Part shown: positions 1 through 64,000 of the stretch, in pieces
Position numbering within the stretch: the first letter of the stretch is position 1
Layout of the letters: every line of letters begins with the position of its first letter
Origin: a virus
IMG/VR virus record: IMGVR_UViG_3300028837_002527
Coordinates: 4,768 to 68,767 of that record
Strand: one strand, 5' to 3'
Length of the DNA: 64,000 nt
Position numbers and translations under genes: made by a program
Notes under the pieces: model-generated
Told to the model about the DNA's origin: nothing
The model's input: the letters and a program-made list of their open reading frames with translations, nothing else
The model's database searches: none

Positions 1-1
1 T

Positions 2-139
2 AAAGTATTAAGAGGGATGTACATTACTGATATTGAGAGAGCAAAACAGGGAAATCTTCCTGATGCTTTCTACAATGCTACATTAGAAGTTTTTGATTCA
101 TCTATAATAAGAGAAAAAGCCAAGAAAGGGGATAAGTAA
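2..139 (+). CDS. partial hypothetical protein (5' truncated by window)
   Basis: Open frame KVLRGMYITD...KGDK ending TAA 137-139, overlapping next ATG (TAATG). Confidence 0.6.
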   Translation, partial: KVLRGMYITDIERAKQGNLPDAFYNATLEVFDSSIIREKAKKGDK

Positions 140-504
140 TGTCTTTAGAAGAAAAAATAGAAGATTTGGAAGATGTATTAACGGAAGAATTTCCATTTTT
201 GTTAAATGGGTTAAGTGAATCACTTAAATCTCTTAAAGATAATGCTAAAGAAGTATCTGAAGAATTAAAAAGTAGATTGGAAGGATTAGCAGAGCAATCA
301 ATTCTTACATTGCAACAAGTTGCTAAAAAACAAATAACAGAGGAGGATGGAAAAGAGATATTAAAAAGATTACGAATTGCATTTAATAATTATATTGATA
401 CAGCTCAAATTGAAGCAGGAAAAGCAATTGCATCTAAATTTGAAAGTTTGATTGATGATGTATTAGTATTTGTTGGAAAATTAGTAATTGGTTTTATAGT
501 ATAA
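139..504 (+). CDS. hypothetical helical protein with hydrophobic C-terminus (lysis-region)
   Basis: 121 aa ORF, RBS AAAGGGG, C-terminal VLVFVGKLVIGFIV. Confidence 0.6.
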   Translation: MSLEEKIEDLEDVLTEEFPFLLNGLSESLKSLKDNAKEVSEELKSRLEGLAEQSILTLQQVAKKQITEEDGKEILKRLRIAFNNYIDTAQIEAGKAIASKFESLIDDVLVFVGKLVIGFIV

Positions 505-514
505 GGAGACACAC

Positions 515-889
515 ATGGAATGGGTAGATATAGTAACAAAGTTAGTAGTAGCTATTGTAGTAACTGTTACTCCTATTGTTTGGGCATTAATTAAAAGGAA
601 ATTAAAACTTAATGAAGAAAACTGGAAAGGCGTTGTTAGAATTATAGAACAATCTGTTGAGGATGTTTATATAAATGTTGTGCGTGATTTAAAAAAGGCA
701 AGTGCAGATGGAAAACTTACTAAGGAAGAAATTAAAGATTTACAAGAAAAGGCGTGGGTAATTGCTGAAAAAGTTGGAAGTGATAAGGGGATTGATTTAA
801 TTAAAGAATTTGCTAAAGTTGGCGGAAAAGAATATTTTCCTGTTTTAGTAAGTAAGGTTATTAGTGAAGTGAGAGGTAAAAGAAAGTGA
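515..889 (+). CDS. putative holin (LL-H-like: one N-terminal TM plus soluble helical tail)
   Basis: RBS AAGGAG; TM IVTKLVVAIVVTVTPIVWALI followed by basic KRK; helical body ending in a basic tail. Confidence 0.5.
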   Translation: MEWVDIVTKLVVAIVVTVTPIVWALIKRKLKLNEENWKGVVRIIEQSVEDVYINVVRDLKKASADGKLTKEEIKDLQEKAWVIAEKVGSDKGIDLIKEFAKVGGKEYFPVLVSKVISEVRGKRK

Positions 890-1131
890 AATATAAAAGA
901 CCTGAAGAAACAAGGCTTATATGTCGTTTTTGTGGAAGTCTTATTTCTGAACAAAGGTGTAGGGCACTTATACGAGATAGGTGCCCTATATGTTCAAAGT
1001 GTGATGCTTTTATTCGTATTGATAATATTCTCATTGCTTTAAGGGTTAAAAAGATTAAACTTACTTATGCACAATTTATTAAGTTATTTCCAATAAGAAC
1101 ACGTCCTATTCTCTTGAAGTTGATTCTTTGA
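886..1131 (+). CDS. small Cys-rich (zinc-finger) protein
   Basis: CRFC...CPICSKC; GTGA overlap with previous stop. Confidence 0.55.
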   Translation: MKYKRPEETRLICRFCGSLISEQRCRALIRDRCPICSKCDAFIRIDNILIALRVKKIKLTYAQFIKLFPIRTRPILLKLIL

Positions 1132-1176
1132 TGGTATTTTGCCTCAAAATCATCATATGAGGACCCATAGGGCAAG

Positions 1177-1215
1177 ATAGGGGAGCTTTGTCAGACCTAT
1201 TGGTATGATGTAATG
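1177..1215 (-). repeat. dispersed bipartite motif copy 1 (CATT-NN-WTCATACCA-N11-AAAGCTCCCCTAT)
   Basis: Reverse complement reads cattacatcatacca-ataggtctgac-aaagctcccctat, matching copies at 39978, 49009 and 50153. Confidence 0.8.
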
Positions 1216-1351
1216 GTATTGGATACATGTGAACGTATAATGCGTTAGGATTAATATATTGTCACTTCTAATAAAACTTAAGGAATGGATTTGTATAGAA
1301 TATATATGTGGATTATATTCTATTTATTTTTTTCTTTTAAGGAGGCATAAA

Positions 1352-1591
1352 ATGGAAGAATTGTCAAAGAAACGTATTAAAAAATTAATTAAAGAAGCTC
1401 TTAAGGACGATAAGCTTCATAAAAGGTACAGGAACTTAATAGAAAATCTCTTTAAAATCATTAAGGATTATTCTAATTTGGTACAAGGATTGTTTGAAGT
1501 ACTTGAAGATGCAGGTTTAATGGACGAAAAGGAATTACCAGAAAAAGAGTGGAAAGCTCCTACTTTCTATAACTCTGAGGACTTTGAATAG
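1352..1591 (+). CDS. hypothetical protein
   Basis: RBS AAGGAGG before ATG 1352; ORF-track start at 1259 probably over-extended. Confidence 0.7.
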   Translation: MEELSKKRIKKLIKEALKDDKLHKRYRNLIENLFKIIKDYSNLVQGLFEVLEDAGLMDEKELPEKEWKAPTFYNSEDFE

Positions 1592-1599
1592 GAGGTAAT

Positions 1600-2355
1600 A
1601 TGGAATCAAAATGGAGAACACTTGCAACTGCTTTTTTACTTCTTATTTTGTTAGTATTTATTACTAACTTTGTAGGATGTAAAAAAAGTAGCAGAAGTTC
1701 AAAAGGAAAAACAAATACTTCAACTAGTACTAGTTCTGGTACTGGAACGGGCACTGAAACAAATACAGGCACAAATACGAATTCCAATACTGGAACTAAT
1801 ACTGGGACTACATCTGGAACAGGAACTGCAACTTCTACTAATGGAGCAAGTGATTTAAAAGTTTTTTATGATGTAAGATTTAATAATGTATACGAGTTTG
1901 AGATTATTGCAGGAGTGGATATTAATTCTGATAATTATACTGATTTTGGAATTAAGTATGATAAAGTTTGTACTTTTTATAGTGGGTTAGATAACTTTAC
2001 AGAAATGTTAATGTTATTTCCACTAGATGAAAATGGAAGTTTTATTTTATTGTTGGAAGAACCAGTTATATCAAGTCCTGTAGATGTAGATGGAGATTCA
2101 AAACCGGAATTTGTCATATATAATTACAATTCAACTACGCTTGAAAGAACTTTAAAGATATATGATGCTGCTAATATGGTGATTAAGAGTGAAGTTGTAG
2201 TTGATTTAGGTTTGGACCATATGACTTACCGTTATATGAAAATTGCAGATGTAAATGGAGATAGTGTGCATGATATAATTTATTGTTATTGTTACGATTA
2301 TAGTGGAGATTCAAAACCTAATTCATGGAGAATTATAATTTATAGCATAAAGTAA
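1600..2355 (+). CDS. lipoprotein with Thr/Gly/Asn linker and FG-GAP/VCBS-like Ca-binding repeats
   Basis: Signal peptide plus lipobox FVGC; low-complexity linker; DINSDNYTD, DVDGDSKPEF, ADVNGDSVHDII motifs. Confidence 0.7.
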   Translation: MESKWRTLATAFLLLILLVFITNFVGCKKSSRSSKGKTNTSTSTSSGTGTGTETNTGTNTNSNTGTNTGTTSGTGTATSTNGASDLKVFYDVRFNNVYEFEIIAGVDINSDNYTDFGIKYDKVCTFYSGLDNFTEMLMLFPLDENGSFILLLEEPVISSPVDVDGDSKPEFVIYNYNSTTLERTLKIYDAANMVIKSEVVVDLGLDHMTYRYMKIADVNGDSVHDIIYCYCYDYSGDSKPNSWRIIIYSIK

Positions 2356-2365
2356 AGGAGAAAAA

Positions 2366-2860
2366 ATGAAGTGTGATATTTGCAACGAAACAATTACAAA
2401 TTTAGAAGAAAAAGACTTCCATGTTATTATTGGTAAAAGTGGAGACATTCCATTTGATGTTAGTAAGTTTGAATTTTTTATGTGTAGAAAATGTAAAAGA
2501 AGAATGAATGTATGTTTGAGCGATGAAAGATTGAGTGATGAATATCTTACAAGACCATTAACTTTATTGTTTAAGAGGATTATTAATGATGAAAAAGAGA
2601 GGTGGAAACCAGAAGAATCTACTGAAAGAACTTCCGTAATGTATCCTGATGACGACCACGAGGACTATTCAGGAGAATTACAAATTACTAAAGGCAATGA
2701 TGGAGATTTGCATGTTATAACAACTGGTGAAAAGGCAGTTCGTCTATGCAGGAGTGGTGGAGCTTCAAGTTTGATTCCAGGAGTTACTACATTATTGGAT
2801 AGAATATTTAATAAAATAGCAAAATATATGGATGAAAAGGAAAGGAGGAAAAGTGGATAA
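2366..2860 (+). CDS. hypothetical protein with N-terminal CxxC...CxxC
   Basis: RBS AAGGAG; CDIC/CRKC. Confidence 0.7.
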   Translation: MKCDICNETITNLEEKDFHVIIGKSGDIPFDVSKFEFFMCRKCKRRMNVCLSDERLSDEYLTRPLTLLFKRIINDEKERWKPEESTERTSVMYPDDDHEDYSGELQITKGNDGDLHVITTGEKAVRLCRSGGASSLIPGVTTLLDRIFNKIAKYMDEKERRKSG

Positions 2861-3449
2861 ATTTTTTACTGGTGTTGGTTCAAGAAAGACACCAGAGGAT
2901 AAATGTTTTTTATTGAAAAATCTTTCGGAAGAATTAGTAAAATTGGAATACGTACTTCGTTCTGGTCATGCAGCTGGTGCTGATAGAGCTTGTGAAGAAG
3001 GGGCAAACGGGAAAGCTCATATTTATCTTCCATGGAACAAATATGGAACTAAGCCGTATAGGGAAGATAAAGGAGCATTAGTAAATGGTCATTCTTTCAT
3101 TTTTCACATGGAGCATTGGCCTGAACATGTTAAGATAATAAAAGAAGTTTGTAAATCTTTTGAATTGGATTTTAATGGAATGAGAGAAGGAATACAAAAA
3201 TTGTTATTTAGAAACGTTTTTCAAGTTCTTGGTCATAGAAGAGTGGCAAAGGGTGGGAAATCAATAGCTAGTTTTATTCAATCTGATATAGTTATTTGTT
3301 ATCACGAAAATACAGGTGGCACAAGATACGCTACCGAAATTGCAAAGAAATTTAAAGTTCCAATTTTAAATGTAAAAGATTTTGGTACATTTGAAGAAGC
3401 ACACGATGAAGTTCTTAATATTTTAGGTATTGAGGAGGAAACAAGATGA
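2853..3449 (+). CDS. DprA/Smf-like (SLOG superfamily) phage protein
   Basis: TGVGSRKTP, LRSGHAAGAD, IYLPW, RNVFQVLG, GGTRYA motifs; RBS AGGAGG before GTG 2853. Confidence 0.75.
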   Translation: MDKFFTGVGSRKTPEDKCFLLKNLSEELVKLEYVLRSGHAAGADRACEEGANGKAHIYLPWNKYGTKPYREDKGALVNGHSFIFHMEHWPEHVKIIKEVCKSFELDFNGMREGIQKLLFRNVFQVLGHRRVAKGGKSIASFIQSDIVICYHENTGGTRYATEIAKKFKVPILNVKDFGTFEEAHDEVLNILGIEEETR

Positions 3450-3706
3450 GTAGAAAAACAACGAAAGAAAGTGCAGTAATTATAGGATGGACTCATTATC
3501 CATTTATGACTATATTGAATGAAGGCTCAATAGTAATATGTGATGATGAAAAAAGGAAAGAATGTAATAAAGCAAAAATATGTTTGGCTCCTGAAGTTCC
3601 ACATTTTGAACGTAGAGATAAATTTTGTGATTGTAAAGAAGTAAAAATGAGTTGTAAATCATTTATTAAAAAGGGTAAGAAAGATGATAATAATAAACAC
3701 AAATAA
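3446..3706 (+). CDS. hypothetical Cys-rich protein
   Basis: ATGA coupling, RBS GAGGAGG. Confidence 0.55.
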   Translation: MSRKTTKESAVIIGWTHYPFMTILNEGSIVICDDEKRKECNKAKICLAPEVPHFERRDKFCDCKEVKMSCKSFIKKGKKDDNNKHK

Positions 3707-4070
3707 TTTTTGGGGTGGTATTGATGCAGAGAATGGAATATGTGTAAGTATTGCAAGAACACAACCAAAAGAATTTAATTTACCTACTATTAAGTCTGCA
3801 ATGCCCTCATCTAAATTATTGAATGATTGGAATTATAAGTTGAGATATAAAGGAAAATTAGGAGAAGAAATATATAAACAAAGATTTTTAAGAGATTTTG
3901 ACCCACTTTGGTTTATTAAAGAAATAAAGAATTTTATGTTAACTGAAAAAAATAAAAAAGTTACTTTGTGTTGTTGGTGTAGAGGTAGATTTTGTCACAG
4001 AAAATTAATAATTGAAAGGATAAAAAAGAACGCAGAATTATATGGCATTAGAATAGGAGAAGTGAAATGA
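3684..4070 (+). CDS. DUF488-like protein
   Basis: VSIAR..P, PS..LL..W, Y..RF, TLCCWC...FCHR pattern typical of DUF488. Confidence 0.65.
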   Translation: MIIINTNNFWGGIDAENGICVSIARTQPKEFNLPTIKSAMPSSKLLNDWNYKLRYKGKLGEEIYKQRFLRDFDPLWFIKEIKNFMLTEKNKKVTLCCWCRGRFCHRKLIIERIKKNAELYGIRIGEVK

Positions 4071-4603
4071 CTAACGCGAGAATAAGAGGGATTGAAACAG
4101 AATCATTTATAGATATTATTTGTTGGATGCGAGAATATTGTAGATTATTTCCAATTAAACACTCATTTGATAAGAGATTTGCAATTGGTGTTTATCAAAT
4201 ACACCAAATAATGGGTTATGGTATTGAAATTGGAAGAATAGAATATGAACCATTAGCAGCTGCTTGTTTACATTTTATAGGAGTTGCAGAAATGTTAGAT
4301 TTAGATTTGGAAACTTTTTTTTCAAATACTGATATAAGGGCAATTAAAAAAACACATCGTGGTACAGATGATATAAGTTATTCAGGTTGGGACTATGTTT
4401 TATATAATGTTAGTAAAGCACAACAAATGATTTTTTATCGTTCTTTAATTTACAAAGGTATAAAGAGAAAAAAAAGATATAGTAAGACTTTGTTAGTTAT
4501 ATGTCTTGCAAATTTAATCATGTTTTTTATGGACAGAATTCCAGTAGATAAAAGAAAACAAGCATTTTATCTTGCAATGGAAACAATGTGTGGTTCTTTA
4601 TAA
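4067..4603 (+). CDS. hypothetical protein
   Basis: 178 aa ORF, ATGA coupling, RBS AGGAG. Confidence 0.7.
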   Translation: MTNARIRGIETESFIDIICWMREYCRLFPIKHSFDKRFAIGVYQIHQIMGYGIEIGRIEYEPLAAACLHFIGVAEMLDLDLETFFSNTDIRAIKKTHRGTDDISYSGWDYVLYNVSKAQQMIFYRSLIYKGIKRKKRYSKTLLVICLANLIMFFMDRIPVDKRKQAFYLAMETMCGSL

Positions 4604-4608
4604 ACAAA

Positions 4609-4692
4609 GCTCGTGTGACGGAATTGGAATACGTGAAGGATTTAAAATCCTTTGCTCGACGGAGTATGTGGGTTCGACTCCCATCACGAGCA
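4609..4692 (+). tRNA. trnL: tRNA-Leu (anticodon UAA), CCA not encoded
   Basis: Acceptor GCTCGTG/CACGAGC-A; anticodon arm AAGGA-TTTAAAA-TCCTT; long variable arm TGCTC-GACG-GAGTA; T-loop GGTTCGACTCC. Confidence 0.95.
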
Positions 4693-4705
4693 GAAAGGAA
4701 AGTAC

Positions 4706-5050
4706 ATGAGTAATAGATGTCCATATTGTAATTTAGTTATTTTAGCACCAAGAGAATTAGAAATTGTGTCTATATTAGAAAAAGAAATGTCGAGTCACAT
4801 GATATTGGAAAAGATGATAGAGAAAAAGTATGTTTTACCTAATAGGGATTTAGTTGATATAAAAGTGCAATTGAGAAGACTTATGAAGTGGGGAGTTATA
4901 GTAAAGCGTAAAATGACAGAAAAAGAAAAAGTAAGAAGAGGTGATAAATTTATGTATAAAGTTAGTTCAAAATATATTTTTCTTGTTGGAATGTTAGATG
5001 AAAAACAAAAGGAGTATTTAGGAAAAAAGACTAAGTATTTTAGTAGTTAA
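4706..5050 (+). CDS. putative winged-HTH DNA-binding protein with N-terminal CPYC
   Basis: PRELEIVSIL...VQLRRLMKWGVIVKR...FMYKV wHTH pattern; ATG 4706 after RBS AAAGGA. Confidence 0.55.
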   Translation: MSNRCPYCNLVILAPRELEIVSILEKEMSSHMILEKMIEKKYVLPNRDLVDIKVQLRRLMKWGVIVKRKMTEKEKVRRGDKFMYKVSSKYIFLVGMLDEKQKEYLGKKTKYFSS

Positions 5051-5110
5051 AGTACTTTTATAGCTATTATTATAAATAGATGGATTTTTTTAAAAAGGAG
5101 ATATATTATA

Positions 5111-5419
5111 ATGAAAAAGAAAGTAAAAAAAGTAAAGAAAATAAAAAAGGTTAAGATAAAAATAAAGAAAGTGAAAAAAGTAAAGAGGGATAAAGTAAAA
5201 ATAAAGAAAGTAAAAAAAATAAAGAAAGTTAGAAAGATTAAGAAGATAAAAAAAGATGTATATATAGACAAAATTAATTACGATAGAAAGTATCAAACAA
5301 GGAGAGTTATAGAATGCATGGAGTGTAAGAGAAATGTTCTTGTTGCTATTGAAGCAAAAAGAGTTACTTGTCATATATGCTTGTTAAGAAAATTAAAGAA
5401 CAAAAAAGAAAGGGCTTGA
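5111..5419 (+). CDS. histone-like basic protein, (KKV/KKI)n tract plus C-terminal zinc ribbon
   Basis: RBS AAGGAG; about 48 aa of KKVKKIKK; CMEC...CHIC. Confidence 0.75.
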   Translation: MKKKVKKVKKIKKVKIKIKKVKKVKRDKVKIKKVKKIKKVRKIKKIKKDVYIDKINYDRKYQTRRVIECMECKRNVLVAIEAKRVTCHICLLRKLKNKKERA

Positions 5420-5422
5420 AGA

Positions 5423-5800
5423 ATGGACAATAAACAAAAGTGTATAGAAAAAATAAAGAAAGTTTTTAATAAGTTTTATGAAAATAAATATGAAATGGAA
5501 ATTTTTGATGAGGAAAAAATGTATCATTTGGAGGAAGAATTTCTTGAGTTATTAGTAAATCTTTCAGAGTTATATTTGTGTTATGAAGTATTTAAAAACA
5601 AAGCAAAAAAAGTATCGAAAGATAAAATAGGTGGAGCTAAATTACTTATAAGAAACGTGCCAGTGTTAAAAACTATGTCAGAAGCATTTGAATTTAGGTT
5701 TGCTCGTTTTTGTACATTTATTTCTGGTTTGCCTCGTACTCCAAAAATATTTGAAGAGTATATGCAAAAAGTTAATATGAAAATAAGAGAACTCTTCTAA
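5423..5800 (+). CDS. hypothetical protein
   Basis: 125 aa ORF. Confidence 0.65.
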   Translation: MDNKQKCIEKIKKVFNKFYENKYEMEIFDEEKMYHLEEEFLELLVNLSELYLCYEVFKNKAKKVSKDKIGGAKLLIRNVPVLKTMSEAFEFRFARFCTFISGLPRTPKIFEEYMQKVNMKIRELF

Positions 5801-5838
5801 AGAAAAAATAAATATAATAAAAAGATAAAAGAAGGACT

Positions 5839-5872
5839 GGGGAGTTTTGTAATTGAACTCTCCTATTTTTTT
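5839..5872 (+). terminator. intrinsic terminator overlapping the next promoter
   Basis: GGGGAGTTT...GAACTCTCC stem followed by TATTTTTTT. Confidence 0.55.
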
Positions 5873-5881
5873 GTCTATAAT
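5853..5881 (+). promoter_or_regulatory. sigma70-type promoter heading the packaging operon
   Basis: TTGAAC-17 nt-TATAAT. Confidence 0.65.
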
Positions 5882-5891
5882 ATATGGATAG

Positions 5892-6146
5892 ATGGAGATA
5901 AACATGGATGAATCTAAATTTTATGCTGTAAAGACTAATGATAAATGTAAATGTTGTGGAAAGAAGTTTGGGTATTTAACAAGTAGACATAGAATTATAG
6001 TTGCAGAAGGTAATTCTGTATATTTTTTGAAGAAATTTTTGGACAATAAAAAGAGCGGAGAATTGATTGAAATTGATATGAAAGATTTAATAAAAAAAGA
6101 AGTTCAGTTTGTTTTATTTTCGGATATGATTAAAGAAAAAACATGA
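5892..6146 (+). CDS. small protein with CxxCGK (Com-like) motif upstream of terminase
   Basis: KCKCCGKKFG; position at operon head. Confidence 0.55.
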   Translation: MEINMDESKFYAVKTNDKCKCCGKKFGYLTSRHRIIVAEGNSVYFLKKFLDNKKSGELIEIDMKDLIKKEVQFVLFSDMIKEKT

Positions 6147-6167
6147 GCTTAGATAAGGGGTGATTAA

Positions 6168-8282
6168 GTGGTAAAAAAAATAAAGAAAATAAAGAAAGTA
6201 AAAAAAGTTAAAAAGAAAAAGAGAGTTATTGTAAAGAAAAAGAATTATTGGGGTGGTTCAAGAGAAGGCGGAACACAGCAATACATAACAGATGAGAAAC
6301 AGTGTATGTGGAGAGACGAAGATGGAGAGAGATGTGGCAAATTTAGAGTAGAGCCTGATATTTACTGTGAACATCATGGTGGTGTTGTATACAAAGATAC
6401 TCCATGGATTGATTTTAATTTGTTGAAATGGATAAAAGAAAATGAGTTTCAACAAGACGAAGAGGGTTACTCATTAGATGAATATCCACATATGATTCAA
6501 ATCTATCAAGACAAACATCCCAATAAAAGAATAATGAAAGCAGCTCAAGTTGGCATTACACATTTTGGTGTAATATTTTCTCTTGCATTTCTTGAAACAC
6601 ATAATGGACGAAAAGTTATATATACACTTCCAACTCGCACTGAAGCTTCTCGTATATCTAAAGAAAGGGTAGATGCTTTATGTACGGAAAACAGCGATAT
6701 ATTTTATGGAGGAAATGGAGATTCAAGTAAAGAAAAAAGTAAGTATGATTCAGTAATGGAAAAACAATTTGGTCGTTCTTTCTTATTTTTACAAGGAACT
6801 TGGTCCAGAAAACAAGCAATGTCTACTCCAGCAGATTTATTGATTCACGATGAGTTAGATGAATGTAAAGGAGATGTTGTTACAATGTTTAGAAGTAGAA
6901 TTGGAAATTCAGATTATAAATGGAAAGTTGTATTTTCTACACCAACATATGCAGACAATCCTATTCATAAAGCATTTTTAGAGTCAGACCAACATCATTG
7001 GTGGTATAAATGTGAACATTGTGAACATGTGTTTATGTTATGTTGTTCTTTTCCTGAAGTAATTCAGTTAAATGAAGAAACAAACGAATATTACTTTGGG
7101 TGTGTAAAATGTAAAAAGGAAATTAAAAGAGATAAAGGATGGTGGAAAGCAGAAAATCCTAGTTCAAAGTATAGAGGTTATCATGTTACTAAGTTAATAG
7201 CTCCAAGAGTATCCGCAAATGATATAATGAATGCGAAAAATGATTATAAATTTGAGAGAGACTTTTTTAACTTTGAATTGGGACAACCATATGCTGGTGA
7301 GGAGGATAGATTAGTAAGAGCAGATTTAGAAGGTTGCGAGGATGGAAGATATACTTTGATTTATAGCGGAGAGTTAAATACATGCATGGGAGTAGACCAA
7401 GGAGGAGAAGATTTATATGTTTTAATATTAAAGCCAATGCATAATAAGTTACGATTAATTTATGTAGACCATATTATTGGTATGAATTGTTGGAGAGAGT
7501 TATATACATTAATGACACAATTTAAGGTAGTAAGATGTGTTGTTGATGCAATGCCTGATACTTTTAAAGCACGAGAATTTCAACAAGATTGGAAAACAAA
7601 AGTGTTTCTTTGTTATTATAATAAGAAACGTAAAGAAATGATAGATTGGCAACCTAATAAGGGAATGGTGTTGGCAGATAGAAGTTTAACACTTGATTTA
7701 ATGTGTCAAAATATAAAAGATGTGAAAAAGAGAAAATATATATTTCCTATTTCTGATAAGTTGGTTCCTGTTTATTTTCATATTCTTGCATTAATAAGAC
7801 AAAAAATTGAAGGTGCTGATGGAGAATCTCATTATGAATATAAAAAAGTAAGAAATGACCACTTTGCACACGCTCTTAATTATGCAACGATTGCCTCAGA
7901 AAATCTTACTATGGATTCATTTAATATTTTTGTAACAAAAGAAAGAGAAGAAGACAAAACTAAAATAATTGGATTAGGTAAGCATTCAGATGAGATATTA
8001 AATCGTTTGGCTATATATATATTGACTGAAAAAATATCATTTGAGACTCTTATTAATTATCGTTGTAACAGAGTAAACGGGAAACTTGTAGAAAATATGA
8101 CTAATTTAAATGATTTAGAGAGAAAGATAATGTTTAAATTAGAAATGAAGTATACTGTGAAAGATATGATTGTTACTTTGAGTAACATTCAATTTTGCAG
8201 AGATAGAGTTAATATGTTAATTGAAAGGAGAATTGAAAAGCAAATGAGTAGTTTATTAGGTAAAGAGGAAATAGTAACATAG
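6168..8282 (+). CDS. terL: terminase large subunit, lambda GpA family
   Basis: Walker A KAAQVGIT, Walker B HDELD, STPT, CxxC pairs, nuclease GVDQG and DHFAHA; N-terminal basic tract and C..C..C.HHGG finger. Confidence 0.92.
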   Translation: MVKKIKKIKKVKKVKKKKRVIVKKKNYWGGSREGGTQQYITDEKQCMWRDEDGERCGKFRVEPDIYCEHHGGVVYKDTPWIDFNLLKWIKENEFQQDEEGYSLDEYPHMIQIYQDKHPNKRIMKAAQVGITHFGVIFSLAFLETHNGRKVIYTLPTRTEASRISKERVDALCTENSDIFYGGNGDSSKEKSKYDSVMEKQFGRSFLFLQGTWSRKQAMSTPADLLIHDELDECKGDVVTMFRSRIGNSDYKWKVVFSTPTYADNPIHKAFLESDQHHWWYKCEHCEHVFMLCCSFPEVIQLNEETNEYYFGCVKCKKEIKRDKGWWKAENPSSKYRGYHVTKLIAPRVSANDIMNAKNDYKFERDFFNFELGQPYAGEEDRLVRADLEGCEDGRYTLIYSGELNTCMGVDQGGEDLYVLILKPMHNKLRLIYVDHIIGMNCWRELYTLMTQFKVVRCVVDAMPDTFKAREFQQDWKTKVFLCYYNKKRKEMIDWQPNKGMVLADRSLTLDLMCQNIKDVKKRKYIFPISDKLVPVYFHILALIRQKIEGADGESHYEYKKVRNDHFAHALNYATIASENLTMDSFNIFVTKEREEDKTKIIGLGKHSDEILNRLAIYILTEKISFETLINYRCNRVNGKLVENMTNLNDLERKIMFKLEMKYTVKDMIVTLSNIQFCRDRVNMLIERRIEKQMSSLLGKEEIVT

Positions 8283-8292
8283 GAGAGAAAAA

Positions 8293-9774
8293 ATGTCTGA
8301 TAAAATGGCTGATAGCCAAACTGAACGGGACGAGGTTCAGTTAGTTAAGGAAGAAAAATTACCATCTACTATTAATATTGAAACGTATGTACCAGAAGCA
8401 GACAGAAAGGGATATCGTTTTCGTTCTACTGGTTTTACTACTGTACATCAAGTTAAACGTTTGAAACAACTTCACTATGACATGTATAAAAAGCACCCGT
8501 GGCTTCGTGCTGCTGTTGAGAAGATTGCAAAGGTTGCAGTTACTGTTGGACACGATATAAAGTATGTAGGTAAAGGTGAAGTTGATGAAAATGCTAAAAT
8601 GTTAATTGAGAATTTTTTTAAATCTCCTAATCAAACTGAGTCATTTGCAGACATTATGTGGGTAACTGTTATTCAATTAAAATTAAATGCAGAATGTTTT
8701 TGGGAAGTAGTTAAAGCTTCAGCAGGTTATCCTAAAGACTTTTACACATTAAATGGGGATATTTCCCCTAATGTTGATTTACACGGATATCCAATTAAAG
8801 GTAAACCTGCTTATGTTCAAAAAGTTATGTCAGAAGAGGCTAATTTTGATTATGATGAAGTAATATGGATAAAGTTTTCAGACCCATTTGGAAAATTGCG
8901 TCCTACATCTCAATTTGAATCACTTGAACAATCGACATTACTTGACATATATGCAATGAAACTAAATAAGTCAATATTTACTAGAGGAGTTAAAAAGGGA
9001 AAAGCATTTATTTTTCCTGGACAATTAGGTGAAGAACAAATAAAAAGGAATAGAGCGCAAATATCAATGTTACATGAAGGAATTGAAGGTGCGTATAGTG
9101 CTTTTATTGCTTTGGAAGGGGAGTGTGAAATTAAAGATTTAAAATTGGAAGAAACGAAAATGGAAGGAAAGGATTTAAGAGAATATGTAAGAGACGAGAT
9201 GCTTGGAGTTATTGGAACTCCTATATCTAAATTAGGTATTTCTCAAACGCAAGTAAAAGAGTCTCAATATATAAATAAAACCTTTTTTCAAGAAGAAATA
9301 AAACCTATTCTTGATTTGATTCAAAATAAAATTAATAGTTATTTGGATTTACTTGGTATTTACGATTATCGTTTTATATTTAAGAAGACTTCAATGAGTG
9401 ACCAAAAAGATGTTGCGCGTTTGGTAGATGTTTTATCTAAGCATGGAGCAGTTAGTTTGAATGAAATAAGGGAAATGGTTGGTTTATCTCCAAAACATAA
9501 TACAACATTTAATAAACCTTTTATTATGTTTAAGGACGGAACATTTATATTTTGTGAGGAGATGTATGATAATAGAAAGAAAATTATTGAAGAAAGACAA
9601 AAGAAAAAGAAAGAACAGCCAACGTTTAGTTTTGATATTGGACCAAGGAGGATTACAAGGAAAGGAACAGAATTTCCGTCTCTTGTGGATGATATTAATT
9701 GGGAAGAGGAAGATACAAAAGACGAAATAGTTATAAGTGAAAAGGAAGGGGAAGATGTTCACCCTTTTCCTTAA
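8293..9774 (+). CDS. portal protein
   Basis: Follows TerL; PWLRAAVEKIAK, SPN..ESF, VIGTPISKLG, SLNEIREMVGLSP portal hallmarks. Confidence 0.9.
   Translation: MSDKMADSQTERDEVQLVKEEKLPSTINIETYVPEADRKGYRFRSTGFTTVHQVKRLKQLHYDMYKKHPWLRAAVEKIAKVAVTVGHDIKYVGKGEVDENAKMLIENFFKSPNQTESFADIMWVTVIQLKLNAECFWEVVKASAGYPKDFYTLNGDISPNVDLHGYPIKGKPAYVQKVMSEEANFDYDEVIWIKFSDPFGKLRPTSQFESLEQSTLLDIYAMKLNKSIFTRGVKKGKAFIFPGQLGEEQIKRNRAQISMLHEGIEGAYSAFIALEGECEIKDLKLEETKMEGKDLREYVRDEMLGVIGTPISKLGISQTQVKESQYINKTFFQEEIKPILDLIQNKINSYLDLLGIYDYRFIFKKTSMSDQKDVARLVDVLSKHGAVSLNEIREMVGLSPKHNTTFNKPFIMFKDGTFIFCEEMYDNRKKIIEERQKKKKEQPTFSFDIGPRRITRKGTEFPSLVDDINWEEEDTKDEIVISEKEGEDVHPFP
9762..9768 (+). other. candidate -1 frameshift heptamer C CCT TTT at end of portal
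   Basis: X XXY YYZ in portal phase; -1 frame open 9741-10697; SD-like AAGGAAGGGG about 10 nt upstream. Confidence 0.55.
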
Positions 9775-10697
9775 TCGGAACAATATTAGGTTATTTTAAA
9801 ATTGCACCAGAGAATATTGCAAACTTTCTTACTGAGTATTATCATATTTTATTTTCAAATAAAACAGTTCAGACTGATACTGCATTTAAGTTTATAAGGT
9901 CAAAAAAATTAGAAGATATAGTTGAAAAAGCAACACGAAATTTAGAGAAGGATTACGATAGAATAAAAAACAAAACAATTAAAGTTTTTAATAAGGCTGT
10001 GAAAGAAAGAAAGTTAGCTAAAGGCGATGATGAAGCAACAATTGTTATTGAAAGTTCTATAACAGGAAAAGAATTAAATGTTTCTCTTATTCAAGGAAAT
10101 AAAGAATCGTATCTTTTTGGTTATAAAGAAATAGCAAAAGCACTTGGATACAAAGATGGTGATAGAGGTAAAGTAGGGATATTTAAATTTAATTATTTAT
10201 CTCCAGAAACATTTGAAGCAACAAAGAGCGCTGCTTCAAGACTGTCTAATAAAACTATAAGGGATATGATGAATGGAGTATCTCCAAAATTTGCAAAAAG
10301 AAATGTTAAAAATATAATTCGTACAGGTATTAAAGAAGGGAAACCAGCAACAGATATTGCAGCAGAATTATCTAAATTTTTTGATGATACTAAGTTTTGG
10401 AAAGTAGCAGAAATTGTAAGAACGGAGATACCAAAAGCTTATAATATAGGAAGGATAAATGCAGCAAGAACTGATGGGATAAAAAAAGCAAAGATTGAAC
10501 TTGGCGCTAAACCTTGTCAATGGTGTGTTGATAATTCTCCAGATGTACGAACGTTAAGACAAGCAGAAGAGTATATGAACGCTCACCATGTTAACAACAA
10601 TTGTACGGTGATACCGTTAATTGATTTTAGCTATTATGGCATTAAACCTCCACCTGGTTATTTACCAAGTGAGAAGGAAGGACCATTGCTAACATGA
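9771..10697 (+). CDS. head morphogenesis protein (MuF / SPP1 gp7 family); frame open from 9741 but first start codon is GTG 9999
   Basis: IVRTEIPKAYN.G, C.WC, HHVNNNCTVIP (HPNCRC equivalent); about 76 sense codons upstream of GTG 9999 with no ATG/GTG/TTG. Confidence 0.8.
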   Translation, partial: LIGTILGYFKIAPENIANFLTEYYHILFSNKTVQTDTAFKFIRSKKLEDIVEKATRNLEKDYDRIKNKTIKVFNKAVKERKLAKGDDEATIVIESSITGKELNVSLIQGNKESYLFGYKEIAKALGYKDGDRGKVGIFKFNYLSPETFEATKSAASRLSNKTIRDMMNGVSPKFAKRNVKNIIRTGIKEGKPATDIAAELSKFFDDTKFWKVAEIVRTEIPKAYNIGRINAARTDGIKKAKIELGAKPCQWCVDNSPDVRTLRQAEEYMNAHHVNNNCTVIPLIDFSYYGIKPPPGYLPSEKEGPLLT

Positions 10698-11335
10698 AAA
10701 GGGGAATGACAACAAATAGATTTATAAATCAAATTAAAGCTGATGGATTAGGTTTTAAAGTTTGTATTAAGTGTAAAGTTAAAAAATTAGTAAGTGAATT
10801 TTGGTTGTATGGTGGAGATAGATTGGGGAGAAGAGCAAAGTGTAAAAATTGTATGAAAAAGGATAGTGAAGGGTGGCTTAAAAAAGATGGTAATAAAGAA
10901 AAGCGTAAGGAGATAGCAAAAAAGTATCGTGATAGAAATCCGAAAAAAATTTATAAGAGAATTAGAAAGTGTATAATGAAGAATAGAGACCATTATAGAG
11001 CATATGGTAAAAAGTACGATGAAAAGAGAGTAAAAGAAGTACCAGATAAACTTAAAGAATGGAATACAAAAGCTACTGAAAAATATGCAAAGGAAAATTT
11101 AGAAAAAAGGATTGTTTACGGTATTGTACAAGAAGCTTTAAGAAGCGGAGAGTTAATTCGTCCTAATAGATGTTCAAGATGTAATAAGAAGTGTAAACCA
11201 CAAGGACATCACGAAGATTATTCAAAACCACTTGAAGTAGAATGGTTATGTGATTTGTGTCATAAGGATATTCATTATGAAAAAAGGCGTTTGGTAGAAA
11301 GAGAATTGAGAAAGTCCATAAAGAAATATGGATAG
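10694..11335 (+). CDS. HNH homing-endonuclease-like protein
   Basis: KVCIKC...CKNC N-terminal finger; CSRC...GHHEDYSKPLEVEWLCDLCH. Confidence 0.8.
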   Translation: MKRGMTTNRFINQIKADGLGFKVCIKCKVKKLVSEFWLYGGDRLGRRAKCKNCMKKDSEGWLKKDGNKEKRKEIAKKYRDRNPKKIYKRIRKCIMKNRDHYRAYGKKYDEKRVKEVPDKLKEWNTKATEKYAKENLEKRIVYGIVQEALRSGELIRPNRCSRCNKKCKPQGHHEDYSKPLEVEWLCDLCHKDIHYEKRRLVERELRKSIKKYG

Positions 11336-11349
11336 GAAGGAGATTTAAG

Positions 11350-12267
11350 TTGCCGTTTCCTACTCAACATTCCGCTCGTATTAGAACTCCAGGTCAGTTT
11401 AAGAGAATTAGACAAGAAAAGAAAGGGCAGAATAAATTTGGTTCAGGAATTAAGATAGTGTGGGGAGTTAAAGATGTTGATGGAAAAGAAAAAGCAATAA
11501 TTCAATCAATTAGATTTGACAAAAGTAAATTTACTGCTGGAAAAGCAAGAGCATGGTTAAAAAGTCATGGATATAAGCCAATTAAATTTGAACCTGCATT
11601 AAGTCAAGAATTGTTTGAAGAATTACTTTTGGAATTAAGCAAAAGGGACAAGTATTCAATATGGAGCCAAGTAAGAAGAATAGAAGAAATAGATGATTTA
11701 AGAGTTGAGTATATGTGGTATGAGATTTCCAATTTATATGAAAGAATTGCAGATGGTAGAGAAACAGAATATAGTGAGAAAGAAGTATTACTTATGGCAG
11801 AAATAGTTGTTAAAGAAGTTCTTGCAAGAAATAAGATTACTTTTGAGTTTGGTCAACAGGATAATGAAGGTTCACAAGAATTATATTTGGAAGTGTTAGG
11901 TATAATTGTGGATAAGAAGATAAAGTTAGAAAATCCACATGGGGATTTAGTATTACAAAGGAAGGAGAAGGCAGTATTACTTGGTGAAAATATAGAGCTA
12001 CCAGATATTTACTTAATGACTCAAAATGGAACTGCGTTGGGATATGTAAGGTTTGGTCCACTTCCAAATGAGGAAAACGACCCATCTAAAGGTGCTAAGT
12101 TTGGAACTTATAGATACAGAGTTGATACTAAAATGTTTAAGGAAACTCAAGAATTACATCATGTATCCGATGAAGAAAAAGAAGCAAGATGGCCAAATCG
12201 AGGTTTTCTTTTCTTGTATCCAATTCGCGAATTTAATTCACTTAAAAAATCAGTTAAATTAAAGTAA
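11350..12267 (+). CDS. head-module protein: N-terminal PFP..HSARI domain plus C-terminal ASCH-like domain
   Basis: TTG start with RBS GGAAGGAG; QSIRFDKSKFT...AWLKSH; L..PHG.L....K...LGYVRF...H.VS.EE...WP....LY. Confidence 0.5.
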   Translation: MPFPTQHSARIRTPGQFKRIRQEKKGQNKFGSGIKIVWGVKDVDGKEKAIIQSIRFDKSKFTAGKARAWLKSHGYKPIKFEPALSQELFEELLLELSKRDKYSIWSQVRRIEEIDDLRVEYMWYEISNLYERIADGRETEYSEKEVLLMAEIVVKEVLARNKITFEFGQQDNEGSQELYLEVLGIIVDKKIKLENPHGDLVLQRKEKAVLLGENIELPDIYLMTQNGTALGYVRFGPLPNEENDPSKGAKFGTYRYRVDTKMFKETQELHHVSDEEKEARWPNRGFLFLYPIREFNSLKKSVKLK

Positions 12268-12453
12268 ATAAAAAATTGTTTTTACATGATAAAATAAAAA
12301 AATTTTGAATGTATGAAATAAAAGGTTGTGAGACTTATTTTACATAACACCTTTTCTAAAGAAAGTTAATAGTGTGTAATGTACATATGATTAATGCTTA
12401 GAAATTTATGCATGTACTGAATGAAAGATTGAAGTATTTGTCAAATTATTCAG

Positions 12454-12482
12454 TTGACTTCATCTAAATTTTCTGATAATAT
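12454..12482 (+). promoter_or_regulatory. sigma70-type promoter with extended -10 for the capsid operon
   Basis: TTGACT-17 nt-TAATAT preceded by TG. Confidence 0.6.
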
Positions 12483-12507
12483 AATATAAGAATGGAGGTA
12501 AACTAAA

Positions 12508-12708
12508 ATGGTATTTGATTTAGATGGTAATGATGTTGTTATTAATGTTAGACAAAAAGGAGAGGAGAAATTTAAGCAAATTATTGTTTCTGATTTGATG
12601 GTTGATGAAAAGTTTGATTGTATTGTTATTAAGTTAAAGACACGTTCAGGTGAGATTAAAAAATATTTGTTAAGAAAGACTAAAAGGGACAAGTTGGTAC
12701 TTACTTAG
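12508..12708 (+). CDS. HemP/HmuP-like small protein
   Basis: C-terminal YLLRKTKRDKLVLT resembles HemP consensus YxLRxTxxxKLILTK; RBS GGAGG. Confidence 0.6.
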   Translation: MVFDLDGNDVVINVRQKGEEKFKQIIVSDLMVDEKFDCIVIKLKTRSGEIKKYLLRKTKRDKLVLT

Positions 12709-12770
12709 GCACCCGGTAGCAAGACACCCCTTGTAGTGACAGGTGACCTGATTATATTTTCAAAAGGAGG

Positions 12771-14129
12771 TTGCCTGTGGCTGTTAAAGTCAAACCCTTT
12801 TTTATCGTAAGAGACAAATTGGTTCTTAAAGTGGGTATTCATAATGGAGTGGAGTATTCCGAAGAAGAAGTTAAAAAGTTATACGATTATTATAAGGTAG
12901 TTGAAGCAAAAAAATATAAGGAACGTTCTATTGATGAGATTCATGCCTTTGACGTTCACAGGGGAGGTTCAGAGGACCACCAGGATTCATCTGGTACATG
13001 GATTGGAGATGCCGAAGGGATTTATTGGGATGATTCTGCTAATGGATTTGGGTTTCATAAAATTAATATAATTGAAGAGGATTTTGCTAATAAAATTAAG
13101 TATCAGAAACAAAGAGGTAAAGCTTCATTTGGCATATCTCCAAGGTTAAACGTTCTTCGTGTTGGAACACATGCGACGGATATAATCCCGAAAAATATTT
13201 CTGTTGTTCTTACACCTGCGGGTGGAGAGGAATTGTTGTTGAGTGAGGGTGATGAACAAGAATCTGGTGGGGAATTAGAGGATAAGGATATTCATTCGCA
13301 TTATGTACAGCCAGTTACAGAAAAGGACTTACAAGCAATTAGGTCGCAAAGTAAAGAAGGAGACGACGAAATGAGTAAAGAAGAATTGGAAGGATTGCAA
13401 GCTCGCATTGCACAGCTTGAAAAAGAAAAAGAAGAAGAAGCTGCAAAAAGACGAGAAGCAGAACTAAAAGCAAAGGAAGAAGAATTTAAGAAGAAGGAAA
13501 AGGAATTTGAAAAAAGACTTGCTAAGTTGGAAGAAGGAATAAAGAAAGATAATAGCAAAGACAATAAAAAGGGTGATGAGGATTTGAAGAAAGATGATAA
13601 GAAGAAAGAAGATGATAAAAAATTAGAAGATGAAAAGAAAAAAAAAGAAGGAAGTGATAAGTATTTTGGTCCAAGTATTAAGTCTGATATTGCTCTTAAA
13701 GATTTTAAGGTTAAACCAGATTTGAGTAGACTTGATGCAAAATCAATCAATCGTGTTACTGATGATGTTCTTGCTGCTGTTAAACCTCTTAGCAACGAAA
13801 AAGGTTTTTCTCTTGAAGAAGCACAGAAAAGTATTGAAGAAATTTTTGTTATTTTAAGCTCAATTCCAGTGGATAAGAAGGAAGAAGAAGAATTAACAAA
13901 AAGAGTTGAAGAGGCATTGTCAAAGTCCATTACAAAGTTTAATCCATCTAAATCCGAAGAGACTAAGCAAACTACTCGCAAGGGACTTATTGTTGATGGT
14001 TCAACAGTGGTGAGGGAAGATAAAGCCCTTTCCAAGCAGCCAGATGACAAGCAAAAATTGGCAACCAAAGACGATATTCTCGGAAGTATTAGAGGTAGTT
14101 TGATGGGTGCACTCGGGTTGAAGGATTAA
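12771..14129 (+). CDS. prohead protease / scaffolding protein
   Basis: TTG start with AAGGAGG; N-terminal G..NG..Y..EE, H, GISP, ISVVLTPA protease-like domain; C-terminal charged coiled coil; precedes MCP. Confidence 0.75.
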   Translation: MPVAVKVKPFFIVRDKLVLKVGIHNGVEYSEEEVKKLYDYYKVVEAKKYKERSIDEIHAFDVHRGGSEDHQDSSGTWIGDAEGIYWDDSANGFGFHKINIIEEDFANKIKYQKQRGKASFGISPRLNVLRVGTHATDIIPKNISVVLTPAGGEELLLSEGDEQESGGELEDKDIHSHYVQPVTEKDLQAIRSQSKEGDDEMSKEELEGLQARIAQLEKEKEEEAAKRREAELKAKEEEFKKKEKEFEKRLAKLEEGIKKDNSKDNKKGDEDLKKDDKKKEDDKKLEDEKKKKEGSDKYFGPSIKSDIALKDFKVKPDLSRLDAKSINRVTDDVLAAVKPLSNEKGFSLEEAQKSIEEIFVILSSIPVDKKEEEELTKRVEEALSKSITKFNPSKSEETKQTTRKGLIVDGSTVVREDKALSKQPDDKQKLATKDDILGSIRGSLMGALGLKD

Positions 14130-14191
14130 CTAATTAAACAAGTAAAGTTACAAATGCAGTAATAGAGAAAATAAAAAGGAGGAAAGTAAAA

Positions 14192-15523
14192 ATGGCTCAA
14201 GATATTTGGGACTTAATTCAAGAAAGAGCAGTTTATAAAGGAACAAGAGAGGAACTTGCTCTTGCTCTGAGTACTACTGAAGGAAGCGCATTATCTCCAG
14301 AGTCTTTAGAACCAAAGATTGTGGAACTTGTTCGTTTCCTTTCACCACTTGTAGCTGGGCTTAAAATTGTTCAATCAAATGGCAAAACTCACGAATTTAA
14401 TGATAGGACTGCAATTCCATCAGCTAACTTTGAAGGTGAAAAAGCTGTTACGACTGATTCACAATCAACTTACAATAGACGTACAGCACCACTTAAGATT
14501 ATTCGCGCAAAGGGCGGAGTAACTGGTTTTCAACAAGCATCTTCAAAATCATTTGTTAATTCTTACGCAAATGAAGTTCTTGGCGCTGCACAAGCAATGG
14601 CGTATGCTATGGAATTTGGAGTAATGTGGGGCAATTTAGCTGCAGACCAATATCAGTATGATGGACTTGATACTAAAATTATTACTAATAGAGTTGATGT
14701 AGCAGGTGTTGTTAAATTAAGTGATTTGGATGATATGTTAGACCCAATTATTGGAAAGGGTCCCATTAATAGAGGAGATATGGCATTTTTTATGAGTCCA
14801 ATGATGCATTCCAAAATTAATACACTACAATCAGAAGTTCGTAAATCAATTACGAAAGTAATGTATGCTGGTGGAATTGAAATGACTTCATATCGGGATA
14901 TTCCGATTGTGGATACATCTTTCTGTCGTCCAACTTCAAAAATGGGTGTTATTGCTGTTGCTAATAGTGCAACAGCAGGCAATCTTGTTGGAGGTCAAAC
15001 TTATAGATGGAGAGTTGCAGCAGTTACTAAATATGGTGAACAATGGGCAAGTACTGCAGTTACTCATACATTAGGTGGAGGTAATACTTCGGTGGATATT
15101 ACCTTTACAGCTGTTGCAGGAGCAGAACTTTACAAAGTGTATCGTACTCTTCAAGCTGGTGCTGCAAGTTCAGAAGTATTTTCAAAAAGAAATGCTGCTA
15201 AAACCTATGATGGCGCTGGTACTATTGGTGCTGCTGTTGTTAGTATAAATGATGGAACTTTGGATGCTTCTCTTGGTACAGATAAACCTTTGGACCAAGA
15301 TGATAAAGATGAAGTAATTTTCTTGTTGAATATGAACCAAGATATTTCGCTTGAAATTGCATCTCTGCTTAATGAGCAAGGTGAGAAAGTTAAGAATCTT
15401 ATTCAAATGCTTCCTCTTGCAAGAACTATTGACCAAGAACAATTCTTACTACTTTCTTATCAAGCTCTTGTTTATAAGGGTGATATTTTCAATGCGCTTT
15501 CAAGACGACTTCGTATTTCTTAA
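14192..15523 (+). CDS. major capsid protein (HK97 fold, SU10-like) with inserted Ig/FN3-like domain
   Basis: LSPESLE..IV, HEFN, FEGE, WGN....QYDGLD; insertion TYRWRVAAVTKYGEQ...YKVYRT. Confidence 0.85.
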   Translation: MAQDIWDLIQERAVYKGTREELALALSTTEGSALSPESLEPKIVELVRFLSPLVAGLKIVQSNGKTHEFNDRTAIPSANFEGEKAVTTDSQSTYNRRTAPLKIIRAKGGVTGFQQASSKSFVNSYANEVLGAAQAMAYAMEFGVMWGNLAADQYQYDGLDTKIITNRVDVAGVVKLSDLDDMLDPIIGKGPINRGDMAFFMSPMMHSKINTLQSEVRKSITKVMYAGGIEMTSYRDIPIVDTSFCRPTSKMGVIAVANSATAGNLVGGQTYRWRVAAVTKYGEQWASTAVTHTLGGGNTSVDITFTAVAGAELYKVYRTLQAGAASSEVFSKRNAAKTYDGAGTIGAAVVSINDGTLDASLGTDKPLDQDDKDEVIFLLNMNQDISLEIASLLNEQGEKVKNLIQMLPLARTIDQEQFLLLSYQALVYKGDIFNALSRRLRIS

Positions 15524-15543
15524 AAACTGAAAGGGGAGAAGCT

Positions 15544-16083
15544 ATGGCTTGGTTCGTTTGTGAAAATACAAGGGAAGGGTCGGTTTTTAATTATGTTATT
15601 AAGAACTATCTTGTAGAAGTTACAGACCTATCTCATGTGGAAGAGCTGCGAAAAGAGTCTTGCTTCAAGGAGATTTCTGAAGAGGAGGCAATCGGTAGTA
15701 AGGTTGCCTCCTTGAAATCTCCTATAGAAGCTACAGACTTAAATAAGATTAAGGAAGAAGCAATAAAAAAAGCGAGAGAAGAAGCACAAGCAGAATTAAA
15801 AAAAGAAAAAGAAGAAATGAAAAAAGGAATTAGAGAAACGATGGAAAAAGTGAATCAAAATGCAACAAAGGAATTAGAAGATTTAAAGAAAAAAGTTAGA
15901 GAAGAAGCAAGAAAAGAAGTAGCGACAGAATTAGAAGTGGAAAAAGAAAAGATTGTGAAAAAGATTAGAAAACAAATTGAAGAGGAAGAAGAAAAAAGTC
16001 TTAAAATACCTAAAGTGAGAAAGAAAGTTGCAAAGAAAAATATTGTAAAAAAAACTATTAAAAAGAAAAAAGTGAAAGAATGA
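15544..16083 (+). CDS. hypothetical virion-region protein, coiled coil with basic C-terminus
   Basis: Between MCP and adaptor; RBS AAGGGGAG. Confidence 0.6.
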   Translation: MAWFVCENTREGSVFNYVIKNYLVEVTDLSHVEELRKESCFKEISEEEAIGSKVASLKSPIEATDLNKIKEEAIKKAREEAQAELKKEKEEMKKGIRETMEKVNQNATKELEDLKKKVREEARKEVATELEVEKEKIVKKIRKQIEEEEEKSLKIPKVRKKVAKKNIVKKTIKKKKVKE

Positions 16084-16088
16084 CATAA

Positions 16089-16736
16089 ATGAATGTTTGG
16101 ATTACACAACAAGATGTTATTGATGAATTAAAGGACCTTGGTATTGACACTGAAGAGTGGAAACAAGGTTCTTATTCAAAATTAAATAAAGTAATATTAA
16201 GAGCACAAAGAGATTTTGAAAGATTAACACGAAGAAAATTTGAGAAAGTTACTATAACGGAAAAAATAAGCGGAAGTGGAAAGCCTACCATTGTACTTAG
16301 GTATTTTCCAATTGTATCAATTACTAGTATTATTGTAACAGATGTTCCAAGTTATCAACAAGATGTGACAGTAACTGAATATAGAGTTGATGAAGAAACA
16401 GGTGTTATTCATTTAGTTTCTACATTGCCTGTTTCTATGGCATATTTTCCAGAAGGACATTTAAATATAGAAGTAATTTATATGTATGGATATGAGTTAG
16501 CGGATATTCCAGATGACATAAAGGATTGTATTTTAAAAATGGTTTTAATACGCATAATTATGAGAAGCCCGGCAGAATGGGAAAGTGAAGGATTAAAGAG
16601 TATAAAAATATCTCAATACGCAGAAGCGTATAATGTAAATAAAACTTCAGGAGGGTTATTTAGTACACAAAGAGAGCAGTGGCAAAACGATATAAATGAT
16701 ATAATTATGAGATTTAAAAGAACTCTTATTGCTTAA
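16089..16736 (+). CDS. head-tail adaptor (gp6/gp15-like)
   Basis: FERLTRRKF, LRYFPIVSITSI, NIEVIYMYGY...IPDDIKDC, SIKISQYAEAY. Confidence 0.8.
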   Translation: MNVWITQQDVIDELKDLGIDTEEWKQGSYSKLNKVILRAQRDFERLTRRKFEKVTITEKISGSGKPTIVLRYFPIVSITSIIVTDVPSYQQDVTVTEYRVDEETGVIHLVSTLPVSMAYFPEGHLNIEVIYMYGYELADIPDDIKDCILKMVLIRIIMRSPAEWESEGLKSIKISQYAEAYNVNKTSGGLFSTQREQWQNDINDIIMRFKRTLIA

Positions 16737-16763
16737 TTATTTATTTGTTTATGGAGGTGAGAT

Positions 16764-17147
16764 GTGAAAGCGCGAGAGATTCCCTTGAGATTATTGCCTT
16801 TGAGAGCTGCTGTATCGCGTTATAATGAGGTTACGGAAGAATATGATAATGTCTATATAGATGTTCCATGCAGATTAGGAATTAAGTCTCCGTCCACTCA
16901 TGGTGGAATGGAACAAGACAAAGTATCTTCTACTGTTGAAACACCGTTACTAATTACTCGCTATTATGAAATAAAGGATACTCCTTATAATTTTAGAATG
17001 GAAGATAGATTTACTATTGGAAATGAAGTATATCGTTGTTTAAATGCGGATAATGCAGAAAGTGCAGACCATCACTTTGAAATAAACGTTCAGCATGTTA
17101 AAACAATGAATACTTCTCCGTTAAGCGGTGAAACATCAGAAATATAA
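16764..17147 (+). CDS. head closure / head-tail joining protein
   Basis: Synteny; DVPCRL, DRFTIG..YR, HHFEI. Confidence 0.65.
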   Translation: MKAREIPLRLLPLRAAVSRYNEVTEEYDNVYIDVPCRLGIKSPSTHGGMEQDKVSSTVETPLLITRYYEIKDTPYNFRMEDRFTIGNEVYRCLNADNAESADHHFEINVQHVKTMNTSPLSGETSEI

Positions 17148-17150
17148 ATC

Positions 17151-17654
17151 ATGGCAGAAGTATACATCACTATCAATAAAATGCAATTAGCAAAAATTAG
17201 AAGAAAGTTTGGAAACTTAAAAAGATTGGAATGGCTAAAAAGACCAATAAAAGATTCAGCTTGGTACATGATTAATTCAGTTCATATGAATTTTACAAGA
17301 GAAGGACGTCCCAAAAAATGGGCTCCATGGGGATTTGCATATAGAAAATTAGTTCGTGAAAGAATAAATTATCCATTAATAATATTACAATTGGCAGGTA
17401 GATTAGGAAATAGAGTTTTTGCATTACAACTTAAACGTTCAATATCTCGTGGAAAAGGATTAAAGATAAAAAGAAATGGTTTTTTTCTTGGAACAAATGT
17501 AAGTTATGCAAGTATATTACAGAAGGGCGGATATGTTGGTCCAGGGAGAAGGTTTAGAATTCCTGCAAGACCGTTTCTTATGTTTCAAAGGCAAGACATT
17601 ACAATAATACGAAAAATGTTTCAGAAACATGTTAACAAAGTATTAAGGAGTTAA
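17151..17654 (+). CDS. virion morphogenesis / tail completion protein (Mu gpG-like)
   Basis: NF..EGRP..WAP, GTNV.YA..LQ.GG, IPARPFL. Confidence 0.85.
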   Translation: MAEVYITINKMQLAKIRRKFGNLKRLEWLKRPIKDSAWYMINSVHMNFTREGRPKKWAPWGFAYRKLVRERINYPLIILQLAGRLGNRVFALQLKRSISRGKGLKIKRNGFFLGTNVSYASILQKGGYVGPGRRFRIPARPFLMFQRQDITIIRKMFQKHVNKVLRS

Positions 17655-17655
17655 A

Positions 17656-18162
17656 ATGGCTCTTAAAGAATATGACCATGAAGATTTAATTGATGAGGTA
17701 AGAACTATTTTAACAAATAATTTAAATACTGAAATAGCAACAATAAATGCTGTAAAAAATGATGCTTTTGTAATATCAAACCCAAAAGCAATTTACTTTG
17801 GTTTAAGACAAATAGACCCAAATGTTGCAGAAGGAAAGTCTATTATAATTGTAACACCTTCAACTATTGAAGGTGTTGATTTTAATCCCGGAGTAACTGA
17901 AGATGAAACGATGATTGATGTAATAGTAGTATTGTGGGAAAATAAGTCAGAGAAAGCTGAAAGAAAAGTATTAAGATATGTAAAAGCAATAAGAAGTGTA
18001 TTAGACAAACATGCTCTTCATATAGAATTATCTCCATATCCTAGTAATGTTAGTGACTCAGTTGTTTCTGGTATAGATTTTACTCCGACAGACTTTGAAG
18101 GAGATTTATATTTTAAATCTGCAAGCATTCACTTAAGAGCAAAGACTAAATTTGGATATTAG
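17656..18162 (+). CDS. tail terminator protein
   Basis: Synteny after neck genes; size and predicted fold pattern. Confidence 0.55.
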   Translation: MALKEYDHEDLIDEVRTILTNNLNTEIATINAVKNDAFVISNPKAIYFGLRQIDPNVAEGKSIIIVTPSTIEGVDFNPGVTEDETMIDVIVVLWENKSEKAERKVLRYVKAIRSVLDKHALHIELSPYPSNVSDSVVSGIDFTPTDFEGDLYFKSASIHLRAKTKFGY

Positions 18163-18175
18163 AAAGGGTTGTAGC

Positions 18176-18203
18176 TTGACAACAATCGCCGCTCTAGTAC
18201 AAT
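18176..18203 (+). promoter_or_regulatory. near-consensus sigma70 promoter inside the structural region
   Basis: TTGACA-16 nt-TACAAT, flanked by GTTGTA/TACAAC inverted arms. Confidence 0.6.
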
Positions 18204-18256
18204 ACACTCTTACAACTTAAATAGTTGAGGGGGACTATGGCGTGAAAGGAGAAAAA

Positions 18257-18523
18257 ATGGATAAGAAAGTGAAAGTAACATTCAAAGCTCCTGGAGAATC
18301 AAAAGCACATTTAAGAGGAGTAACATTAAGGTCAGGCGAAACATTGGAAATGTTAGAAAAAGATGTACCTAATGGATTATTCAATAGCAAATATTATATA
18401 ATTACTGATATGAAGGATAATATAATTACGAAGATTATAGAGAAACCAAAAATAAAAGCAAGGGTTGGTATATCTCGTACTTCAAGTAAGAAAAAGAAGG
18501 TAATAAAAAAGAAAAAGAAATAA
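18257..18523 (+). CDS. hypothetical protein, basic C-terminus
   Basis: RBS AAAGGAG before ATG 18257. Confidence 0.65.
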   Translation: MDKKVKVTFKAPGESKAHLRGVTLRSGETLEMLEKDVPNGLFNSKYYIITDMKDNIITKIIEKPKIKARVGISRTSSKKKKVIKKKKK

Positions 18524-18538
18524 TTTTAAGGTTTTAAA

Positions 18539-20323
18539 ATGGCAGTAACATACTGGGATGTAGGTGACGATAAACCTTATACTACACTAACAGCAGTTAG
18601 AGCAGCTATTCTTGCTGCTACACCAGCTGGTGGTGGTAATCTTGCTGGTATGGGTGAACAGAGAATACGAGTATTTGCTAAAGTAACTACGGGTAATATA
18701 TATATGGAGTTTGTTGACTTTTCAACAAATTTTTTTGGCGAAACAGCAAATGATTTTATTAGCATGTATGCAATGGTTTTACATTATGGCATGTTAAATC
18801 AAGGTATACAGATATTCTATAGTGGAGCCGCTAAAGCTTTTGCTATTCTTCCAGGACCATACAGCAGAATTGTTGGATTTCGAGTTAAATGTATAAATCT
18901 TAATCCTTTTGGTTTAAGTGCTCCTATTTATATACTTAATGTTAATAATGTATTAATTGATGAATGTATTATTCAAGATAGTACACAGACTGCTAGTTCT
19001 GATGTTAAAGGTATTAATATCTTTAATTCACCAAATGTAGAAATTCGCAATTTTATTATTAACAATCTATATGCAAGTAGCGACGTTGTTCATGGCGTAG
19101 TTAGTCAGCAGTCGAATGGAACTGTGATAAGCAATGGAACGATATGGAATCTATCACCCGGGCCACATGCTTATGGTATTTATGCCAATTTAAACTTTGG
19201 AACTTGTATTATTCGTAATGTTTATGCAGGTAATTGTGGCGCTGGAACTGGAGGTCAGGCATTTAAAAAGCACATGGGGACTTTTAACATAGATTATTGT
19301 ACATCAGATGATGGGTCTGCCGCTCTTTATGGTGGAGCACACAATAAAACGAATAAGGCTGGAGCAAACCAATTTGTTTCTATTGTGAGTGGAAGTGAAG
19401 ATTTTAGACCTTTAATTGGTTCGGATATTTGGAGAGCAGCTGAAAGTTTATATGGACAATTTCAAAGTGATGTAGCAGGAAAGAAACGACCAACATGGGG
19501 TCCTTGGACAATTGGAGCATTTAGAGAACAAGAAAAAAACGGACAAATTCAAATATGGGACTGTCTTGACTTAATAGATTCAATGGTAGCACAATCAATA
19601 GAATTTGCTAAAAAATTAGGTACTGGAGTTGAAGCAGCTTCCGCTTCTCTCGGTGCACAAAATAATATTAATAGAATAAAAGCAAATGCTGACTCTGATG
19701 TTCAGTTAGCTTTATTAAAAGCGTTTAAAAAACAGATGGTAAAAGTAACAACTCATCCTAATGCTTTTGAGGGATTTTATACTTCAGCAAAAGCATTAAA
19801 AAATCATCTTGGTAATATTGGACATTATTTAGAAGAAAACTTACAAAGAGCGCCATTTCAATTTAAGACAATGGTTGAGTTATTTGCAATAGAAAAAATA
19901 AAATCAGAAAGTATTTTTTCTCCTGTAATTTCTAATATGGGAGAGATTACGATAGATGATGTAGACCCTCCAGGAGGTGGAGGTGCTACGAGTACGTTTG
20001 TGGATGGAAACGCAATAAATATTCGTCATTACTATGCAAGTAATTTAGTTTTGCATAAAACTACTGCTTCTTCAGGAGTTGGAGACCCATTTACTATTAC
20101 TGTAACACTTACAAAGTGGGACATGACCTCTGAAGATAAAGATGTAGCAGTTGATGGACTTCATATAATTAATTTAGAATATGATATTGGTACACATGGA
20201 ACAGATATGTATATTGACATTACTGATATGATAATTAAGGTTGGAGCTGAACCTGTTAATGCAAATACAATTAATCAGAAATGGAAAGGAATGTCAGAAC
20301 TTGAGAGAAGTGTTGCCTTATAA
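18539..20323 (+). CDS. chimeric structural protein: N-terminal beta-helix (paralog of 31038..32048) plus C-terminal paralog of 20348..21139
   Basis: Parallel beta-helix pattern; C-terminal FSPV..MGEITID.VDPPGG, YYASNLVL.KT, DIG.HGTDMY shared with next gene. Confidence 0.75.
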   Translation: MAVTYWDVGDDKPYTTLTAVRAAILAATPAGGGNLAGMGEQRIRVFAKVTTGNIYMEFVDFSTNFFGETANDFISMYAMVLHYGMLNQGIQIFYSGAAKAFAILPGPYSRIVGFRVKCINLNPFGLSAPIYILNVNNVLIDECIIQDSTQTASSDVKGINIFNSPNVEIRNFIINNLYASSDVVHGVVSQQSNGTVISNGTIWNLSPGPHAYGIYANLNFGTCIIRNVYAGNCGAGTGGQAFKKHMGTFNIDYCTSDDGSAALYGGAHNKTNKAGANQFVSIVSGSEDFRPLIGSDIWRAAESLYGQFQSDVAGKKRPTWGPWTIGAFREQEKNGQIQIWDCLDLIDSMVAQSIEFAKKLGTGVEAASASLGAQNNINRIKANADSDVQLALLKAFKKQMVKVTTHPNAFEGFYTSAKALKNHLGNIGHYLEENLQRAPFQFKTMVELFAIEKIKSESIFSPVISNMGEITIDDVDPPGGGGATSTFVDGNAINIRHYYASNLVLHKTTASSGVGDPFTITVTLTKWDMTSEDKDVAVDGLHIINLEYDIGTHGTDMYIDITDMIIKVGAEPVNANTINQKWKGMSELERSVAL

Positions 20324-20347
20324 GGATATAGAAATAAGGAGAAAAAC

Positions 20348-21139
20348 ATGGGAACTATTGCAAAGGCGGACTTTATATTATTGGCAGATTCAATTGCAGC
20401 ACAATCCTATGAACTTGACCAGAAATTAGGAACAGGAATTGAAGCAGCTACAGCATCTCTTGGAGCGACAAACAATATTGCTAGGATAGTTGCTTATGCT
20501 GATGCAGAAGTCATTGATGATTTGATTGAAGGATTTAGAAATCAATTAGCTGAATGTTTGTCAATTCCTGTTGCATTTGATAGGTTTGTAACTTCAATGA
20601 GAGCACTTTCCAGACATGTTGGTGGCATGAGTGCTTATTTAGTTGCACAAGATGAAAGGGTTGGCCCTGATTTTAAAGTTGCATGTGAGATGTTAGCAAT
20701 TGAAATATTAACACCAGCAGCAACATTTTCTCCTGTTGTTCCGGCAATGGGAGAGATTACAATAGATGCTGTAGACCCTCCGGGTGGAGCAGGTGCTTCG
20801 TCTACTTTTGTAGATGGCAGTGCAATTGATATTACTCGGTATTATGCAAGTAATTTAGTTCTTGAAAAAACAACTGCAGCTGTTGCAGCTGACGCACTTA
20901 CTCTTACTGTATCGTGCACAAAATGGGATACAACTTCTGAAGATAAAGACGTACCAGTTGATGCAAGTGATGCAATTAATAATGAAGATGATATTGGTGT
21001 ACATGGAACTGATATGTACACTGATATTACTGATATTGTTATTAAAGCTGGTAGCGAACCTACAGTTGCTACTACAATTAATCAGAAGTGGAAGGGTAAA
21101 TCTGAAGTTGAAAGAGTGATTGATACAGCTGACCTTTAA
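20348..21139 (+). CDS. putative structural protein immediately upstream of tail tube
   Basis: Strong RBS AAGGAG; acidic, Ala-rich virion-like composition. Confidence 0.7.
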   Translation: MGTIAKADFILLADSIAAQSYELDQKLGTGIEAATASLGATNNIARIVAYADAEVIDDLIEGFRNQLAECLSIPVAFDRFVTSMRALSRHVGGMSAYLVAQDERVGPDFKVACEMLAIEILTPAATFSPVVPAMGEITIDAVDPPGGAGASSTFVDGSAIDITRYYASNLVLEKTTAAVAADALTLTVSCTKWDTTSEDKDVPVDASDAINNEDDIGVHGTDMYTDITDIVIKAGSEPTVATTINQKWKGKSEVERVIDTADL

Positions 21140-21165
21140 GTAAAAAGTGAAAAAGGAGTAGAAAC

Positions 21166-21672
21166 ATGGCAACTGATATAAGAAACATTTTACATGGTAT
21201 TGTACAAATATTTTTAGATGGAGCTGACATGGGATACACCAGTGATGGTGTTGCAGTTGAAAAGACAATGGATATTTTTGAAAAGGAAGTTGACCAAGAA
21301 TTAGATGCAACGGATATATGTCCCACTAAATTTACTCTTACTGTTAAAACACAACTTGCAGAAGCAACACTTGTAAATCTTAAACGTGTCTGGGAAGAAC
21401 CCGATGCAATAGTAACTAATCCAGGAGTTACTGATACTCTTTATCTTGGAGCGTTCCAAGATTTACCAGAGCATCAATTAATATTTACTGGTAGAAATCG
21501 TTTAGGGTTAGCAAGGACTTATACTTTCTTTCGTGCTAAAAAGATGGAAACATCAGAACACACTCTTCAAAAAGGTGATAAGGTTGTATTCCCCATTACT
21601 TTCCGTTGTCTTATGGAGTTCTCGCAGACACTTGGAAAACGTTATGGTCATGTTGTCGATAGTTTGGTATAA
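21166..21672 (+). CDS. major tail (tube) protein
   Basis: MGYTSDGV, VDQ, TVKTQLAEATLVNL, FPITFRCL; followed by chaperones and TMP. Confidence 0.8.
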   Translation: MATDIRNILHGIVQIFLDGADMGYTSDGVAVEKTMDIFEKEVDQELDATDICPTKFTLTVKTQLAEATLVNLKRVWEEPDAIVTNPGVTDTLYLGAFQDLPEHQLIFTGRNRLGLARTYTFFRAKKMETSEHTLQKGDKVVFPITFRCLMEFSQTLGKRYGHVVDSLV

Positions 21673-21686
21673 ATGAGGAAAATAAA

Positions 21687-22019
21687 ATGAAAGAAGTTAT
21701 TGAAAAGGGGTACTTAAGGGACAGAAAGTATTTGAAAGGTAAAGGACAAAGATTTAAAGGTAATATGTTACCTTTATTAAGTTGGCACAACATTGACTTA
21801 TATAATATGGAATATGAGAAGTTTAAAAATGGAAATGGAAAAAGAATAGAATGTAAAATAACTGTTCCTGTTAAATGCCCAAAATGTAGAAAGTGGAGAA
21901 TGTTGCATATTGAAAGTGTAATAGGTGCTATAGAAAAAAGAGAATTTACAGGATATTGCAATGAATGTCGTGGTAAATATTTGAATTACGGAGATAGAAG
22001 TGGATTTTGGAGAAATTGA
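21687..22019 (+). CDS. zinc-finger protein, probable truncated homing endonuclease
   Basis: VKCPKCRKWR...FTGYCNEC matches VKCPKCKEKR...FSGYCIKC of 28005..28730; lacks HNH core. Confidence 0.55.
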   Translation: MKEVIEKGYLRDRKYLKGKGQRFKGNMLPLLSWHNIDLYNMEYEKFKNGNGKRIECKITVPVKCPKCRKWRMLHIESVIGAIEKREFTGYCNECRGKYLNYGDRSGFWRN

Positions 22020-22063
22020 AGAAATTATTATCTTTGGCAAATTGTAATGAAGGAAAGGGGTAA

Positions 22064-22573
22064 GTGAAAATGAGTAAAGAAGATAAAAGCAAAAAAAATA
22101 AAAGTGATAGTGTTGCAAAAGAAGTTATTAGTGAAGATGAATTGGGTATGTTGATTGGAAAGACAAAAACTTATTTAATTGGAAAAAAGAAATTTATTGT
22201 AAAACCATTAGTAATAGGAGAATTTTATTCATTATTTCAACATATTGTTGAGGTTGTTAGTATTGTAATTTCAGCAAATCCAGAATTAATGACAGGAGAC
22301 ATTGGAGCAAAGAAAATTTATGAACCTGAAGTAATATTTGGGTTTATAAAATCTTCAGAAAAAGCTTTAGATAAAGTGTATGATATTGTAGCAATGGTAT
22401 TAAAGGCAGATAAGAAGTTTCTTTTAGAAAATCTTAAGATTAGCCTGTTTGTGAGTATTATTGGAGATATTATTGAATTAAATGATATTTCGGAGATTGT
22501 TGCAAATTTTACGAGAATTGGCTCTGGGATAAAAAAGGAATTGAAGAAGATAGCCAAGCCACCTGGAGCATGA
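22064..22573 (+). CDS. tail assembly chaperone (G-like)
   Basis: Between tube and TMP; contains slippery A AAT TTT at 22504-22510. Confidence 0.85.
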   Translation: MKMSKEDKSKKNKSDSVAKEVISEDELGMLIGKTKTYLIGKKKFIVKPLVIGEFYSLFQHIVEVVSIVISANPELMTGDIGAKKIYEPEVIFGFIKSSEKALDKVYDIVAMVLKADKKFLLENLKISLFVSIIGDIIELNDISEIVANFTRIGSGIKKELKKIAKPPGA

Positions 22574-22821
22574 TATTTGAACATTTTGCCAATTACGGAT
22601 GGACTAAAGAATACATTATTAAAAATATGACTTATAAACAAGTTAAGTTATATTTGCAAGCATTTTATAAAAAGAAGGAAATAGAATATAATGCAATGGT
22701 TAAATCTATGGGTTCAGGTGTTTCGCAACCTGAAAGCGCATTTTCAGGTGGAATTAAACCTATGCAAGATTTTGAACTTTTGGATTTTGGATTATCTCAC
22801 GATAAAGGAAATAAAAAATAG
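22510..22821 (+). CDS. tail assembly chaperone frameshift extension (GT-like)
   Basis: -1 frame open from slip site: YENWLWDKKG...MIFEHFANYGWTKEYIIKNMTYKQV. Confidence 0.8.
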   Translation, partial: YENWLWDKKGIEEDSQATWSMIFEHFANYGWTKEYIIKNMTYKQVKLYLQAFYKKKEIEYNAMVKSMGSGVSQPESAFSGGIKPMQDFELLDFGLSHDKGNKK

Positions 22822-22830
22822 GAAAGAGTA

Positions 22831-25800
22831 ATGGCTGATGTAAATCAAAAATTGAATATAGTACTTAGAGTTATAACTAAGTCCTTTTCTGCAGGGTTAA
22901 GTGTAGCGGGTGGTGCACTTGGGACATTTGTTGCTGGAGTTCAATTAGTAGGTAGAGTATTAGGTGGAATAGTTAGAAGGTTAAAGTTAATAGCACTTGC
23001 TGCTTCTGCTTTATTTGTAATGTTAATAAAACAAGCAGCAGACTTTGAATATCAAATGGCATTTGTTTCTACAATGATTAAGGATACTGGGAAATGGATT
23101 GGTAATTTTACTAAGGAAATTAAAAGATTAGCAACTAAAACTGGTGAATCTTTAGAGAGCATATCTAAATCTATGTATGATATTTTGTCTGCTCGAGTAC
23201 CTCCAGAATTTGCAGCAAAAGTTTTAGAGACTACTACTAAAGCGGCAGTTGCTGGTTTTACTGATGCATCAGAAACGGGTAAGTTATTTGTTACTATTAT
23301 GAATGCAATGGGAATTTCGTTTAACCAAGTTGATAAAGTTGCAGATGTATTGTTTAGAACGGTTGAAAAAGGACAGTTAACATTTAGAGAATTACCAGGA
23401 CACATGTCTCGTTCCATGGTTGCTGCAAGAGCTGCAAGAATGCCTTTTGAAGAACTTGCAGCAACTTATGCTTTTTTGACAAGAAATGGATTTAACGCTG
23501 CTCAAGCTGAGACTGCTATTGCTCAAGCACTTACAAAAGTTATGGCTCCAACAGAAGAATCAATTGAAGCAGCAACTCAGTTGGGTGTAAGTATTGGTGA
23601 AACAGAAATTGCAACAAAAGGATTATTAGGAGTAATACAAGAATTAGCAAAAGCAAAGTTAAGTCCTGAAGAAGTACAAAGAATATTTCCTTCCATTCGC
23701 GCTCAGCGAATGATTTCTGCATTGATTAACAATGTTGAAGCATTTACTAAAGATGTTAATGACATGTATAATTCAGCAGGTGCAGCAACACGTGCATTTG
23801 CTAAGGGAATGGATACATTAACTCGTACTTGGATGAGATTTAAACAAGAAATGAAAGTTTTATTTCTTGAGATAATTACTCCAATGATTCCTGCTATAAG
23901 ACAATTATTTGAGAGAGTAAAACAATTAGGAAGTTATTTGAAAGGACTTATATCTGCAGGTTCTGCAGATAAAATAAGAGATGTTGCGTTTTCAGTTGTT
24001 AAGTGGATTGAAGGCGCAATTTTTTGGTTAATAAAATATGTTCCTTATATTTTTGGCAAAATATGGGGGTATTTAAAGTTAACTTATAAAATGATTGGGG
24101 AAATATTAGATTTTGGTCCAATAGGATTATTTGGATTTGCAATACTTTCTTTCTTTAAGAATATTTTTAAAAATTTGTGGAATATGGTTACTACTTTTGT
24201 AACTAATACAGCAAAAGCTATAAGTGTAGGAGCGAAATTAGCTTATTATTATATAAAAGGTCAGTTTGTTGATACTACAGAAGACATAATGAGAGTATTA
24301 AGTGAAGTACCGAAAAGTGCATTTGAGAAATTTAAATTTATTTGGGAGGTTGAATGGCCTAAATCATTTAAAAGAGGTATGGAAAAAGTAGTGGGTGAAT
24401 TTAAAATTCATAGTGATGAATTAGAAAAAGAACTTAAAAATAGAGAAAAGTTTGTAAGAGAAATTAAAGAAAAAGAATTATTACAAGAATTTAAGAAATT
24501 AAAAGAAACTATGGAAGATGCAATAAAAATAAGACATAAGTTTGAAGATGAAGAAATTAGAAAAAAAAGAAAAACCGATGCAATAATTCTTAAAGAGGAA
24601 CTTTTAAAAATAAAGAGATTAAAAGAAATTGGCCAGTTATCTTTAGAAGATGAGGCAAAAAGATTAGGAAGATTATTAAAGTATACAAGAGAAAATACTG
24701 AAAGTAGAATTAAATTAGAAAAAAGATTGTACGAAATAGGAAAGAGATTGAGAAAAGAACGAATGGAAAGAATATTTCAATTTATAGATGGATACACAGA
24801 TTATGAAAAAAGGAGAACACTCGATAGTGAAAGAAATAAAATTTTGGTTAGAATGAAGTATCTTAAAAAGTTTATTGATTATGAAGCAAAAAGTTATGAA
24901 GAAAGAAAGGAAGCATTTGAGAAATTAGTTAAGCTTAGAATTAAACTATATAAACATGAATATGATGAAATGAAAAAAGTACATGATGAACTTATATCTG
25001 ATAGGTGGAAAGCTTTACGAGACCAAGAAAAACAAATTAAAAAAATAATATTTGAATATGGAAATTATGAAAATGTTCGTAAAAATCAAGAACGTGCATT
25101 AACAATAAATTTAAGACAACAAACTTTGGAAAGATGGAAATTTATTCGGAATTTAGTAAGGAAAGATGGAAAAGAGTGGGATTTGGAAGGATTAAGGAAA
25201 TTGAAAGTTGCAGAAAGACATATTAATGAAAGCATAAAATATGATAAATTGTCGAAGAAAGAAAAGGAACAAGCAGAGAAGGATTTAGATAGAATATCGA
25301 GAAAGATTAAGGAAGCTGAGTTTGATGTATTTAAAAATAATGAAGAAAAGAAAAAAGAGATGTTAAAAGAAGGAAGTGATTTTAAAAAACAAATAGATAA
25401 AGAGTTTGAAGAATCAACAGGAAAACAGACAGATAGAGAATTAGAAGAGCATAAAAGTAGACTTGAACACATGAAAGAATTAGAGAAGAAATCTGGAGCT
25501 GCCTTAAAATCTGCTGGTGAAAAAGTAAAAGAATTTGCTGGTAAAATACAAAATGAAATAGTCAACGCAGTAAATGTTGCTATTAAAGCTTTGGATAAAT
25601 TGGAAGGAAAAACAACTTCAACATTAGGAGAATTGTTGAAATTTATGATGGGTGCAGGTGAATTTCCAGCGCCTAAAGCAGGAGGCGGAATTACTGATGA
25701 AGTTAGCAAAATAGGAGGTATTGTTGCTCCTCAAACTAAAATCGGTAACATTAAAGTTCAAGTTGGTCAAATAAGTTCGGAAGTTGATTTTATGAAGATG

Positions 25801-25857
25801 TCTGAAAAAATGTCAGAAAAAGTAGCGGAAGAAGTTTTTACTAAATTTAGACCATAG
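22831..25857 (+). CDS. tail tape measure protein (TP901 family)
   Basis: AADFEYQMAFVST, MYDILSA, ADVLFRTVEKGQLTF.EL core; 1008 aa. Confidence 0.92.
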   Translation: MADVNQKLNIVLRVITKSFSAGLSVAGGALGTFVAGVQLVGRVLGGIVRRLKLIALAASALFVMLIKQAADFEYQMAFVSTMIKDTGKWIGNFTKEIKRLATKTGESLESISKSMYDILSARVPPEFAAKVLETTTKAAVAGFTDASETGKLFVTIMNAMGISFNQVDKVADVLFRTVEKGQLTFRELPGHMSRSMVAARAARMPFEELAATYAFLTRNGFNAAQAETAIAQALTKVMAPTEESIEAATQLGVSIGETEIATKGLLGVIQELAKAKLSPEEVQRIFPSIRAQRMISALINNVEAFTKDVNDMYNSAGAATRAFAKGMDTLTRTWMRFKQEMKVLFLEIITPMIPAIRQLFERVKQLGSYLKGLISAGSADKIRDVAFSVVKWIEGAIFWLIKYVPYIFGKIWGYLKLTYKMIGEILDFGPIGLFGFAILSFFKNIFKNLWNMVTTFVTNTAKAISVGAKLAYYYIKGQFVDTTEDIMRVLSEVPKSAFEKFKFIWEVEWPKSFKRGMEKVVGEFKIHSDELEKELKNREKFVREIKEKELLQEFKKLKETMEDAIKIRHKFEDEEIRKKRKTDAIILKEELLKIKRLKEIGQLSLEDEAKRLGRLLKYTRENTESRIKLEKRLYEIGKRLRKERMERIFQFIDGYTDYEKRRTLDSERNKILVRMKYLKKFIDYEAKSYEERKEAFEKLVKLRIKLYKHEYDEMKKVHDELISDRWKALRDQEKQIKKIIFEYGNYENVRKNQERALTINLRQQTLERWKFIRNLVRKDGKEWDLEGLRKLKVAERHINESIKYDKLSKKEKEQAEKDLDRISRKIKEAEFDVFKNNEEKKKEMLKEGSDFKKQIDKEFEESTGKQTDRELEEHKSRLEHMKELEKKSGAALKSAGEKVKEFAGKIQNEIVNAVNVAIKALDKLEGKTTSTLGELLKFMMGAGEFPAPKAGGGITDEVSKIGGIVAPQTKIGNIKVQVGQISSEVDFMKMSEKMSEKVAEEVFTKFRP

Positions 25858-25863
25858 GATAGA

Positions 25864-27831
25864 TTGATGGGTATACATAGAAGATTTGAAGTAACACCTC
25901 CAGGAGCAGGACAAGAACCTATTCCTTTTCCACCAAAAGTTGGTAAGGTAACAGAAAGCTGTGAAGAAGTATCGACGTGTGATTTAATCGTTAACGTTTC
26001 AGCAGGTGAGGAGTGGAAAGGTGCTGATGGATTTGATTTAAGTTCTTTGGAAATAATAAATTTATTTAGAACTGGTGCGATTATAACACTTCGTACACAT
26101 GAAAGTTGGTACGGAGTGCCATATCCTCCAGATGTGGATGGAGACGAAGAAGCTAAAGTAGAATCAGGTGAGGACTCTCCTGGAACATTAATAGATGATG
26201 AACCTAACAAATTAAGAAGAATGGGAACGTCAGACCAAGAAGAATACTATGGGGAAAAGGATGATGAGTTTATATTTAAAGGTACGGGAGTAGAATTACC
26301 TAAAAAGTTAGTTAAGAGAGAAGAATACGAAATTAAAAAGAAAGTGGAAAAAGTAAATGCAAAAGGTGAAATAAATGTTGATGTTGAAATTCACGCAGAA
26401 AATAAGAAAGAGAATTTGTTAGAGAAAAAAGTAAATAAAAAAGAAGGAGTGTCTCCAATTGAGAATTTAGTACAAGGTATTATTGATAAAGTGAACGAAG
26501 GTGTAGACATTGAGGACCAAATATTAACTCAAATTGATAAAACAGACGTTGTAACTGATGGTGTTGAATGGAACGAGATGTATGCACATGAATGTCTTGA
26601 TATATGTGCCAAACTTGCAGGAGCAAATTGGACTATAACAGATGGAACACTTCATTTTTTTAAACCAGATTCTCGTCCACATCCAGTTTTATGTACAACT
26701 GCTCCTTATGGTTTAACTCCTGAAAGAGCAGGACAATATGATAGAGATAACTTTCAATATACAGGAACTTATTTAGAAGATGGAGCTTTACCCGGTGAAG
26801 GAGAAATAGAACAAAATTCAATAAGAAAAAGTTCAATTGAAATTACTGAAGATGCATCTAATCTAACAAATAAATTTCAGATTGCAAACTCAGGAGAGCC
26901 AACACCTCCTACATGTCCAAGAGAAGAAGTATTTGTTGGTAACGGAAAAACTGACGAGTTTCATCTTTCATATGAACCTACTGGTGATGAAATTGATATA
27001 CAAATTGACGATATTCCAAATGGAGGTTATGTTGACCCTTATTTTGTTAAACAAGATTGGGGTGATAGTAAAGAAATGCAACATGCATTAGGAGACGGTG
27101 ACCCTTATGACTCTCCTGATTTTGATGCAGATACTGATGTTGCTTCTGATTTTGGTGTATATGTTAATAAGAAACAAAAAACAATTAGATTAGTTGATAA
27201 AGATGATGGAACATCAAAAGAATTGTCAAATGGAGGTAAACTTAAAGTAATATATAGTCATAAGGACCCTATTTTTGAAGAAATGCAAGTAGATGCTTCT
27301 GTCGATGAGTGGGGTTCAAGAGAAAGAATGATGGTTATTCCTGATAACAAACATGCAAGTGAAATTAGAGAATTAGCATTGGCAGAACTTCGTGATAATA
27401 GTCAACCTTTATTAAATGTTGATATAGAAGTATATAATGACATTTATCAAGTTGGGGATTATATTCGTATTTATATTCCAGAAGTAGGAATGGACAAAAG
27501 ATTATGTGTTTTCAAAGTAGAAAGAAAGTTTGATGCTGTTAGAAGAAGTAATTATCCAAATGAAGATTTTGGTCAGTCTGTAAGGTTAAGATTAGGAAAT
27601 AAATGTCCAAAGAAATTATCAGATATTCTTTTTTCTATGGACAAAAGAATAAGAGCATTGGAAAGAGCATATAATTTAACAGATTTAAGTATGACAACTG
27701 GATTTTTAGTTCCACTAAAGAACACGAGAATTTATGAAGAAAAAATTAGTGTAAGTGAGAAAGTTTCATTCTTATTAGAACAAGCGGCAAGAGTCGACTT
27801 TGGAAGAGTTGGTATTTCGAGGACAATATAA
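25864..27831 (+). CDS. baseplate hub / minor tail protein
   Basis: Follows TMP; LAGANWTI.DG.LHFF, SVDEWGSRE, VGDYIRI. Confidence 0.65.
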   Translation: MMGIHRRFEVTPPGAGQEPIPFPPKVGKVTESCEEVSTCDLIVNVSAGEEWKGADGFDLSSLEIINLFRTGAIITLRTHESWYGVPYPPDVDGDEEAKVESGEDSPGTLIDDEPNKLRRMGTSDQEEYYGEKDDEFIFKGTGVELPKKLVKREEYEIKKKVEKVNAKGEINVDVEIHAENKKENLLEKKVNKKEGVSPIENLVQGIIDKVNEGVDIEDQILTQIDKTDVVTDGVEWNEMYAHECLDICAKLAGANWTITDGTLHFFKPDSRPHPVLCTTAPYGLTPERAGQYDRDNFQYTGTYLEDGALPGEGEIEQNSIRKSSIEITEDASNLTNKFQIANSGEPTPPTCPREEVFVGNGKTDEFHLSYEPTGDEIDIQIDDIPNGGYVDPYFVKQDWGDSKEMQHALGDGDPYDSPDFDADTDVASDFGVYVNKKQKTIRLVDKDDGTSKELSNGGKLKVIYSHKDPIFEEMQVDASVDEWGSRERMMVIPDNKHASEIRELALAELRDNSQPLLNVDIEVYNDIYQVGDYIRIYIPEVGMDKRLCVFKVERKFDAVRRSNYPNEDFGQSVRLRLGNKCPKKLSDILFSMDKRIRALERAYNLTDLSMTTGFLVPLKNTRIYEEKISVSEKVSFLLEQAARVDFGRVGISRTI

Positions 27832-28730
27832 TGTTAATGAGATTTAATCCTGTTGATAAAAGATTTGCATTGATATGTTTAAATTGTAATAAAGTATTTA
27901 GAACATATAATCGTAAAAATGATAGAAATAAAAGATTTTGTTCTATGGAATGTTTTAGACTATGACAAGCTGAACATAGAGTTTTACATGAAAAGACATG
28001 CGAAGTGTGTAATAAAGTTTTTAAAGTAAATAAGAAAAATGCAAGGATGTGTTCTATTAAATGTGCACAGAAATACACGAAGAAAAAAATAGCTTTACGT
28101 TATAAGGGTACAGGAAATTATAAAAAAGGCAATATTTTAGCATTATTTAATGAGTGTTGGAATGATATAGTTGATAGAGACGATATAAGAGTTATGAAAA
28201 AAAATGCAAAATGTCGAAAGTATACAAGAATATATGTTTCGGTTAAATGCCCAAAGTGTAAGGAGAAACGTTATCGTTCTATTAAAGATTTAATTTATTC
28301 TATTGAGGAAGGAACTTTTTCTGGATATTGCATAAAGTGTTATGTTAGCAAAGGAAGGTCCTTACATTTACAAAAAAATGGAAAAAGAATTATTGGAAAA
28401 AGAAGATATATTGATGAAAGAGGATATATAAGTGTTAGAATTAAGCGAAATAGTAAATTTTATGATATGTCAGGAAATGGAATTATTTTAGAACACAGAC
28501 TTATAATGGCAAAATATCTTGGTAGAAGTTTAAAGAGTTGGGAACATGTTCATCATATTGATGGAAACAAATCAAATAATGATATTGATAATTTAGAATT
28601 AAAGGATGGTTCAATACACTTAAGCATGCATAAAAGAACGAGAGATATGTATGCAGCAGAAAGAGAACAATTAAATCGTGTTAAAAAAGATTTAGAAAGA
28701 AGCAAAGCTAAACTTAAGGGAAGTGCTTAA
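27831..28730 (+). pseudogene. HNH homing endonuclease interrupted by in-frame TGA at 27963-27965
   Basis: ATG 27831 (TAATG coupling), CLNCNKVF...FCSMECFRL*QAEH..CEVCNKVF in one frame; C-terminal LEHRLIMAKYLGR.L...EHVHHIDGNKSNNDIDNL. Confidence 0.7.
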
Positions 28731-29243
28731 ATGAAAGATAAATTTAAAATTAAAGGAACAGTAAGATTCACTTTGAAAAATAAAAGTGGAAAAGTTATTA
28801 AAGAATATGTTAAGGAAAATCTAATTACTAATACAGGATTAGCAACAATAGCAAAAGCATTACTTCAAGCAGGTGGGGATACTTCCATTGCTTTAGGAAC
28901 TATTTATATTGGTGTTGGTGATAATTCAGTAGCAGTTCCAGCTCCATCTGTTACAGATATGACTTTAGCAAATGAACTTGCTAATGTTGCAGTTCCAAGA
29001 AAAGCAATTAATTATTGGAGAATAAATAATTATTCTGCTATTTTTCAAACGGACTGGATGCCAACAGAAGGAAATTCAACACCACCAAATAAACTTGCAG
29101 ATGCTGGTTTGTTTTGGAATGGTGCAACAGCAAATAGAAATACAGGTGATTTAGTTTCAAGAGTGTTAATGATTCCTACACTTGCAAAAGACGGAAATAA
29201 AACCTTGACAATCACGTGGATATACACATTTGGTAGAATTTAA
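28731..29243 (+). CDS. minor tail / fibre-anchor protein
   Basis: NLITNTG, IGVG, D.TL.NE, AGLF, LTITW.YTF pattern common in tail-tip proteins. Confidence 0.7.
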   Translation: MKDKFKIKGTVRFTLKNKSGKVIKEYVKENLITNTGLATIAKALLQAGGDTSIALGTIYIGVGDNSVAVPAPSVTDMTLANELANVAVPRKAINYWRINNYSAIFQTDWMPTEGNSTPPNKLADAGLFWNGATANRNTGDLVSRVLMIPTLAKDGNKTLTITWIYTFGRI

Positions 29244-29260
29244 AGTGAGGAGATAAAGAT

Positions 29261-30628
29261 ATGGCTGAAGCAGTAAATCCAGAAAATGATGCAGGATTAT
29301 TTCCCAATTATGGTAAAGATGATACACACAAAATTTGGGGACATGGTCATATAATAAATCGTCATAGATTAAATGGGCATGAATTCTGGATGGGAGATGG
29401 AATAACTCAAGTTGATGTTATTCCAGAAAGCAATGACCCTGATGTAAACCCACTTGATTCAATGTATATTTATGGAGGTGGTACAGATTTAAAAGTTAGA
29501 AAAATAATAGGAAATGTTGATGGATATAACTTTAAGTTTGATGTTGAAACAGCTATAGGAAATCCAGGAGCAATAAATACTTATTTTATAATGATAGCAT
29601 ATGATGAAGATGATGACCCGCAATATGCTGGGTCTGTTGAAGATGTTGATTTTGACGTTATCACAGCGTTAAATAAGACCATTCCAGGAACGTATGATGG
29701 TGCTTTGGTTCTTGGCTATGCAGATTGGAATGGAGTGGATACTTGGTCTAATATTGTTGTTTATCCACATTATAATACACTTGCAATGAGAAGGTTGCCA
29801 CCAAGTTGGCATACAAGACAAGCAGGTGCTTTCGGAAATGGACAAGATGGAGATTTAACTGTTGCTGCTCCAGCATCTTTGACAAAAGATACATATTGTA
29901 GAAGAGTTACAATTAGTTCGTCATTAACTACTGCTGGATATAGACTATTTGCATCCGAGTATATATGGATAAAAAATGGAGGTTCAATAAATAGAAATGG
30001 AGTTCAAGGAAATCCGGGTGGAGGTTTATCAGAACAAGAATTAGGTGGCAGTGGTAGTGGAGGAGCTGGTGCAGTAGGTGTTGGAAATCCAGGTTCTTCA
30101 GCAACACCTGGAACAGAAGAATCACTGGGGGGGGATGGTGGAAAAGGTGGAGACGGTAATAATGCGGGTGGAGCAAAAGGAGACGGAACAGAAAGAGACC
30201 CAATTTATAATGTACCTCAAGGAATTATGCTTGAGAAAAAGGGAAACTTATATCAAGGTGGTTCTGGTGGCGGCGGAGGAGGTGGAGATGGAGCTGCTGC
30301 TGTTGGTGGGGGTGGCGCTTCTGGTGGAGGTATTGTACTTGTGTCTGCTCCTTTAATTTATATAGAAAATGGTGGTTTTATTAGAGCACAAGGAGGTGAT
30401 GGACAACCAGGTTCAGGACCTAACACTGGTGGAGGTGGAGGAGGCGGAGGAGGAGCAGTTATTCTAATTATGAAAAAATTAGAATATACTGTTGCTGGAA
30501 ATCCGCTTAATGTAAATGGAGGTTTGGGTGGTGCTGGTCAAAATGGAAGTCCAGCTAACGGAGACCCAGGAGTTACTGGACAGATTATAAAAATTTTCTT
30601 GGATGAAGTAAATGAGGTCTTGAATTAA
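29261..30628 (+). CDS. glycine-rich tail fibre-like protein
   Basis: FGNGQDGDLT motif followed by GGSGGGGGG/GGGASGGG repeats. Confidence 0.75.
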   Translation: MAEAVNPENDAGLFPNYGKDDTHKIWGHGHIINRHRLNGHEFWMGDGITQVDVIPESNDPDVNPLDSMYIYGGGTDLKVRKIIGNVDGYNFKFDVETAIGNPGAINTYFIMIAYDEDDDPQYAGSVEDVDFDVITALNKTIPGTYDGALVLGYADWNGVDTWSNIVVYPHYNTLAMRRLPPSWHTRQAGAFGNGQDGDLTVAAPASLTKDTYCRRVTISSSLTTAGYRLFASEYIWIKNGGSINRNGVQGNPGGGLSEQELGGSGSGGAGAVGVGNPGSSATPGTEESLGGDGGKGGDGNNAGGAKGDGTERDPIYNVPQGIMLEKKGNLYQGGSGGGGGGGDGAAAVGGGGASGGGIVLVSAPLIYIENGGFIRAQGGDGQPGSGPNTGGGGGGGGGAVILIMKKLEYTVAGNPLNVNGGLGGAGQNGSPANGDPGVTGQIIKIFLDEVNEVLN

Positions 30629-31063
30629 ATGAAAGCAATACTCAGAGTAGCAATTGACGACAGTAAATTTTTATCTGGAACGGTCCTCAACGCCTATTCA
30701 GACGATGAAGAACTTGGACCAGGCCAACTTGGGAATCAACTCTGCATAATGGTCAGGACGGAAAAGAGTCTTGGCGAACTCAGGGCTATGAGGATATATA
30801 AGAGAATCAGGATTGAACAATTTATGAGCGATGATTCCATTGCAATCAGGATACAACAGAAGGCAAGGCTTCTGAAGATAATGCAGAATAAGAAAGACCC
30901 CGTCATTGAACATGATGACGTTACTATCAAACCGCGTTTCGACAAGGTCGTGGACTTGATATTACAACCGGGATTGCTCCAAGACACGCCGGAGGCCCAG
31001 TGGCCGAAGGCGGATGATTTGGAAATAGAGGAAAGAGATGGCGACGTACTACGACTGCGGTGA
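30629..31063 (+). CDS. hypothetical protein (higher-GC segment)
   Basis: Adjacent to previous stop; GC3-rich codons. Confidence 0.65.
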   Translation: MKAILRVAIDDSKFLSGTVLNAYSDDEELGPGQLGNQLCIMVRTEKSLGELRAMRIYKRIRIEQFMSDDSIAIRIQQKARLLKIMQNKKDPVIEHDDVTIKPRFDKVVDLILQPGLLQDTPEAQWPKADDLEIEERDGDVLRLR

Positions 31064-32048
31064 TGGTAAAACTTACACGAGCGTGACTGCCGTACAGGAT
31101 GCTGTGGACGATATGCCCGGAGATATGAATGGGCAGAGTATTCATGCGGCGAGGGTTTTTACAAAAACACCCACGTTGAATTACAATGGTGTTGATGCCA
31201 GAACTGGATTTACGAATACAAGCGCTGCTGACCATCCGGAGATTATAGGCCAAATTTATCACGGCGGATTGGCTGGGGTTGCGCCTAAATTTTTCAATAA
31301 TTATTCTGGGGGAGTAGTTGCAATATTAATGATTAATTATGGGGTGATAGAAAATATCGAGATTGGTGATATTGGTGCTTGTAGAGAAGGTGTTTATATC
31401 CACCAGGGAAATGTTAATAATTGCATTATACATGATTTGGCCTACGTTAGTCATCGTTGCAGGGCTATTGCTGCTATAACAGGTGGCAATTTAATTTATA
31501 ATAATTTTATATACGGCATCCATTGTACAAATCCCAGTCAATTTGCAGCAGGAATATATTCTCACGGCACGGGGAACAAAATTTACGCAAATTCAATTTA
31601 TAATGTTACGCACATAGGCACAAAAGCATATGGTATTCAAAGTGTTGATGACAGTTCTATAATAAAAGACAATATTTCGACGGCGACAGCAAATAATGAC
31701 TTTAAATGGAACGGCGGTGAGTCTGCTGCAAACACCGACTACAACTGCTCGGAAGATGCAACGGCGGACGACCGCGGGGCCACGCACGCGCTTATCAACC
31801 AGGACCCGACAAACGATATTAAATTTGTGAACCTCGGGGCCGGAACCGAGGACTTGCATATACAGTCGGGTTCGTCCTGTATAGGTGCAGGAGTTGACCT
31901 TTCGGGCGAAGGCGTAACAGATGATATAGACGGAGACGCGAGACCCGCTACTCCATGTATGGGGGCGGATGAATATAGAGTGAGCTACATTCCACAACAT
32001 AAAATCGGAAAAGGAATAAGAACTGGTGTCGGAACGGGGATAGGATAA
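31038..32048 (+). CDS. right-handed beta-helix (pectin lyase-like) virion protein
   Basis: NCIIHD, NNFIYG, NSIYN repeats; DLHIQSGS.CIGAG...DIDGDARP...MGADE C-terminal motif. Confidence 0.75.
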   Translation: MATYYDCGDGKTYTSVTAVQDAVDDMPGDMNGQSIHAARVFTKTPTLNYNGVDARTGFTNTSAADHPEIIGQIYHGGLAGVAPKFFNNYSGGVVAILMINYGVIENIEIGDIGACREGVYIHQGNVNNCIIHDLAYVSHRCRAIAAITGGNLIYNNFIYGIHCTNPSQFAAGIYSHGTGNKIYANSIYNVTHIGTKAYGIQSVDDSSIIKDNISTATANNDFKWNGGESAANTDYNCSEDATADDRGATHALINQDPTNDIKFVNLGAGTEDLHIQSGSSCIGAGVDLSGEGVTDDIDGDARPATPCMGADEYRVSYIPQHKIGKGIRTGVGTGIG

Positions 32049-33350
32049 ATGAAATACTACGATAAGACAAAGAATGTAGGCTGTACGATAGAATTTCCTT
32101 TGATGGATAATGCTAATCCTCAAAGAGCATTTACTGGAACTGCTTGGGGAGCATTGACAAATGAAGTTTTATCAGCGGTTTATAATGATGGAACTCCTGA
32201 CCAAGTCCTTACTTTAAGTGGTACTCCTACTGAATCTGCAAATGTAATTGGGCTTTGGTTATTGACACTTACAAATGGCGAGATGAATCACGATGAGATT
32301 GCTATTAAGTTAACAGCGGATGAAATAGATGACCAGTTTTTGCTAATTTCAACAAAGTTGTACACAAATCTTCTTGCAATAAAAACTAAGACGAACGGGA
32401 TGAATTTCACGGGAACAGATATAAAGTCTACGTTAGATGGAGAGAAAGTTGCTGTTTCCAGCATGAACGCAAATTCTATAAATGCAGCTGCTATTGCGGC
32501 CGCTGCTGTTACTAAGATTCAAGCTGGGTTGGCAGTACCGGGTGATGCGATGGATTTGATTACAGACGCTCTTGATGCAGCTGCTGTAAAAGCTGACGCT
32601 GTTACTAAAATCCAAGCTGGACTGGCAACAGGGGCAAATATAACTAGTGTGTTAGCAGCAATAGCAAATAATTTAACAGCAATTAGTGGTAACTTAACAG
32701 CGATTGGTGGTAACTTAACAGCAATACAAATAAACACTGCAGTGTTGGTAATAATAGATACAGTTGTGGATGCAATCAAATTAAAAACTGATAAATTACC
32801 AACAAATCCTGCTGCTACCGGTGATAAGATGGATTTAGTTAATAACGCTGTTGATGCTGATGTTTGGGCTGATAGTGCTACAACAGAACTTATAGATGCA
32901 ATTATAGCTCGAGTAGGTGCAATAAAACTTATTGATAATGCTTTTGTGATTATACTTGACGAAGATGTAAATATATTACAAACACCAAGAATAAATTATG
33001 TTCGTGGTGATACACATCCGTATGTGATTTCAGTTGTTGACAATGATGGAACTCCTGTAAACTTGACAGGTTGTAAAATATACTTTACAGTTAAAGAGGA
33101 ATATTCCGATTTAGATTCAGCTGCAATACTTCAAAAGACAAGTGCTGATGTTGCAGAAATTGAAATAACTGATTTTGCAGGTGGAATATTTGAAATTAAG
33201 TTTTTAGCTGATGATACTGAAGATGAAGAAACTGGTAGTTTTAATGATTATAAATATGATATTCAAATAAAAGATTCTTCTAATTTAATATGGACTAGGA
33301 CTCGTGGAGTATTTCGTTTATATGGAGATGTAACAAAGAAAGATGATTAG
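32049..33350 (+). CDS. structural protein with internal Ala-rich repeats and C-terminal BppU-like Ig domain
   Basis: AVTKIQAGLA x2, GD.MDL x2; RGDT...D.DGTPVNLTG..IYFTVK...YKYDIQI. Confidence 0.65.
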   Translation: MKYYDKTKNVGCTIEFPLMDNANPQRAFTGTAWGALTNEVLSAVYNDGTPDQVLTLSGTPTESANVIGLWLLTLTNGEMNHDEIAIKLTADEIDDQFLLISTKLYTNLLAIKTKTNGMNFTGTDIKSTLDGEKVAVSSMNANSINAAAIAAAAVTKIQAGLAVPGDAMDLITDALDAAAVKADAVTKIQAGLATGANITSVLAAIANNLTAISGNLTAIGGNLTAIQINTAVLVIIDTVVDAIKLKTDKLPTNPAATGDKMDLVNNAVDADVWADSATTELIDAIIARVGAIKLIDNAFVIILDEDVNILQTPRINYVRGDTHPYVISVVDNDGTPVNLTGCKIYFTVKEEYSDLDSAAILQKTSADVAEIEITDFAGGIFEIKFLADDTEDEETGSFNDYKYDIQIKDSSNLIWTRTRGVFRLYGDVTKKDD

Positions 33351-33365
33351 GGATAAGGAGGAATC

Positions 33366-33749
33366 ATGTCTTTACATCAAAGAAAATTTTTATATTCCAG
33401 TGTTAAACAAGTAGCTCATGGTGCTGCTGCAATTGAAAGTGATGTTGAAATTGATGTATCTCATGTTCATCATGCAAGAGTTCAAGCAAAAATTATAGGA
33501 AAAGATGGAGCTTCTAATGGAACATTTACTTTGGAAGCTTTTGGAGTAATAAATGCCTTACAAGATACTAAATTATTTGATTCATTTACAATGACAGCTA
33601 ATGGACTTACTGAAGTTATTGAAAGTAAATTAATGGATGTAAGGGGCTTTTCTTCAATTAAAGTAGAAATCTCTTATGTAAAAGCAGGTGATTATTGTGT
33701 AGCGGAAATACAGTGTGGTTTGCCATTTGCTGCAGGTTCACGTGGATAG
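33366..33749 (+). CDS. hypothetical beta-rich structural protein
   Basis: RBS AAGGAGG; 127 aa. Confidence 0.65.
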   Translation: MSLHQRKFLYSSVKQVAHGAAAIESDVEIDVSHVHHARVQAKIIGKDGASNGTFTLEAFGVINALQDTKLFDSFTMTANGLTEVIESKLMDVRGFSSIKVEISYVKAGDYCVAEIQCGLPFAAGSRG

Positions 33750-33814
33750 CTAATTGTAACTGGTAAGTGGAACGTGATTAGATTAAGCCAAACCAATATG
33801 AAAGGAAAAGAAAA

Positions 33815-36800
33815 ATGGCTGAAGAAATTTTTGGAACTAAATTGAGATATGTTGAAATGTTAAATCTTCAATGTCCAGCAAGTAAGATTTGTGAACTTGG
33901 TACAATGCTCAGAAAAGCGGAGAGACGTGTAGGTCCTCCAGTAACAGATATTGCTGCTTTGAAGTTAGTTGATGCAAATAATCGTTATGATGGCAAAGTA
34001 ATTATGGTAAAGAATCGTGGTTTTTACGTATTTGATGCTGAAAGCACTGAAACTGAAGATTTAGAAAGAATAGTAGCTCCTACTGTAGGAACTGGTCGTT
34101 GGCACGCTGCTGGTGGCCAAGAATCAGGTGGCGGAATTATTTGGGAACGTGGTGTTATTGATAAGGATATTGTAGATTCAGCAGGAGCTGTAGCTACTGA
34201 AGGAAATCGTTATCTTATTGGTGGTGTTGGTCTTAATGATTGGGCTGGACATAATTGGGATATTACAGAATACACTTCAGATGCTGAATGGATATTTACT
34301 GAACCAAGAGAAGGAATGGTAGTTCATATTGCAGACGAAGATAAAATTATGATTTACAATGGAACTAGTTGGACTGACTTTGGTTTAGTAGTTCAAATTA
34401 ATAGAAAAAATATTGCATGGGTTGATAAGGATGGAAGTGATACTACTGGACAAGTTGGTAGTTTTACTCGTCCATATTTAACTATTGGAGCAGCACTTAC
34501 TGCAATAACTACAGCAGCTGCAGATGATAGATTTGCAATTATTGTTGGTTCTGGTGAATATGCTGAAAATGTCGTGTGTAAACCATTTGTTGATTTATAT
34601 CTTGGTACAGCGAGAATTATTCCTGCTGCTGGAGATGGAATTAAATTTGATGATGACATGTCTGTTCATGATGGAATAGTTTCAGCAGCAGCTGGATATT
34701 GTTTTGATGTAACTGCTGTTGGTGTTACTTCTGCAAATTGTTACAATACTCAATATGCTGCTGGTAAAGTATTAAAAAGTGGTGGTGGAGCATTTGTTAA
34801 TTTTTACAATATTCAACCACTTCCAGGAGCAGCAATTGCTACCTTTGCTGATGTTGCTGGTGGAGCATTGGGTGGAATATTTTATGATTCACAACTTGAT
34901 GGTGCAGCAGGTACAGATGATGAAATTCAACTTTATGGTTGTTATTGCAATGGAGCTTGGACTACTACAGATACTATTATAGCTAATGCAACTACTTTTG
35001 TAGGAGCATTTAGTTTAACTACTCCTTCAGCTGCAAGTCATTTTCAAGGATGTAATTTTGTTGCAAGTCTTACTGCGCTTGAAGGTTCTGCAATATTTGA
35101 GGGTTGTCAAATAGGAACTTCAATTACTGTTAATCATGCAAATGCAGATATAATATTTAATGGTTGTTATGTAGGAACTACATATACTGTTACACTTGGA
35201 ATAGCGCAGTTTAATGGAGGCGGCATTAGTACAGATGTGTCTTTTGCGGGTACTAATGTAAATAGTTTTAATGGAGTTCGAGTTGGTGGAACTACCACTA
35301 TTCTTGAAGCAACACTTCACGCTGAAGGATGTAGATTTGTTGGAGCTTTTCTTGTAAATCATGCAAATGCAATATTTGTTGGAAATGGTAATAAATTTGA
35401 TGACACTTACACTGTTACACTTGGGGAAGCGACTTCAGATGGTTCTACAATAACTGGAGCAGTTTCTCTTGAAGGAACAAATGTAAATCGTTTTGGTGGC
35501 TGCACATTAGAAAGTTCTTTAACAATACTTGAAGCAACTGCAATAGCAACTGGTGGAAGCATTGAAGGAGCAGTAACAGTTAATCATGCTAATGCTGTGC
35601 TTGAAAGTTCTGGCTGTCATTTTGAGAGTACTTATACTATTACTCTTGGAACTGGAAATATTGAAGGCGGGAGAATTCAAGGAGCAACTTCAATAGCTGG
35701 AACTAATACTAATAGATTAACAAGTACGATGTTGGCAGCTGTTACAGTACTTGAAGCAACTGTAATTATTACTGGTAGTTCAATAACTGGTGCACTACTT
35801 GCAAATCATGCAAATGCTGTACTACGAGTTGAAGGTACAGATTTTGCAGGAACATTTACAGTTACATTGGGAGTTGCAACTGTAAATGGAGGTTTAATTG
35901 TAGGTGCAACTTCACTTGAAGGTACCAATGCTAACTTCTTTGAAGGTGTACGATTTGGTGATACTTTTACACTTCTTGAAGCTACTGCAAATCTTGCGGG
36001 ATGTTCAGTAGCAGGTGCTGTACTTGTAAATCATGCTGCTGCTATTTTAGTTGCTACTGGTAGTGATTTTCAAAATACTTTCACAGTTACACTTGGAGAA
36101 GCAACTGTTGATGGCACAATTATTTCTGGTGCAGTTTCCGTTGAAGGAACTAATACAAACCGACTTGCCGGATGTACACTCGAAGGTGCTTTGACAGTTC
36201 TTGAAGCAACTGTGATTTTAGCTGGAAGTTCAGTTGAAGGTGCAGTAGATACTAATCATGCAAGTGCAGTGTTATATGACATCGGTTCAATACTTGAGAG
36301 TACTCTAACTACTACACTTGGAGCAGCAGTTGTTTCAGGCGGAAGTATTAGAGGTGCAATTGATGTAGCCGCTGGTGCAATTGAGATGTCCAATGACACT
36401 GACTTGGGTGGTGCTATTACAGGTGCTCCTACTTATCTTGGAACTCCAATAAGAGATATTGGCGGAGTTGGGCTTACCTTTATTCGATTTACTGGTGTTC
36501 CACTTGCAAACGATACTTTTACTATTGATGGTAGAATTCACATGTTTGATGGTGGTGGAGACGTTCCTATTGTTCGTGTTCCGGGTAATGTGGATGGGAC
36601 ACTTGATAATGCAGTAACAGCTATTAATGCTGATGCAGCTGGTGTTGGTGTTACTTATGCAATTAAAGCTGCTGGTGCAGGAGCTGCTAACGGAGTTCTA
36701 ATAATTGTCCATGAGACTGTAGCGACTGACTTTGCTTTAGTTATTACTGTAAATGTTGGTGGATTTATGACTGCTAGTCACGCCAACGCAGTCGGTGATT

Positions 36801-37093
36801 TTGTAGCTGCTCGTCAAGACAATTATAAGTTCCGTCGTGTAATGGTTGCTCAGGACATTCTTGCTCTAGCAGCAGTTGAAGGTATTGTTCTTGGATGTGT
36901 ACCGTCAACTGTAGCACCAAGATATATTAACTTATTTGCGACAGATGCTGCTGGTGTTATTTTACCAATGGCAACTTATAGGATTAATGCTAATCAGGTT
37001 GGAGGTGCGTGGTATGAGATTGAACTTTTAGACCCACTTGGTGCGGCTCAGTTTGCTGCTGGTGACCTTGCATATGTTGAGGCCCAGGTCTAA
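33815..37093 (+). CDS. tail fibre/spike: DUF2793-like domain, beta-helix with 75-aa super-repeats, C-terminal paralog of 37127..37804
   Basis: EGNRYLIG...WAGH..DI.EY....W.FTEP.EG (DUF2793); PYLTIGAAL cap; VNHANA repeats every 225 nt. Confidence 0.75.
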   Translation: MAEEIFGTKLRYVEMLNLQCPASKICELGTMLRKAERRVGPPVTDIAALKLVDANNRYDGKVIMVKNRGFYVFDAESTETEDLERIVAPTVGTGRWHAAGGQESGGGIIWERGVIDKDIVDSAGAVATEGNRYLIGGVGLNDWAGHNWDITEYTSDAEWIFTEPREGMVVHIADEDKIMIYNGTSWTDFGLVVQINRKNIAWVDKDGSDTTGQVGSFTRPYLTIGAALTAITTAAADDRFAIIVGSGEYAENVVCKPFVDLYLGTARIIPAAGDGIKFDDDMSVHDGIVSAAAGYCFDVTAVGVTSANCYNTQYAAGKVLKSGGGAFVNFYNIQPLPGAAIATFADVAGGALGGIFYDSQLDGAAGTDDEIQLYGCYCNGAWTTTDTIIANATTFVGAFSLTTPSAASHFQGCNFVASLTALEGSAIFEGCQIGTSITVNHANADIIFNGCYVGTTYTVTLGIAQFNGGGISTDVSFAGTNVNSFNGVRVGGTTTILEATLHAEGCRFVGAFLVNHANAIFVGNGNKFDDTYTVTLGEATSDGSTITGAVSLEGTNVNRFGGCTLESSLTILEATAIATGGSIEGAVTVNHANAVLESSGCHFESTYTITLGTGNIEGGRIQGATSIAGTNTNRLTSTMLAAVTVLEATVIITGSSITGALLANHANAVLRVEGTDFAGTFTVTLGVATVNGGLIVGATSLEGTNANFFEGVRFGDTFTLLEATANLAGCSVAGAVLVNHAAAILVATGSDFQNTFTVTLGEATVDGTIISGAVSVEGTNTNRLAGCTLEGALTVLEATVILAGSSVEGAVDTNHASAVLYDIGSILESTLTTTLGAAVVSGGSIRGAIDVAAGAIEMSNDTDLGGAITGAPTYLGTPIRDIGGVGLTFIRFTGVPLANDTFTIDGRIHMFDGGGDVPIVRVPGNVDGTLDNAVTAINADAAGVGVTYAIKAAGAGAANGVLIIVHETVATDFALVITVNVGGFMTASHANAVGDFVAARQDNYKFRRVMVAQDILALAAVEGIVLGCVPSTVAPRYINLFATDAAGVILPMATYRINANQVGGAWYEIELLDPLGAAQFAAGDLAYVEAQV
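35129..36268 (+). repeat. six degenerate 225-nt (75-aa) coding repeats
   Basis: NHA codons at 35132, 35357, 35582, 35804, 36029, 36254. Confidence 0.8.
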
Positions 37094-37126
37094 TTCGTAA
37101 CTTTTAAGGAAAGGAAAGGAATAAAC

Positions 37127-37804
37127 ATGGCTGGACCAGTAGCAGACGTTCAGATTGACTCTGAACTCTCAAAAGACTTAGGTGGGATTGGAGTTGGATA
37201 TGTTTCTTTCTCCAAACAACCCGCAGCTAATGACATTATAACAGTCGGTGCAAGAGGTATTGAGTTTGATGGTGTTGGTGCTAATATTAATGTAGCCATT
37301 GGTGGAACTCTTGCCTTAACACTTGCAGCCGCTGTTGCTGCTATTAATGCAGATGGCACAATTCTTGCGGATGCTATCGTTGGAGCAAACGATGCTTGTT
37401 TGAACTTTGTTGCGCGGTCTCCAGGTACTGCAGGAAATCTTGGAATTGTCGATACTGTTGACAGTGGCGCAGCAATGATTTGTTCAGCCGCTCTTATGGT
37501 TGGTGGAAAAGCAACTGCAATTACGGAATCATATCGTGAATCCTATACAATAACTGCAATAGATGTACAAGAAATGGCGGCAGGAGCGCAGGATGCGGAA
37601 ATTTGCATTGCAGCTATTCCAAAAACTACTGCTCCTACTTCAACTCAAATAACAGTTTGGGATACAACGGGCTTAATACACCCGTTCGCAAGTCTGTTGT
37701 TTGTTTGGAGACAAATCAATGCTAATTATTATGGTTTGTTTCTGGAAGATAATGGACCTTTATTAGCCGCTGGCGACACAATAGAAATAATTGCAGCGTA
37801 TTAG
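37127..37804 (+). CDS. structural protein paralogous to the C-terminus of the upstream fibre
   Basis: LGGIGVGYVSFSKQPAANDIITVGARGIEFDG vs IGGVGLTFIRFTGVPLANDTFTIDGRIHMFDG; AAGD near both C-termini. Confidence 0.7.
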   Translation: MAGPVADVQIDSELSKDLGGIGVGYVSFSKQPAANDIITVGARGIEFDGVGANINVAIGGTLALTLAAAVAAINADGTILADAIVGANDACLNFVARSPGTAGNLGIVDTVDSGAAMICSAALMVGGKATAITESYRESYTITAIDVQEMAAGAQDAEICIAAIPKTTAPTSTQITVWDTTGLIHPFASLLFVWRQINANYYGLFLEDNGPLLAAGDTIEIIAAY

Positions 37805-37836
37805 TAAAATTAACGCATGAATGAAGGAGAATAGAT

Positions 37837-38244
37837 ATGGCATTTTCAGAAGAAGATAAAGAATTTTTAAGTGGAATATTTGTCAATCAAAAAAAAGACA
37901 TAACTAAAATTGCAGATGAAAGAGATAAAAAAATAAAAAAAGATGTTCAGGAAGTAGTAACGAAAGTTACTATAAAAGTGGATAAACTATGTGACAATTT
38001 TAAAGCACACAAGAAAGAAGCTTTTGAACGCGTGGCACAACATGATATACAAATTGCGCTAAATGAAAAATCAATTAATGGAAATAAAGAATTAGTTGAG
38101 TCAAAATTGGAACAAGGAGCAATTCAACTTAAGGAAATAAAAGATGTAAATAAAAGTTTATCCAATAGGATTTACTGGCTGATTGGATTAATAATAATGG
38201 CATTAATAATGTTAGCTGTTGCTCTTTTTGGAAAAATTTTATAA
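37837..38244 (+). CDS. coiled-coil protein with C-terminal TM (XhlA/holin-like)
   Basis: C-terminal IYWLIGLIIMALIMLAVALFG; end of structural operon. Confidence 0.6.
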   Translation: MAFSEEDKEFLSGIFVNQKKDITKIADERDKKIKKDVQEVVTKVTIKVDKLCDNFKAHKKEAFERVAQHDIQIALNEKSINGNKELVESKLEQGAIQLKEIKDVNKSLSNRIYWLIGLIIMALIMLAVALFGKIL

Positions 38245-38350
38245 ATCAGAAAAAAATTATATTGTGCAATAAAAATTGTTTTTTCTAATAAGCATTTATA
38301 AATTTTATTAAAGAAACACTCTCCGTCACTTTTATACTTATCTTCATTTT

Positions 38351-38378
38351 AGGTCCCAGAAATGGGACCTTTTATTTT
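38351..38378 (+). terminator. intrinsic terminator ending the structural operon
   Basis: AGGTCCCA-GAAA-TGGGACCT followed by TTTATTTT. Confidence 0.85.
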
Positions 38379-38430
38379 GTAGTGATAAAGCTAATTAAAT
38401 TGTGATAGTAACTATTATAGAGAATATTAT

Positions 38431-39867
38431 ATGGCAAAGAAAAAGAAAATTCTTAAAGTAAAAATTACTAATTCAATTTCAATTAGCGCTTCTGATGTAA
38501 GTAGAAAAAAGTTAATTGAATTGAAAAAAGAATTCTCTGTACACAATCCTGAATATTATAAGATAAAAGGAATGGGATTTTCAACAAGAGGAATTAAACC
38601 CGTATATCAGCTCTATGAGCACTGGAAAGGTAGAATTTGGTTTCCAAGAGGTTTGATGGATAAGTTAAAAAAGTTATTACCTGATTTTAAATTTAAAGTT
38701 AAAGATGAAAGAATTGAAGTTTCTTTAAATAAAAAAGTAAAGTTAAAATCTGGATTTAAATTTTGGGAATCTCAAATAAATGCAATAAATATTTCAGTAA
38801 TAAAGGAGCAAGGAATAATTCATGGTGTTTGTGGTTCTGGTAAAACTGAAATACTTCTTGGTATTTTTGAGAGATTACAACAAAAAACACTTGTAATAGT
38901 TGATAAGCTTGAATTGATGAAACAATGGGTATCAAGAATTAACAAAAGATTCACAAATATTAATGTTGGTGAGATAGGCGGAGGTAAATGGAAAATTGGA
39001 AGGGATATAACAATTGGCTCTCAACAGACACTTATTAAACATGTTGATAAAATAAGAAATGAATTTGGAATTATCATAGCAGATGAGGTGCATCATTTTT
39101 CTTCACCTTCCTTCCTGGAATTAATTTCAAAATTAAATGCAAAGTACAGAATAGGAGCATCTGCAACTTTAAAGAGGAAAGATAGAAAGGAATTTTTAAT
39201 GTTTGCTGCTTTTGGAGATATTTTATATAAAATTACAGATGAGGATTTAAGTAAAAAGGGTAAAATATTTATAACACAGTTTATTGTTATTCCTACTAAC
39301 TTTAAATCTGAATTATATGTCCAAGAGAAAAAAAAACTTGATGGAGAAATAGAATATTATGGATACAACTTTCATGCTTTGTTAGGAGAGTTAAAAGAAG
39401 ATAAAGAAAGAAATGAATTAATATTAAAGTTTATAAAAAGAGAAGTAAAAAATGGACATAAGTGCCTTATTATGGCTGATAGAGTTTCTCATTGTATTTA
39501 TTTTAGAAATTTATTACTTTCAAACAATATAAGTGCAGGGATGATGGTTGGAGAAAAGGAATATGAAAATGAAAGAAAGAAAGCTCCTGAATTGCTTAAA
39601 CAAGGAAAGTTCTTTTGTATTGTTGTTTCTCCATTGGTACGTGAGGGCTTTGATTTACCAGAACTTGATAGAGCATTCATTATTAATCCATCTGCAAGTA
39701 ATGAATTAAAAATACAACAGCAATCAGGTAGAGTGAAAAGGATTGCAAAAGGTAAAAAAGATGCTAAAGTTTATTACTTTTGGGATAAAGAAGTAGTTGG
39801 ATTTGATAGACATATTAAACTGCTTCAAAAGTTGTTTAAAAATTTGAAGATTTATAGAGAAAAGTGA
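38431..39867 (+). CDS. superfamily 2 (DEAH/UvsW-like) helicase
   Basis: GVCGSGKT, DEVHH, SAT, EGFDLP, QQSGRVKR. Confidence 0.92.
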   Translation: MAKKKKILKVKITNSISISASDVSRKKLIELKKEFSVHNPEYYKIKGMGFSTRGIKPVYQLYEHWKGRIWFPRGLMDKLKKLLPDFKFKVKDERIEVSLNKKVKLKSGFKFWESQINAINISVIKEQGIIHGVCGSGKTEILLGIFERLQQKTLVIVDKLELMKQWVSRINKRFTNINVGEIGGGKWKIGRDITIGSQQTLIKHVDKIRNEFGIIIADEVHHFSSPSFLELISKLNAKYRIGASATLKRKDRKEFLMFAAFGDILYKITDEDLSKKGKIFITQFIVIPTNFKSELYVQEKKKLDGEIEYYGYNFHALLGELKEDKERNELILKFIKREVKNGHKCLIMADRVSHCIYFRNLLLSNNISAGMMVGEKEYENERKKAPELLKQGKFFCIVVSPLVREGFDLPELDRAFIINPSASNELKIQQQSGRVKRIAKGKKDAKVYYFWDKEVVGFDRHIKLLQKLFKNLKIYREK

Positions 39868-39977
39868 AAGTTAGAAAATTATTCTCTTTAGAGAAATATG
39901 CTTAATGTTTCTTACGTGAACGCTCATTAAATTCTGGGGAGATTTTAGATGATTTTCTTTATAGAAGGTAGCCAAGA

Positions 39978-40016
39978 CGTTGATTTATACCACGGGGACA
40001 AAGATAGCTCCCCAGG
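39978..40016 (+). repeat. dispersed bipartite motif copy 2 (degenerate)
   Basis: cgttgatttatacca-cggggacaaag-atagctccccagg. Confidence 0.6.
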
Positions 40017-40029
40017 AGGAGCTTTCTGG

Positions 40030-40072
40030 CGCACAGGGGATATGAATATGGGTATATTTAATATCCCCTGTG
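40030..40072. other. long hairpin just upstream of the initiator gene
   Basis: GCACAGGGGATAT...ATATCCCCTGTGC perfect 13-bp arms plus inner stem. Confidence 0.75.
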
Positions 40073-40090
40073 CAATGTGGAGATAAATTT

Positions 40091-41239
40091 ATGAAAAAAA
40101 TAAAGAAAGTAAAAAAAGATAAAAAGTTTGAGTTTACAATAGATAGATTGGAAGAGTTACTTATATTTAACAAGACTGGTAATTATTCAAGTAATTTAAT
40201 GAGACTGCTTGCTTATATAATCATTAAATTTAATGGAAGCAAGTCTATTCAACTTTGGTACCAAGAAGATAGATGGTTGAAAAGAAATTTTTTTAAAACC
40301 AAATTTAATCGTTGTTTAGGATTTTTAAAACAAAAAGATATTATTCAGACTATTTTTTCCAGAAAGAAAACTTATAGAATAAATTATAGACTTTTAGGAG
40401 AATTGATTACTAACGATTTGGACATTGATATTTTGTTAGAGATTAAAGAACATTATGAGGAAATGTTTGATTTTTTAGCAGAAAGAAGAAAAAATACAAA
40501 GTTAATTAAATTACAAGATGAAAAATTGAGTGAGAGCGAGAGAAAATCGGTCAAGGAAAAAGGAGTAAACTCCTTTTCCTTTTTAACTCCTAAACACTCT
40601 AACTCTCTAATAAATAATAATATAATAGCTAATAGAGATAAGGGGGGGATATATAAGGGGGGGAAAGGAGATGTTAAGTTAAAGAAGATAAAAAAGATAA
40701 AAGGAATAGAAAGTGGGAGTGATTTTAGAAAGGAAACAAGAAAAAGAGAAGGATTTTATAAGGGTAGTAATAAGAATAAAAAGTTAAGAAAGGACTCAAC
40801 TGTATTGTATGGTGAGTATAGGCGCAATCCTTCAGAGAATCCTAAGTTAAATTCTTGGAGAAATAGAAATATTAGAGATTGGAGACCTATTGAGTTTCTT
40901 GGATATTATATTTATTTATATAGGGAAGAAGTAGGACGTGAAAATGTTGCAATGCAAGATGACCAAACTTACATTAAATTTAAAAATGCAATTAGAAAAA
41001 TATTACGTAATTGGTTTGACAATGATAGAAAAGAAATGAAAGAATATTTGGAGTGGGCAGTTTATTACTTTACAAATGAGATGGATGAAAGATACATGCC
41101 TTCAGTAAATCTTATTTTTGATTTATATGGTAAAGTAAGTTGGGTATTTGATACTTATATTGGAACAAAAGTAAAAAGAAAAAAGAAAAAAAGAAAAGAT
41201 AGCGACTGGGCATCTAACGATAAGTGGAAAGGAAATTAA
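40091..41239 (+). CDS. putative replication initiator (O/DnaD-like)
   Basis: Upstream of DnaC/DnaB/DnaG; N-terminal wHTH-like region; central low-complexity linker with GGGGGGATATATAAGGGGGGG. Confidence 0.6.
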   Translation: MKKIKKVKKDKKFEFTIDRLEELLIFNKTGNYSSNLMRLLAYIIIKFNGSKSIQLWYQEDRWLKRNFFKTKFNRCLGFLKQKDIIQTIFSRKKTYRINYRLLGELITNDLDIDILLEIKEHYEEMFDFLAERRKNTKLIKLQDEKLSESERKSVKEKGVNSFSFLTPKHSNSLINNNIIANRDKGGIYKGGKGDVKLKKIKKIKGIESGSDFRKETRKREGFYKGSNKNKKLRKDSTVLYGEYRRNPSENPKLNSWRNRNIRDWRPIEFLGYYIYLYREEVGRENVAMQDDQTYIKFKNAIRKILRNWFDNDRKEMKEYLEWAVYYFTNEMDERYMPSVNLIFDLYGKVSWVFDTYIGTKVKRKKKKRKDSDWASNDKWKGN

Positions 41240-41240
41240 A

Positions 41241-41342
41241 ATGAATAAGAAAAATATTATAAAGGGAATACTTTGGGGAGTTGTATTTGCTTTAGTAATG
41301 TGGGCATGTCTTGGTTTATTAGTATGCGTGATATGGAGGTAG
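41241..41342 (+). CDS. 33-aa membrane peptide (absent from ORF track)
   Basis: MNKKNIIKGILWGVVFALVMWACLGLLVCVIWR; RBS AAAGGA; fills the gap exactly. Confidence 0.6.
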   Translation: MNKKNIIKGILWGVVFALVMWACLGLLVCVIWR

Positions 41343-41343
41343 A

Positions 41344-42054
41344 ATGGAAACAAAGTTATCTTTTGAAGAAGTAAAAAAAGAAACAAGGTTATTATCAACA
41401 AAGATAAATTGTTTAACTACGAAGAAAAAAACTATTCCAAAAATTTTAAATGAAGATGACAAATGTAATTTAATTGAGAAGGATATGCCAAGACGATTTA
41501 TTGATTTGTATTTTGGAGATTTTGAAAAAGTAATATCAGAAGAAAATTTTGAAAAGATAAAAAAGTATATAAAGGATTTTTGGAAGAACTTGATAAATGG
41601 AAAAGGAATGATATTTGTTGGACCAGTAGGAACTGCAAAAACAGCTGCTGCTTGTTTACTAATGAAGTATGCTTATTCATTTTTTTTAAATGAAAAGTTT
41701 TATTTTCAATATAAAAAATATAATAAGGGAGTTTTGACTTTAGAAGAATCTGTTCAGTTTGTTTTATCAGGAAAAATGCTTTTTGATTATTTTGGCGATA
41801 AAGAATCGTTTTTAAAATTAAAAGATAAGTCGTTTTTAATTATAGATGATATTACTAAGCCAACACAGAACTTTTTTGTAGAGGTATTTGATTTTGTAAT
41901 AAGACATAGGGAATTGAATAATTTACCAACTATATTAACATCTCAACTTCCAATGAAAAAATTAAAGGAATTTTTTGGATTACCAGTATATGACTTAATA
42001 AAAGGAAATTATAAAGTTCTTAAATTTCTTGGTAAATCGAAAAGATGGCAGTAA
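41344..42054 (+). CDS. dnaC: DnaC/IstB-like helicase loader
   Basis: GKGMIFVGPVGTAKT, FLIIDDI, R..NNLPTILTSQ. Confidence 0.8.
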   Translation: METKLSFEEVKKETRLLSTKINCLTTKKKTIPKILNEDDKCNLIEKDMPRRFIDLYFGDFEKVISEENFEKIKKYIKDFWKNLINGKGMIFVGPVGTAKTAAACLLMKYAYSFFLNEKFYFQYKKYNKGVLTLEESVQFVLSGKMLFDYFGDKESFLKLKDKSFLIIDDITKPTQNFFVEVFDFVIRHRELNNLPTILTSQLPMKKLKEFFGLPVYDLIKGNYKVLKFLGKSKRWQ

Positions 42055-42320
42055 GTTTTGTAGGTTGTAGTTTAAAGGATAAGAATTTGCTTTGTGCATG
42101 TAAGGAGGAAAGAGTGTGCGATAAAAGGAAAAAAGAAGAAGTGAAAAGTAAAAGAGAAAGAATAGTTAAAATATTGTTTAAAGGAATAGGCCCATCATAC
42201 TGGCACAGAGGAGATGGAAGAATAGTGTTTCCAGGAGAAACTGTAATATTTAGAGAATCAGAGTTACCAAAGACTTTATTTGATAGGTTGTTAAAAAAAG
42301 AGAAAAAGAATGAAAAGTAA
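42045..42320 (+). CDS. hypothetical protein
   Basis: 91 aa, overlapping neighbours. Confidence 0.5.
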   Translation: MAVSFVGCSLKDKNLLCACKEERVCDKRKKEEVKSKRERIVKILFKGIGPSYWHRGDGRIVFPGETVIFRESELPKTLFDRLLKKEKKNEK

Positions 42321-43635
42321 AAGAGAGAAATTTCTTGAATACGAAGTCAATGTTGCTAATGAGCAAACTATTATAGCATCTGCTGTCAAATCAAAAAAGA
42401 AAAAGGAAAAGATATTTAGTAAGATAGAACCAAAAGATTTTGTAGCAAGGAGGCATAGAAATATTTTTCAAGTCTTATTGTGGATGAGGAGAAGGGATTT
42501 AAAGTTTAATGAAGATACTTTTATGCAAATGGCAGGAGATTTGGATGTTGGTAAAGTTAGATATGTAAGAAAGATAATTAGTACGTTTGATGCAAATACT
42601 AATATTAATTTTCATATAGAACAACTGAAAGCAGATAGATTGAAGTTTGATTTATATAGAGGTCCGGTTCCTGAATTAATGGATATTACTGCAACAAGAA
42701 GTTCTGACAAAGAATCAATTATAGAAATAGCAAATAAGATAAGTGAGAGAATAAGAAAAGAAACAGGGTTAGATGGTACGTTAGATAAAGAAGAATTAAG
42801 AAAAATGTATTTAAAAGACTTTAAGGAAAGAGCAAAGATAAAGTTTATTGGTACAGGTTTAAAGGAATTAGACGATAAGTTGATTGAAGGATTTTCTCCT
42901 AGTACAGTTTCCATTATTGCTGGCAGACCTTCAATGGGTAAAACGATATTTATGCTTAATGTTATATTTAATTTATCTCATTCAAAGAAGATGTTAATAT
43001 GTGAAATTGAAATGGGGACACTGATGATAATGGATATGTATATTTCATTGTGTACAGGAATTAAACTTGATAAACTAATAAAAGAATCTGCACAATTAAC
43101 ACTTAGTGAAAGAAAAAGAATTAGAAGAAAAGCAAAGCAAATAACAGAGAATGAAAACTTAATATTTATGGATGACCCTAAATTAACTCTTGATAGATTA
43201 GAAATAGAGTTGAAGAATAATAAGTATGATATTTGCTTTATAGACTTATTTAGTAGGTTAAATGATGTAGTTCCAAGTCCAGAAGGATTTACAAGAAAGT
43301 TGTATCAAGTAAAGAGAATAGTAAGAATGACTGGTACACATATTTGTTTAATACATCAAATGAAAAGAAGGACAGGGAAGGAATCAAAAAGACCAACATT
43401 AGAAAAGTTGAAAGATAGTGGTACGTTTGAAGAAGCAGCAGATTTAGTTTTGGGTGTACATAGAGAAAAATATTATCGTCCTCAGTTAGCAAAAGATATT
43501 GCTGAAATAATTGTACTAAAACAGAAAAGAGGAGAGAGCGGTGTAAGTGTTCCGTTTAGGTTTAATGGTCATATATGTGAACTTGGTGAATATGAAAAGG
43601 ATTACGCTTATGGCAGAGATTTCACAGAATTTTAA
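42310..43635 (+). CDS. dnaB: replicative DNA helicase DnaB
   Basis: AGRPSMGKT, EIEM, HQMKR, RPTLEKLKDSGTFEEAAD, KQKRG. Confidence 0.92.
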   Translation: MKSKREKFLEYEVNVANEQTIIASAVKSKKKKEKIFSKIEPKDFVARRHRNIFQVLLWMRRRDLKFNEDTFMQMAGDLDVGKVRYVRKIISTFDANTNINFHIEQLKADRLKFDLYRGPVPELMDITATRSSDKESIIEIANKISERIRKETGLDGTLDKEELRKMYLKDFKERAKIKFIGTGLKELDDKLIEGFSPSTVSIIAGRPSMGKTIFMLNVIFNLSHSKKMLICEIEMGTLMIMDMYISLCTGIKLDKLIKESAQLTLSERKRIRRKAKQITENENLIFMDDPKLTLDRLEIELKNNKYDICFIDLFSRLNDVVPSPEGFTRKLYQVKRIVRMTGTHICLIHQMKRRTGKESKRPTLEKLKDSGTFEEAADLVLGVHREKYYRPQLAKDIAEIIVLKQKRGESGVSVPFRFNGHICELGEYEKDYAYGRDFTEF

Positions 43636-43722
43636 AAGATGTCCAATTTGTTGGGGTAATGCAAATATGTGTGATTTGAAATTGAAGAAAAATATTATAA
43701 GATAGTTATTCAAAGAATATAG
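43610..43722 (+). pseudogene. deletion scar: Lar-like N-terminus plus methyltransferase-like C-terminal fragment
   Basis: MAEISQNFKRCPICWGNA..; in another frame FEIEEKYYKIVIQRI*. Confidence 0.35.
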
Positions 43723-43745
43723 AAATATAAGCAAGAGAAAAGAAA

Positions 43746-44771
43746 ATGATTAAAGATATAAAATACAGACGAGTAATGAGGAGTGCTGATTTAAGATTAG
43801 TATTGCAGCATCTTAATATTGAGTACGAAGAAATAGGCAAAGAATTAAGAATTGAATGTCCAAATCCAAATCATAATGATAAACATCCATCTTGTACATT
43901 ACATTTTGATAATAAGTCAAATAAATTTGGATGGTGTTCCTGTTTTGGTTGTGGATTTCATGGTACAATAAAAACATTAATTTCTGTAGTTGAAAATATT
44001 TCTATTGATAAAGCACAAAGTTATTTAATTAATTTTTATATAAAAAACAAAGGAAAGAAGATTATAACAAACTATGGAAGTATAAGAGAAAAAGAAAGTA
44101 AAAAGAAAATAAAAATAAAATTGCCTGAAGAATTTAAATTAATAGAAATAGGTTCAAATAGTTCATATGAAAAGTATTTGTTAGGTCGTGGATTAACTAA
44201 AAAAGAAATAGTAAAATATGGTTGGGGATATTGTTTTAGTGGAATATATCGTAAGAGAGTAATTTTACCGGTATATAAAAAGAAAAGATTAGTAAATTTT
44301 TATACAAGACATATCACCACAGATATAGAAGAAAGAAAAGCATGGAATGCTAAGTTCTCAATTATAGCAGAAGTAATTTTTCCTTATAATGAAATAGATT
44401 TTAATTTACCTTATATTTGGATAACAGAATCTGTTTTTAATTTTTTTAGTTTAAGAAAGTTAAAATTAAAAAATATTATTTGTATTTTTGGTAATAAAAT
44501 AACTGATTGGAAAGTTGATTTAATGAGAAAGTTTTATGAAATAAGAATAGTGCCCGATGGAGATAAGGGTGGAGACGAATTAGTTCAAAGTATTTTTTTA
44601 GCATTGAAAAAGGATTGTTTAGTTAAATCTGTTAAGATGATTCAAGGAGAGGATGCGAATTCCATAACAACGAAACAAACAATAAAACAATTAGAAAATG
44701 TTATAAAAACTTTGAATATAGTTAAACGAAAAAAGTCAAAAGTTAAACTGAGTTATAAAATTGATAAATAA
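43746..44771 (+). CDS. dnaG: DNA primase (CHC2 zinc finger plus TOPRIM)
   Basis: CPNPNHNDKHPSC, CFGCG, YLLGRG, ITES, VPDGDKGG, EDAN. Confidence 0.9.
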   Translation: MIKDIKYRRVMRSADLRLVLQHLNIEYEEIGKELRIECPNPNHNDKHPSCTLHFDNKSNKFGWCSCFGCGFHGTIKTLISVVENISIDKAQSYLINFYIKNKGKKIITNYGSIREKESKKKIKIKLPEEFKLIEIGSNSSYEKYLLGRGLTKKEIVKYGWGYCFSGIYRKRVILPVYKKKRLVNFYTRHITTDIEERKAWNAKFSIIAEVIFPYNEIDFNLPYIWITESVFNFFSLRKLKLKNIICIFGNKITDWKVDLMRKFYEIRIVPDGDKGGDELVQSIFLALKKDCLVKSVKMIQGEDANSITTKQTIKQLENVIKTLNIVKRKKSKVKLSYKIDK

Positions 44772-44922
44772 TAGATAAATTATAATAAGTTACAAGTGGT
44801 CCGCCCTTGTCTTTATATTTTTGAGACTTACACTTGAAAAAATATATTTTTTTAAAAGTTTTTTAAATTATTTTAAGTAAAGGACTTATGATAAATCTTG
44901 AAAAATATTACAAAAGTTTTAG

Positions 44923-44950
44923 TGGACTCATGGCTCATATTTGTTATAAT
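44923..44950 (+). promoter_or_regulatory. strong extended -10 sigma70 promoter
   Basis: TGGACT-16 nt-TATAAT with TG extension and AT-rich upstream. Confidence 0.7.
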
Positions 44951-44986
44951 AAAGGCAAAAGATGGAACCTAAAGAAAGGAGGATGA

Positions 44987-45052
44987 ATGAAACAAAGATT
45001 TCTAAAGAGAATTAAAAAGAAAAGGCACGGACAAATGCTTGCACTTTTATAG
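44987..45052 (+). CDS. 21-aa basic leader peptide
   Basis: MKQRFLKRIKKKRHGQMLALL after RBS AAGGAGG. Confidence 0.4.
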   Translation: MKQRFLKRIKKKRHGQMLALL

Positions 45053-45076
45053 CAAGAGCAAAAAGGGGATAAAATA

Positions 45077-45577
45077 ATGAGAGGATATTATCGTACATAT
45101 TTGGAATATAGAGGTGAATATTCAAATAGAAAATTACAGAAAGAATGGGATAGAAAATTACAGAAAGAATGGGAGTTTGGTTATTGTATTAAAAGAGTTG
45201 TTGAAGAAAATATAATAAATACTCTTGTTCTTGGAGGAGATAAGGAAAAGGCAAAAAAGAATATAGGAAAATTTTATAGTTACATTGTTTGTCGGGGATA
45301 CAAAAACAAAAGTTACAAAATAATTAAAGAAAGATATTTTAGCAGAAAATGGAAAGCAAAAGACTGGTGCTACAAAGAATATTGTAAAAAGAAAGGAATT
45401 GAATTTGAATCTTTACATCATGTTTCAGAAAAAAGAAAGGAGCAAGGCAAAAAACTTTACAAAAAACTTCAGGAAAAGAAACAGCAAAAACAAACAAATC
45501 GTGCCAGATTATCTGGTAAAATAATTCGTAGAATTATTAGAAGAAAGGAGTCACACAATGACGAAAGCAGTATCTGA
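45077..45577 (+). CDS. hypothetical basic protein
   Basis: RBS AAGGGG; contains perfect 24-nt tandem duplication 45126-45173. Confidence 0.7.
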   Translation: MRGYYRTYLEYRGEYSNRKLQKEWDRKLQKEWEFGYCIKRVVEENIINTLVLGGDKEKAKKNIGKFYSYIVCRGYKNKSYKIIKERYFSRKWKAKDWCYKEYCKKKGIEFESLHHVSEKRKEQGKKLYKKLQEKKQQKQTNRARLSGKIIRRIIRRKESHNDESSI

Positions 45578-46622
45578 AAAAGATAGGGATGTCCTTAATC
45601 AGATTTTTCAAAAAGGAGTTTTAATTGATTTGGATGTTTCATGGTGGATGGGACAAACAAAACTTCGTCCTGAAGATTTGGGAATTCCTGGAAAAAATAT
45701 TAATCTGGATTTGTTTTCTCTTGGTAGAAAAAGGTATATACCTAAAACATGGATTGGAAAATTTAGAAAATATGAGCAATTAGCAAGACAGAATGTTGCT
45801 AGATATTGTTTTAAATACAAAAATCTTGGAGGGTGGTACATTCCAATGGGGGCACTTCGAAAATTGGTTGGAGAGTTGGAGTATTGTAAAGGAGAATTTT
45901 ACAAAGTAGTTGAAGAATTTAGAAAAAACTATCCAAGAATAAAAGAAAAAATGATTAAAGAATACGAGAAAGAAACAGATACAATTTATAAAAGGTTAAG
46001 GACGTTAACACGTCAGTTACCTGCACAAGAAGATTTTAGAAAAATCTTTATGAAAAAGATAAAAGATTTCTATCCTGTAGACCCAACAGATTACTTTAAA
46101 TTTACTTTTACTTTTTTTGAAATTACAATTCCTCGTGACTTTCAGGCAAAAGTAACAAATATTAAAAAGAAATTAACAAAAGAGGAACAAAAAACACAAA
46201 GAGAAGAATTAAGGAAACAAACATTAATAAATCAATATAGGAATTCATTTCAAACACAAATTAATGAGTTTCTTGGTTCAGTTGTATTACAGTTAAGAAG
46301 TTCAACAGTTGAATTTGCAGAAAGAGTAAGAAAGCAAATTGAGGGAGGTAAAGTAACAGAACCGAGATTAAATCGAATACGAGAGTATATAGAAAGATTT
46401 AAAATGATAAATTTTATAGATGACAGGGAAGTTCAGAAAGAGTTAGAAACACTTAAAAAACATGTAACAAAGAAGTCAGCAGATGATTTCAACTCTAATC
46501 AGGATTTAGAAACACGTCTTCGTGAAACACTTGGAAAAGTAGTTCAAGCAGCTTCCAAGAATGGAAGTGATGTAATTAAAAAGTCGTTTAGCTACAAACG
46601 GCGTATAGTCAGAAAAAAGTAA
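45558..46622 (+). CDS. DUF3150-like protein
   Basis: GVLIDLDVSWW.G..KLRPEDLG, SLGRKRYIP, GGWYIP; precedes AAA gene. Confidence 0.65.
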   Translation: MTKAVSEKDRDVLNQIFQKGVLIDLDVSWWMGQTKLRPEDLGIPGKNINLDLFSLGRKRYIPKTWIGKFRKYEQLARQNVARYCFKYKNLGGWYIPMGALRKLVGELEYCKGEFYKVVEEFRKNYPRIKEKMIKEYEKETDTIYKRLRTLTRQLPAQEDFRKIFMKKIKDFYPVDPTDYFKFTFTFFEITIPRDFQAKVTNIKKKLTKEEQKTQREELRKQTLINQYRNSFQTQINEFLGSVVLQLRSSTVEFAERVRKQIEGGKVTEPRLNRIREYIERFKMINFIDDREVQKELETLKKHVTKKSADDFNSNQDLETRLRETLGKVVQAASKNGSDVIKKSFSYKRRIVRKK

Positions 46623-46634
46623 GGAGGTACATTA

Positions 46635-48197
46635 ATGTCTTTTAAAGAAGAGTTTAAAGCTCACATAAGTGCAGGTTATCCTCTTTTGTATGTAAAAACG
46701 TACGAAGAGAAACGTGCACAAATCACAATAAGAGAAGTTGCTAAGAGTATTCCAAAACAATGTTTTTTTTGGACAGTAACAGTAGGTCTTTGTGAAGTGG
46801 AGTTGAAGGCTGAGGGAACAGGTGAACCTATTCCAGAGACAATATCTCCAGATGATTTAGTTCGGCATCTGGCAGAAAGTTTTAAGGAGGACCTTGCAAT
46901 TGTTGTTCTTTTTGATTATCACGAATTTCTTAATGACCCAGTAATTAAAAGGAGAATAAGAGATTTGGAAGGAAAGTTTAAAGAGAAAGGAAATAATTTA
47001 GTTTTTCTTTCTCCAATTTTAAAAATTCCAGATGAGCTTCAGAAGGATATGACATACTTAGAATTTGAGCTTCCAAATCAAAAAGAGCTTGAAAAAGTTG
47101 TTAAGGAAATTTCAAAGGATAATGATGTAAAAATTGGAAAGGATAAAGTTGAAGCAATTGTAGATTCAATCAAAGGATTGACTACAATGGAAACAGAAAA
47201 TGCTGTTTCACTTTCTATTTACAAACACAATGGTATTATTCCAAATGAATTAAGAAAGAGTAAAGTTCAGATAATAAAGAAATCAGGAATACTTGAATAT
47301 CGTGAAGCAGATACAAACATGAATGATGTAGGAGGATTTGGAAAGTTAAAAGAATGGCTCCAATTTAGAAAAAGAGCCTTCACAAAAGAGGCAAGAGAAT
47401 ACGGAATTGTTCCTCCAAAAGGGGCTTTACTTCTTGGATTGCCAGGATGTGGAAAGTCTTTGGTAGCAAAATCAATATCAAGTGAATGGGGTTATCCTCT
47501 ACTCATTCTTGATATTGGTAAAATATTTGGAAGTCTTGTTGGACAATCTGAAGAAAACACAAGGCAAGCTCTTCAATTAGCAGAAGCAGTAGCACCATGT
47601 ATTATGATGGTAGATGAAATAGAAAAAGGGCTTGCTGGTTCTGCTTCAGGTGGAAAACACGATTCAGGTGTTACTTCTCGTGTTTTTGGAACGATTCTTA
47701 ATTGGATGCAAGAGAGACAGGCAGATGTCTTTGTTGTGGCAACTGCAAATCAAATTAAAATGCTTCCACCTGAATTTTTAAGAAAAGGTAGATTTGATGA
47801 AATCTTTTTTGTTGACCTTCCTTTTCCAAACGAAAGAGAAGAAATATTTAAGATACATTTAAAGAAAAGGAAGAGGAAGCCGAATAGCTTTAATATAGAT
47901 GAATTGGTGGAAGCGACAGAGAAGTTTACTGGCTCTGAAATAGAAGAAGCGATAAATTCAGCTTTATTTTACTCTTTTGAAAAGAAAAGAGAATTAAAAA
48001 CAGAAGATATTTTAAGAGCGGTAGAATCAACAACGCCACTGTCTAAAACAATGGCAGAAGATTTAAACATTCTTCGTGACTGGGCCAGAGATAGAGCAGT
48101 TAATGTTTCTGGTAAAAGGATTAAGAAGATTAAAAAATTAAGTGGTAAAAGAAGGATTCAAAGGTCAAAAGACGAAGATTCATTTAACCTTAATTAG
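46635..48197 (+). CDS. AAA+ ATPase, Ycf46 family
   Basis: AGYPLLYVKTYEE.R, GLPGCGKS, VDEIEK, ATAN, PPEFLRKGRFDEIFFVDLP. Confidence 0.92.
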   Translation: MSFKEEFKAHISAGYPLLYVKTYEEKRAQITIREVAKSIPKQCFFWTVTVGLCEVELKAEGTGEPIPETISPDDLVRHLAESFKEDLAIVVLFDYHEFLNDPVIKRRIRDLEGKFKEKGNNLVFLSPILKIPDELQKDMTYLEFELPNQKELEKVVKEISKDNDVKIGKDKVEAIVDSIKGLTTMETENAVSLSIYKHNGIIPNELRKSKVQIIKKSGILEYREADTNMNDVGGFGKLKEWLQFRKRAFTKEAREYGIVPPKGALLLGLPGCGKSLVAKSISSEWGYPLLILDIGKIFGSLVGQSEENTRQALQLAEAVAPCIMMVDEIEKGLAGSASGGKHDSGVTSRVFGTILNWMQERQADVFVVATANQIKMLPPEFLRKGRFDEIFFVDLPFPNEREEIFKIHLKKRKRKPNSFNIDELVEATEKFTGSEIEEAINSALFYSFEKKRELKTEDILRAVESTTPLSKTMAEDLNILRDWARDRAVNVSGKRIKKIKKLSGKRRIQRSKDEDSFNLN

Positions 48198-48211
48198 AAA
48201 GGAGAAGTAAC

Positions 48212-48604
48212 ATGTCTCATTGGACAACAGTCAAGACAAAAATTAGTGTTAAGAACATAGGAGCGTTGAAAGACGCTCTTAAAGAACTTTTTCCTGAAAA
48301 TGAGATTCAGGAAAATTCTACAGTGAGAGGTTATCGAAGTCCTCAAACTGCACGTCTTGTTTTGAGGGGGAAACGAGGAAATTATGACATTGGATTTACT
48401 GAGGGTGAAAAAGGAACACTTTCAATTGTAACAGATTGGTGGGGGGCCGCTCGAGAGTTTGGGCAACGAGAAAATACTATTAATAAGATTAAACAAGGTT
48501 ATTCCAAGCATGTGATAGTGAGACAGGCAAAAACAAAAGGTTTTTTTATAAAAGAAACTAAAACTAAAGAAGAAGGTATTCGCCTTCATCTTACAAAGTA
48601 CTAA
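48212..48604 (+). CDS. DUF1257 (Ycf35-like) protein
   Basis: MSHWTTVKTKI, VRGY, YDIGF, DWWG, KQGY. Confidence 0.85.
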   Translation: MSHWTTVKTKISVKNIGALKDALKELFPENEIQENSTVRGYRSPQTARLVLRGKRGNYDIGFTEGEKGTLSIVTDWWGAAREFGQRENTINKIKQGYSKHVIVRQAKTKGFFIKETKTKEEGIRLHLTKY

Positions 48605-48615
48605 GGAGGTGTACA

Positions 48616-48807
48616 GTGGCAAAAAAAGAAATCATCGTTGATATTGATAAGACTGGAGAAGTTCAGATTGAAGCAAGGGGATATTCAGGTAATGAATGTC
48701 TTAAAGCAACAAAGTCCATTGAACAAGCACTTGGTGGAGGAGTAGAAGAAAGAAAGATGAAAAAGAATCACGAAATTCGTGTAGAAAGAGAAAGTCTTAA
48801 TGAGTAA
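48616..48807 (+). CDS. DUF2997 protein
   Basis: IIVDIDKTGEVQIEARGYSGNECLKATKSIEQALG. Confidence 0.85.
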   Translation: MAKKEIIVDIDKTGEVQIEARGYSGNECLKATKSIEQALGGGVEERKMKKNHEIRVERESLNE

Positions 48808-48967
48808 AAAACATATCATATTTGATATTGGAGAAGAAGGAGAAATTACGTTTTGGTTTTCTTCTGAAGCAGAAGAAATGCTTCAAGACGAGATTGACGA
48901 AAGAACTCCAGGTCCAGTTCCAATAAAAGGAACAGAGAATTTGTTTCATCCTGAATTTTGTGGATGA
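48800..48967 (+). CDS. 55-aa protein ending in Cys-Gly (absent from ORF track)
   Basis: MSKKHIIFDIGEEGEITFWFSSEAEEMLQDEIDERTPGPVPIKGTENLFHPEFCG; overlaps DUF2997 stop. Confidence 0.65.
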   Translation: MSKKHIIFDIGEEGEITFWFSSEAEEMLQDEIDERTPGPVPIKGTENLFHPEFCG

Positions 48968-49008
48968 AGTAATAGTAAATCAAAATAGGGGAGTCCTGAT
49001 AAAAAATT

Positions 49009-49047
49009 CATTGATTCATACCAATGGACATATCAGGGCTCTTCTAT
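49009..49047 (+). repeat. dispersed bipartite motif copy 3, embedded in a 16-bp stem (48985-49047)
   Basis: cattgattcatacca-atggacatatc-agggctcttctat. Confidence 0.75.
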
Positions 49048-49077
49048 GGGTTTTAAATCTTAAAGAAAGGGGGAAAC

Positions 49078-49206
49078 ATGAAATCATTATTTGAATGGCT
49101 GCATTATACTAATGCAGAATTATTTGGATTTGTATCATATTTATATATTTTCTCTTTGATTATTGGAATGATTTTCTCAATTAAATTCAAGAGAGAAAGA
49201 GAATAA
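49078..49206 (+). CDS. 42-aa membrane peptide (absent from ORF track)
   Basis: RBS AAAGGGGG; MKSLFEWLHYTNAELFGFVSYLYIFSLIIGMIFSIKFKRERE. Confidence 0.6.
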   Translation: MKSLFEWLHYTNAELFGFVSYLYIFSLIIGMIFSIKFKRERE

Positions 49207-49320
49207 TTTGTATGAAAGAAAAAAAAAAAAGAGATTGAAATTTAAAATTTTTTCTATAAAATATTATCATTCTATTTATAGGAGTCTAACACTTTTTTAC
49301 AGGAGTCAATGGAGGTGAGT

Positions 49321-50061
49321 ATGGTCAATCTACTGTTTGAAAAAATGAGTAAAAAACTAAGGAAATTTATTGAATATAATTCTTGGAAATTTTCAAATTT
49401 TTCAAGATATAATGATAAGTGTGATTTTGAAAATATTGCACTCATTGTGATTTGGGAGAAGATTCCAGATTTTAGGTATGTGTGTGGCATATGTGAGAAA
49501 AAGTTCAGAGAAGAAAAAGCGTATAGAAAGCATAAGCATAGTAAGTATCAGCAGGGAAAAAAGATTAAATTTAAAAAGCCAAAAATTATTTTAGAGTCGT
49601 ATCTCATGTCGCGAATTCTTTCAAAATATCAAGCAGTGTTGAAGGAAGAAAATGCTTTAAAAAGGTATCCAAGTAATAGGCAAGTTTTTCAAATGAACAA
49701 TTTAGACTCTACTTTTGAGATTAGTAACGAGAGTAATAACAAAGATTTTAATAGGTCTGTAAAAACTGATAAATTGGGGGGACGTCAAAATGCAGATGAT
49801 TTTAGGATTAATAGATTACATTTAAAATTTGATGAGCATGCAGAATATGACTTAATGGAAGTAATAGAGTTAGTGTCAAAGGACTTTACTGACACTGAAA
49901 TTGAGGTAATGAATATGTTGCTTAACAAGTATAGAATTTATCAGATTATTCTTGGTTTTGAAGAAAAGAACAGAGGAGATATTCATACTGTTAAAAAAGC
50001 TGTAAGAAACATTCGTAAGTACATAAAAACATATTTAGAAAAAATAGAGAATGTTGTATAA
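49321..50061 (+). CDS. putative sigma70-family (region 2 + region 4) factor with inserted C2H2-like zinc finger
   Basis: RBS GGAGGTG; ALIVIWEKIPDF / ESYLMSRI region-2-like; CGICEKKF...HKH; FTDTEIEVM...HTVKKAVRNIRK region-4-like. Confidence 0.5.
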   Translation: MVNLLFEKMSKKLRKFIEYNSWKFSNFSRYNDKCDFENIALIVIWEKIPDFRYVCGICEKKFREEKAYRKHKHSKYQQGKKIKFKKPKIILESYLMSRILSKYQAVLKEENALKRYPSNRQVFQMNNLDSTFEISNESNNKDFNRSVKTDKLGGRQNADDFRINRLHLKFDEHAEYDLMEVIELVSKDFTDTEIEVMNMLLNKYRIYQIILGFEEKNRGDIHTVKKAVRNIRKYIKTYLEKIENVV

Positions 50062-50152
50062 CTTTTTATATAGTATATCTATGATGATTCTTTGAAAGTA
50101 AGATTTTATTCAAGTTAAATCTGATATGATTTAAAGAGTTTGATAAGAAAAT

Positions 50153-50191
50153 CATTAAATCATACCAAGGAACATATTAAAGCTCCCCTAT
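50153..50191 (+). repeat. dispersed bipartite motif copy 4
   Basis: cattaaatcatacca-aggaacatatt-aaagctcccctat. Confidence 0.8.
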
Positions 50192-50294
50192 GGGCTTTTA
50201 AGGAGCTCCAGAGGAGCTGATTTTGAGTGAAAGGAGACATGGTTGTCTCATAAAAATTTTCGGTCCACAATTCAAAGGAATGGAGGTAAGTAAC

Positions 50295-51284
50295 ATGGAC
50301 ATGAAAGTACTCAAAAAAACAGCTAAAGATTTTGGAATTAAGGTCTTAAAAAAAGACGATGAGGAATCTTTAGCAGAGAAAATTCGGGGTTACTTTAGTG
50401 AGAAGGATTTTGAGCTTGATGCTCAATGTCCTGAGTGTGGAGAGGATATTCCAGACGAGGATATGTGTCCTTTTTGCGGGGTGTCTTTTGAGGATGAGGA
50501 TGAGGATGAGGATGAGGATGAGGATGAGGATGAGGATGAGGATGAGGATGAGGATGAGGATGACGAGGAAGATGAGGATGAGGATGAGGATGAGGATGAG
50601 GATGAGGATGAGGATGAGGATGAAAAACCTAAAAAGAAAAGAGGTAGACCTAAAAAAGAATCAAAAAAGACAGAAAAGGAAGGAAAGAAGAAAAAAGGGA
50701 AAACTGGAAGAAAAAAGGGTTCTCGTAGTTTGAAGTCAACAATTAAGAAAAAAGGAAAAGAGGCAAGAGGAGCAAAAAAAGGTTCTTTCAATTATAAGGA
50801 TGCAGTTGAAAAGGTATCCGATATTGTGGAAAAGGAAGGATATGAAATTAAGGAAAGAGCCAACTGGAATGGTTATTTCCTTGATGGGCTTAAAGTATTT
50901 CATGTAGCAAAATCTACAAGGTCGTTTCAACTGATGATTACAGTTGAAGGATTTGTTGCTCCAAAGAAAGGTGAATACAGAGAATTTACCAATGAAGAAA
51001 TTACAAGTGGACACTTAGCTACTTGTATTGGAATTCTAAAAACAACAAGTCTTGACGTTGTTGAATCTGCGGTTGCACAGTTAACAAAAATTGCTAAAAA
51101 GATTCTTAAGGAAAGGAAGGAAGAAAAGAAAGAAAAGAAAGAATCAAAAAAGAAGTCAAAGAAAAAAGATACAGAAAAAAAGAAGTCAAAGAAAAAAGAT
51201 ACAGAAAAAAAGAAGTCAAAGAAAAAAGATACAGAAAAAAAGAAGTCAAAGAAAAAAGATACAGAAAAAAAAGAAGGATATTAA
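50295..51284 (+). CDS. nucleoid-like protein: zinc ribbon, poly-(ED), AT-hook, basic repeats
   Basis: RBS GGAGGT; CPECG..CPFCG; (ED)n; KKRGRPKK; KKKSKKKDTE x4. Confidence 0.8.
   Translation: MDMKVLKKTAKDFGIKVLKKDDEESLAEKIRGYFSEKDFELDAQCPECGEDIPDEDMCPFCGVSFEDEDEDEDEDEDEDEDEDEDEDEDDEEDEDEDEDEDEDEDEDEDEKPKKKRGRPKKESKKTEKEGKKKKGKTGRKKGSRSLKSTIKKKGKEARGAKKGSFNYKDAVEKVSDIVEKEGYEIKERANWNGYFLDGLKVFHVAKSTRSFQLMITVEGFVAPKKGEYREFTNEEITSGHLATCIGILKTTSLDVVESAVAQLTKIAKKILKERKEEKKEKKESKKKSKKKDTEKKKSKKKDTEKKKSKKKDTEKKKSKKKDTEKKEGY
50490..50621 (+). repeat. (GAGGAT)n coding microsatellite
   Basis: About 22 hexamer units, one GACGAGGAA interruption. Confidence 0.95.
51151..51270 (+). repeat. 4 x 30-nt perfect tandem repeat
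   Basis: AGAAGTCAAAGAAAAAAGATACAGAAAAAA x4. Confidence 0.95.
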
Positions 51285-51344
51285 GGGGAAGGCAAAGAAG
51301 AAAAGCAAATCAAAGAAAAAGAAATAATTTTATCTTCTTACGTT

Positions 51345-51375
51345 AAGGACCATTAAATAAATGGTCCTTTTTTTA
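51345..51375 (+). terminator. intrinsic terminator
   Basis: AAGGACCATT-AAATA-AATGGTCCTT followed by T-tract. Confidence 0.85.
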
Positions 51376-51434
51376 TGCTCGTATAAAAGTATATTTACTT
51401 TTATAGATATATTAAGATAGAATGGAGGTATTGC

Positions 51435-52784
51435 ATGAAAGAAAATATTATTTTAGGAGGAGGTATCTCCGGTTTAATTTTTCAATTTTATAATCCTGAA
51501 TTTTTATTAATAACTGATTCGTTTGGCGGTATGCTTGAAAATGAAAAAGATTTTGGTGTAATGACATTGTGGGATACAAAAACAACAAGGCAATTACTCA
51601 CTGACCTTGAAATAGAAATAAAACCAAAACATTCAGATATTCATTATTATTTTAATGGAAAAATTTATAAGGAAGCTCCTTCTCTGTTAAGAGAAGAGCA
51701 CATAAGAAAAAAAATGGGACCATTAAGTTCTCTTATTGATTTTAAGGATTTGACTCTTTCTACAGATAAAACGAACTATATTCCATCTCTTAAAGTTGAT
51801 TTTATTGAATTGTTGAAAAAGTTACGTAATAAATTAAATAGACATATTGTAGGAAGAGTTACTAAAATAAATGATGAATATGTGATAGTTAATATAGGAG
51901 AAGAAAACAAACTTGATTATCATACACACATGTTTAAGTATAATGCATTAATCTCTACATTACCTGCTTTTGTTTTTTGGGATATATGGAATGGTAAAAA
52001 TTGCAAAGAAATATGTAACTTAGATGAATTTAATTATACATCAACTACAAATATATCAATGAAAAAGCTTGAAGGCAAATTGAAATCAAAGTTAATAGAT
52101 TCAGGATGTTTGTCAGAAAATTTTCAACATTATGTTTATTTTATGGATGATAGTCCATATCATAGATTATCTCGCACAACATCTGGAAAATATTGTATTC
52201 AATTTCCTGGTGAATATTCCATTGAAAAAGTAAGTAAAATTTTAGATATTCCTATTAGTAAATTAAAAATAAGAATTAACAAAATAGGACAATTTGTTTC
52301 TCATAAAGGGAACATACCTCCAGATAATATTATGTTTCTTGGCAGACATGCTCAATGGGATTATAAAATTAAAGTTCAAGATATAGTTAGATTTTCTATG
52401 TTTTCAAAGTTCATGTGGCATCGTATGAGACAAGTACAAACAAGATTTAATAAAAATTTTATAAAGTTTAATGAAATTACATTTGAAGAAAGACAAAGGA
52501 AAACAGAGAAGTGGTTGCTTCATTTATTTAGTGAAGTAAATGAATTTCTCAATGAAATAAATTGGAAAATGCACAGAACTCATAAAGAAGTATTTAGACA
52601 GAAAATAATTGAAGAATGGATTGATATATTTAAATTTTTATTGGGATTAGCAGATGTCTGGGGAATAACTTCTTTAGAAATTTTCAATATGTTTATGGAA
52701 AAAAGTAAAATAGTAGAACAAAAATATTATAAAGAAATGGAGGAAAAAGATGAAGGAGTTTCAAGAGAAGAAAGTTCTAAATAA
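51435..52784 (+). CDS. FAD-dependent oxidoreductase fused to all-alpha (dimeric dUTPase/MazG-like) NTP pyrophosphatase
   Basis: IILGGGISG Rossmann motif, LISTLP, FLGRHAQW; C-terminal HLFSEVNEFLNEINWKMH...EEWIDIFKF. Confidence 0.8.
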   Translation: MKENIILGGGISGLIFQFYNPEFLLITDSFGGMLENEKDFGVMTLWDTKTTRQLLTDLEIEIKPKHSDIHYYFNGKIYKEAPSLLREEHIRKKMGPLSSLIDFKDLTLSTDKTNYIPSLKVDFIELLKKLRNKLNRHIVGRVTKINDEYVIVNIGEENKLDYHTHMFKYNALISTLPAFVFWDIWNGKNCKEICNLDEFNYTSTTNISMKKLEGKLKSKLIDSGCLSENFQHYVYFMDDSPYHRLSRTTSGKYCIQFPGEYSIEKVSKILDIPISKLKIRINKIGQFVSHKGNIPPDNIMFLGRHAQWDYKIKVQDIVRFSMFSKFMWHRMRQVQTRFNKNFIKFNEITFEERQRKTEKWLLHLFSEVNEFLNEINWKMHRTHKEVFRQKIIEEWIDIFKFLLGLADVWGITSLEIFNMFMEKSKIVEQKYYKEMEEKDEGVSREESSK

Positions 52785-53679
52785 AGTTTGTTTTGGAGAA
52801 AAACCAGCTTTTGGAATTAAAGATGCAGTTACAAGTATTTCTGTTGAGTTAGTAGATTATCCAGAAGAAAGTTCTTTATATAGTACTATGTTTCAATTTA
52901 TTATGGGTTCTTATGGGAATGAACCAAATAAATTAATAGAATACGTCCCAAGTGATGAGGAGATAGAAGAAGTAGTTGAGGCGTCATTGAAAGGAGAAGC
53001 ATTACCATTAGCGATGGAAATTCCAAAGTTTACATTTCGAGTTAATGGAATTGATAGAATTATAACACATCAAATTGTAAGAAGCAGAATTGGAGTTGTT
53101 TATTCGCAGCATTGTACTGGTGATAATGATATTAGGCATGTTAATTATCTTATACCACATGCAATAGCGAAGTTAAGAAAGAAAAGTCCAGCATGGAATG
53201 AAAGAATAGGTAAATTTTTAGTAGAATCTAAAGAGATTTATGCTGATTTGATTGATAAAGAAAATATAAGTATTCAGGATGCAAGAGGATTTATTTTACC
53301 TCTTATGGAAACTTACATTTATATGAGTTGTAATTATATGATGATAAGAAATTTTGTAGCAAGAAGATTATGTGCAAATGAAACACATCAAATGCAGTTT
53401 ATTGCACATTCAATGAGGGAATTAATAAGAATTAGGTTTCCTTTACTTGGTAAGTATTTACAAGGCACTTGTGATAAAATAAAAAAATGTGTGTTTAAAA
53501 AAAATGATTCGATATTTGCTGGTTCTGTTTATTATCCATGTGGAAAATATCCGAGATTTGATAATGAAGGAAAAGAAATACCAGTCGACCCAGAAAAATT
53601 TATACACAAAGAACCTTCAAGTTCTATGAGGGGAATACAATCAGTTGCAGAAAAATATAAGGAGGATTTAGCATTATGA
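52750..53679 (+). CDS. thyX: divergent flavin-dependent thymidylate synthase (ThyX-like)
   Basis: FTFRVNGIDRIITHQIVRSR...YSQHC, QDARGFILP, FVARRLC; canonical RHR and catalytic Ser altered. Confidence 0.75.
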   Translation: MKEFQEKKVLNKVCFGEKPAFGIKDAVTSISVELVDYPEESSLYSTMFQFIMGSYGNEPNKLIEYVPSDEEIEEVVEASLKGEALPLAMEIPKFTFRVNGIDRIITHQIVRSRIGVVYSQHCTGDNDIRHVNYLIPHAIAKLRKKSPAWNERIGKFLVESKEIYADLIDKENISIQDARGFILPLMETYIYMSCNYMMIRNFVARRLCANETHQMQFIAHSMRELIRIRFPLLGKYLQGTCDKIKKCVFKKNDSIFAGSVYYPCGKYPRFDNEGKEIPVDPEKFIHKEPSSSMRGIQSVAEKYKEDLAL

Positions 53680-54236
53680 TAATAGCTGTTGAAGGTCCTG
53701 ATTGTTGTGGAAAAACAACATTTGGAAATGAGTTAAGTAAAATATTAGATATACCAATTTTAAAATTGAAACAATTTGCTATATGCAAAAAAAGAAGTGA
53801 GACAAAATGTTGGGCACAAGTATCTTCAATGGAAAATTTTTCGCATAAGTTAAATTTTATATTGGATAGATTTTTGTTAACTAATTTAGTATATAACCAA
53901 ATTTATTATAATATAAAGTCATGTAAAAGATATTTCAATTTAATTGAAAAAATGGATGTTATTATTATAATGATAAGTGTATCATTTAAAGAATTAAGAG
54001 AAAAAATAAAGGAGCGAAAAGACAATAAAGATGTAATGAAAGATATTAAACAAATACATCTTATTTACAATATGTGGTATCAGAAAATTAAAGAAAAATA
54101 TAAATATCAAGATAGAATAATTTTACTAAATGGATTTCAACCTATGAAAGACATGTTATGGGAATTAGTTAATAAAAAAGAGTGTTCATTTTGGATAAAA
54201 AGTAAGATTTCTCCATGGTTAGAGAAATATTTGTAA
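53676..54236 (+). CDS. dNMP (thymidylate-like) kinase
   Basis: IIAVEGPDCCGKTT, ILDRF..TNLVY. Confidence 0.85.
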   Translation: MIIAVEGPDCCGKTTFGNELSKILDIPILKLKQFAICKKRSETKCWAQVSSMENFSHKLNFILDRFLLTNLVYNQIYYNIKSCKRYFNLIEKMDVIIIMISVSFKELREKIKERKDNKDVMKDIKQIHLIYNMWYQKIKEKYKYQDRIILLNGFQPMKDMLWELVNKKECSFWIKSKISPWLEKYL

Positions 54237-54245
54237 GAGGATAAA

Positions 54246-55298
54246 ATGAAAAAATATACAAAACAAAAATTTAAAAAGTTGTTTCCTTGGTTTTATGCAA
54301 TAGAAAAAGGATTAAAAGCGCCAATTTCTTTTTTCCTATTGCCAACTGATAAATGTTTTTGTAAGTGTAATATGTGCACTCATTGGAAAATGAAAGAAAA
54401 AAAAGAACTTGATTATGAAACTGTAAAGTCAATATTAGTTGAAGCTCAGAAAAATGGAAGTCAATCTGTTTCACTTTCAGGTGGAGATATATTTGCATGG
54501 AAACATGTTGAGAGATTATTTTGTGATAAAAGTATTACATTAGATTTTCAAGTAACTACTCCATTAATTTTTCCTATTAAATTTGATTTATCTTTGTTAA
54601 AAAGGATAAAATGGTTACGTATATCTTTTGATGCAATTGATAACAATACATACAAAGAAATAAGAGGAGTAAATAAAGTACATAGAGTTATAGAGAATAT
54701 TAGAAATATAATTAATAATAATTTAATTAAGGATATAGGAATTGCAACAGTACTTCAAAAGAAAAATTTAAATCAAATAGATGTTTTAGCTGACTTTATT
54801 AAATCTTATGAAATAAAAAGATGGATAGTTCATCCAGTTGATTTTAATCCTGATTTAAGTTTAGATACACAAACTATACATGATGTTTTTAGATATTTAG
54901 TTGAAAAATATAGTAAGAGTATTCCTATAAATAACTGGGATGTTTATTTGAAAGAAAATAATGAATATGAAAAGGCGAATGATTTACCATGTTACATTGC
55001 AAAAATGAAAGCATTTATTGATGCAAGTCTTCGTATATGGCCTTGTTGTAATTTAGCAATGGACTCAAGAGGCGATGAAGAAAGGGCGGAACATTTAATG
55101 ATGGGTAGATTAAAACCTGGAAGATATGCAGGATTAAGATTTATTAAGATATGGCAAAATAAAAGAAATTATTTAGATAAATTTAATAGTTTTAAAGACA
55201 TTCATCCTTTATGTAAAAGTAATTGTAGATTTAAATATTTTTATTACAATCTTGGTTATCATTATTGTAAACAAAGATTGAGCACAATATATCTTTAG
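54246..55298 (+). CDS. radical SAM protein with SPASM/twitch domain
   Basis: CFCKCNMC (CxxxCxxC), SGGD, RISFDA, C-terminal PC...WPCC...C..NC. Confidence 0.88.
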   Translation: MKKYTKQKFKKLFPWFYAIEKGLKAPISFFLLPTDKCFCKCNMCTHWKMKEKKELDYETVKSILVEAQKNGSQSVSLSGGDIFAWKHVERLFCDKSITLDFQVTTPLIFPIKFDLSLLKRIKWLRISFDAIDNNTYKEIRGVNKVHRVIENIRNIINNNLIKDIGIATVLQKKNLNQIDVLADFIKSYEIKRWIVHPVDFNPDLSLDTQTIHDVFRYLVEKYSKSIPINNWDVYLKENNEYEKANDLPCYIAKMKAFIDASLRIWPCCNLAMDSRGDEERAEHLMMGRLKPGRYAGLRFIKIWQNKRNYLDKFNSFKDIHPLCKSNCRFKYFYYNLGYHYCKQRLSTIYL

Positions 55299-55308
55299 GA
55301 GTAAGTGT

Positions 55309-58300
55309 ATGAGTTTAAATTTACCAAATGCTTTTCCTAAAAAGTTAGATTTAACTCCACCAAAATATAAAAAGGAAAAGAAAACATATGTTCCAATTCA
55401 TGTTCATTCATCGTTTTCAACATATGATGGATGTTCTACTATAAAGGAATTAGTAGAAGTTGCAGACAGTCTTGGTATGCATGCAATTTCTTTGTCAGAC
55501 CACGGAACAATGAGTGGAGTGTTTTCTTTTGTTCAAGAGTGTAAAGAAAGAAAGATAAAACCAATTGTTGGATGTGAATTATATATTAATGAAAACAGAC
55601 GTGCAGAAAAGAAAGATGCTTCAAATGAACATTTATGTTTATTTGCTATGGATATAAGGGGGTATAAAAATTTATTAAAAATTATGTATGATGCTGCTAC
55701 AAATGGATTTTATTATCGTCCAAGAACTGATTTAAATTTTATAGAAGAAAATTCTAAAGGACTTATTTGTACAACTGCTTGTTTAAGTTCACCAATAATA
55801 AAACCAAGTCTTGAAGGAAATGATGAGAAAGCAATAAAGAATTTAAAAAAGTTAAAGAGAATATTTGATGATAGATTGTATATAGAGTTTAATTTTAATG
55901 AAATGGATGTGCAAAAAGAGGCTAATAGCAAATTAAAAAAATTAGCAAAAAAGTATAGAGTTAAAGGTGTTTATGGACTTGATGTTCATTATACATATAA
56001 GGAAGATGTTTGGGTTCAAGATATTTTAAAGTTAAATCAGAGAAAGACAACAATACATGATTCAAATTGGAAGGATTATGTATTTTCAGCTAGAAGATTA
56101 TTTTTAAAGCCATATAAAATTGCTTTAAAGGAGCCAAAATTATTAGGATACGATGATTTTAATTTAAAATATGTTGAGTCGTTACTTGAAGCAACGAATG
56201 AAATAGCGGATAGAGTAAACTTTGATTTAGAATTTGGAGTGCACGCACCTTATTACACTTATAAAGGAAAAAGAGTAAACGCAAAAAAGTTTTTAAAGAC
56301 ATTAATAAATAGATTTTTTATGAAAAAAATAGAACAGAAAATTATTTCAAAAGATAAAAAACAAATTTACAAAAAAAGGATGGAATACGAATACAATTTA
56401 ATAGTTGAATGCAAATATTGTAATTATTTTCTTATTATTTGGGATATGGTAAAAAATTCAAGAAACAAAGGAATTTTTAGAGGAATTGGGAGAGGTTCTG
56501 CGGCTGGTTGTTTAATATCCTTTTTGTTAGATATTACTGGTGTTGACCCAATAAAATATGGTTTACTGTTTGAGAGGTTTATGGATATTCAGAGGAAGGA
56601 CCCACCAGATATTGATTTAGACTGGGAGCATGAACGCGGCGAAGAAATTGAAGATTATTTAAGGAAGAAATATGGTGAAAAGAAAGTAGCGCATGTATGC
56701 ACATATTCTTGGTGGAGAACTAAATCTTCCATTGGAGAAGTGTTTAAAACAACAGGAGAGAAGATAGAAGATATATTTAAATTAAAAAAGATGATTAGGT
56801 TTGATGAGGGAGATAACAGAGATAGCAAAAATGTCGATGCTGCATTAAAGTATGTAAGAGAAAATTTTAATGATAAAACAGTAATGGATATGTTAAATAG
56901 GCAGAAAAAGATTGGAATTCCTATTGTAAAGAGATTGGTTAATAACATTAAAAATGTAGGAATGCATCCTGGTGGAGTAGTAGTTTCTCCTAAACCTATT
57001 TTTAATTATATACCAGTTGTTCGACATAAAGACAATATATTGACTGGATTTTCTCAAGGTAGCGATGGAAGAACAGAACTTGAGTGGATTGGATTAATAA
57101 AGATTGATAATTTAAGAGTTAAAGCAGTAACTGTAGTAAAAGAAACATTGAGGTTAATAAAAGAACGACGAGGTATAGATTTATTTGAAGGAATATGGAA
57201 TATTAATGTAGAAGAAAAAGAAGTTTATAAGTATTATCAAGAAGGAAAAACAGAGGGGGTATTTCAAGTAGAATCAGAAGAAATAAATGCATTTATGAAG
57301 AGGTTGAAACCAGAATGTTTTGATGATTTAAGAGCAATTGTAGCGTTATTTAGACCTGGTTCTTTAGCATCTGGTGAAGCAGATAAATTTATAAAGAGGA
57401 AACATGACGAGGAAAAAGTTTTGTATGTTCATCCGATATTAAAAAAGTATGTTGGTAGCACATATGGATGTTTTGTTTATCAAGAACAAATAATGAACAT
57501 AATGAACGAGTTATGCGGGTTTCCGCGGAGTAAAACTATGAGATACATGAAATTAATGAAAAAGGTGTATGATACGAGTGATAAAAGAATAATTGGTGTT
57601 GTTAATAAAATGAAGAAAGGATTGATAAAACTTTCTAAATTTACAAAAGAACAAGCTGATAAGTTATGCGATGTAATGTTAGAAAGTTATAATTATATTT
57701 TTAATAAATCTCATTCAACATCGTATGCTTTGTTTTCATATCAGATGATGTGGTTAAAATATCATTATCCTTTGGAATTCTTTTGTGCATTATTATCAAA
57801 GACAGAAAACAAAAGAACTGAACATAAGGGTGGAAAAATAGATATTAAAATAAAGAAATATATTAGTGGTGCAAAAAAAATTGGTATCAATGTTTTACCT
57901 CCTAAATTTGGTAAGTCTCAACAAGAATTTATAATTGAAAATGATAATGTTCTTCGTGCGGGTACTAATGTTGTTGTTGGATTAGGTAAGTCTGGTGATG
58001 AATTATATAAAGTCAAATCAAGAAAAAATGGAAAGTATTATATTGAAGATATGGTTGAGTGTAAAGATATTAGTTGGGCAAGGTTAAATAAGAGAAAAGT
58101 TGAAACGTTAATTAGCATAGGGTTTTTTGATGGTTGTGTTAAAGTGATTAAAAAAGTGACAAACAAACAATTAATGTATGCTTGGAAAAAGTTTAATGAA
58201 AGAAAAAAGAAGAAAGGAGATGTTAAATTATTTATAGAGTGTTTAAGGGAATCTATAAAGGAAGTTGAAGGAAAGTTTAAAAAGAGAGAGCAGATAGCAT

Positions 58301-58767
58301 TTCAAATTCAAGCATTTCGTTTTTTCTTTTCAAAGCACCCATTAGATTCTAAAAGATTAAGAAAAGTTATAGAACGATATAATAATGATGTGAGCAAAAG
58401 CACATTAAAAATAAAAGATGTAAATTCAATGAATAAATCAAAAAATAATAGAGGTACTATTATAGGATATATTAATGAGATAAGAATTACAAAGCCCAGA
58501 AGAGGGCCATCTGCTGGTGAGAAAATGGCTATTGTTGGAATTGAGGATTCAAAGGATAAAGCAAAAATATTAATTTGGCCTGAGTTTTATTCAATAGACA
58601 GGTATAAAAAGATATTAGTTGAGGGAAATATAGGTATTTTTAGGGTTAAAAGAAAATATAGCAATGATGAGGATGAATCAAGTACTTGGGAATTATTGAG
58701 TGTTGGTAATAGAGCGCATTTAATATCTGATAAAGATTTAAAGAAAATAGTAAGTAAAAGAGGTTGA
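55309..58767 (+). CDS. dnaE: DNA polymerase III alpha subunit
   Basis: PHP HVHSSFS..DG, SDHG, GRGSAAG, PDIDLD, HPGG, YQEQIM, FNKSH, C-terminal OB fold. Confidence 0.95.
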   Translation: MSLNLPNAFPKKLDLTPPKYKKEKKTYVPIHVHSSFSTYDGCSTIKELVEVADSLGMHAISLSDHGTMSGVFSFVQECKERKIKPIVGCELYINENRRAEKKDASNEHLCLFAMDIRGYKNLLKIMYDAATNGFYYRPRTDLNFIEENSKGLICTTACLSSPIIKPSLEGNDEKAIKNLKKLKRIFDDRLYIEFNFNEMDVQKEANSKLKKLAKKYRVKGVYGLDVHYTYKEDVWVQDILKLNQRKTTIHDSNWKDYVFSARRLFLKPYKIALKEPKLLGYDDFNLKYVESLLEATNEIADRVNFDLEFGVHAPYYTYKGKRVNAKKFLKTLINRFFMKKIEQKIISKDKKQIYKKRMEYEYNLIVECKYCNYFLIIWDMVKNSRNKGIFRGIGRGSAAGCLISFLLDITGVDPIKYGLLFERFMDIQRKDPPDIDLDWEHERGEEIEDYLRKKYGEKKVAHVCTYSWWRTKSSIGEVFKTTGEKIEDIFKLKKMIRFDEGDNRDSKNVDAALKYVRENFNDKTVMDMLNRQKKIGIPIVKRLVNNIKNVGMHPGGVVVSPKPIFNYIPVVRHKDNILTGFSQGSDGRTELEWIGLIKIDNLRVKAVTVVKETLRLIKERRGIDLFEGIWNINVEEKEVYKYYQEGKTEGVFQVESEEINAFMKRLKPECFDDLRAIVALFRPGSLASGEADKFIKRKHDEEKVLYVHPILKKYVGSTYGCFVYQEQIMNIMNELCGFPRSKTMRYMKLMKKVYDTSDKRIIGVVNKMKKGLIKLSKFTKEQADKLCDVMLESYNYIFNKSHSTSYALFSYQMMWLKYHYPLEFFCALLSKTENKRTEHKGGKIDIKIKKYISGAKKIGINVLPPKFGKSQQEFIIENDNVLRAGTNVVVGLGKSGDELYKVKSRKNGKYYIEDMVECKDISWARLNKRKVETLISIGFFDGCVKVIKKVTNKQLMYAWKKFNERKKKKGDVKLFIECLRESIKEVEGKFKKREQIAFQIQAFRFFFSKHPLDSKRLRKVIERYNNDVSKSTLKIKDVNSMNKSKNNRGTIIGYINEIRITKPRRGPSAGEKMAIVGIEDSKDKAKILIWPEFYSIDRYKKILVEGNIGIFRVKRKYSNDEDESSTWELLSVGNRAHLISDKDLKKIVSKRG

Positions 58768-58768
58768 T

Positions 58769-59311
58769 ATGAGAAAATTAAAATGGAGAGATAAGCCATA
58801 TAAGACATTTCGTAAAGATATTGAGGATTTAAAAGTACGTATTGCATATAAGAAATTAAGAAATAAATTGTCATTAAAATCACATCGTGAAAGTGACGAA
58901 GCGTTAATTGAAGCAAACGATTCAAGTGCTGAAGATTATTCTTTAGCATCTGATTTATTTTTAATTGCTAAAGATGAATACGATAAGTTTGCAACATATT
59001 ATGAAATAGAGATGTCAAGGTTAAATTTTTTGGCACAAAGTAAATTAGAGAAGAAAAAAAAGAAGAAAGAATTATCCTCACAAATAACTAAGGATTTAAA
59101 AAAGGATTGGATAATAAAAAATCGTACAGAAGAATACGAATATTTAGAAAGAAAAAAAAGAGAATTGAAAACAATAATGAATCGTATGGAGATTATAAAA
59201 GAGAGTTGGAAACAACGTATGTCGAGTTTACAGTCACAGGCAAGGGCTGTAGAATTCCGAAGACAAAGATTAGGAGGAAAGAAAATTGGTAGAGAGGAAA
59301 AAGATAATTAA
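58769..59311 (+). CDS. UvsY-like coiled-coil recombination mediator
   Basis: Helical; ESWKQRMSSLQS C-terminal motif; neighbours SSB and RecA. Confidence 0.45.
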   Translation: MRKLKWRDKPYKTFRKDIEDLKVRIAYKKLRNKLSLKSHRESDEALIEANDSSAEDYSLASDLFLIAKDEYDKFATYYEIEMSRLNFLAQSKLEKKKKKKELSSQITKDLKKDWIIKNRTEEYEYLERKKRELKTIMNRMEIIKESWKQRMSSLQSQARAVEFRRQRLGGKKIGREEKDN

Positions 59312-59516
59312 GAAAAAGAAATTTGAAGTAAATAATGATGTAATTGATGCAACTCAAAGGTCAAACGAAATATTTCATAAGTCACAATCTTCGTGTACTA
59401 TTAAAAGAGATAGTAAAGGTTCTGTTAATCTTGAAGTGAAAGTATATGATGATTCTGCGGAAGAAGCAGTAAGAAGAGCTATATTTGAATTTAAAAAATT
59501 AACTAAAAAGATTTAA
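59286..59516 (+). CDS. hypothetical protein
   Basis: SSCTIKRDSKGSVNLEVKVY; RBS AGGAGG before TTG. Confidence 0.6.
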   Translation: MVERKKIIKKKKFEVNNDVIDATQRSNEIFHKSQSSCTIKRDSKGSVNLEVKVYDDSAEEAVRRAIFEFKKLTKKI

Positions 59517-59530
59517 CTAAAGGAGTAAAA

Positions 59531-60883
59531 ATGCCAAAAACAAAAGAAAAGAAAAAGAAGAAAAAAAAATCTTCAAGTGGAATGGGAAGTAGAGATTTTG
59601 TGAAAGATACTAAGTCAAGGAGAGGTGATATTGTAATGTGGAAGGAAGATGGAAAGATAGTTGTATTCGTTCATCCAGTTGGATTTTTTCCTCGTCGAAT
59701 TTATTGGCTTGATGTTATTGTTGAAGAGGAAGAAGGAAAAGGTGAACCGAAGAAAGTGAAGAAAAAGGTGGTGAGAATTAATTTTGTGTGTCCAGGAATT
59801 AAAAAAGGGTGTCCAATTTGCGAATTGAGAGAACATTTAAAAGAAAACGAAGATATTGAAGACGACGAAGTTATTTATCGTATTGGTAAAGGTAAAAAGG
59901 GAGTTGAGATTACTAAAGGTGATATGTTAAATATTAAGGGTTACGATTGGAAGTTATCATGGGTACCAAGTAAAGAATATTTATGTGGAATTGTTGATGT
60001 TGATAATGTTGAAGCTGGTGTTAATACATTTATTGCTGCAGCAGGATTAGGTAATAAAATTGCTTTGTGCATAGAAGAAAGACAGGATGAAAAGGGAAAA
60101 AGAAAAGGTGACCCATTAAAAAATCCATGGGCAATGAAGTTTCAGTATAAACCAAAAGCAAAATCTCCTGTTGATAAGTATTTATGTTTTTACAATGATG
60201 CAGAATTAACTGATGAAATTAAAGAGTTGCTTGAAGGTGATGCACCAGATTTTTTCGGGTTAATTGCACCGGCTGACCCTGTAGAAATTTGGGATGCAAT
60301 TAAGGATGGTATTGAAATTGACTTTTCTCCTTCGTGTGAAGAAGAAACAAAGAAAAAGTCAAAGAAAAAGAAAAGTAAGAAGAGTAAGAAAGATGAGGAT
60401 GAGGATGAGGATGAGGATGAGGATGAGGATGAGGATGAGGATGAGGATGAGGATGAGGATGACGATGAGGATGACGATGACGATGAGGATGAGGATGAGG
60501 ATGAGGATGAGGATGAGGATGAGGATGAGGATGAGAATGACGATGAGGATGAGGATGAGGATGAGGATGAGGATGAGGATGACGAGGAAGATGAGGATGA
60601 GGATGACGAGGAAACTGATACATGTCCAAAGTGTGGTAAGAAGGTTGCTTTATCCGCAAAGAAGTGTCCTTACTGTAAAGTGGAATTTGTAATTGATGAT
60701 GATGACGACGAAGAGGAAGATGATGATGACGAAGAGGAGGAAAAGTCAAAAAAGAAAAAGAGAGGTAGACCAAAAAAAGAATCATCTAAATTTAAAAAAG
60801 GTGAAGTAAAATGTTCTCATTGTAAAGCAAAAGTTCCAGTTAATAAAAAGAGGTGCCCTTCTTGCGGTGAAAAATTAAAGTAG
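59531..60883 (+). CDS. gp32-like single-stranded DNA-binding protein with poly-(ED), zinc ribbons and AT-hook
   Basis: C.G....CPICE, YLCGIVD, GDP; acidic tract; CPKC..CPYC; KRGRPKK; CSHC..CPSC. Confidence 0.6.
   Translation: MPKTKEKKKKKKKSSSGMGSRDFVKDTKSRRGDIVMWKEDGKIVVFVHPVGFFPRRIYWLDVIVEEEEGKGEPKKVKKKVVRINFVCPGIKKGCPICELREHLKENEDIEDDEVIYRIGKGKKGVEITKGDMLNIKGYDWKLSWVPSKEYLCGIVDVDNVEAGVNTFIAAAGLGNKIALCIEERQDEKGKRKGDPLKNPWAMKFQYKPKAKSPVDKYLCFYNDAELTDEIKELLEGDAPDFFGLIAPADPVEIWDAIKDGIEIDFSPSCEEETKKKSKKKKSKKSKKDEDEDEDEDEDEDEDEDEDEDEDDDEDDDDDEDEDEDEDEDEDEDEDENDDEDEDEDEDEDEDDEEDEDEDDEETDTCPKCGKKVALSAKKCPYCKVEFVIDDDDDEEEDDDDEEEEKSKKKKRGRPKKESSKFKKGEVKCSHCKAKVPVNKKRCPSCGEKLK
60392..60613 (+). repeat. 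(GAGGAT)n coding microsatellite, second locus
   Basis: About 220 nt hexamer tract with GAC/AAT interruptions. Confidence 0.95.
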
Positions 60884-60888
60884 GTAAA

Positions 60889-61956
60889 ATGAAAAAAACA
60901 AAAATAAAAAAGAAAATAATAAAGAAGAAAAAAGACTCAAAATCTGTAGAAACATTAAAAGACATTGCTAAGAATTTTGGTAGTCTTGAGTTTTTATCTG
61001 ACGAAGAACAATTATTTATTTTGCCGACAATTTTTCCTTCTTTTAATAGAGCTTCTTTTATTGGAGGTTTACCTGGAGGTTCTATTGTAGAATTACATGG
61101 GCCAAATCAAGGAGGTAAGACTGCTTTGGGTATTGCTTTTTTGGTTTCTGCTCAAAAAGAAGGTCACATTGCTATGGTTTTTGATTATGAGGGTTCATTC
61201 AAGGATAAAAAGTGGCCTAAAGCATTAGGGTTGAATTTAAAAGAAACGCTTTATAGGTCACCAATTTGTTATGAAGATGGTGCTGATGAAATAAATGAAT
61301 TTATAATAGAGTTTAAAAAGAAACAAGGAAAAGGGAAGTTTAAGGATAGAATGCTTTTTATTTTAATTGACTCTTTAACTTCTATGGTTCCTCGTGATGA
61401 ATTAGAAGGAAAGGTTGGAAAAAAGAATTTTGGATTGCATGCTAATTTAACTTCTCAATGGTTAAGAAAATTGAATGCTTTAATTAAAGGAACTAATATT
61501 TCTGTCATTTTTGTTAATCAGGAAAGAGCAAGAATAGGTGCAGGACCATTTGAGAAAAAGTGGCATTCTGCTGGTGGAGAAGCACTTCAGTTTTATGCAC
61601 ATGTAAGAATAAGAGTTTTTAAATCGTTAACAATTAAGAAAAAAATTGGAATTGTAGGTAAGGAGCATAAATTTCTTGTGGAAAAAAATAAAACAAGTGC
61701 TCCTGATGAAGAAGGATACTTTTACACATCCAACGGAAAAGGAAAAGTACTATTAGGTTTTGATATGTCAAAATTATTTTTTAAAGAAGCGTTTATTCAA
61801 AGAATATTTAAGAAGAGTGGAAAGAAATATAAGTGTAAATTTGATAATGAAATGAAAAACGGATTAATGGAAAGTTTTGTAGTTGAAAAAATAAGAGAAG
61901 AAAAGAAGTTTCAAAAATGGTTAAATAAAAAATTTAGTAAAAATATAGGTAAATAG
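60889..61956 (+). CDS. recA: RecA/UvsX recombinase
   Basis: GGLPGG.IVELHGPNQGGKT, IDSLTSMVPRDELEG, VNQER, GGEALQFYAHVRI, KNK. Confidence 0.93.
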   Translation: MKKTKIKKKIIKKKKDSKSVETLKDIAKNFGSLEFLSDEEQLFILPTIFPSFNRASFIGGLPGGSIVELHGPNQGGKTALGIAFLVSAQKEGHIAMVFDYEGSFKDKKWPKALGLNLKETLYRSPICYEDGADEINEFIIEFKKKQGKGKFKDRMLFILIDSLTSMVPRDELEGKVGKKNFGLHANLTSQWLRKLNALIKGTNISVIFVNQERARIGAGPFEKKWHSAGGEALQFYAHVRIRVFKSLTIKKKIGIVGKEHKFLVEKNKTSAPDEEGYFYTSNGKGKVLLGFDMSKLFFKEAFIQRIFKKSGKKYKCKFDNEMKNGLMESFVVEKIREEKKFQKWLNKKFSKNIGK

Positions 61957-61966
61957 GAGGTTAGTA

Positions 61967-62233
61967 ATGGACGATATGGATAAAGCAAGAGAATTAGTGT
62001 TGAAAAATTATTTTGGCAGTAATGGTATTTCTATGAAGGAATTTGAAAAGATAGAAGAAAGAATTAAAGATGATATTATGTTTTATATAGGACTTAGCGT
62101 TAATAATAAGCATGGGCGGATATTTACTATTTTAACATTAGTATATTTGATTAAGTTAAAAAAATATATATGTGATAATGAAATTCCAGAAGAAGTAAGC
62201 AAAATGTTAGAATATATTAATGGAGGGAAGTAA
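61967..62233 (+). CDS. hypothetical protein
   Basis: RBS AGGAGG. Confidence 0.65.
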   Translation: MDDMDKARELVLKNYFGSNGISMKEFEKIEERIKDDIMFYIGLSVNNKHGRIFTILTLVYLIKLKKYICDNEIPEEVSKMLEYINGGK

Positions 62234-62957
62234 GTTGAGAGGTATTATACTTGGGGACCTTCATTTCGGTCTTAATTACAAAGGACTGGATTACAATATT
62301 AAAATTTTTAGAAAGGTTAATAAAATAATATTAGAAACAACAAAAGGAAGAAAAGTAGATTTTATAGTTTTTCTTGGTGATATATTTCACTACACAGGAT
62401 TGTCTATTGATAATATGATGTATTTTTTAGAAGTAATAAAATATATTTGTTACGATGTTGAATGTTCAACTTATGTAATTGAGGGAAATCACGATAGAAA
62501 AACTACTGGTAAAGGAAAAAAGTTGATATTTGATTTTTATGAGAAGATAGGTTATGAAAATATTCACTTTATTCGTAGAATTGAAATTGTAAAATTTAAG
62601 AAACAAAAAACAATATTTTTATTTATTCCAAATGGGATAGATGAAACAAATAATATAAGTACGCAGGAAGAGTTAGAAAGAGAATCAAAAAAAATACTTA
62701 ATAATAATAAAGGATGGAAGATTATAGTGTTTTCGCATTTAAATGTTAAAGGCGCAAAGGTGATGGAAGATGTTACAATTGAAAAGTATGAAATGAGTGT
62801 TCCTAGTGTATTAATAAAATCTAAAAAAGTAAAGAAGATTTTCAATGGGCACCTTCATATTCCACAAGTTATTGGAAAAATAGAAATGCCTGGTTCAATA
62901 GAGACTTTAAGATTTGGTGAAGGAAGTGAGCGATTTTTTATAGAAATTTCTATATAA
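62220..62957 (+). CDS. sbcD: SbcD/Mre11 metallophosphoesterase nuclease
   Basis: GDLHFG, LGDIFH, GNHD, SH, GHLH, PGS. Confidence 0.9.
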   Translation: MEGSKLRGIILGDLHFGLNYKGLDYNIKIFRKVNKIILETTKGRKVDFIVFLGDIFHYTGLSIDNMMYFLEVIKYICYDVECSTYVIEGNHDRKTTGKGKKLIFDFYEKIGYENIHFIRRIEIVKFKKQKTIFLFIPNGIDETNNISTQEELERESKKILNNNKGWKIIVFSHLNVKGAKVMEDVTIEKYEMSVPSVLIKSKKVKKIFNGHLHIPQVIGKIEMPGSIETLRFGEGSERFFIEISI

Positions 62958-62984
62958 GTTAAGTTATTACAAGGGGATAATTAC

Positions 62985-63371
62985 ATGAAAGTTAAATGGA
63001 ACAAGTTGGATTCTACAAAAATGGTAGAATTAAATTATAAGTTATTGAAAGAGAATTTAAATATTCGTATTCCAACTAATTTGAAAGATGCAATAGTTAA
63101 AATTAATTGTGTTGTAAGCCAAGATAATTTTAACAAGGATATTATAGATATTATTATTGAAAAAGTAAAAAAACAAAATCCATTACTTGTAATAATTGGT
63201 ACAATTACAATAAAGAGAGAAAAATCAGAAATAGAAGAAAGGAAATTACCCTTGAGTCTTTCAAGAAAGGAATTGATAAAAGAATTTATTAAAAAAAATG
63301 CTCATAAGGATTTAAGAAAGAAAATAAGTAAAAGAGTAAAAAAGATAATGGAAATTACAAATAAGAGTTGA
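62985..63371 (+). CDS. probable SbcD C-terminal domain encoded separately
   Basis: Same frame as sbcD after a single TAA; own RBS AAGGGG; KDAIVKI pattern. Confidence 0.55.
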   Translation: MKVKWNKLDSTKMVELNYKLLKENLNIRIPTNLKDAIVKINCVVSQDNFNKDIIDIIIEKVKKQNPLLVIIGTITIKREKSEIEERKLPLSLSRKELIKEFIKKNAHKDLRKKISKRVKKIMEITNKS

Positions 63372-64000
63372 AGAAATAGAAGTGGAATATTTTCTTACTT
63401 TTGGAAGGAAATTTAAACGAAAATTTCTTGATTCATTTAATGCAATGATTTTAGGAAAGTGGAAATCACAACCAAAGCGTTCTAATGGTTCTGGCAAAAC
63501 TAATTTTGTTGAGATATTTAAATTTTTATTATATGGAAAAGCTCGTGAAAAATTTAATGATGAAATTCCAAATGACAATTTTAATAAATCTGCAAATTTA
63601 AGAGGAGTGTTTAATTGTAATGGTAAAAAAATAGATATTAGAAGAACGGTTAATGGTAGTATTTCTACATTGAAAGTTAAGGGTTGGGGCAGAATAAATA
63701 AAGATGATGCACAAAGAAAATTAAATGAGGAAATTGGATACAGTTATGAAGATTTTATAAGTACATGTTATTTCGAACAAGGTGATATACATCAATTTAT
63801 GAACTCAAAGAGTACAGAAAAAATGATGATGTTAGAACGTTGGTTAAACATTTTTTTATGGGATGAATATGAAAAAACATGTAAACAAAAAAAAGTAGAA
63901 ATTGAAAATAGAATAAAGGTAATTGAAGAAAATGTTAGAAAAGTAAAACAATTAAGACTTATATTTAAAGAATTAAAAGAGGAAAAAGAGAAAGTTGAAG
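63361..64000 (+). CDS. sbcC: SbcC/Rad50 SMC-family ATPase (3' truncated; start uncertain)
   Basis: IRVEEIEVEYFLTF, SNGSGKT Walker A, LYGK, YFEQG Q-loop, coiled coil. Confidence 0.88.
   Translation, partial: MRVEEIEVEYFLTFGRKFKRKFLDSFNAMILGKWKSQPKRSNGSGKTNFVEIFKFLLYGKAREKFNDEIPNDNFNKSANLRGVFNCNGKKIDIRRTVNGSISTLKVKGWGRINKDDAQRKLNEEIGYSYEDFISTCYFEQGDIHQFMNSKSTEKMMMLERWLNIFLWDEYEKTCKQKKVEIENRIKVIEENVRKVKQLRLIFKELKEEKEKVE

Follow-up and report, generated by a model that had tools for sequence, protein, structure and literature searches.

Phages such as T4 and SPO1 replace a DNA base at the level of the nucleotide pool, using a ThyA-family hydroxymethylase, a dNTP pyrophosphatase, a dedicated kinase, and the phage polymerase. 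Thymidine hypermodification in phages M6, ViI, and PaMx11 acts after replication on 5-hmdU in DNA, starting from the products of a ThyA-type hydroxymethylase and requiring an amino-acid:DNA transferase (excerpts of PMC8989533). Further parts named in those excerpts are a P-loop kinase, a radical SAM enzyme (M6 gp53, encoded beside kinase gp54 and spore-photoproduct-lyase-like), and an FAD enzyme (PaMx11 gp47). Here, we describe a five-gene locus from an uncultivated virus that follows the T4 and SPO1 layout, with a phage polymerase encoded beside a kinase, a pyrophosphatase, and a C5 one-carbon transferase, but in which the transferase belongs to the ThyX family rather than the ThyA family, a flavoprotein and a radical SAM enzyme are added, and the record holds no ThyA-family match. 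With the M6, ViI, and PaMx11 systems, as excerpted, it shares kinase, radical SAM, and flavin parts, along with the adjacency of kinase and radical SAM genes, seen in the window and in 8 of 35 comparison loci with the radical SAM gene. The kinase, however, resembles Tmk, the radical SAM enzyme is MoaA/viperin/SPASM-like rather than spore-photoproduct-lyase-like, and no ThyA-type (PF00303) match occurs in the 68,767 bases of the record, which is 43% complete. The analogy to thymidine hypermodification drawn in the initial annotation is loose, since the known systems are post-replicative and ThyA-dependent in the source as excerpted. No published account of this enzyme combination was found in the searchable literature, in agreement with the earlier remark that it is not recognizable as a characterized pathway.

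The window, meaning the whole stretch of DNA analyzed, was 64,000 nt of virus record IMGVR_UViG_3300028837_002527 (positions 4,768 to 68,767). Family scans of its open reading frames (ORFs) covered mainly 38 to 64 kb, with roughly 60 window ORFs lying outside that range. Domain, profile, and fold matches bore out the positions and identities proposed for all five genes (Table 1). The junctions between the five ORFs measured, in order, −35, −4, +9, and +10 nt, and the hairpin lies between the upstream ORF and position 51435, so both the leading terminator and the tight coupling that had been claimed were seen. Terminator-like sites numbered 6 in 50900 to 59700, against 1.5 ± 1.2 in shuffles (hairpin scan). 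A terminator followed by overlapping or nearly abutting genes is an operon structure, and it supports a pathway reading.

Table 1. Features of the locus, in window coordinates
Feature	Position	Strand	Description
Terminator-like hairpin	51345..51369	+	10-bp stem, 5-nt loop, then T-run; closes upstream gene
P0001, whole ORF	51435..52784	+	
P0001, N-terminal flavoprotein domain (residues ~1-320)	51435..52394	+	GGGISG motif; amine-oxidase/UGM/renalase-like fold; virus-specific family
P0001, C-terminal all-alpha dUTPase_2 domain (residues 328-436)	52416..52742	+	PF08761
P0002, ThyX-family protein	52750..53679	+	Pfam Thy1; rebuilt active-site loop, residues 106-130; conserved C208, C241, C247, C264
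P0004, Tmk-like P-loop nucleotide kinase	53676..54236	+	phrog_761 'thymidylate kinase', E 6.7e-18
P0003, radical SAM enzyme	54246..55298	+	PF04055; CX3CX2C, residues 37-44; conserved C-terminal Cys
DnaE-type DNA polymerase III alpha subunit	55309..58767	+	PHP, DNA_pol3_alpha, finger, HHH_6 domains
180-aa protein	58769..59311	+	Starts 1 nt past DnaE

P0001 was confirmed as a Rossmann flavoprotein fused to an all-alpha dUTPase. The dinucleotide-binding motif that opens it was invariant in 12 of 12 sequences (family alignment), and its structure model resembled L-amino-acid oxidase, UGM, protoporphyrinogen oxidase, and renalase (Foldseek E 4e-14 to 1e-9; Atlas TM 0.76 to 0.80). It therefore shares the GxGxxG start and two-domain FAD fold by which amine-oxidase/UGM-type flavoproteins are recognized structurally, and it differs from UGM, amine-oxidase, and renalase flavoproteins in its length of ~320 residues, the dUTPase fusion, and the lack of a Pfam Amino_oxidase match. 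Residues 1 to 320 matched no Pfam family (including Amino_oxidase and GLF) and no PHROG; the nearest Atlas clusters were virus-only and unnamed, and the PDB profile match was weak (A. fumigatus UGM, E 0.14, spanning the GR-x3-W-x-Y stretch). With an iterated flavoprotein HMM, the P0001 ORF was the sole match in the whole record, and the fusion protein found no tblastn match in 50,697 GenBank phage records. The C-terminal domain scored 26.5 bits against the Pfam gathering cutoff of 22.9 and was modeled as all-helical from residue 314 to 448. Its E-x-x-E and E-x-x-D patterns (alignment A2) are acidic residues which we take to be metal ligands, and its specificity for dUTP/dUDP is predicted.

P0002 scored 68.6 bits against Thy1 (PF02511; cutoff, 24.8) and 37.9 bits against the NCBIfam equivalog TIGR02170, below the cutoff of 87.9. 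Its model (pLDDT 91.3) gave ThyX structures as best fold matches, with the same fold as T. maritima TM0449 and M. tuberculosis ThyX (Foldseek E 1e-11 to 1e-9; TM by target, 0.64 to 0.78). It departs from these in a rebuilt loop, five substitutions, and a C-terminal extension of ~70 residues. Residues 111 to 122 read RSRIGVVYSQHC; in HMM alignments with both proteins, S112 aligned with the His of RHR and C122 with the motif Ser, with one extra residue between them, so that the RHRx7S signature is replaced by RSR, 8 residues, and Cys. The equivalents of T. maritima H53, H79, S88, R90, and Y91 are I, S, C, G, and D, the last three being Cys122, Gly124, and Asp125. According to excerpts of PMC11940539 and PMC8316439, Arg90 is conserved, and Ser88 and Tyr91 are both critical and strictly conserved.

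The loop was conserved in 10 of 10 relatives (alignment A1), varying only as C/G and H/R/N, and in the subclade of the window the Cys, Gly, Asp loop is followed by a conserved N-D-x-R-H. The abnormal motif first reported (His to Ser, Ser to Cys) is thus real and shared by relatives, although the Ser-to-Cys change singled out there carries little information alone, as this position is Ala, Gly, or Cys across the phage ThyX clade. None of the divergent phage ThyX proteins has a His53 or Tyr91 equivalent, and most have four conserved Cys, which are absent from the canonical ThyX copies of loci L048 and L049; the subclade of the window has additionally lost the Arg90 equivalent. Because losses at Ser88 and Tyr91 are clade-wide, including forms that are the sole thymidylate-synthase (TS)-family gene of complete genomes, they do not alone prove a new product.

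The equivalents of T. maritima Q75, R78, R80, R147, and R174 are retained in P0002 (Q108, R111, R113, R179, and R206) and in 68 to 70 of the 71 Thy1-family proteins compared. The first four presumably hold the uracil nucleotide, and since all are retained, plain dTMP stays in play as a product. R174 activates uracil N3 (excerpts of PMC8316439), and retention of the whole set makes a uracil nucleotide the likely substrate. As a ThyX-family protein, P0002 may bind FAD, assemble as a homotetramer, and form dTMP. A useful comparison is PolB (PDB 4p5b), the polyoxin UMP/dUMP C5-methylase, a ThyX fold with altered substrate loops, which shows that this fold can accept another nucleotide. PolB gave the highest TM by query among the matches listed (0.58; rmsd 3.0 over 242 columns) and matched the P0002-family profile by sequence at E 2.5e-7 in the C-terminal half alone; however, it is 13% identical to P0002 and serves a bacterial antibiotic pathway rather than a phage replication module.

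P0004 holds up as a dNMP kinase by its P-loop, its PHROG match, and ~30% identity to annotated phage Tmk genes, with scores under the family cutoffs (PF02223, 21.8 versus 27; TIGR00041, 25.2 versus 83.25). P0003 scored 42.3 bits against Radical_SAM (cutoff, 29.5); C37, C41, and C44 were invariant in 31 of 31 sequences, as were C249, C267, and C327, with C268 and C323 nearly so, and these C-terminal Cys probably hold an auxiliary cluster. The radical SAM assignment therefore stands, and the SPASM label is borne out in part, by the C-terminal Cys, as Pfam reported no SPASM domain at E ≤ 0.01. P0003 shares the CX3CX2C core and C-terminal Cys set with MoaA, viperin, and twitch/SPASM enzymes but falls outside the cutoff of every named family: all 23 NCBIfam matches were far below (e.g., 42 bits versus 231 or 380). 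Its best-matching named families were MoaA, W-cofactor maturase, viperin, SuiB, and SkfB, and the nearest PDB sequences were SuiB, viperin-like enzymes, SkfB, and MoaA. Only 7 of 1.84 billion representatives reached E 1e-30 in the family search, and tblastn against the same 50,697 phage records gave no match. The fifth gene proved to be a phage DnaE as claimed, with PHP, polymerase core, finger, and HhH regions present and a phrog_405 match at E 2.4e-250. Coupling of the other genes to DnaE holds as synteny within a replication module; a functional coupling would be a prediction from gene order.

In 79 loci from uncultivated viruses, the flavoprotein was found in 53, and 52 of these also had a ThyX-family ORF, a dedicated partner that distinguishes these phage genes from TM0449 and M. 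tuberculosis ThyX. The two genes were adjacent in 22 loci and at most 2 genes apart in 29; in 8 loci the flavoprotein was fused to dUTPase_2. The flavoprotein HMM was specific, with one match per locus (56 matches among 4,385 ORFs). Fourteen loci had no ThyX-family ORF after ORF selection (one of them, L012, does encode such a gene, lost to the overlap filter), and among these the flavoprotein occurred in L057 alone, a locus cut at a contig end. Every ThyX loop type was accompanied by the flavoprotein, including the RHR forms of L050, L053, L075, L080, and L002. The radical SAM gene, present in 35 loci, occurred with a ThyX-family gene in 22 and with DnaE in 24. Co-occurrence of both genes with ThyX in related phages, the absence of which was to have counted against the proposed pathway, was therefore seen. 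In a large set of uncultivated phages, the ThyX-family protein and flavoprotein are the part of the module that is conserved as its core. Both the radical SAM gene and the flavoprotein also accompany ThyX forms in complete genomes that have no other TS-family gene, so they do not mark a special pathway confined to the window.

Genomes differed in whether they carry a second TS-family gene, which was found in 5 of 8 genomes checked inside the subclade of the window versus 0 of 27 outside it; this subclade comprised 23 rows of a quick ThyX tree, in which the group lacking R90 had SH-aLRT support of only 88. The second gene was a canonical ThyX immediately 3′ of DnaE in G002 and G003 (G003, 100% complete) and ThyA-like in G001, G006, and G007, the G001 copy (P0183) retaining the catalytic Cys, RSxD motif, and Asn. 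No second gene was seen in subclade genomes G000 (43% complete), G008 (18%), and G011 (66%). In all 27 genomes outside the subclade the noncanonical ThyX was the sole TS-family gene, and the 9 of these that are at least 90% complete had exactly one Thy1 gene each. The second gene in subclade relatives fits a changed ThyX function, although the association may partly reflect shared ancestry, and the modifying enzymes could be the relatives' ThyA-like genes rather than the ThyX-like protein. As the window's record showed no second TS-family gene at 43% completeness, the ThyX-like protein may be the only thymidylate synthase of this phage.

Tentatively, we favor reading the genes as a pool-level pyrimidine-precursor line that is part of the phage's replication module, the phage being uncultivated and of the DnaE type, with a 5-substituted dUMP other than dTMP as the likelier product. 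The all-alpha dUTPase domain would convert dUTP to dUMP, the ThyX-family protein with the dUTPase-fused flavoprotein would place a one-carbon unit on C5 of dUMP, the Tmk-like kinase would phosphorylate the product to the diphosphate, and the phage DnaE would use the resulting triphosphate. One candidate is 5-hydroxymethyl-dUMP, as an example of a trapped exocyclic-methylene product, and the radical SAM enzyme might introduce a further reaction on the nucleotide or change an existing one. We consider a nonthymine product somewhat likelier than plain dTMP because the Ser88/Arg90/Tyr91 loop is replaced and subclade relatives usually have a second TS-family gene. The initial claim that the operon makes a noncanonical pyrimidine at the pool level is favored by gene identities, co-occurrence, and these second TS genes, and is weakened by the retained dUMP-site residues and the sole-TS relatives. 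The serious contender has the module supplying thymidylate (dUTP to dUMP to dTMP to dTDP) through unusual machinery, in which ThyX, without its usual His, Ser, and Tyr residues, would lean on its partner flavoprotein for flavin reduction or hand-over, possibly with a four-Cys site, and the radical SAM enzyme would act elsewhere in nucleotide or replication metabolism. A dUTPase, a thymidylate synthase, and a Tmk are a common phage gene set, and the retained Arg and Gln positions, the single TS-family gene of the window's record, and the presence of the flavoprotein beside all loop types agree with it. All 27 genomes outside the subclade have the noncanonical ThyX and no other TS-family gene, which suggests proteins of this type are able to act as phage thymidylate synthase; yet this is no proof of activity, since phages with only this ThyX may draw dTMP from the host. 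If the divergent copy made dTMP, a second TS gene would be redundant, although most subclade relatives have one, fully canonical in G002 and G003. The additional loss of the Arg90 equivalent also tells against dTMP, and this reading gives no reason for a radical SAM gene to be conserved between the kinase and polymerase genes.

That the ThyX-like protein instead takes polymer-borne uracil (in DNA or tRNA) or a di- or triphosphate as its substrate appears improbable. The rebuilt loop (Gly, Asp, N-D-x-R-H) would then replace the Ser88/Arg90/Tyr91 nucleotide site, in keeping with the replaced R90 and Y91 and retained R147 and R174 equivalents; the next gene in L077 fuses an HhH-GPD DNA-glycosylase domain to a ThyA-like domain, UDG-family genes lie beside the radical SAM gene in L001, L068 to L071, L079, and L081, and flavin-dependent RNA uracil methylases exist (TrmFO and RlmFO; excerpts of PMC8989533 and PMC5954106). 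Free nucleotides are nevertheless indicated by the flavoprotein-dUTPase fusion and the adjacent Tmk-like kinase, and a Pfam scan detected no nucleic-acid-binding domain in P0002. Slightly more improbable still is that the radical SAM enzyme is no nucleotide enzyme but a protein maturase modifying a Cys of the ThyX-like or another phage protein. The closest named relatives of P0003 do include SPASM/twitch maturases (SuiB, SkfB, the tungsten-cofactor oxidoreductase maturase, and ScmE/F), and the phage ThyX clade offers conserved Cys, but P0003 matches the nucleotide-acting MoaA and viperin equally well, 13 of the 35 radical SAM loci have no nearby ThyX-family ORF while a Tmk-like kinase adjoins in 8, and ThyX forms bearing these Cys are also encoded in loci that lack the radical SAM gene (e.g., the DnaE-adjacent group L013 to L039).

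Extended beyond the window, our preferred reading becomes more tentative: it is possible, though we lean against it, that a noncanonical four-Cys ThyX and a dedicated UGM/amine-oxidase-fold flavoprotein, often with a new radical SAM family, make a non-dTMP pyrimidine nucleotide at the pool level, placing an undescribed substitute for thymine in the DNA of a large group of DnaE-type uncultivated phages without a ThyA-type enzyme. If so, this would be the first nonthymine DNA base in phages to arise through the ThyX family. What is known of flavin-dependent uracil C5 transfer would be broadened, nucleotide metabolism would gain a new radical SAM family, and attention would turn to a whole clade of environmental phages with DNA that may be refractory to restriction enzymes and to modification detection by sequencing. 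Should the two proteins act together as we propose, they would also be the first case of a ThyX-family system that needs a flavoprotein partner and may have a metal site. Even on the ordinary reading, a large viral clade does without, or has substitutes for, ThyX residues that have been called strictly conserved, which bears on ThyX mechanism and ThyX inhibitor design.

The 180-aa protein downstream of DnaE had no Pfam, PHROG, or NCBIfam match; its homologues follow DnaE in L001, L048, and L049.

The five genes of interest are rated here as a predicted nucleotide-precursor module whose set of enzymes has no earlier description. The virus record (68,767 bases, 43% complete by CheckV), of which the window covers bases 4768-68767, has nearly all genes of that window on the plus strand and a window G+C content of about 30%. 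The five ORFs lie where the initial annotation had placed them (junctions of -35, -4, +9, and +10 nt), and the terminator claimed upstream corresponds to a terminator-like hairpin directly 5' of the first gene. A replication module surrounds the set, with a DEAD/ResIII helicase, DnaC-like loader, DnaB, primase, and AAA ATPase upstream and RecA, an Mre11-like phosphoesterase, and a Rad50-like ATPase downstream. Four flanking proteins without a clear family hold the same positions in the loci L001, L048, L049, and L057.

Domain, profile, and fold matches uphold the gene identities first proposed, namely, a flavoprotein-dUTPase fusion, a ThyX homolog, a kinase, a radical SAM enzyme, and DnaE (gene 5). 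The fusion protein P0001 (449 aa) carries dUTPase_2 at residues 328-436, above the Pfam cutoff; its first ~320 residues had no match in Pfam, PHROG, or NCBIfam. This N-terminal part opens with GGGISG, invariant in the alignment, and was modeled (pLDDT 79) in a fold resembling L-amino-acid oxidase, UDP-galactopyranose mutase, protoporphyrinogen oxidase, monoamine oxidase, and renalase; in the ESM Atlas, it was closest to three unnamed clusters of ~300-aa proteins (95-100% viral). dUTPase_2 was fused to the flavoprotein in eight loci and was elsewhere standalone or fused to an NT5C/HAD nucleotidase. As a protein of ~313-329 aa it occurred in L002, L048, L049, L057, L022, and L029, fused in L002 to an NT5C-type 5'-deoxynucleotidase, the other five being of similar length. 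Such a dUTPase_2-NT5C fusion could carry a dNTP down to the nucleoside, as would be useful for eliminating a canonical nucleotide. Gene 3 resembles phage thymidylate kinases, under curated cutoffs.

The radical SAM protein P0003 has a CX3CX2C motif and a conserved C-terminal Cys set, and its nearest named relatives (MoaA, tungsten-cofactor maturase, viperin, SuiB, and SkfB) all fell far under family cutoffs. Assignment as QueE, spore photoproduct lyase, or NrdG was rejected, none being prominent among NCBIfam matches. A role as an NrdG-type activase or ribonucleotide reductase substitute was likewise set aside, as relatives showed no pattern of NrdD or reductase genes: NrdD was absent from the window's record and from four of the five relative records checked, the closest relative (genome G001) encodes a class I/II-type reductase, and both NrdD and that type of reductase are missing from the complete genomes G003 and G004.

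With the ThyX-like family as seed, pattern scans found 37 viral and 7 metagenome loci; a further 34 viral loci came from scans with a radical SAM alignment of 31 sequences as seed. After omission of L003 (a copy of the window) and L004 (a copy of L001), 79 loci (L001, L002, and L005-L081) were analyzed; ORFs were clustered by BLAST, and a flavoprotein-domain HMM was iterated for four rounds. A ThyX-family ORF was found in 65/79 loci, the flavoprotein in 53/79, and both in 52/79, with the two genes adjacent in 22. L057, the sole locus with a flavoprotein but no ThyX, is truncated at a contig end, and the 13 ThyX loci without a flavoprotein are mostly short or cut. Among the 14 loci without a retained ThyX ORF, the flavoprotein occurred only in L057, and L012 does encode a ThyX gene, removed by the overlap filter. 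The HMM was specific (one ORF per locus, 56 of 4,385 ORFs; P0001 alone in the window's own record); iterated HMMs may drift, and the weakest flavoprotein matches (E values of 1e-21 to 1e-28) are less sure. The 35 radical SAM loci contained a ThyX-family ORF (22 loci), DnaE of >600 aa (24), the flavoprotein (22), and a Tmk-like kinase (13; in 8 of the 35 loci, the kinase and radical SAM genes are neighbors); links of the radical SAM gene with kinase, UDG-family, and DnaE genes were as frequent as links with ThyX. Flavoprotein and radical SAM genes both co-occur with the ThyX homolog in related phages, an association whose absence the initial annotation had named as speaking against its pathway.

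The ThyX-like protein P0002 (309 aa) matched the Thy1 family at 68.6 bits but fell far short of the cutoff of the thyX equivalog model, and its structure model (pLDDT 91.3) matched ThyX structures, with the best TM score by query for PolB, a ThyX-fold UMP methylase. Residue equivalences were taken from profile alignments to Mycobacterium tuberculosis ThyX and a Thermotoga maritima ThyX chain (numbering of the latter). Q75, R78, R80, R147, and R174 are kept (P0002 Q108, R111, R113, R179, and R206), and H53, H79, S88, R90, and Y91 are changed to I91, S112, C122, G124, and D125, with one additional residue between RxR and the Ser position. In ThyX, H53 presumably stacks on the folate and H79 contacts FAD. 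The passages cited from two reports describe Ser88 and Tyr91 of ThyX as strictly conserved and critical, Arg90 as conserved, and R174 as activating uracil N3 (PMC11940539, PMC8316439). By these alignments, P0002 appears to retain the positions that hold or activate the nucleotide and to have replaced those linked to methylene transfer. The loop Y-S-Q-H-C-T-G-D-N-D-x-R-H is kept, with only C/G and H/R/N variation, in ten P0002 relatives from 5.8 billion protein clusters; the altered residues do not reflect decay. C208, C241, C247, and C264 are invariant in 11/11 sequences of the alignment of P0002 with these relatives and could form a putative zinc or iron-sulfur cluster site.

An alignment of 71 distinct Thy1-family proteins placed these changes in a wider context. 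H53, H79, S88, R90, and Y91 occur all together only in short second copies of L048 and L049; apart from these, the H53 equivalent is absent in all but L077 and the Y91 equivalent is absent in all, and the phage ThyX clade as a whole is, to judge by sequence, non-canonical. The Ser-to-Cys substitution stressed in the initial annotation is present, yet it is a weak signal, because the Ser88 position varies across the clade (Ala in the radical-SAM-linked group and Ser in the group beside DnaE). The window's group stands out in lacking the Arg90 equivalent (Gly; Ala in L077). C208, C241, and C247 are retained in most of the 71 proteins. A maximum-likelihood tree (70 rows, midpoint root, truncated L047 and L001's own protein P0009 omitted), from a quick search with the careful search unfinished, put the 21 Arg-lacking proteins on a single branch (SH-aLRT, 88). 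These formed a 23-row group with L048 and L049 (SH-aLRT, 95) and, with L007, L008, L009, and L011 added, a 27-row group (SH-aLRT, 99), to which the Asp at the Y91 position and, in most members, a D/N-x-D-x-R-H stretch extend.

Free dUMP is the substrate suggested by the flavoprotein-dUTPase fusion, the Tmk-like kinase, and the retention of nucleotide-binding residues, in a line that would run at pool level; a polymeric substrate or a different phosphate form for the ThyX-like protein is judged very improbable. The near-obligate pairing suggests, through co-occurrence, that the flavoprotein serves the ThyX-family enzyme, for which it might reduce or hand over flavin, replacing the role of the lost His residues; a complex prediction for the flavoprotein domain (residues 1-320) with the ThyX-like protein, run without controls, scored 0.00 versus a mark of 0.32, a value that tells neither way on binding. 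The product would be a non-thymine 5-substituted dUMP, which we give close to an even chance, or plain dTMP made by unusual machinery, a serious possibility that falls clearly short of even.

Whole records were searched for second thymidylate synthase (TS) genes of the Thy1 and ThyA families, with eight genomes in the 23-row group. A fully canonical ThyX directly follows DnaE in G002 (locus L048, 57% complete) and G003 (L049, 100%); G001 (L001, 78%) has two ThyA-like genes; and the gene directly after the ThyX-like gene is an HhH-GPD plus ThyA-like fusion in G006 (L077, 88%) and a 170-aa ThyA-like gene in G007 (L006, 77%). No second TS-family gene was found in the window's record (G000, 43%), G008 (L005, 18%), or G011 (L010, 66%). 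Outside the group, 27/27 genomes, nine of them at least 90% complete, carry a single Thy1 gene each and lack ThyA-like genes; G036, its locus cut inside the radical SAM gene (single Thy1 match, E value of 2e-53, 242-aa frame), was excluded from this count. That a single clade contains three kinds of second TS gene speaks against the divergent ThyX copy there meeting the phage's dTMP need, in line with a non-thymine product. Alternatively, the ThyA-like genes could be the modifiers in place of the divergent ThyX copy, an explanation inapplicable to G002 and G003, where the second copy is an ordinary ThyX. Of the G001 paralogs, P0183 retains the catalytic Cys (PPC), the RSxD motif, and the Asn of Lactobacillus casei TS, and direct comparison of the two translations shows Asp in P0184 where L. 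casei TS and P0183 have Asn. This Asn-to-Asp change marks cytosine-specific ThyA members, e.g., dCMP hydroxymethylase, and hints at possible cytosine modification in the G001 phage. Homologs of the G001 ThyA-like genes were not found in the sequenced part of the window's phage, and the missing 57% of that genome may yet encode them. We know of no described protein with the HhH-GPD plus ThyA-like architecture.

Features of the window and of related loci
Feature	Position	Remark
Terminator-like hairpin	window 51345-51369	
Flanking proteins	window 49309-51284 and 58769-60883	four: 250 aa with C2H2-like finger; 353 aa, acidic; 180 aa; 450 aa with zinc ribbons
G+C 0.45	window 30001-32000	~0.30 elsewhere in window
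G+C 0.41	window 36001-38000	~0.30 elsewhere in window
dUTPase_2 protein	L002:11249-12205; L048:5487-6461	
DUF1599 protein	L013:2658-2966; L002:12202-12507	family F11, 10 loci
Divergent Thy1, ~350 aa	L048:9434-10477; L049:9173-10228	R-A-R loop, Cys-rich tail; beside radical SAM gene
Canonical ThyX, ~234 aa	L048:14893-15594; L049:14578-15279	
ThyA-like paralogs of G001	L082:3799-4551 and L082:5281-5991	730 bases apart
HhH-GPD DNA glycosylase with ThyA-like C-terminal domain	L083:1473-2366 (minus strand)	297 aa; G006
ThyX-like and ThyA-like pair	L084:2726-4501	G007
UDG-superfamily gene	L001:12623-13285; L068:10352-10960	
FkbM-type SAM methyltransferase	L055:7217-8005	family F22, 5 loci
Aldo-keto reductase	L048:6984-7997	

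T4- and SPO1-type phages replace a base at pool level with a ThyA-family transferase; the module mirrors their parts list, differing in its ThyX-family transferase. It also differs from the post-replicative thymidine hypermodification of phages M6, ViI, and PaMx11, which, in the cited part of one report, builds on ThyA-made 5-hmdU within DNA and employs a radical SAM enzyme that resembles spore photoproduct lyase (PMC8989533). No description of the gene combination was found in the searchable literature (supplementary files lay outside the search). Among isolated phages, blastn with the entire region found nothing beyond short DnaE matches, and P0002 matched only distant ThyX genes (≤30% identity); neither P0001 nor P0003 had a tblastn match in 50,697 GenBank phage records.

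The ThyX-like and ThyA-like pair of G007 is preceded by an SDR epimerase/dehydratase and followed by a family B DNA polymerase in place of DnaE, so that DnaE is not a fixed companion of the module. Phages of a group with ThyX downstream of DnaE encode a small DUF1599 protein ("nucleotide modification associated domain 1") immediately upstream of DnaE; none was found in the window's record. The radical SAM gene had seemed confined to the window's close kin (seven homologs, with L001 alone among ThyX-derived loci), a view overturned by the profile-based scan that gave 34 viral loci; two scans of genome contigs (P0036, then A3) found no cellular relatives. Directly downstream of the radical SAM gene, L001 and L068 encode a UDG-superfamily protein, with the same family in L069-L071, L079, and L081, and L068-L071 and L079 carry a kinase-radical SAM-UDG trio with neither ThyX nor DnaE in the vicinity. 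In BLAST clustering, these UDG proteins group with the DnaE family, a sign that a UDG domain may be fused to some DnaE proteins. An FkbM-type SAM methyltransferase directly precedes the radical SAM gene in five loci, as does an aldo-keto reductase in L048.
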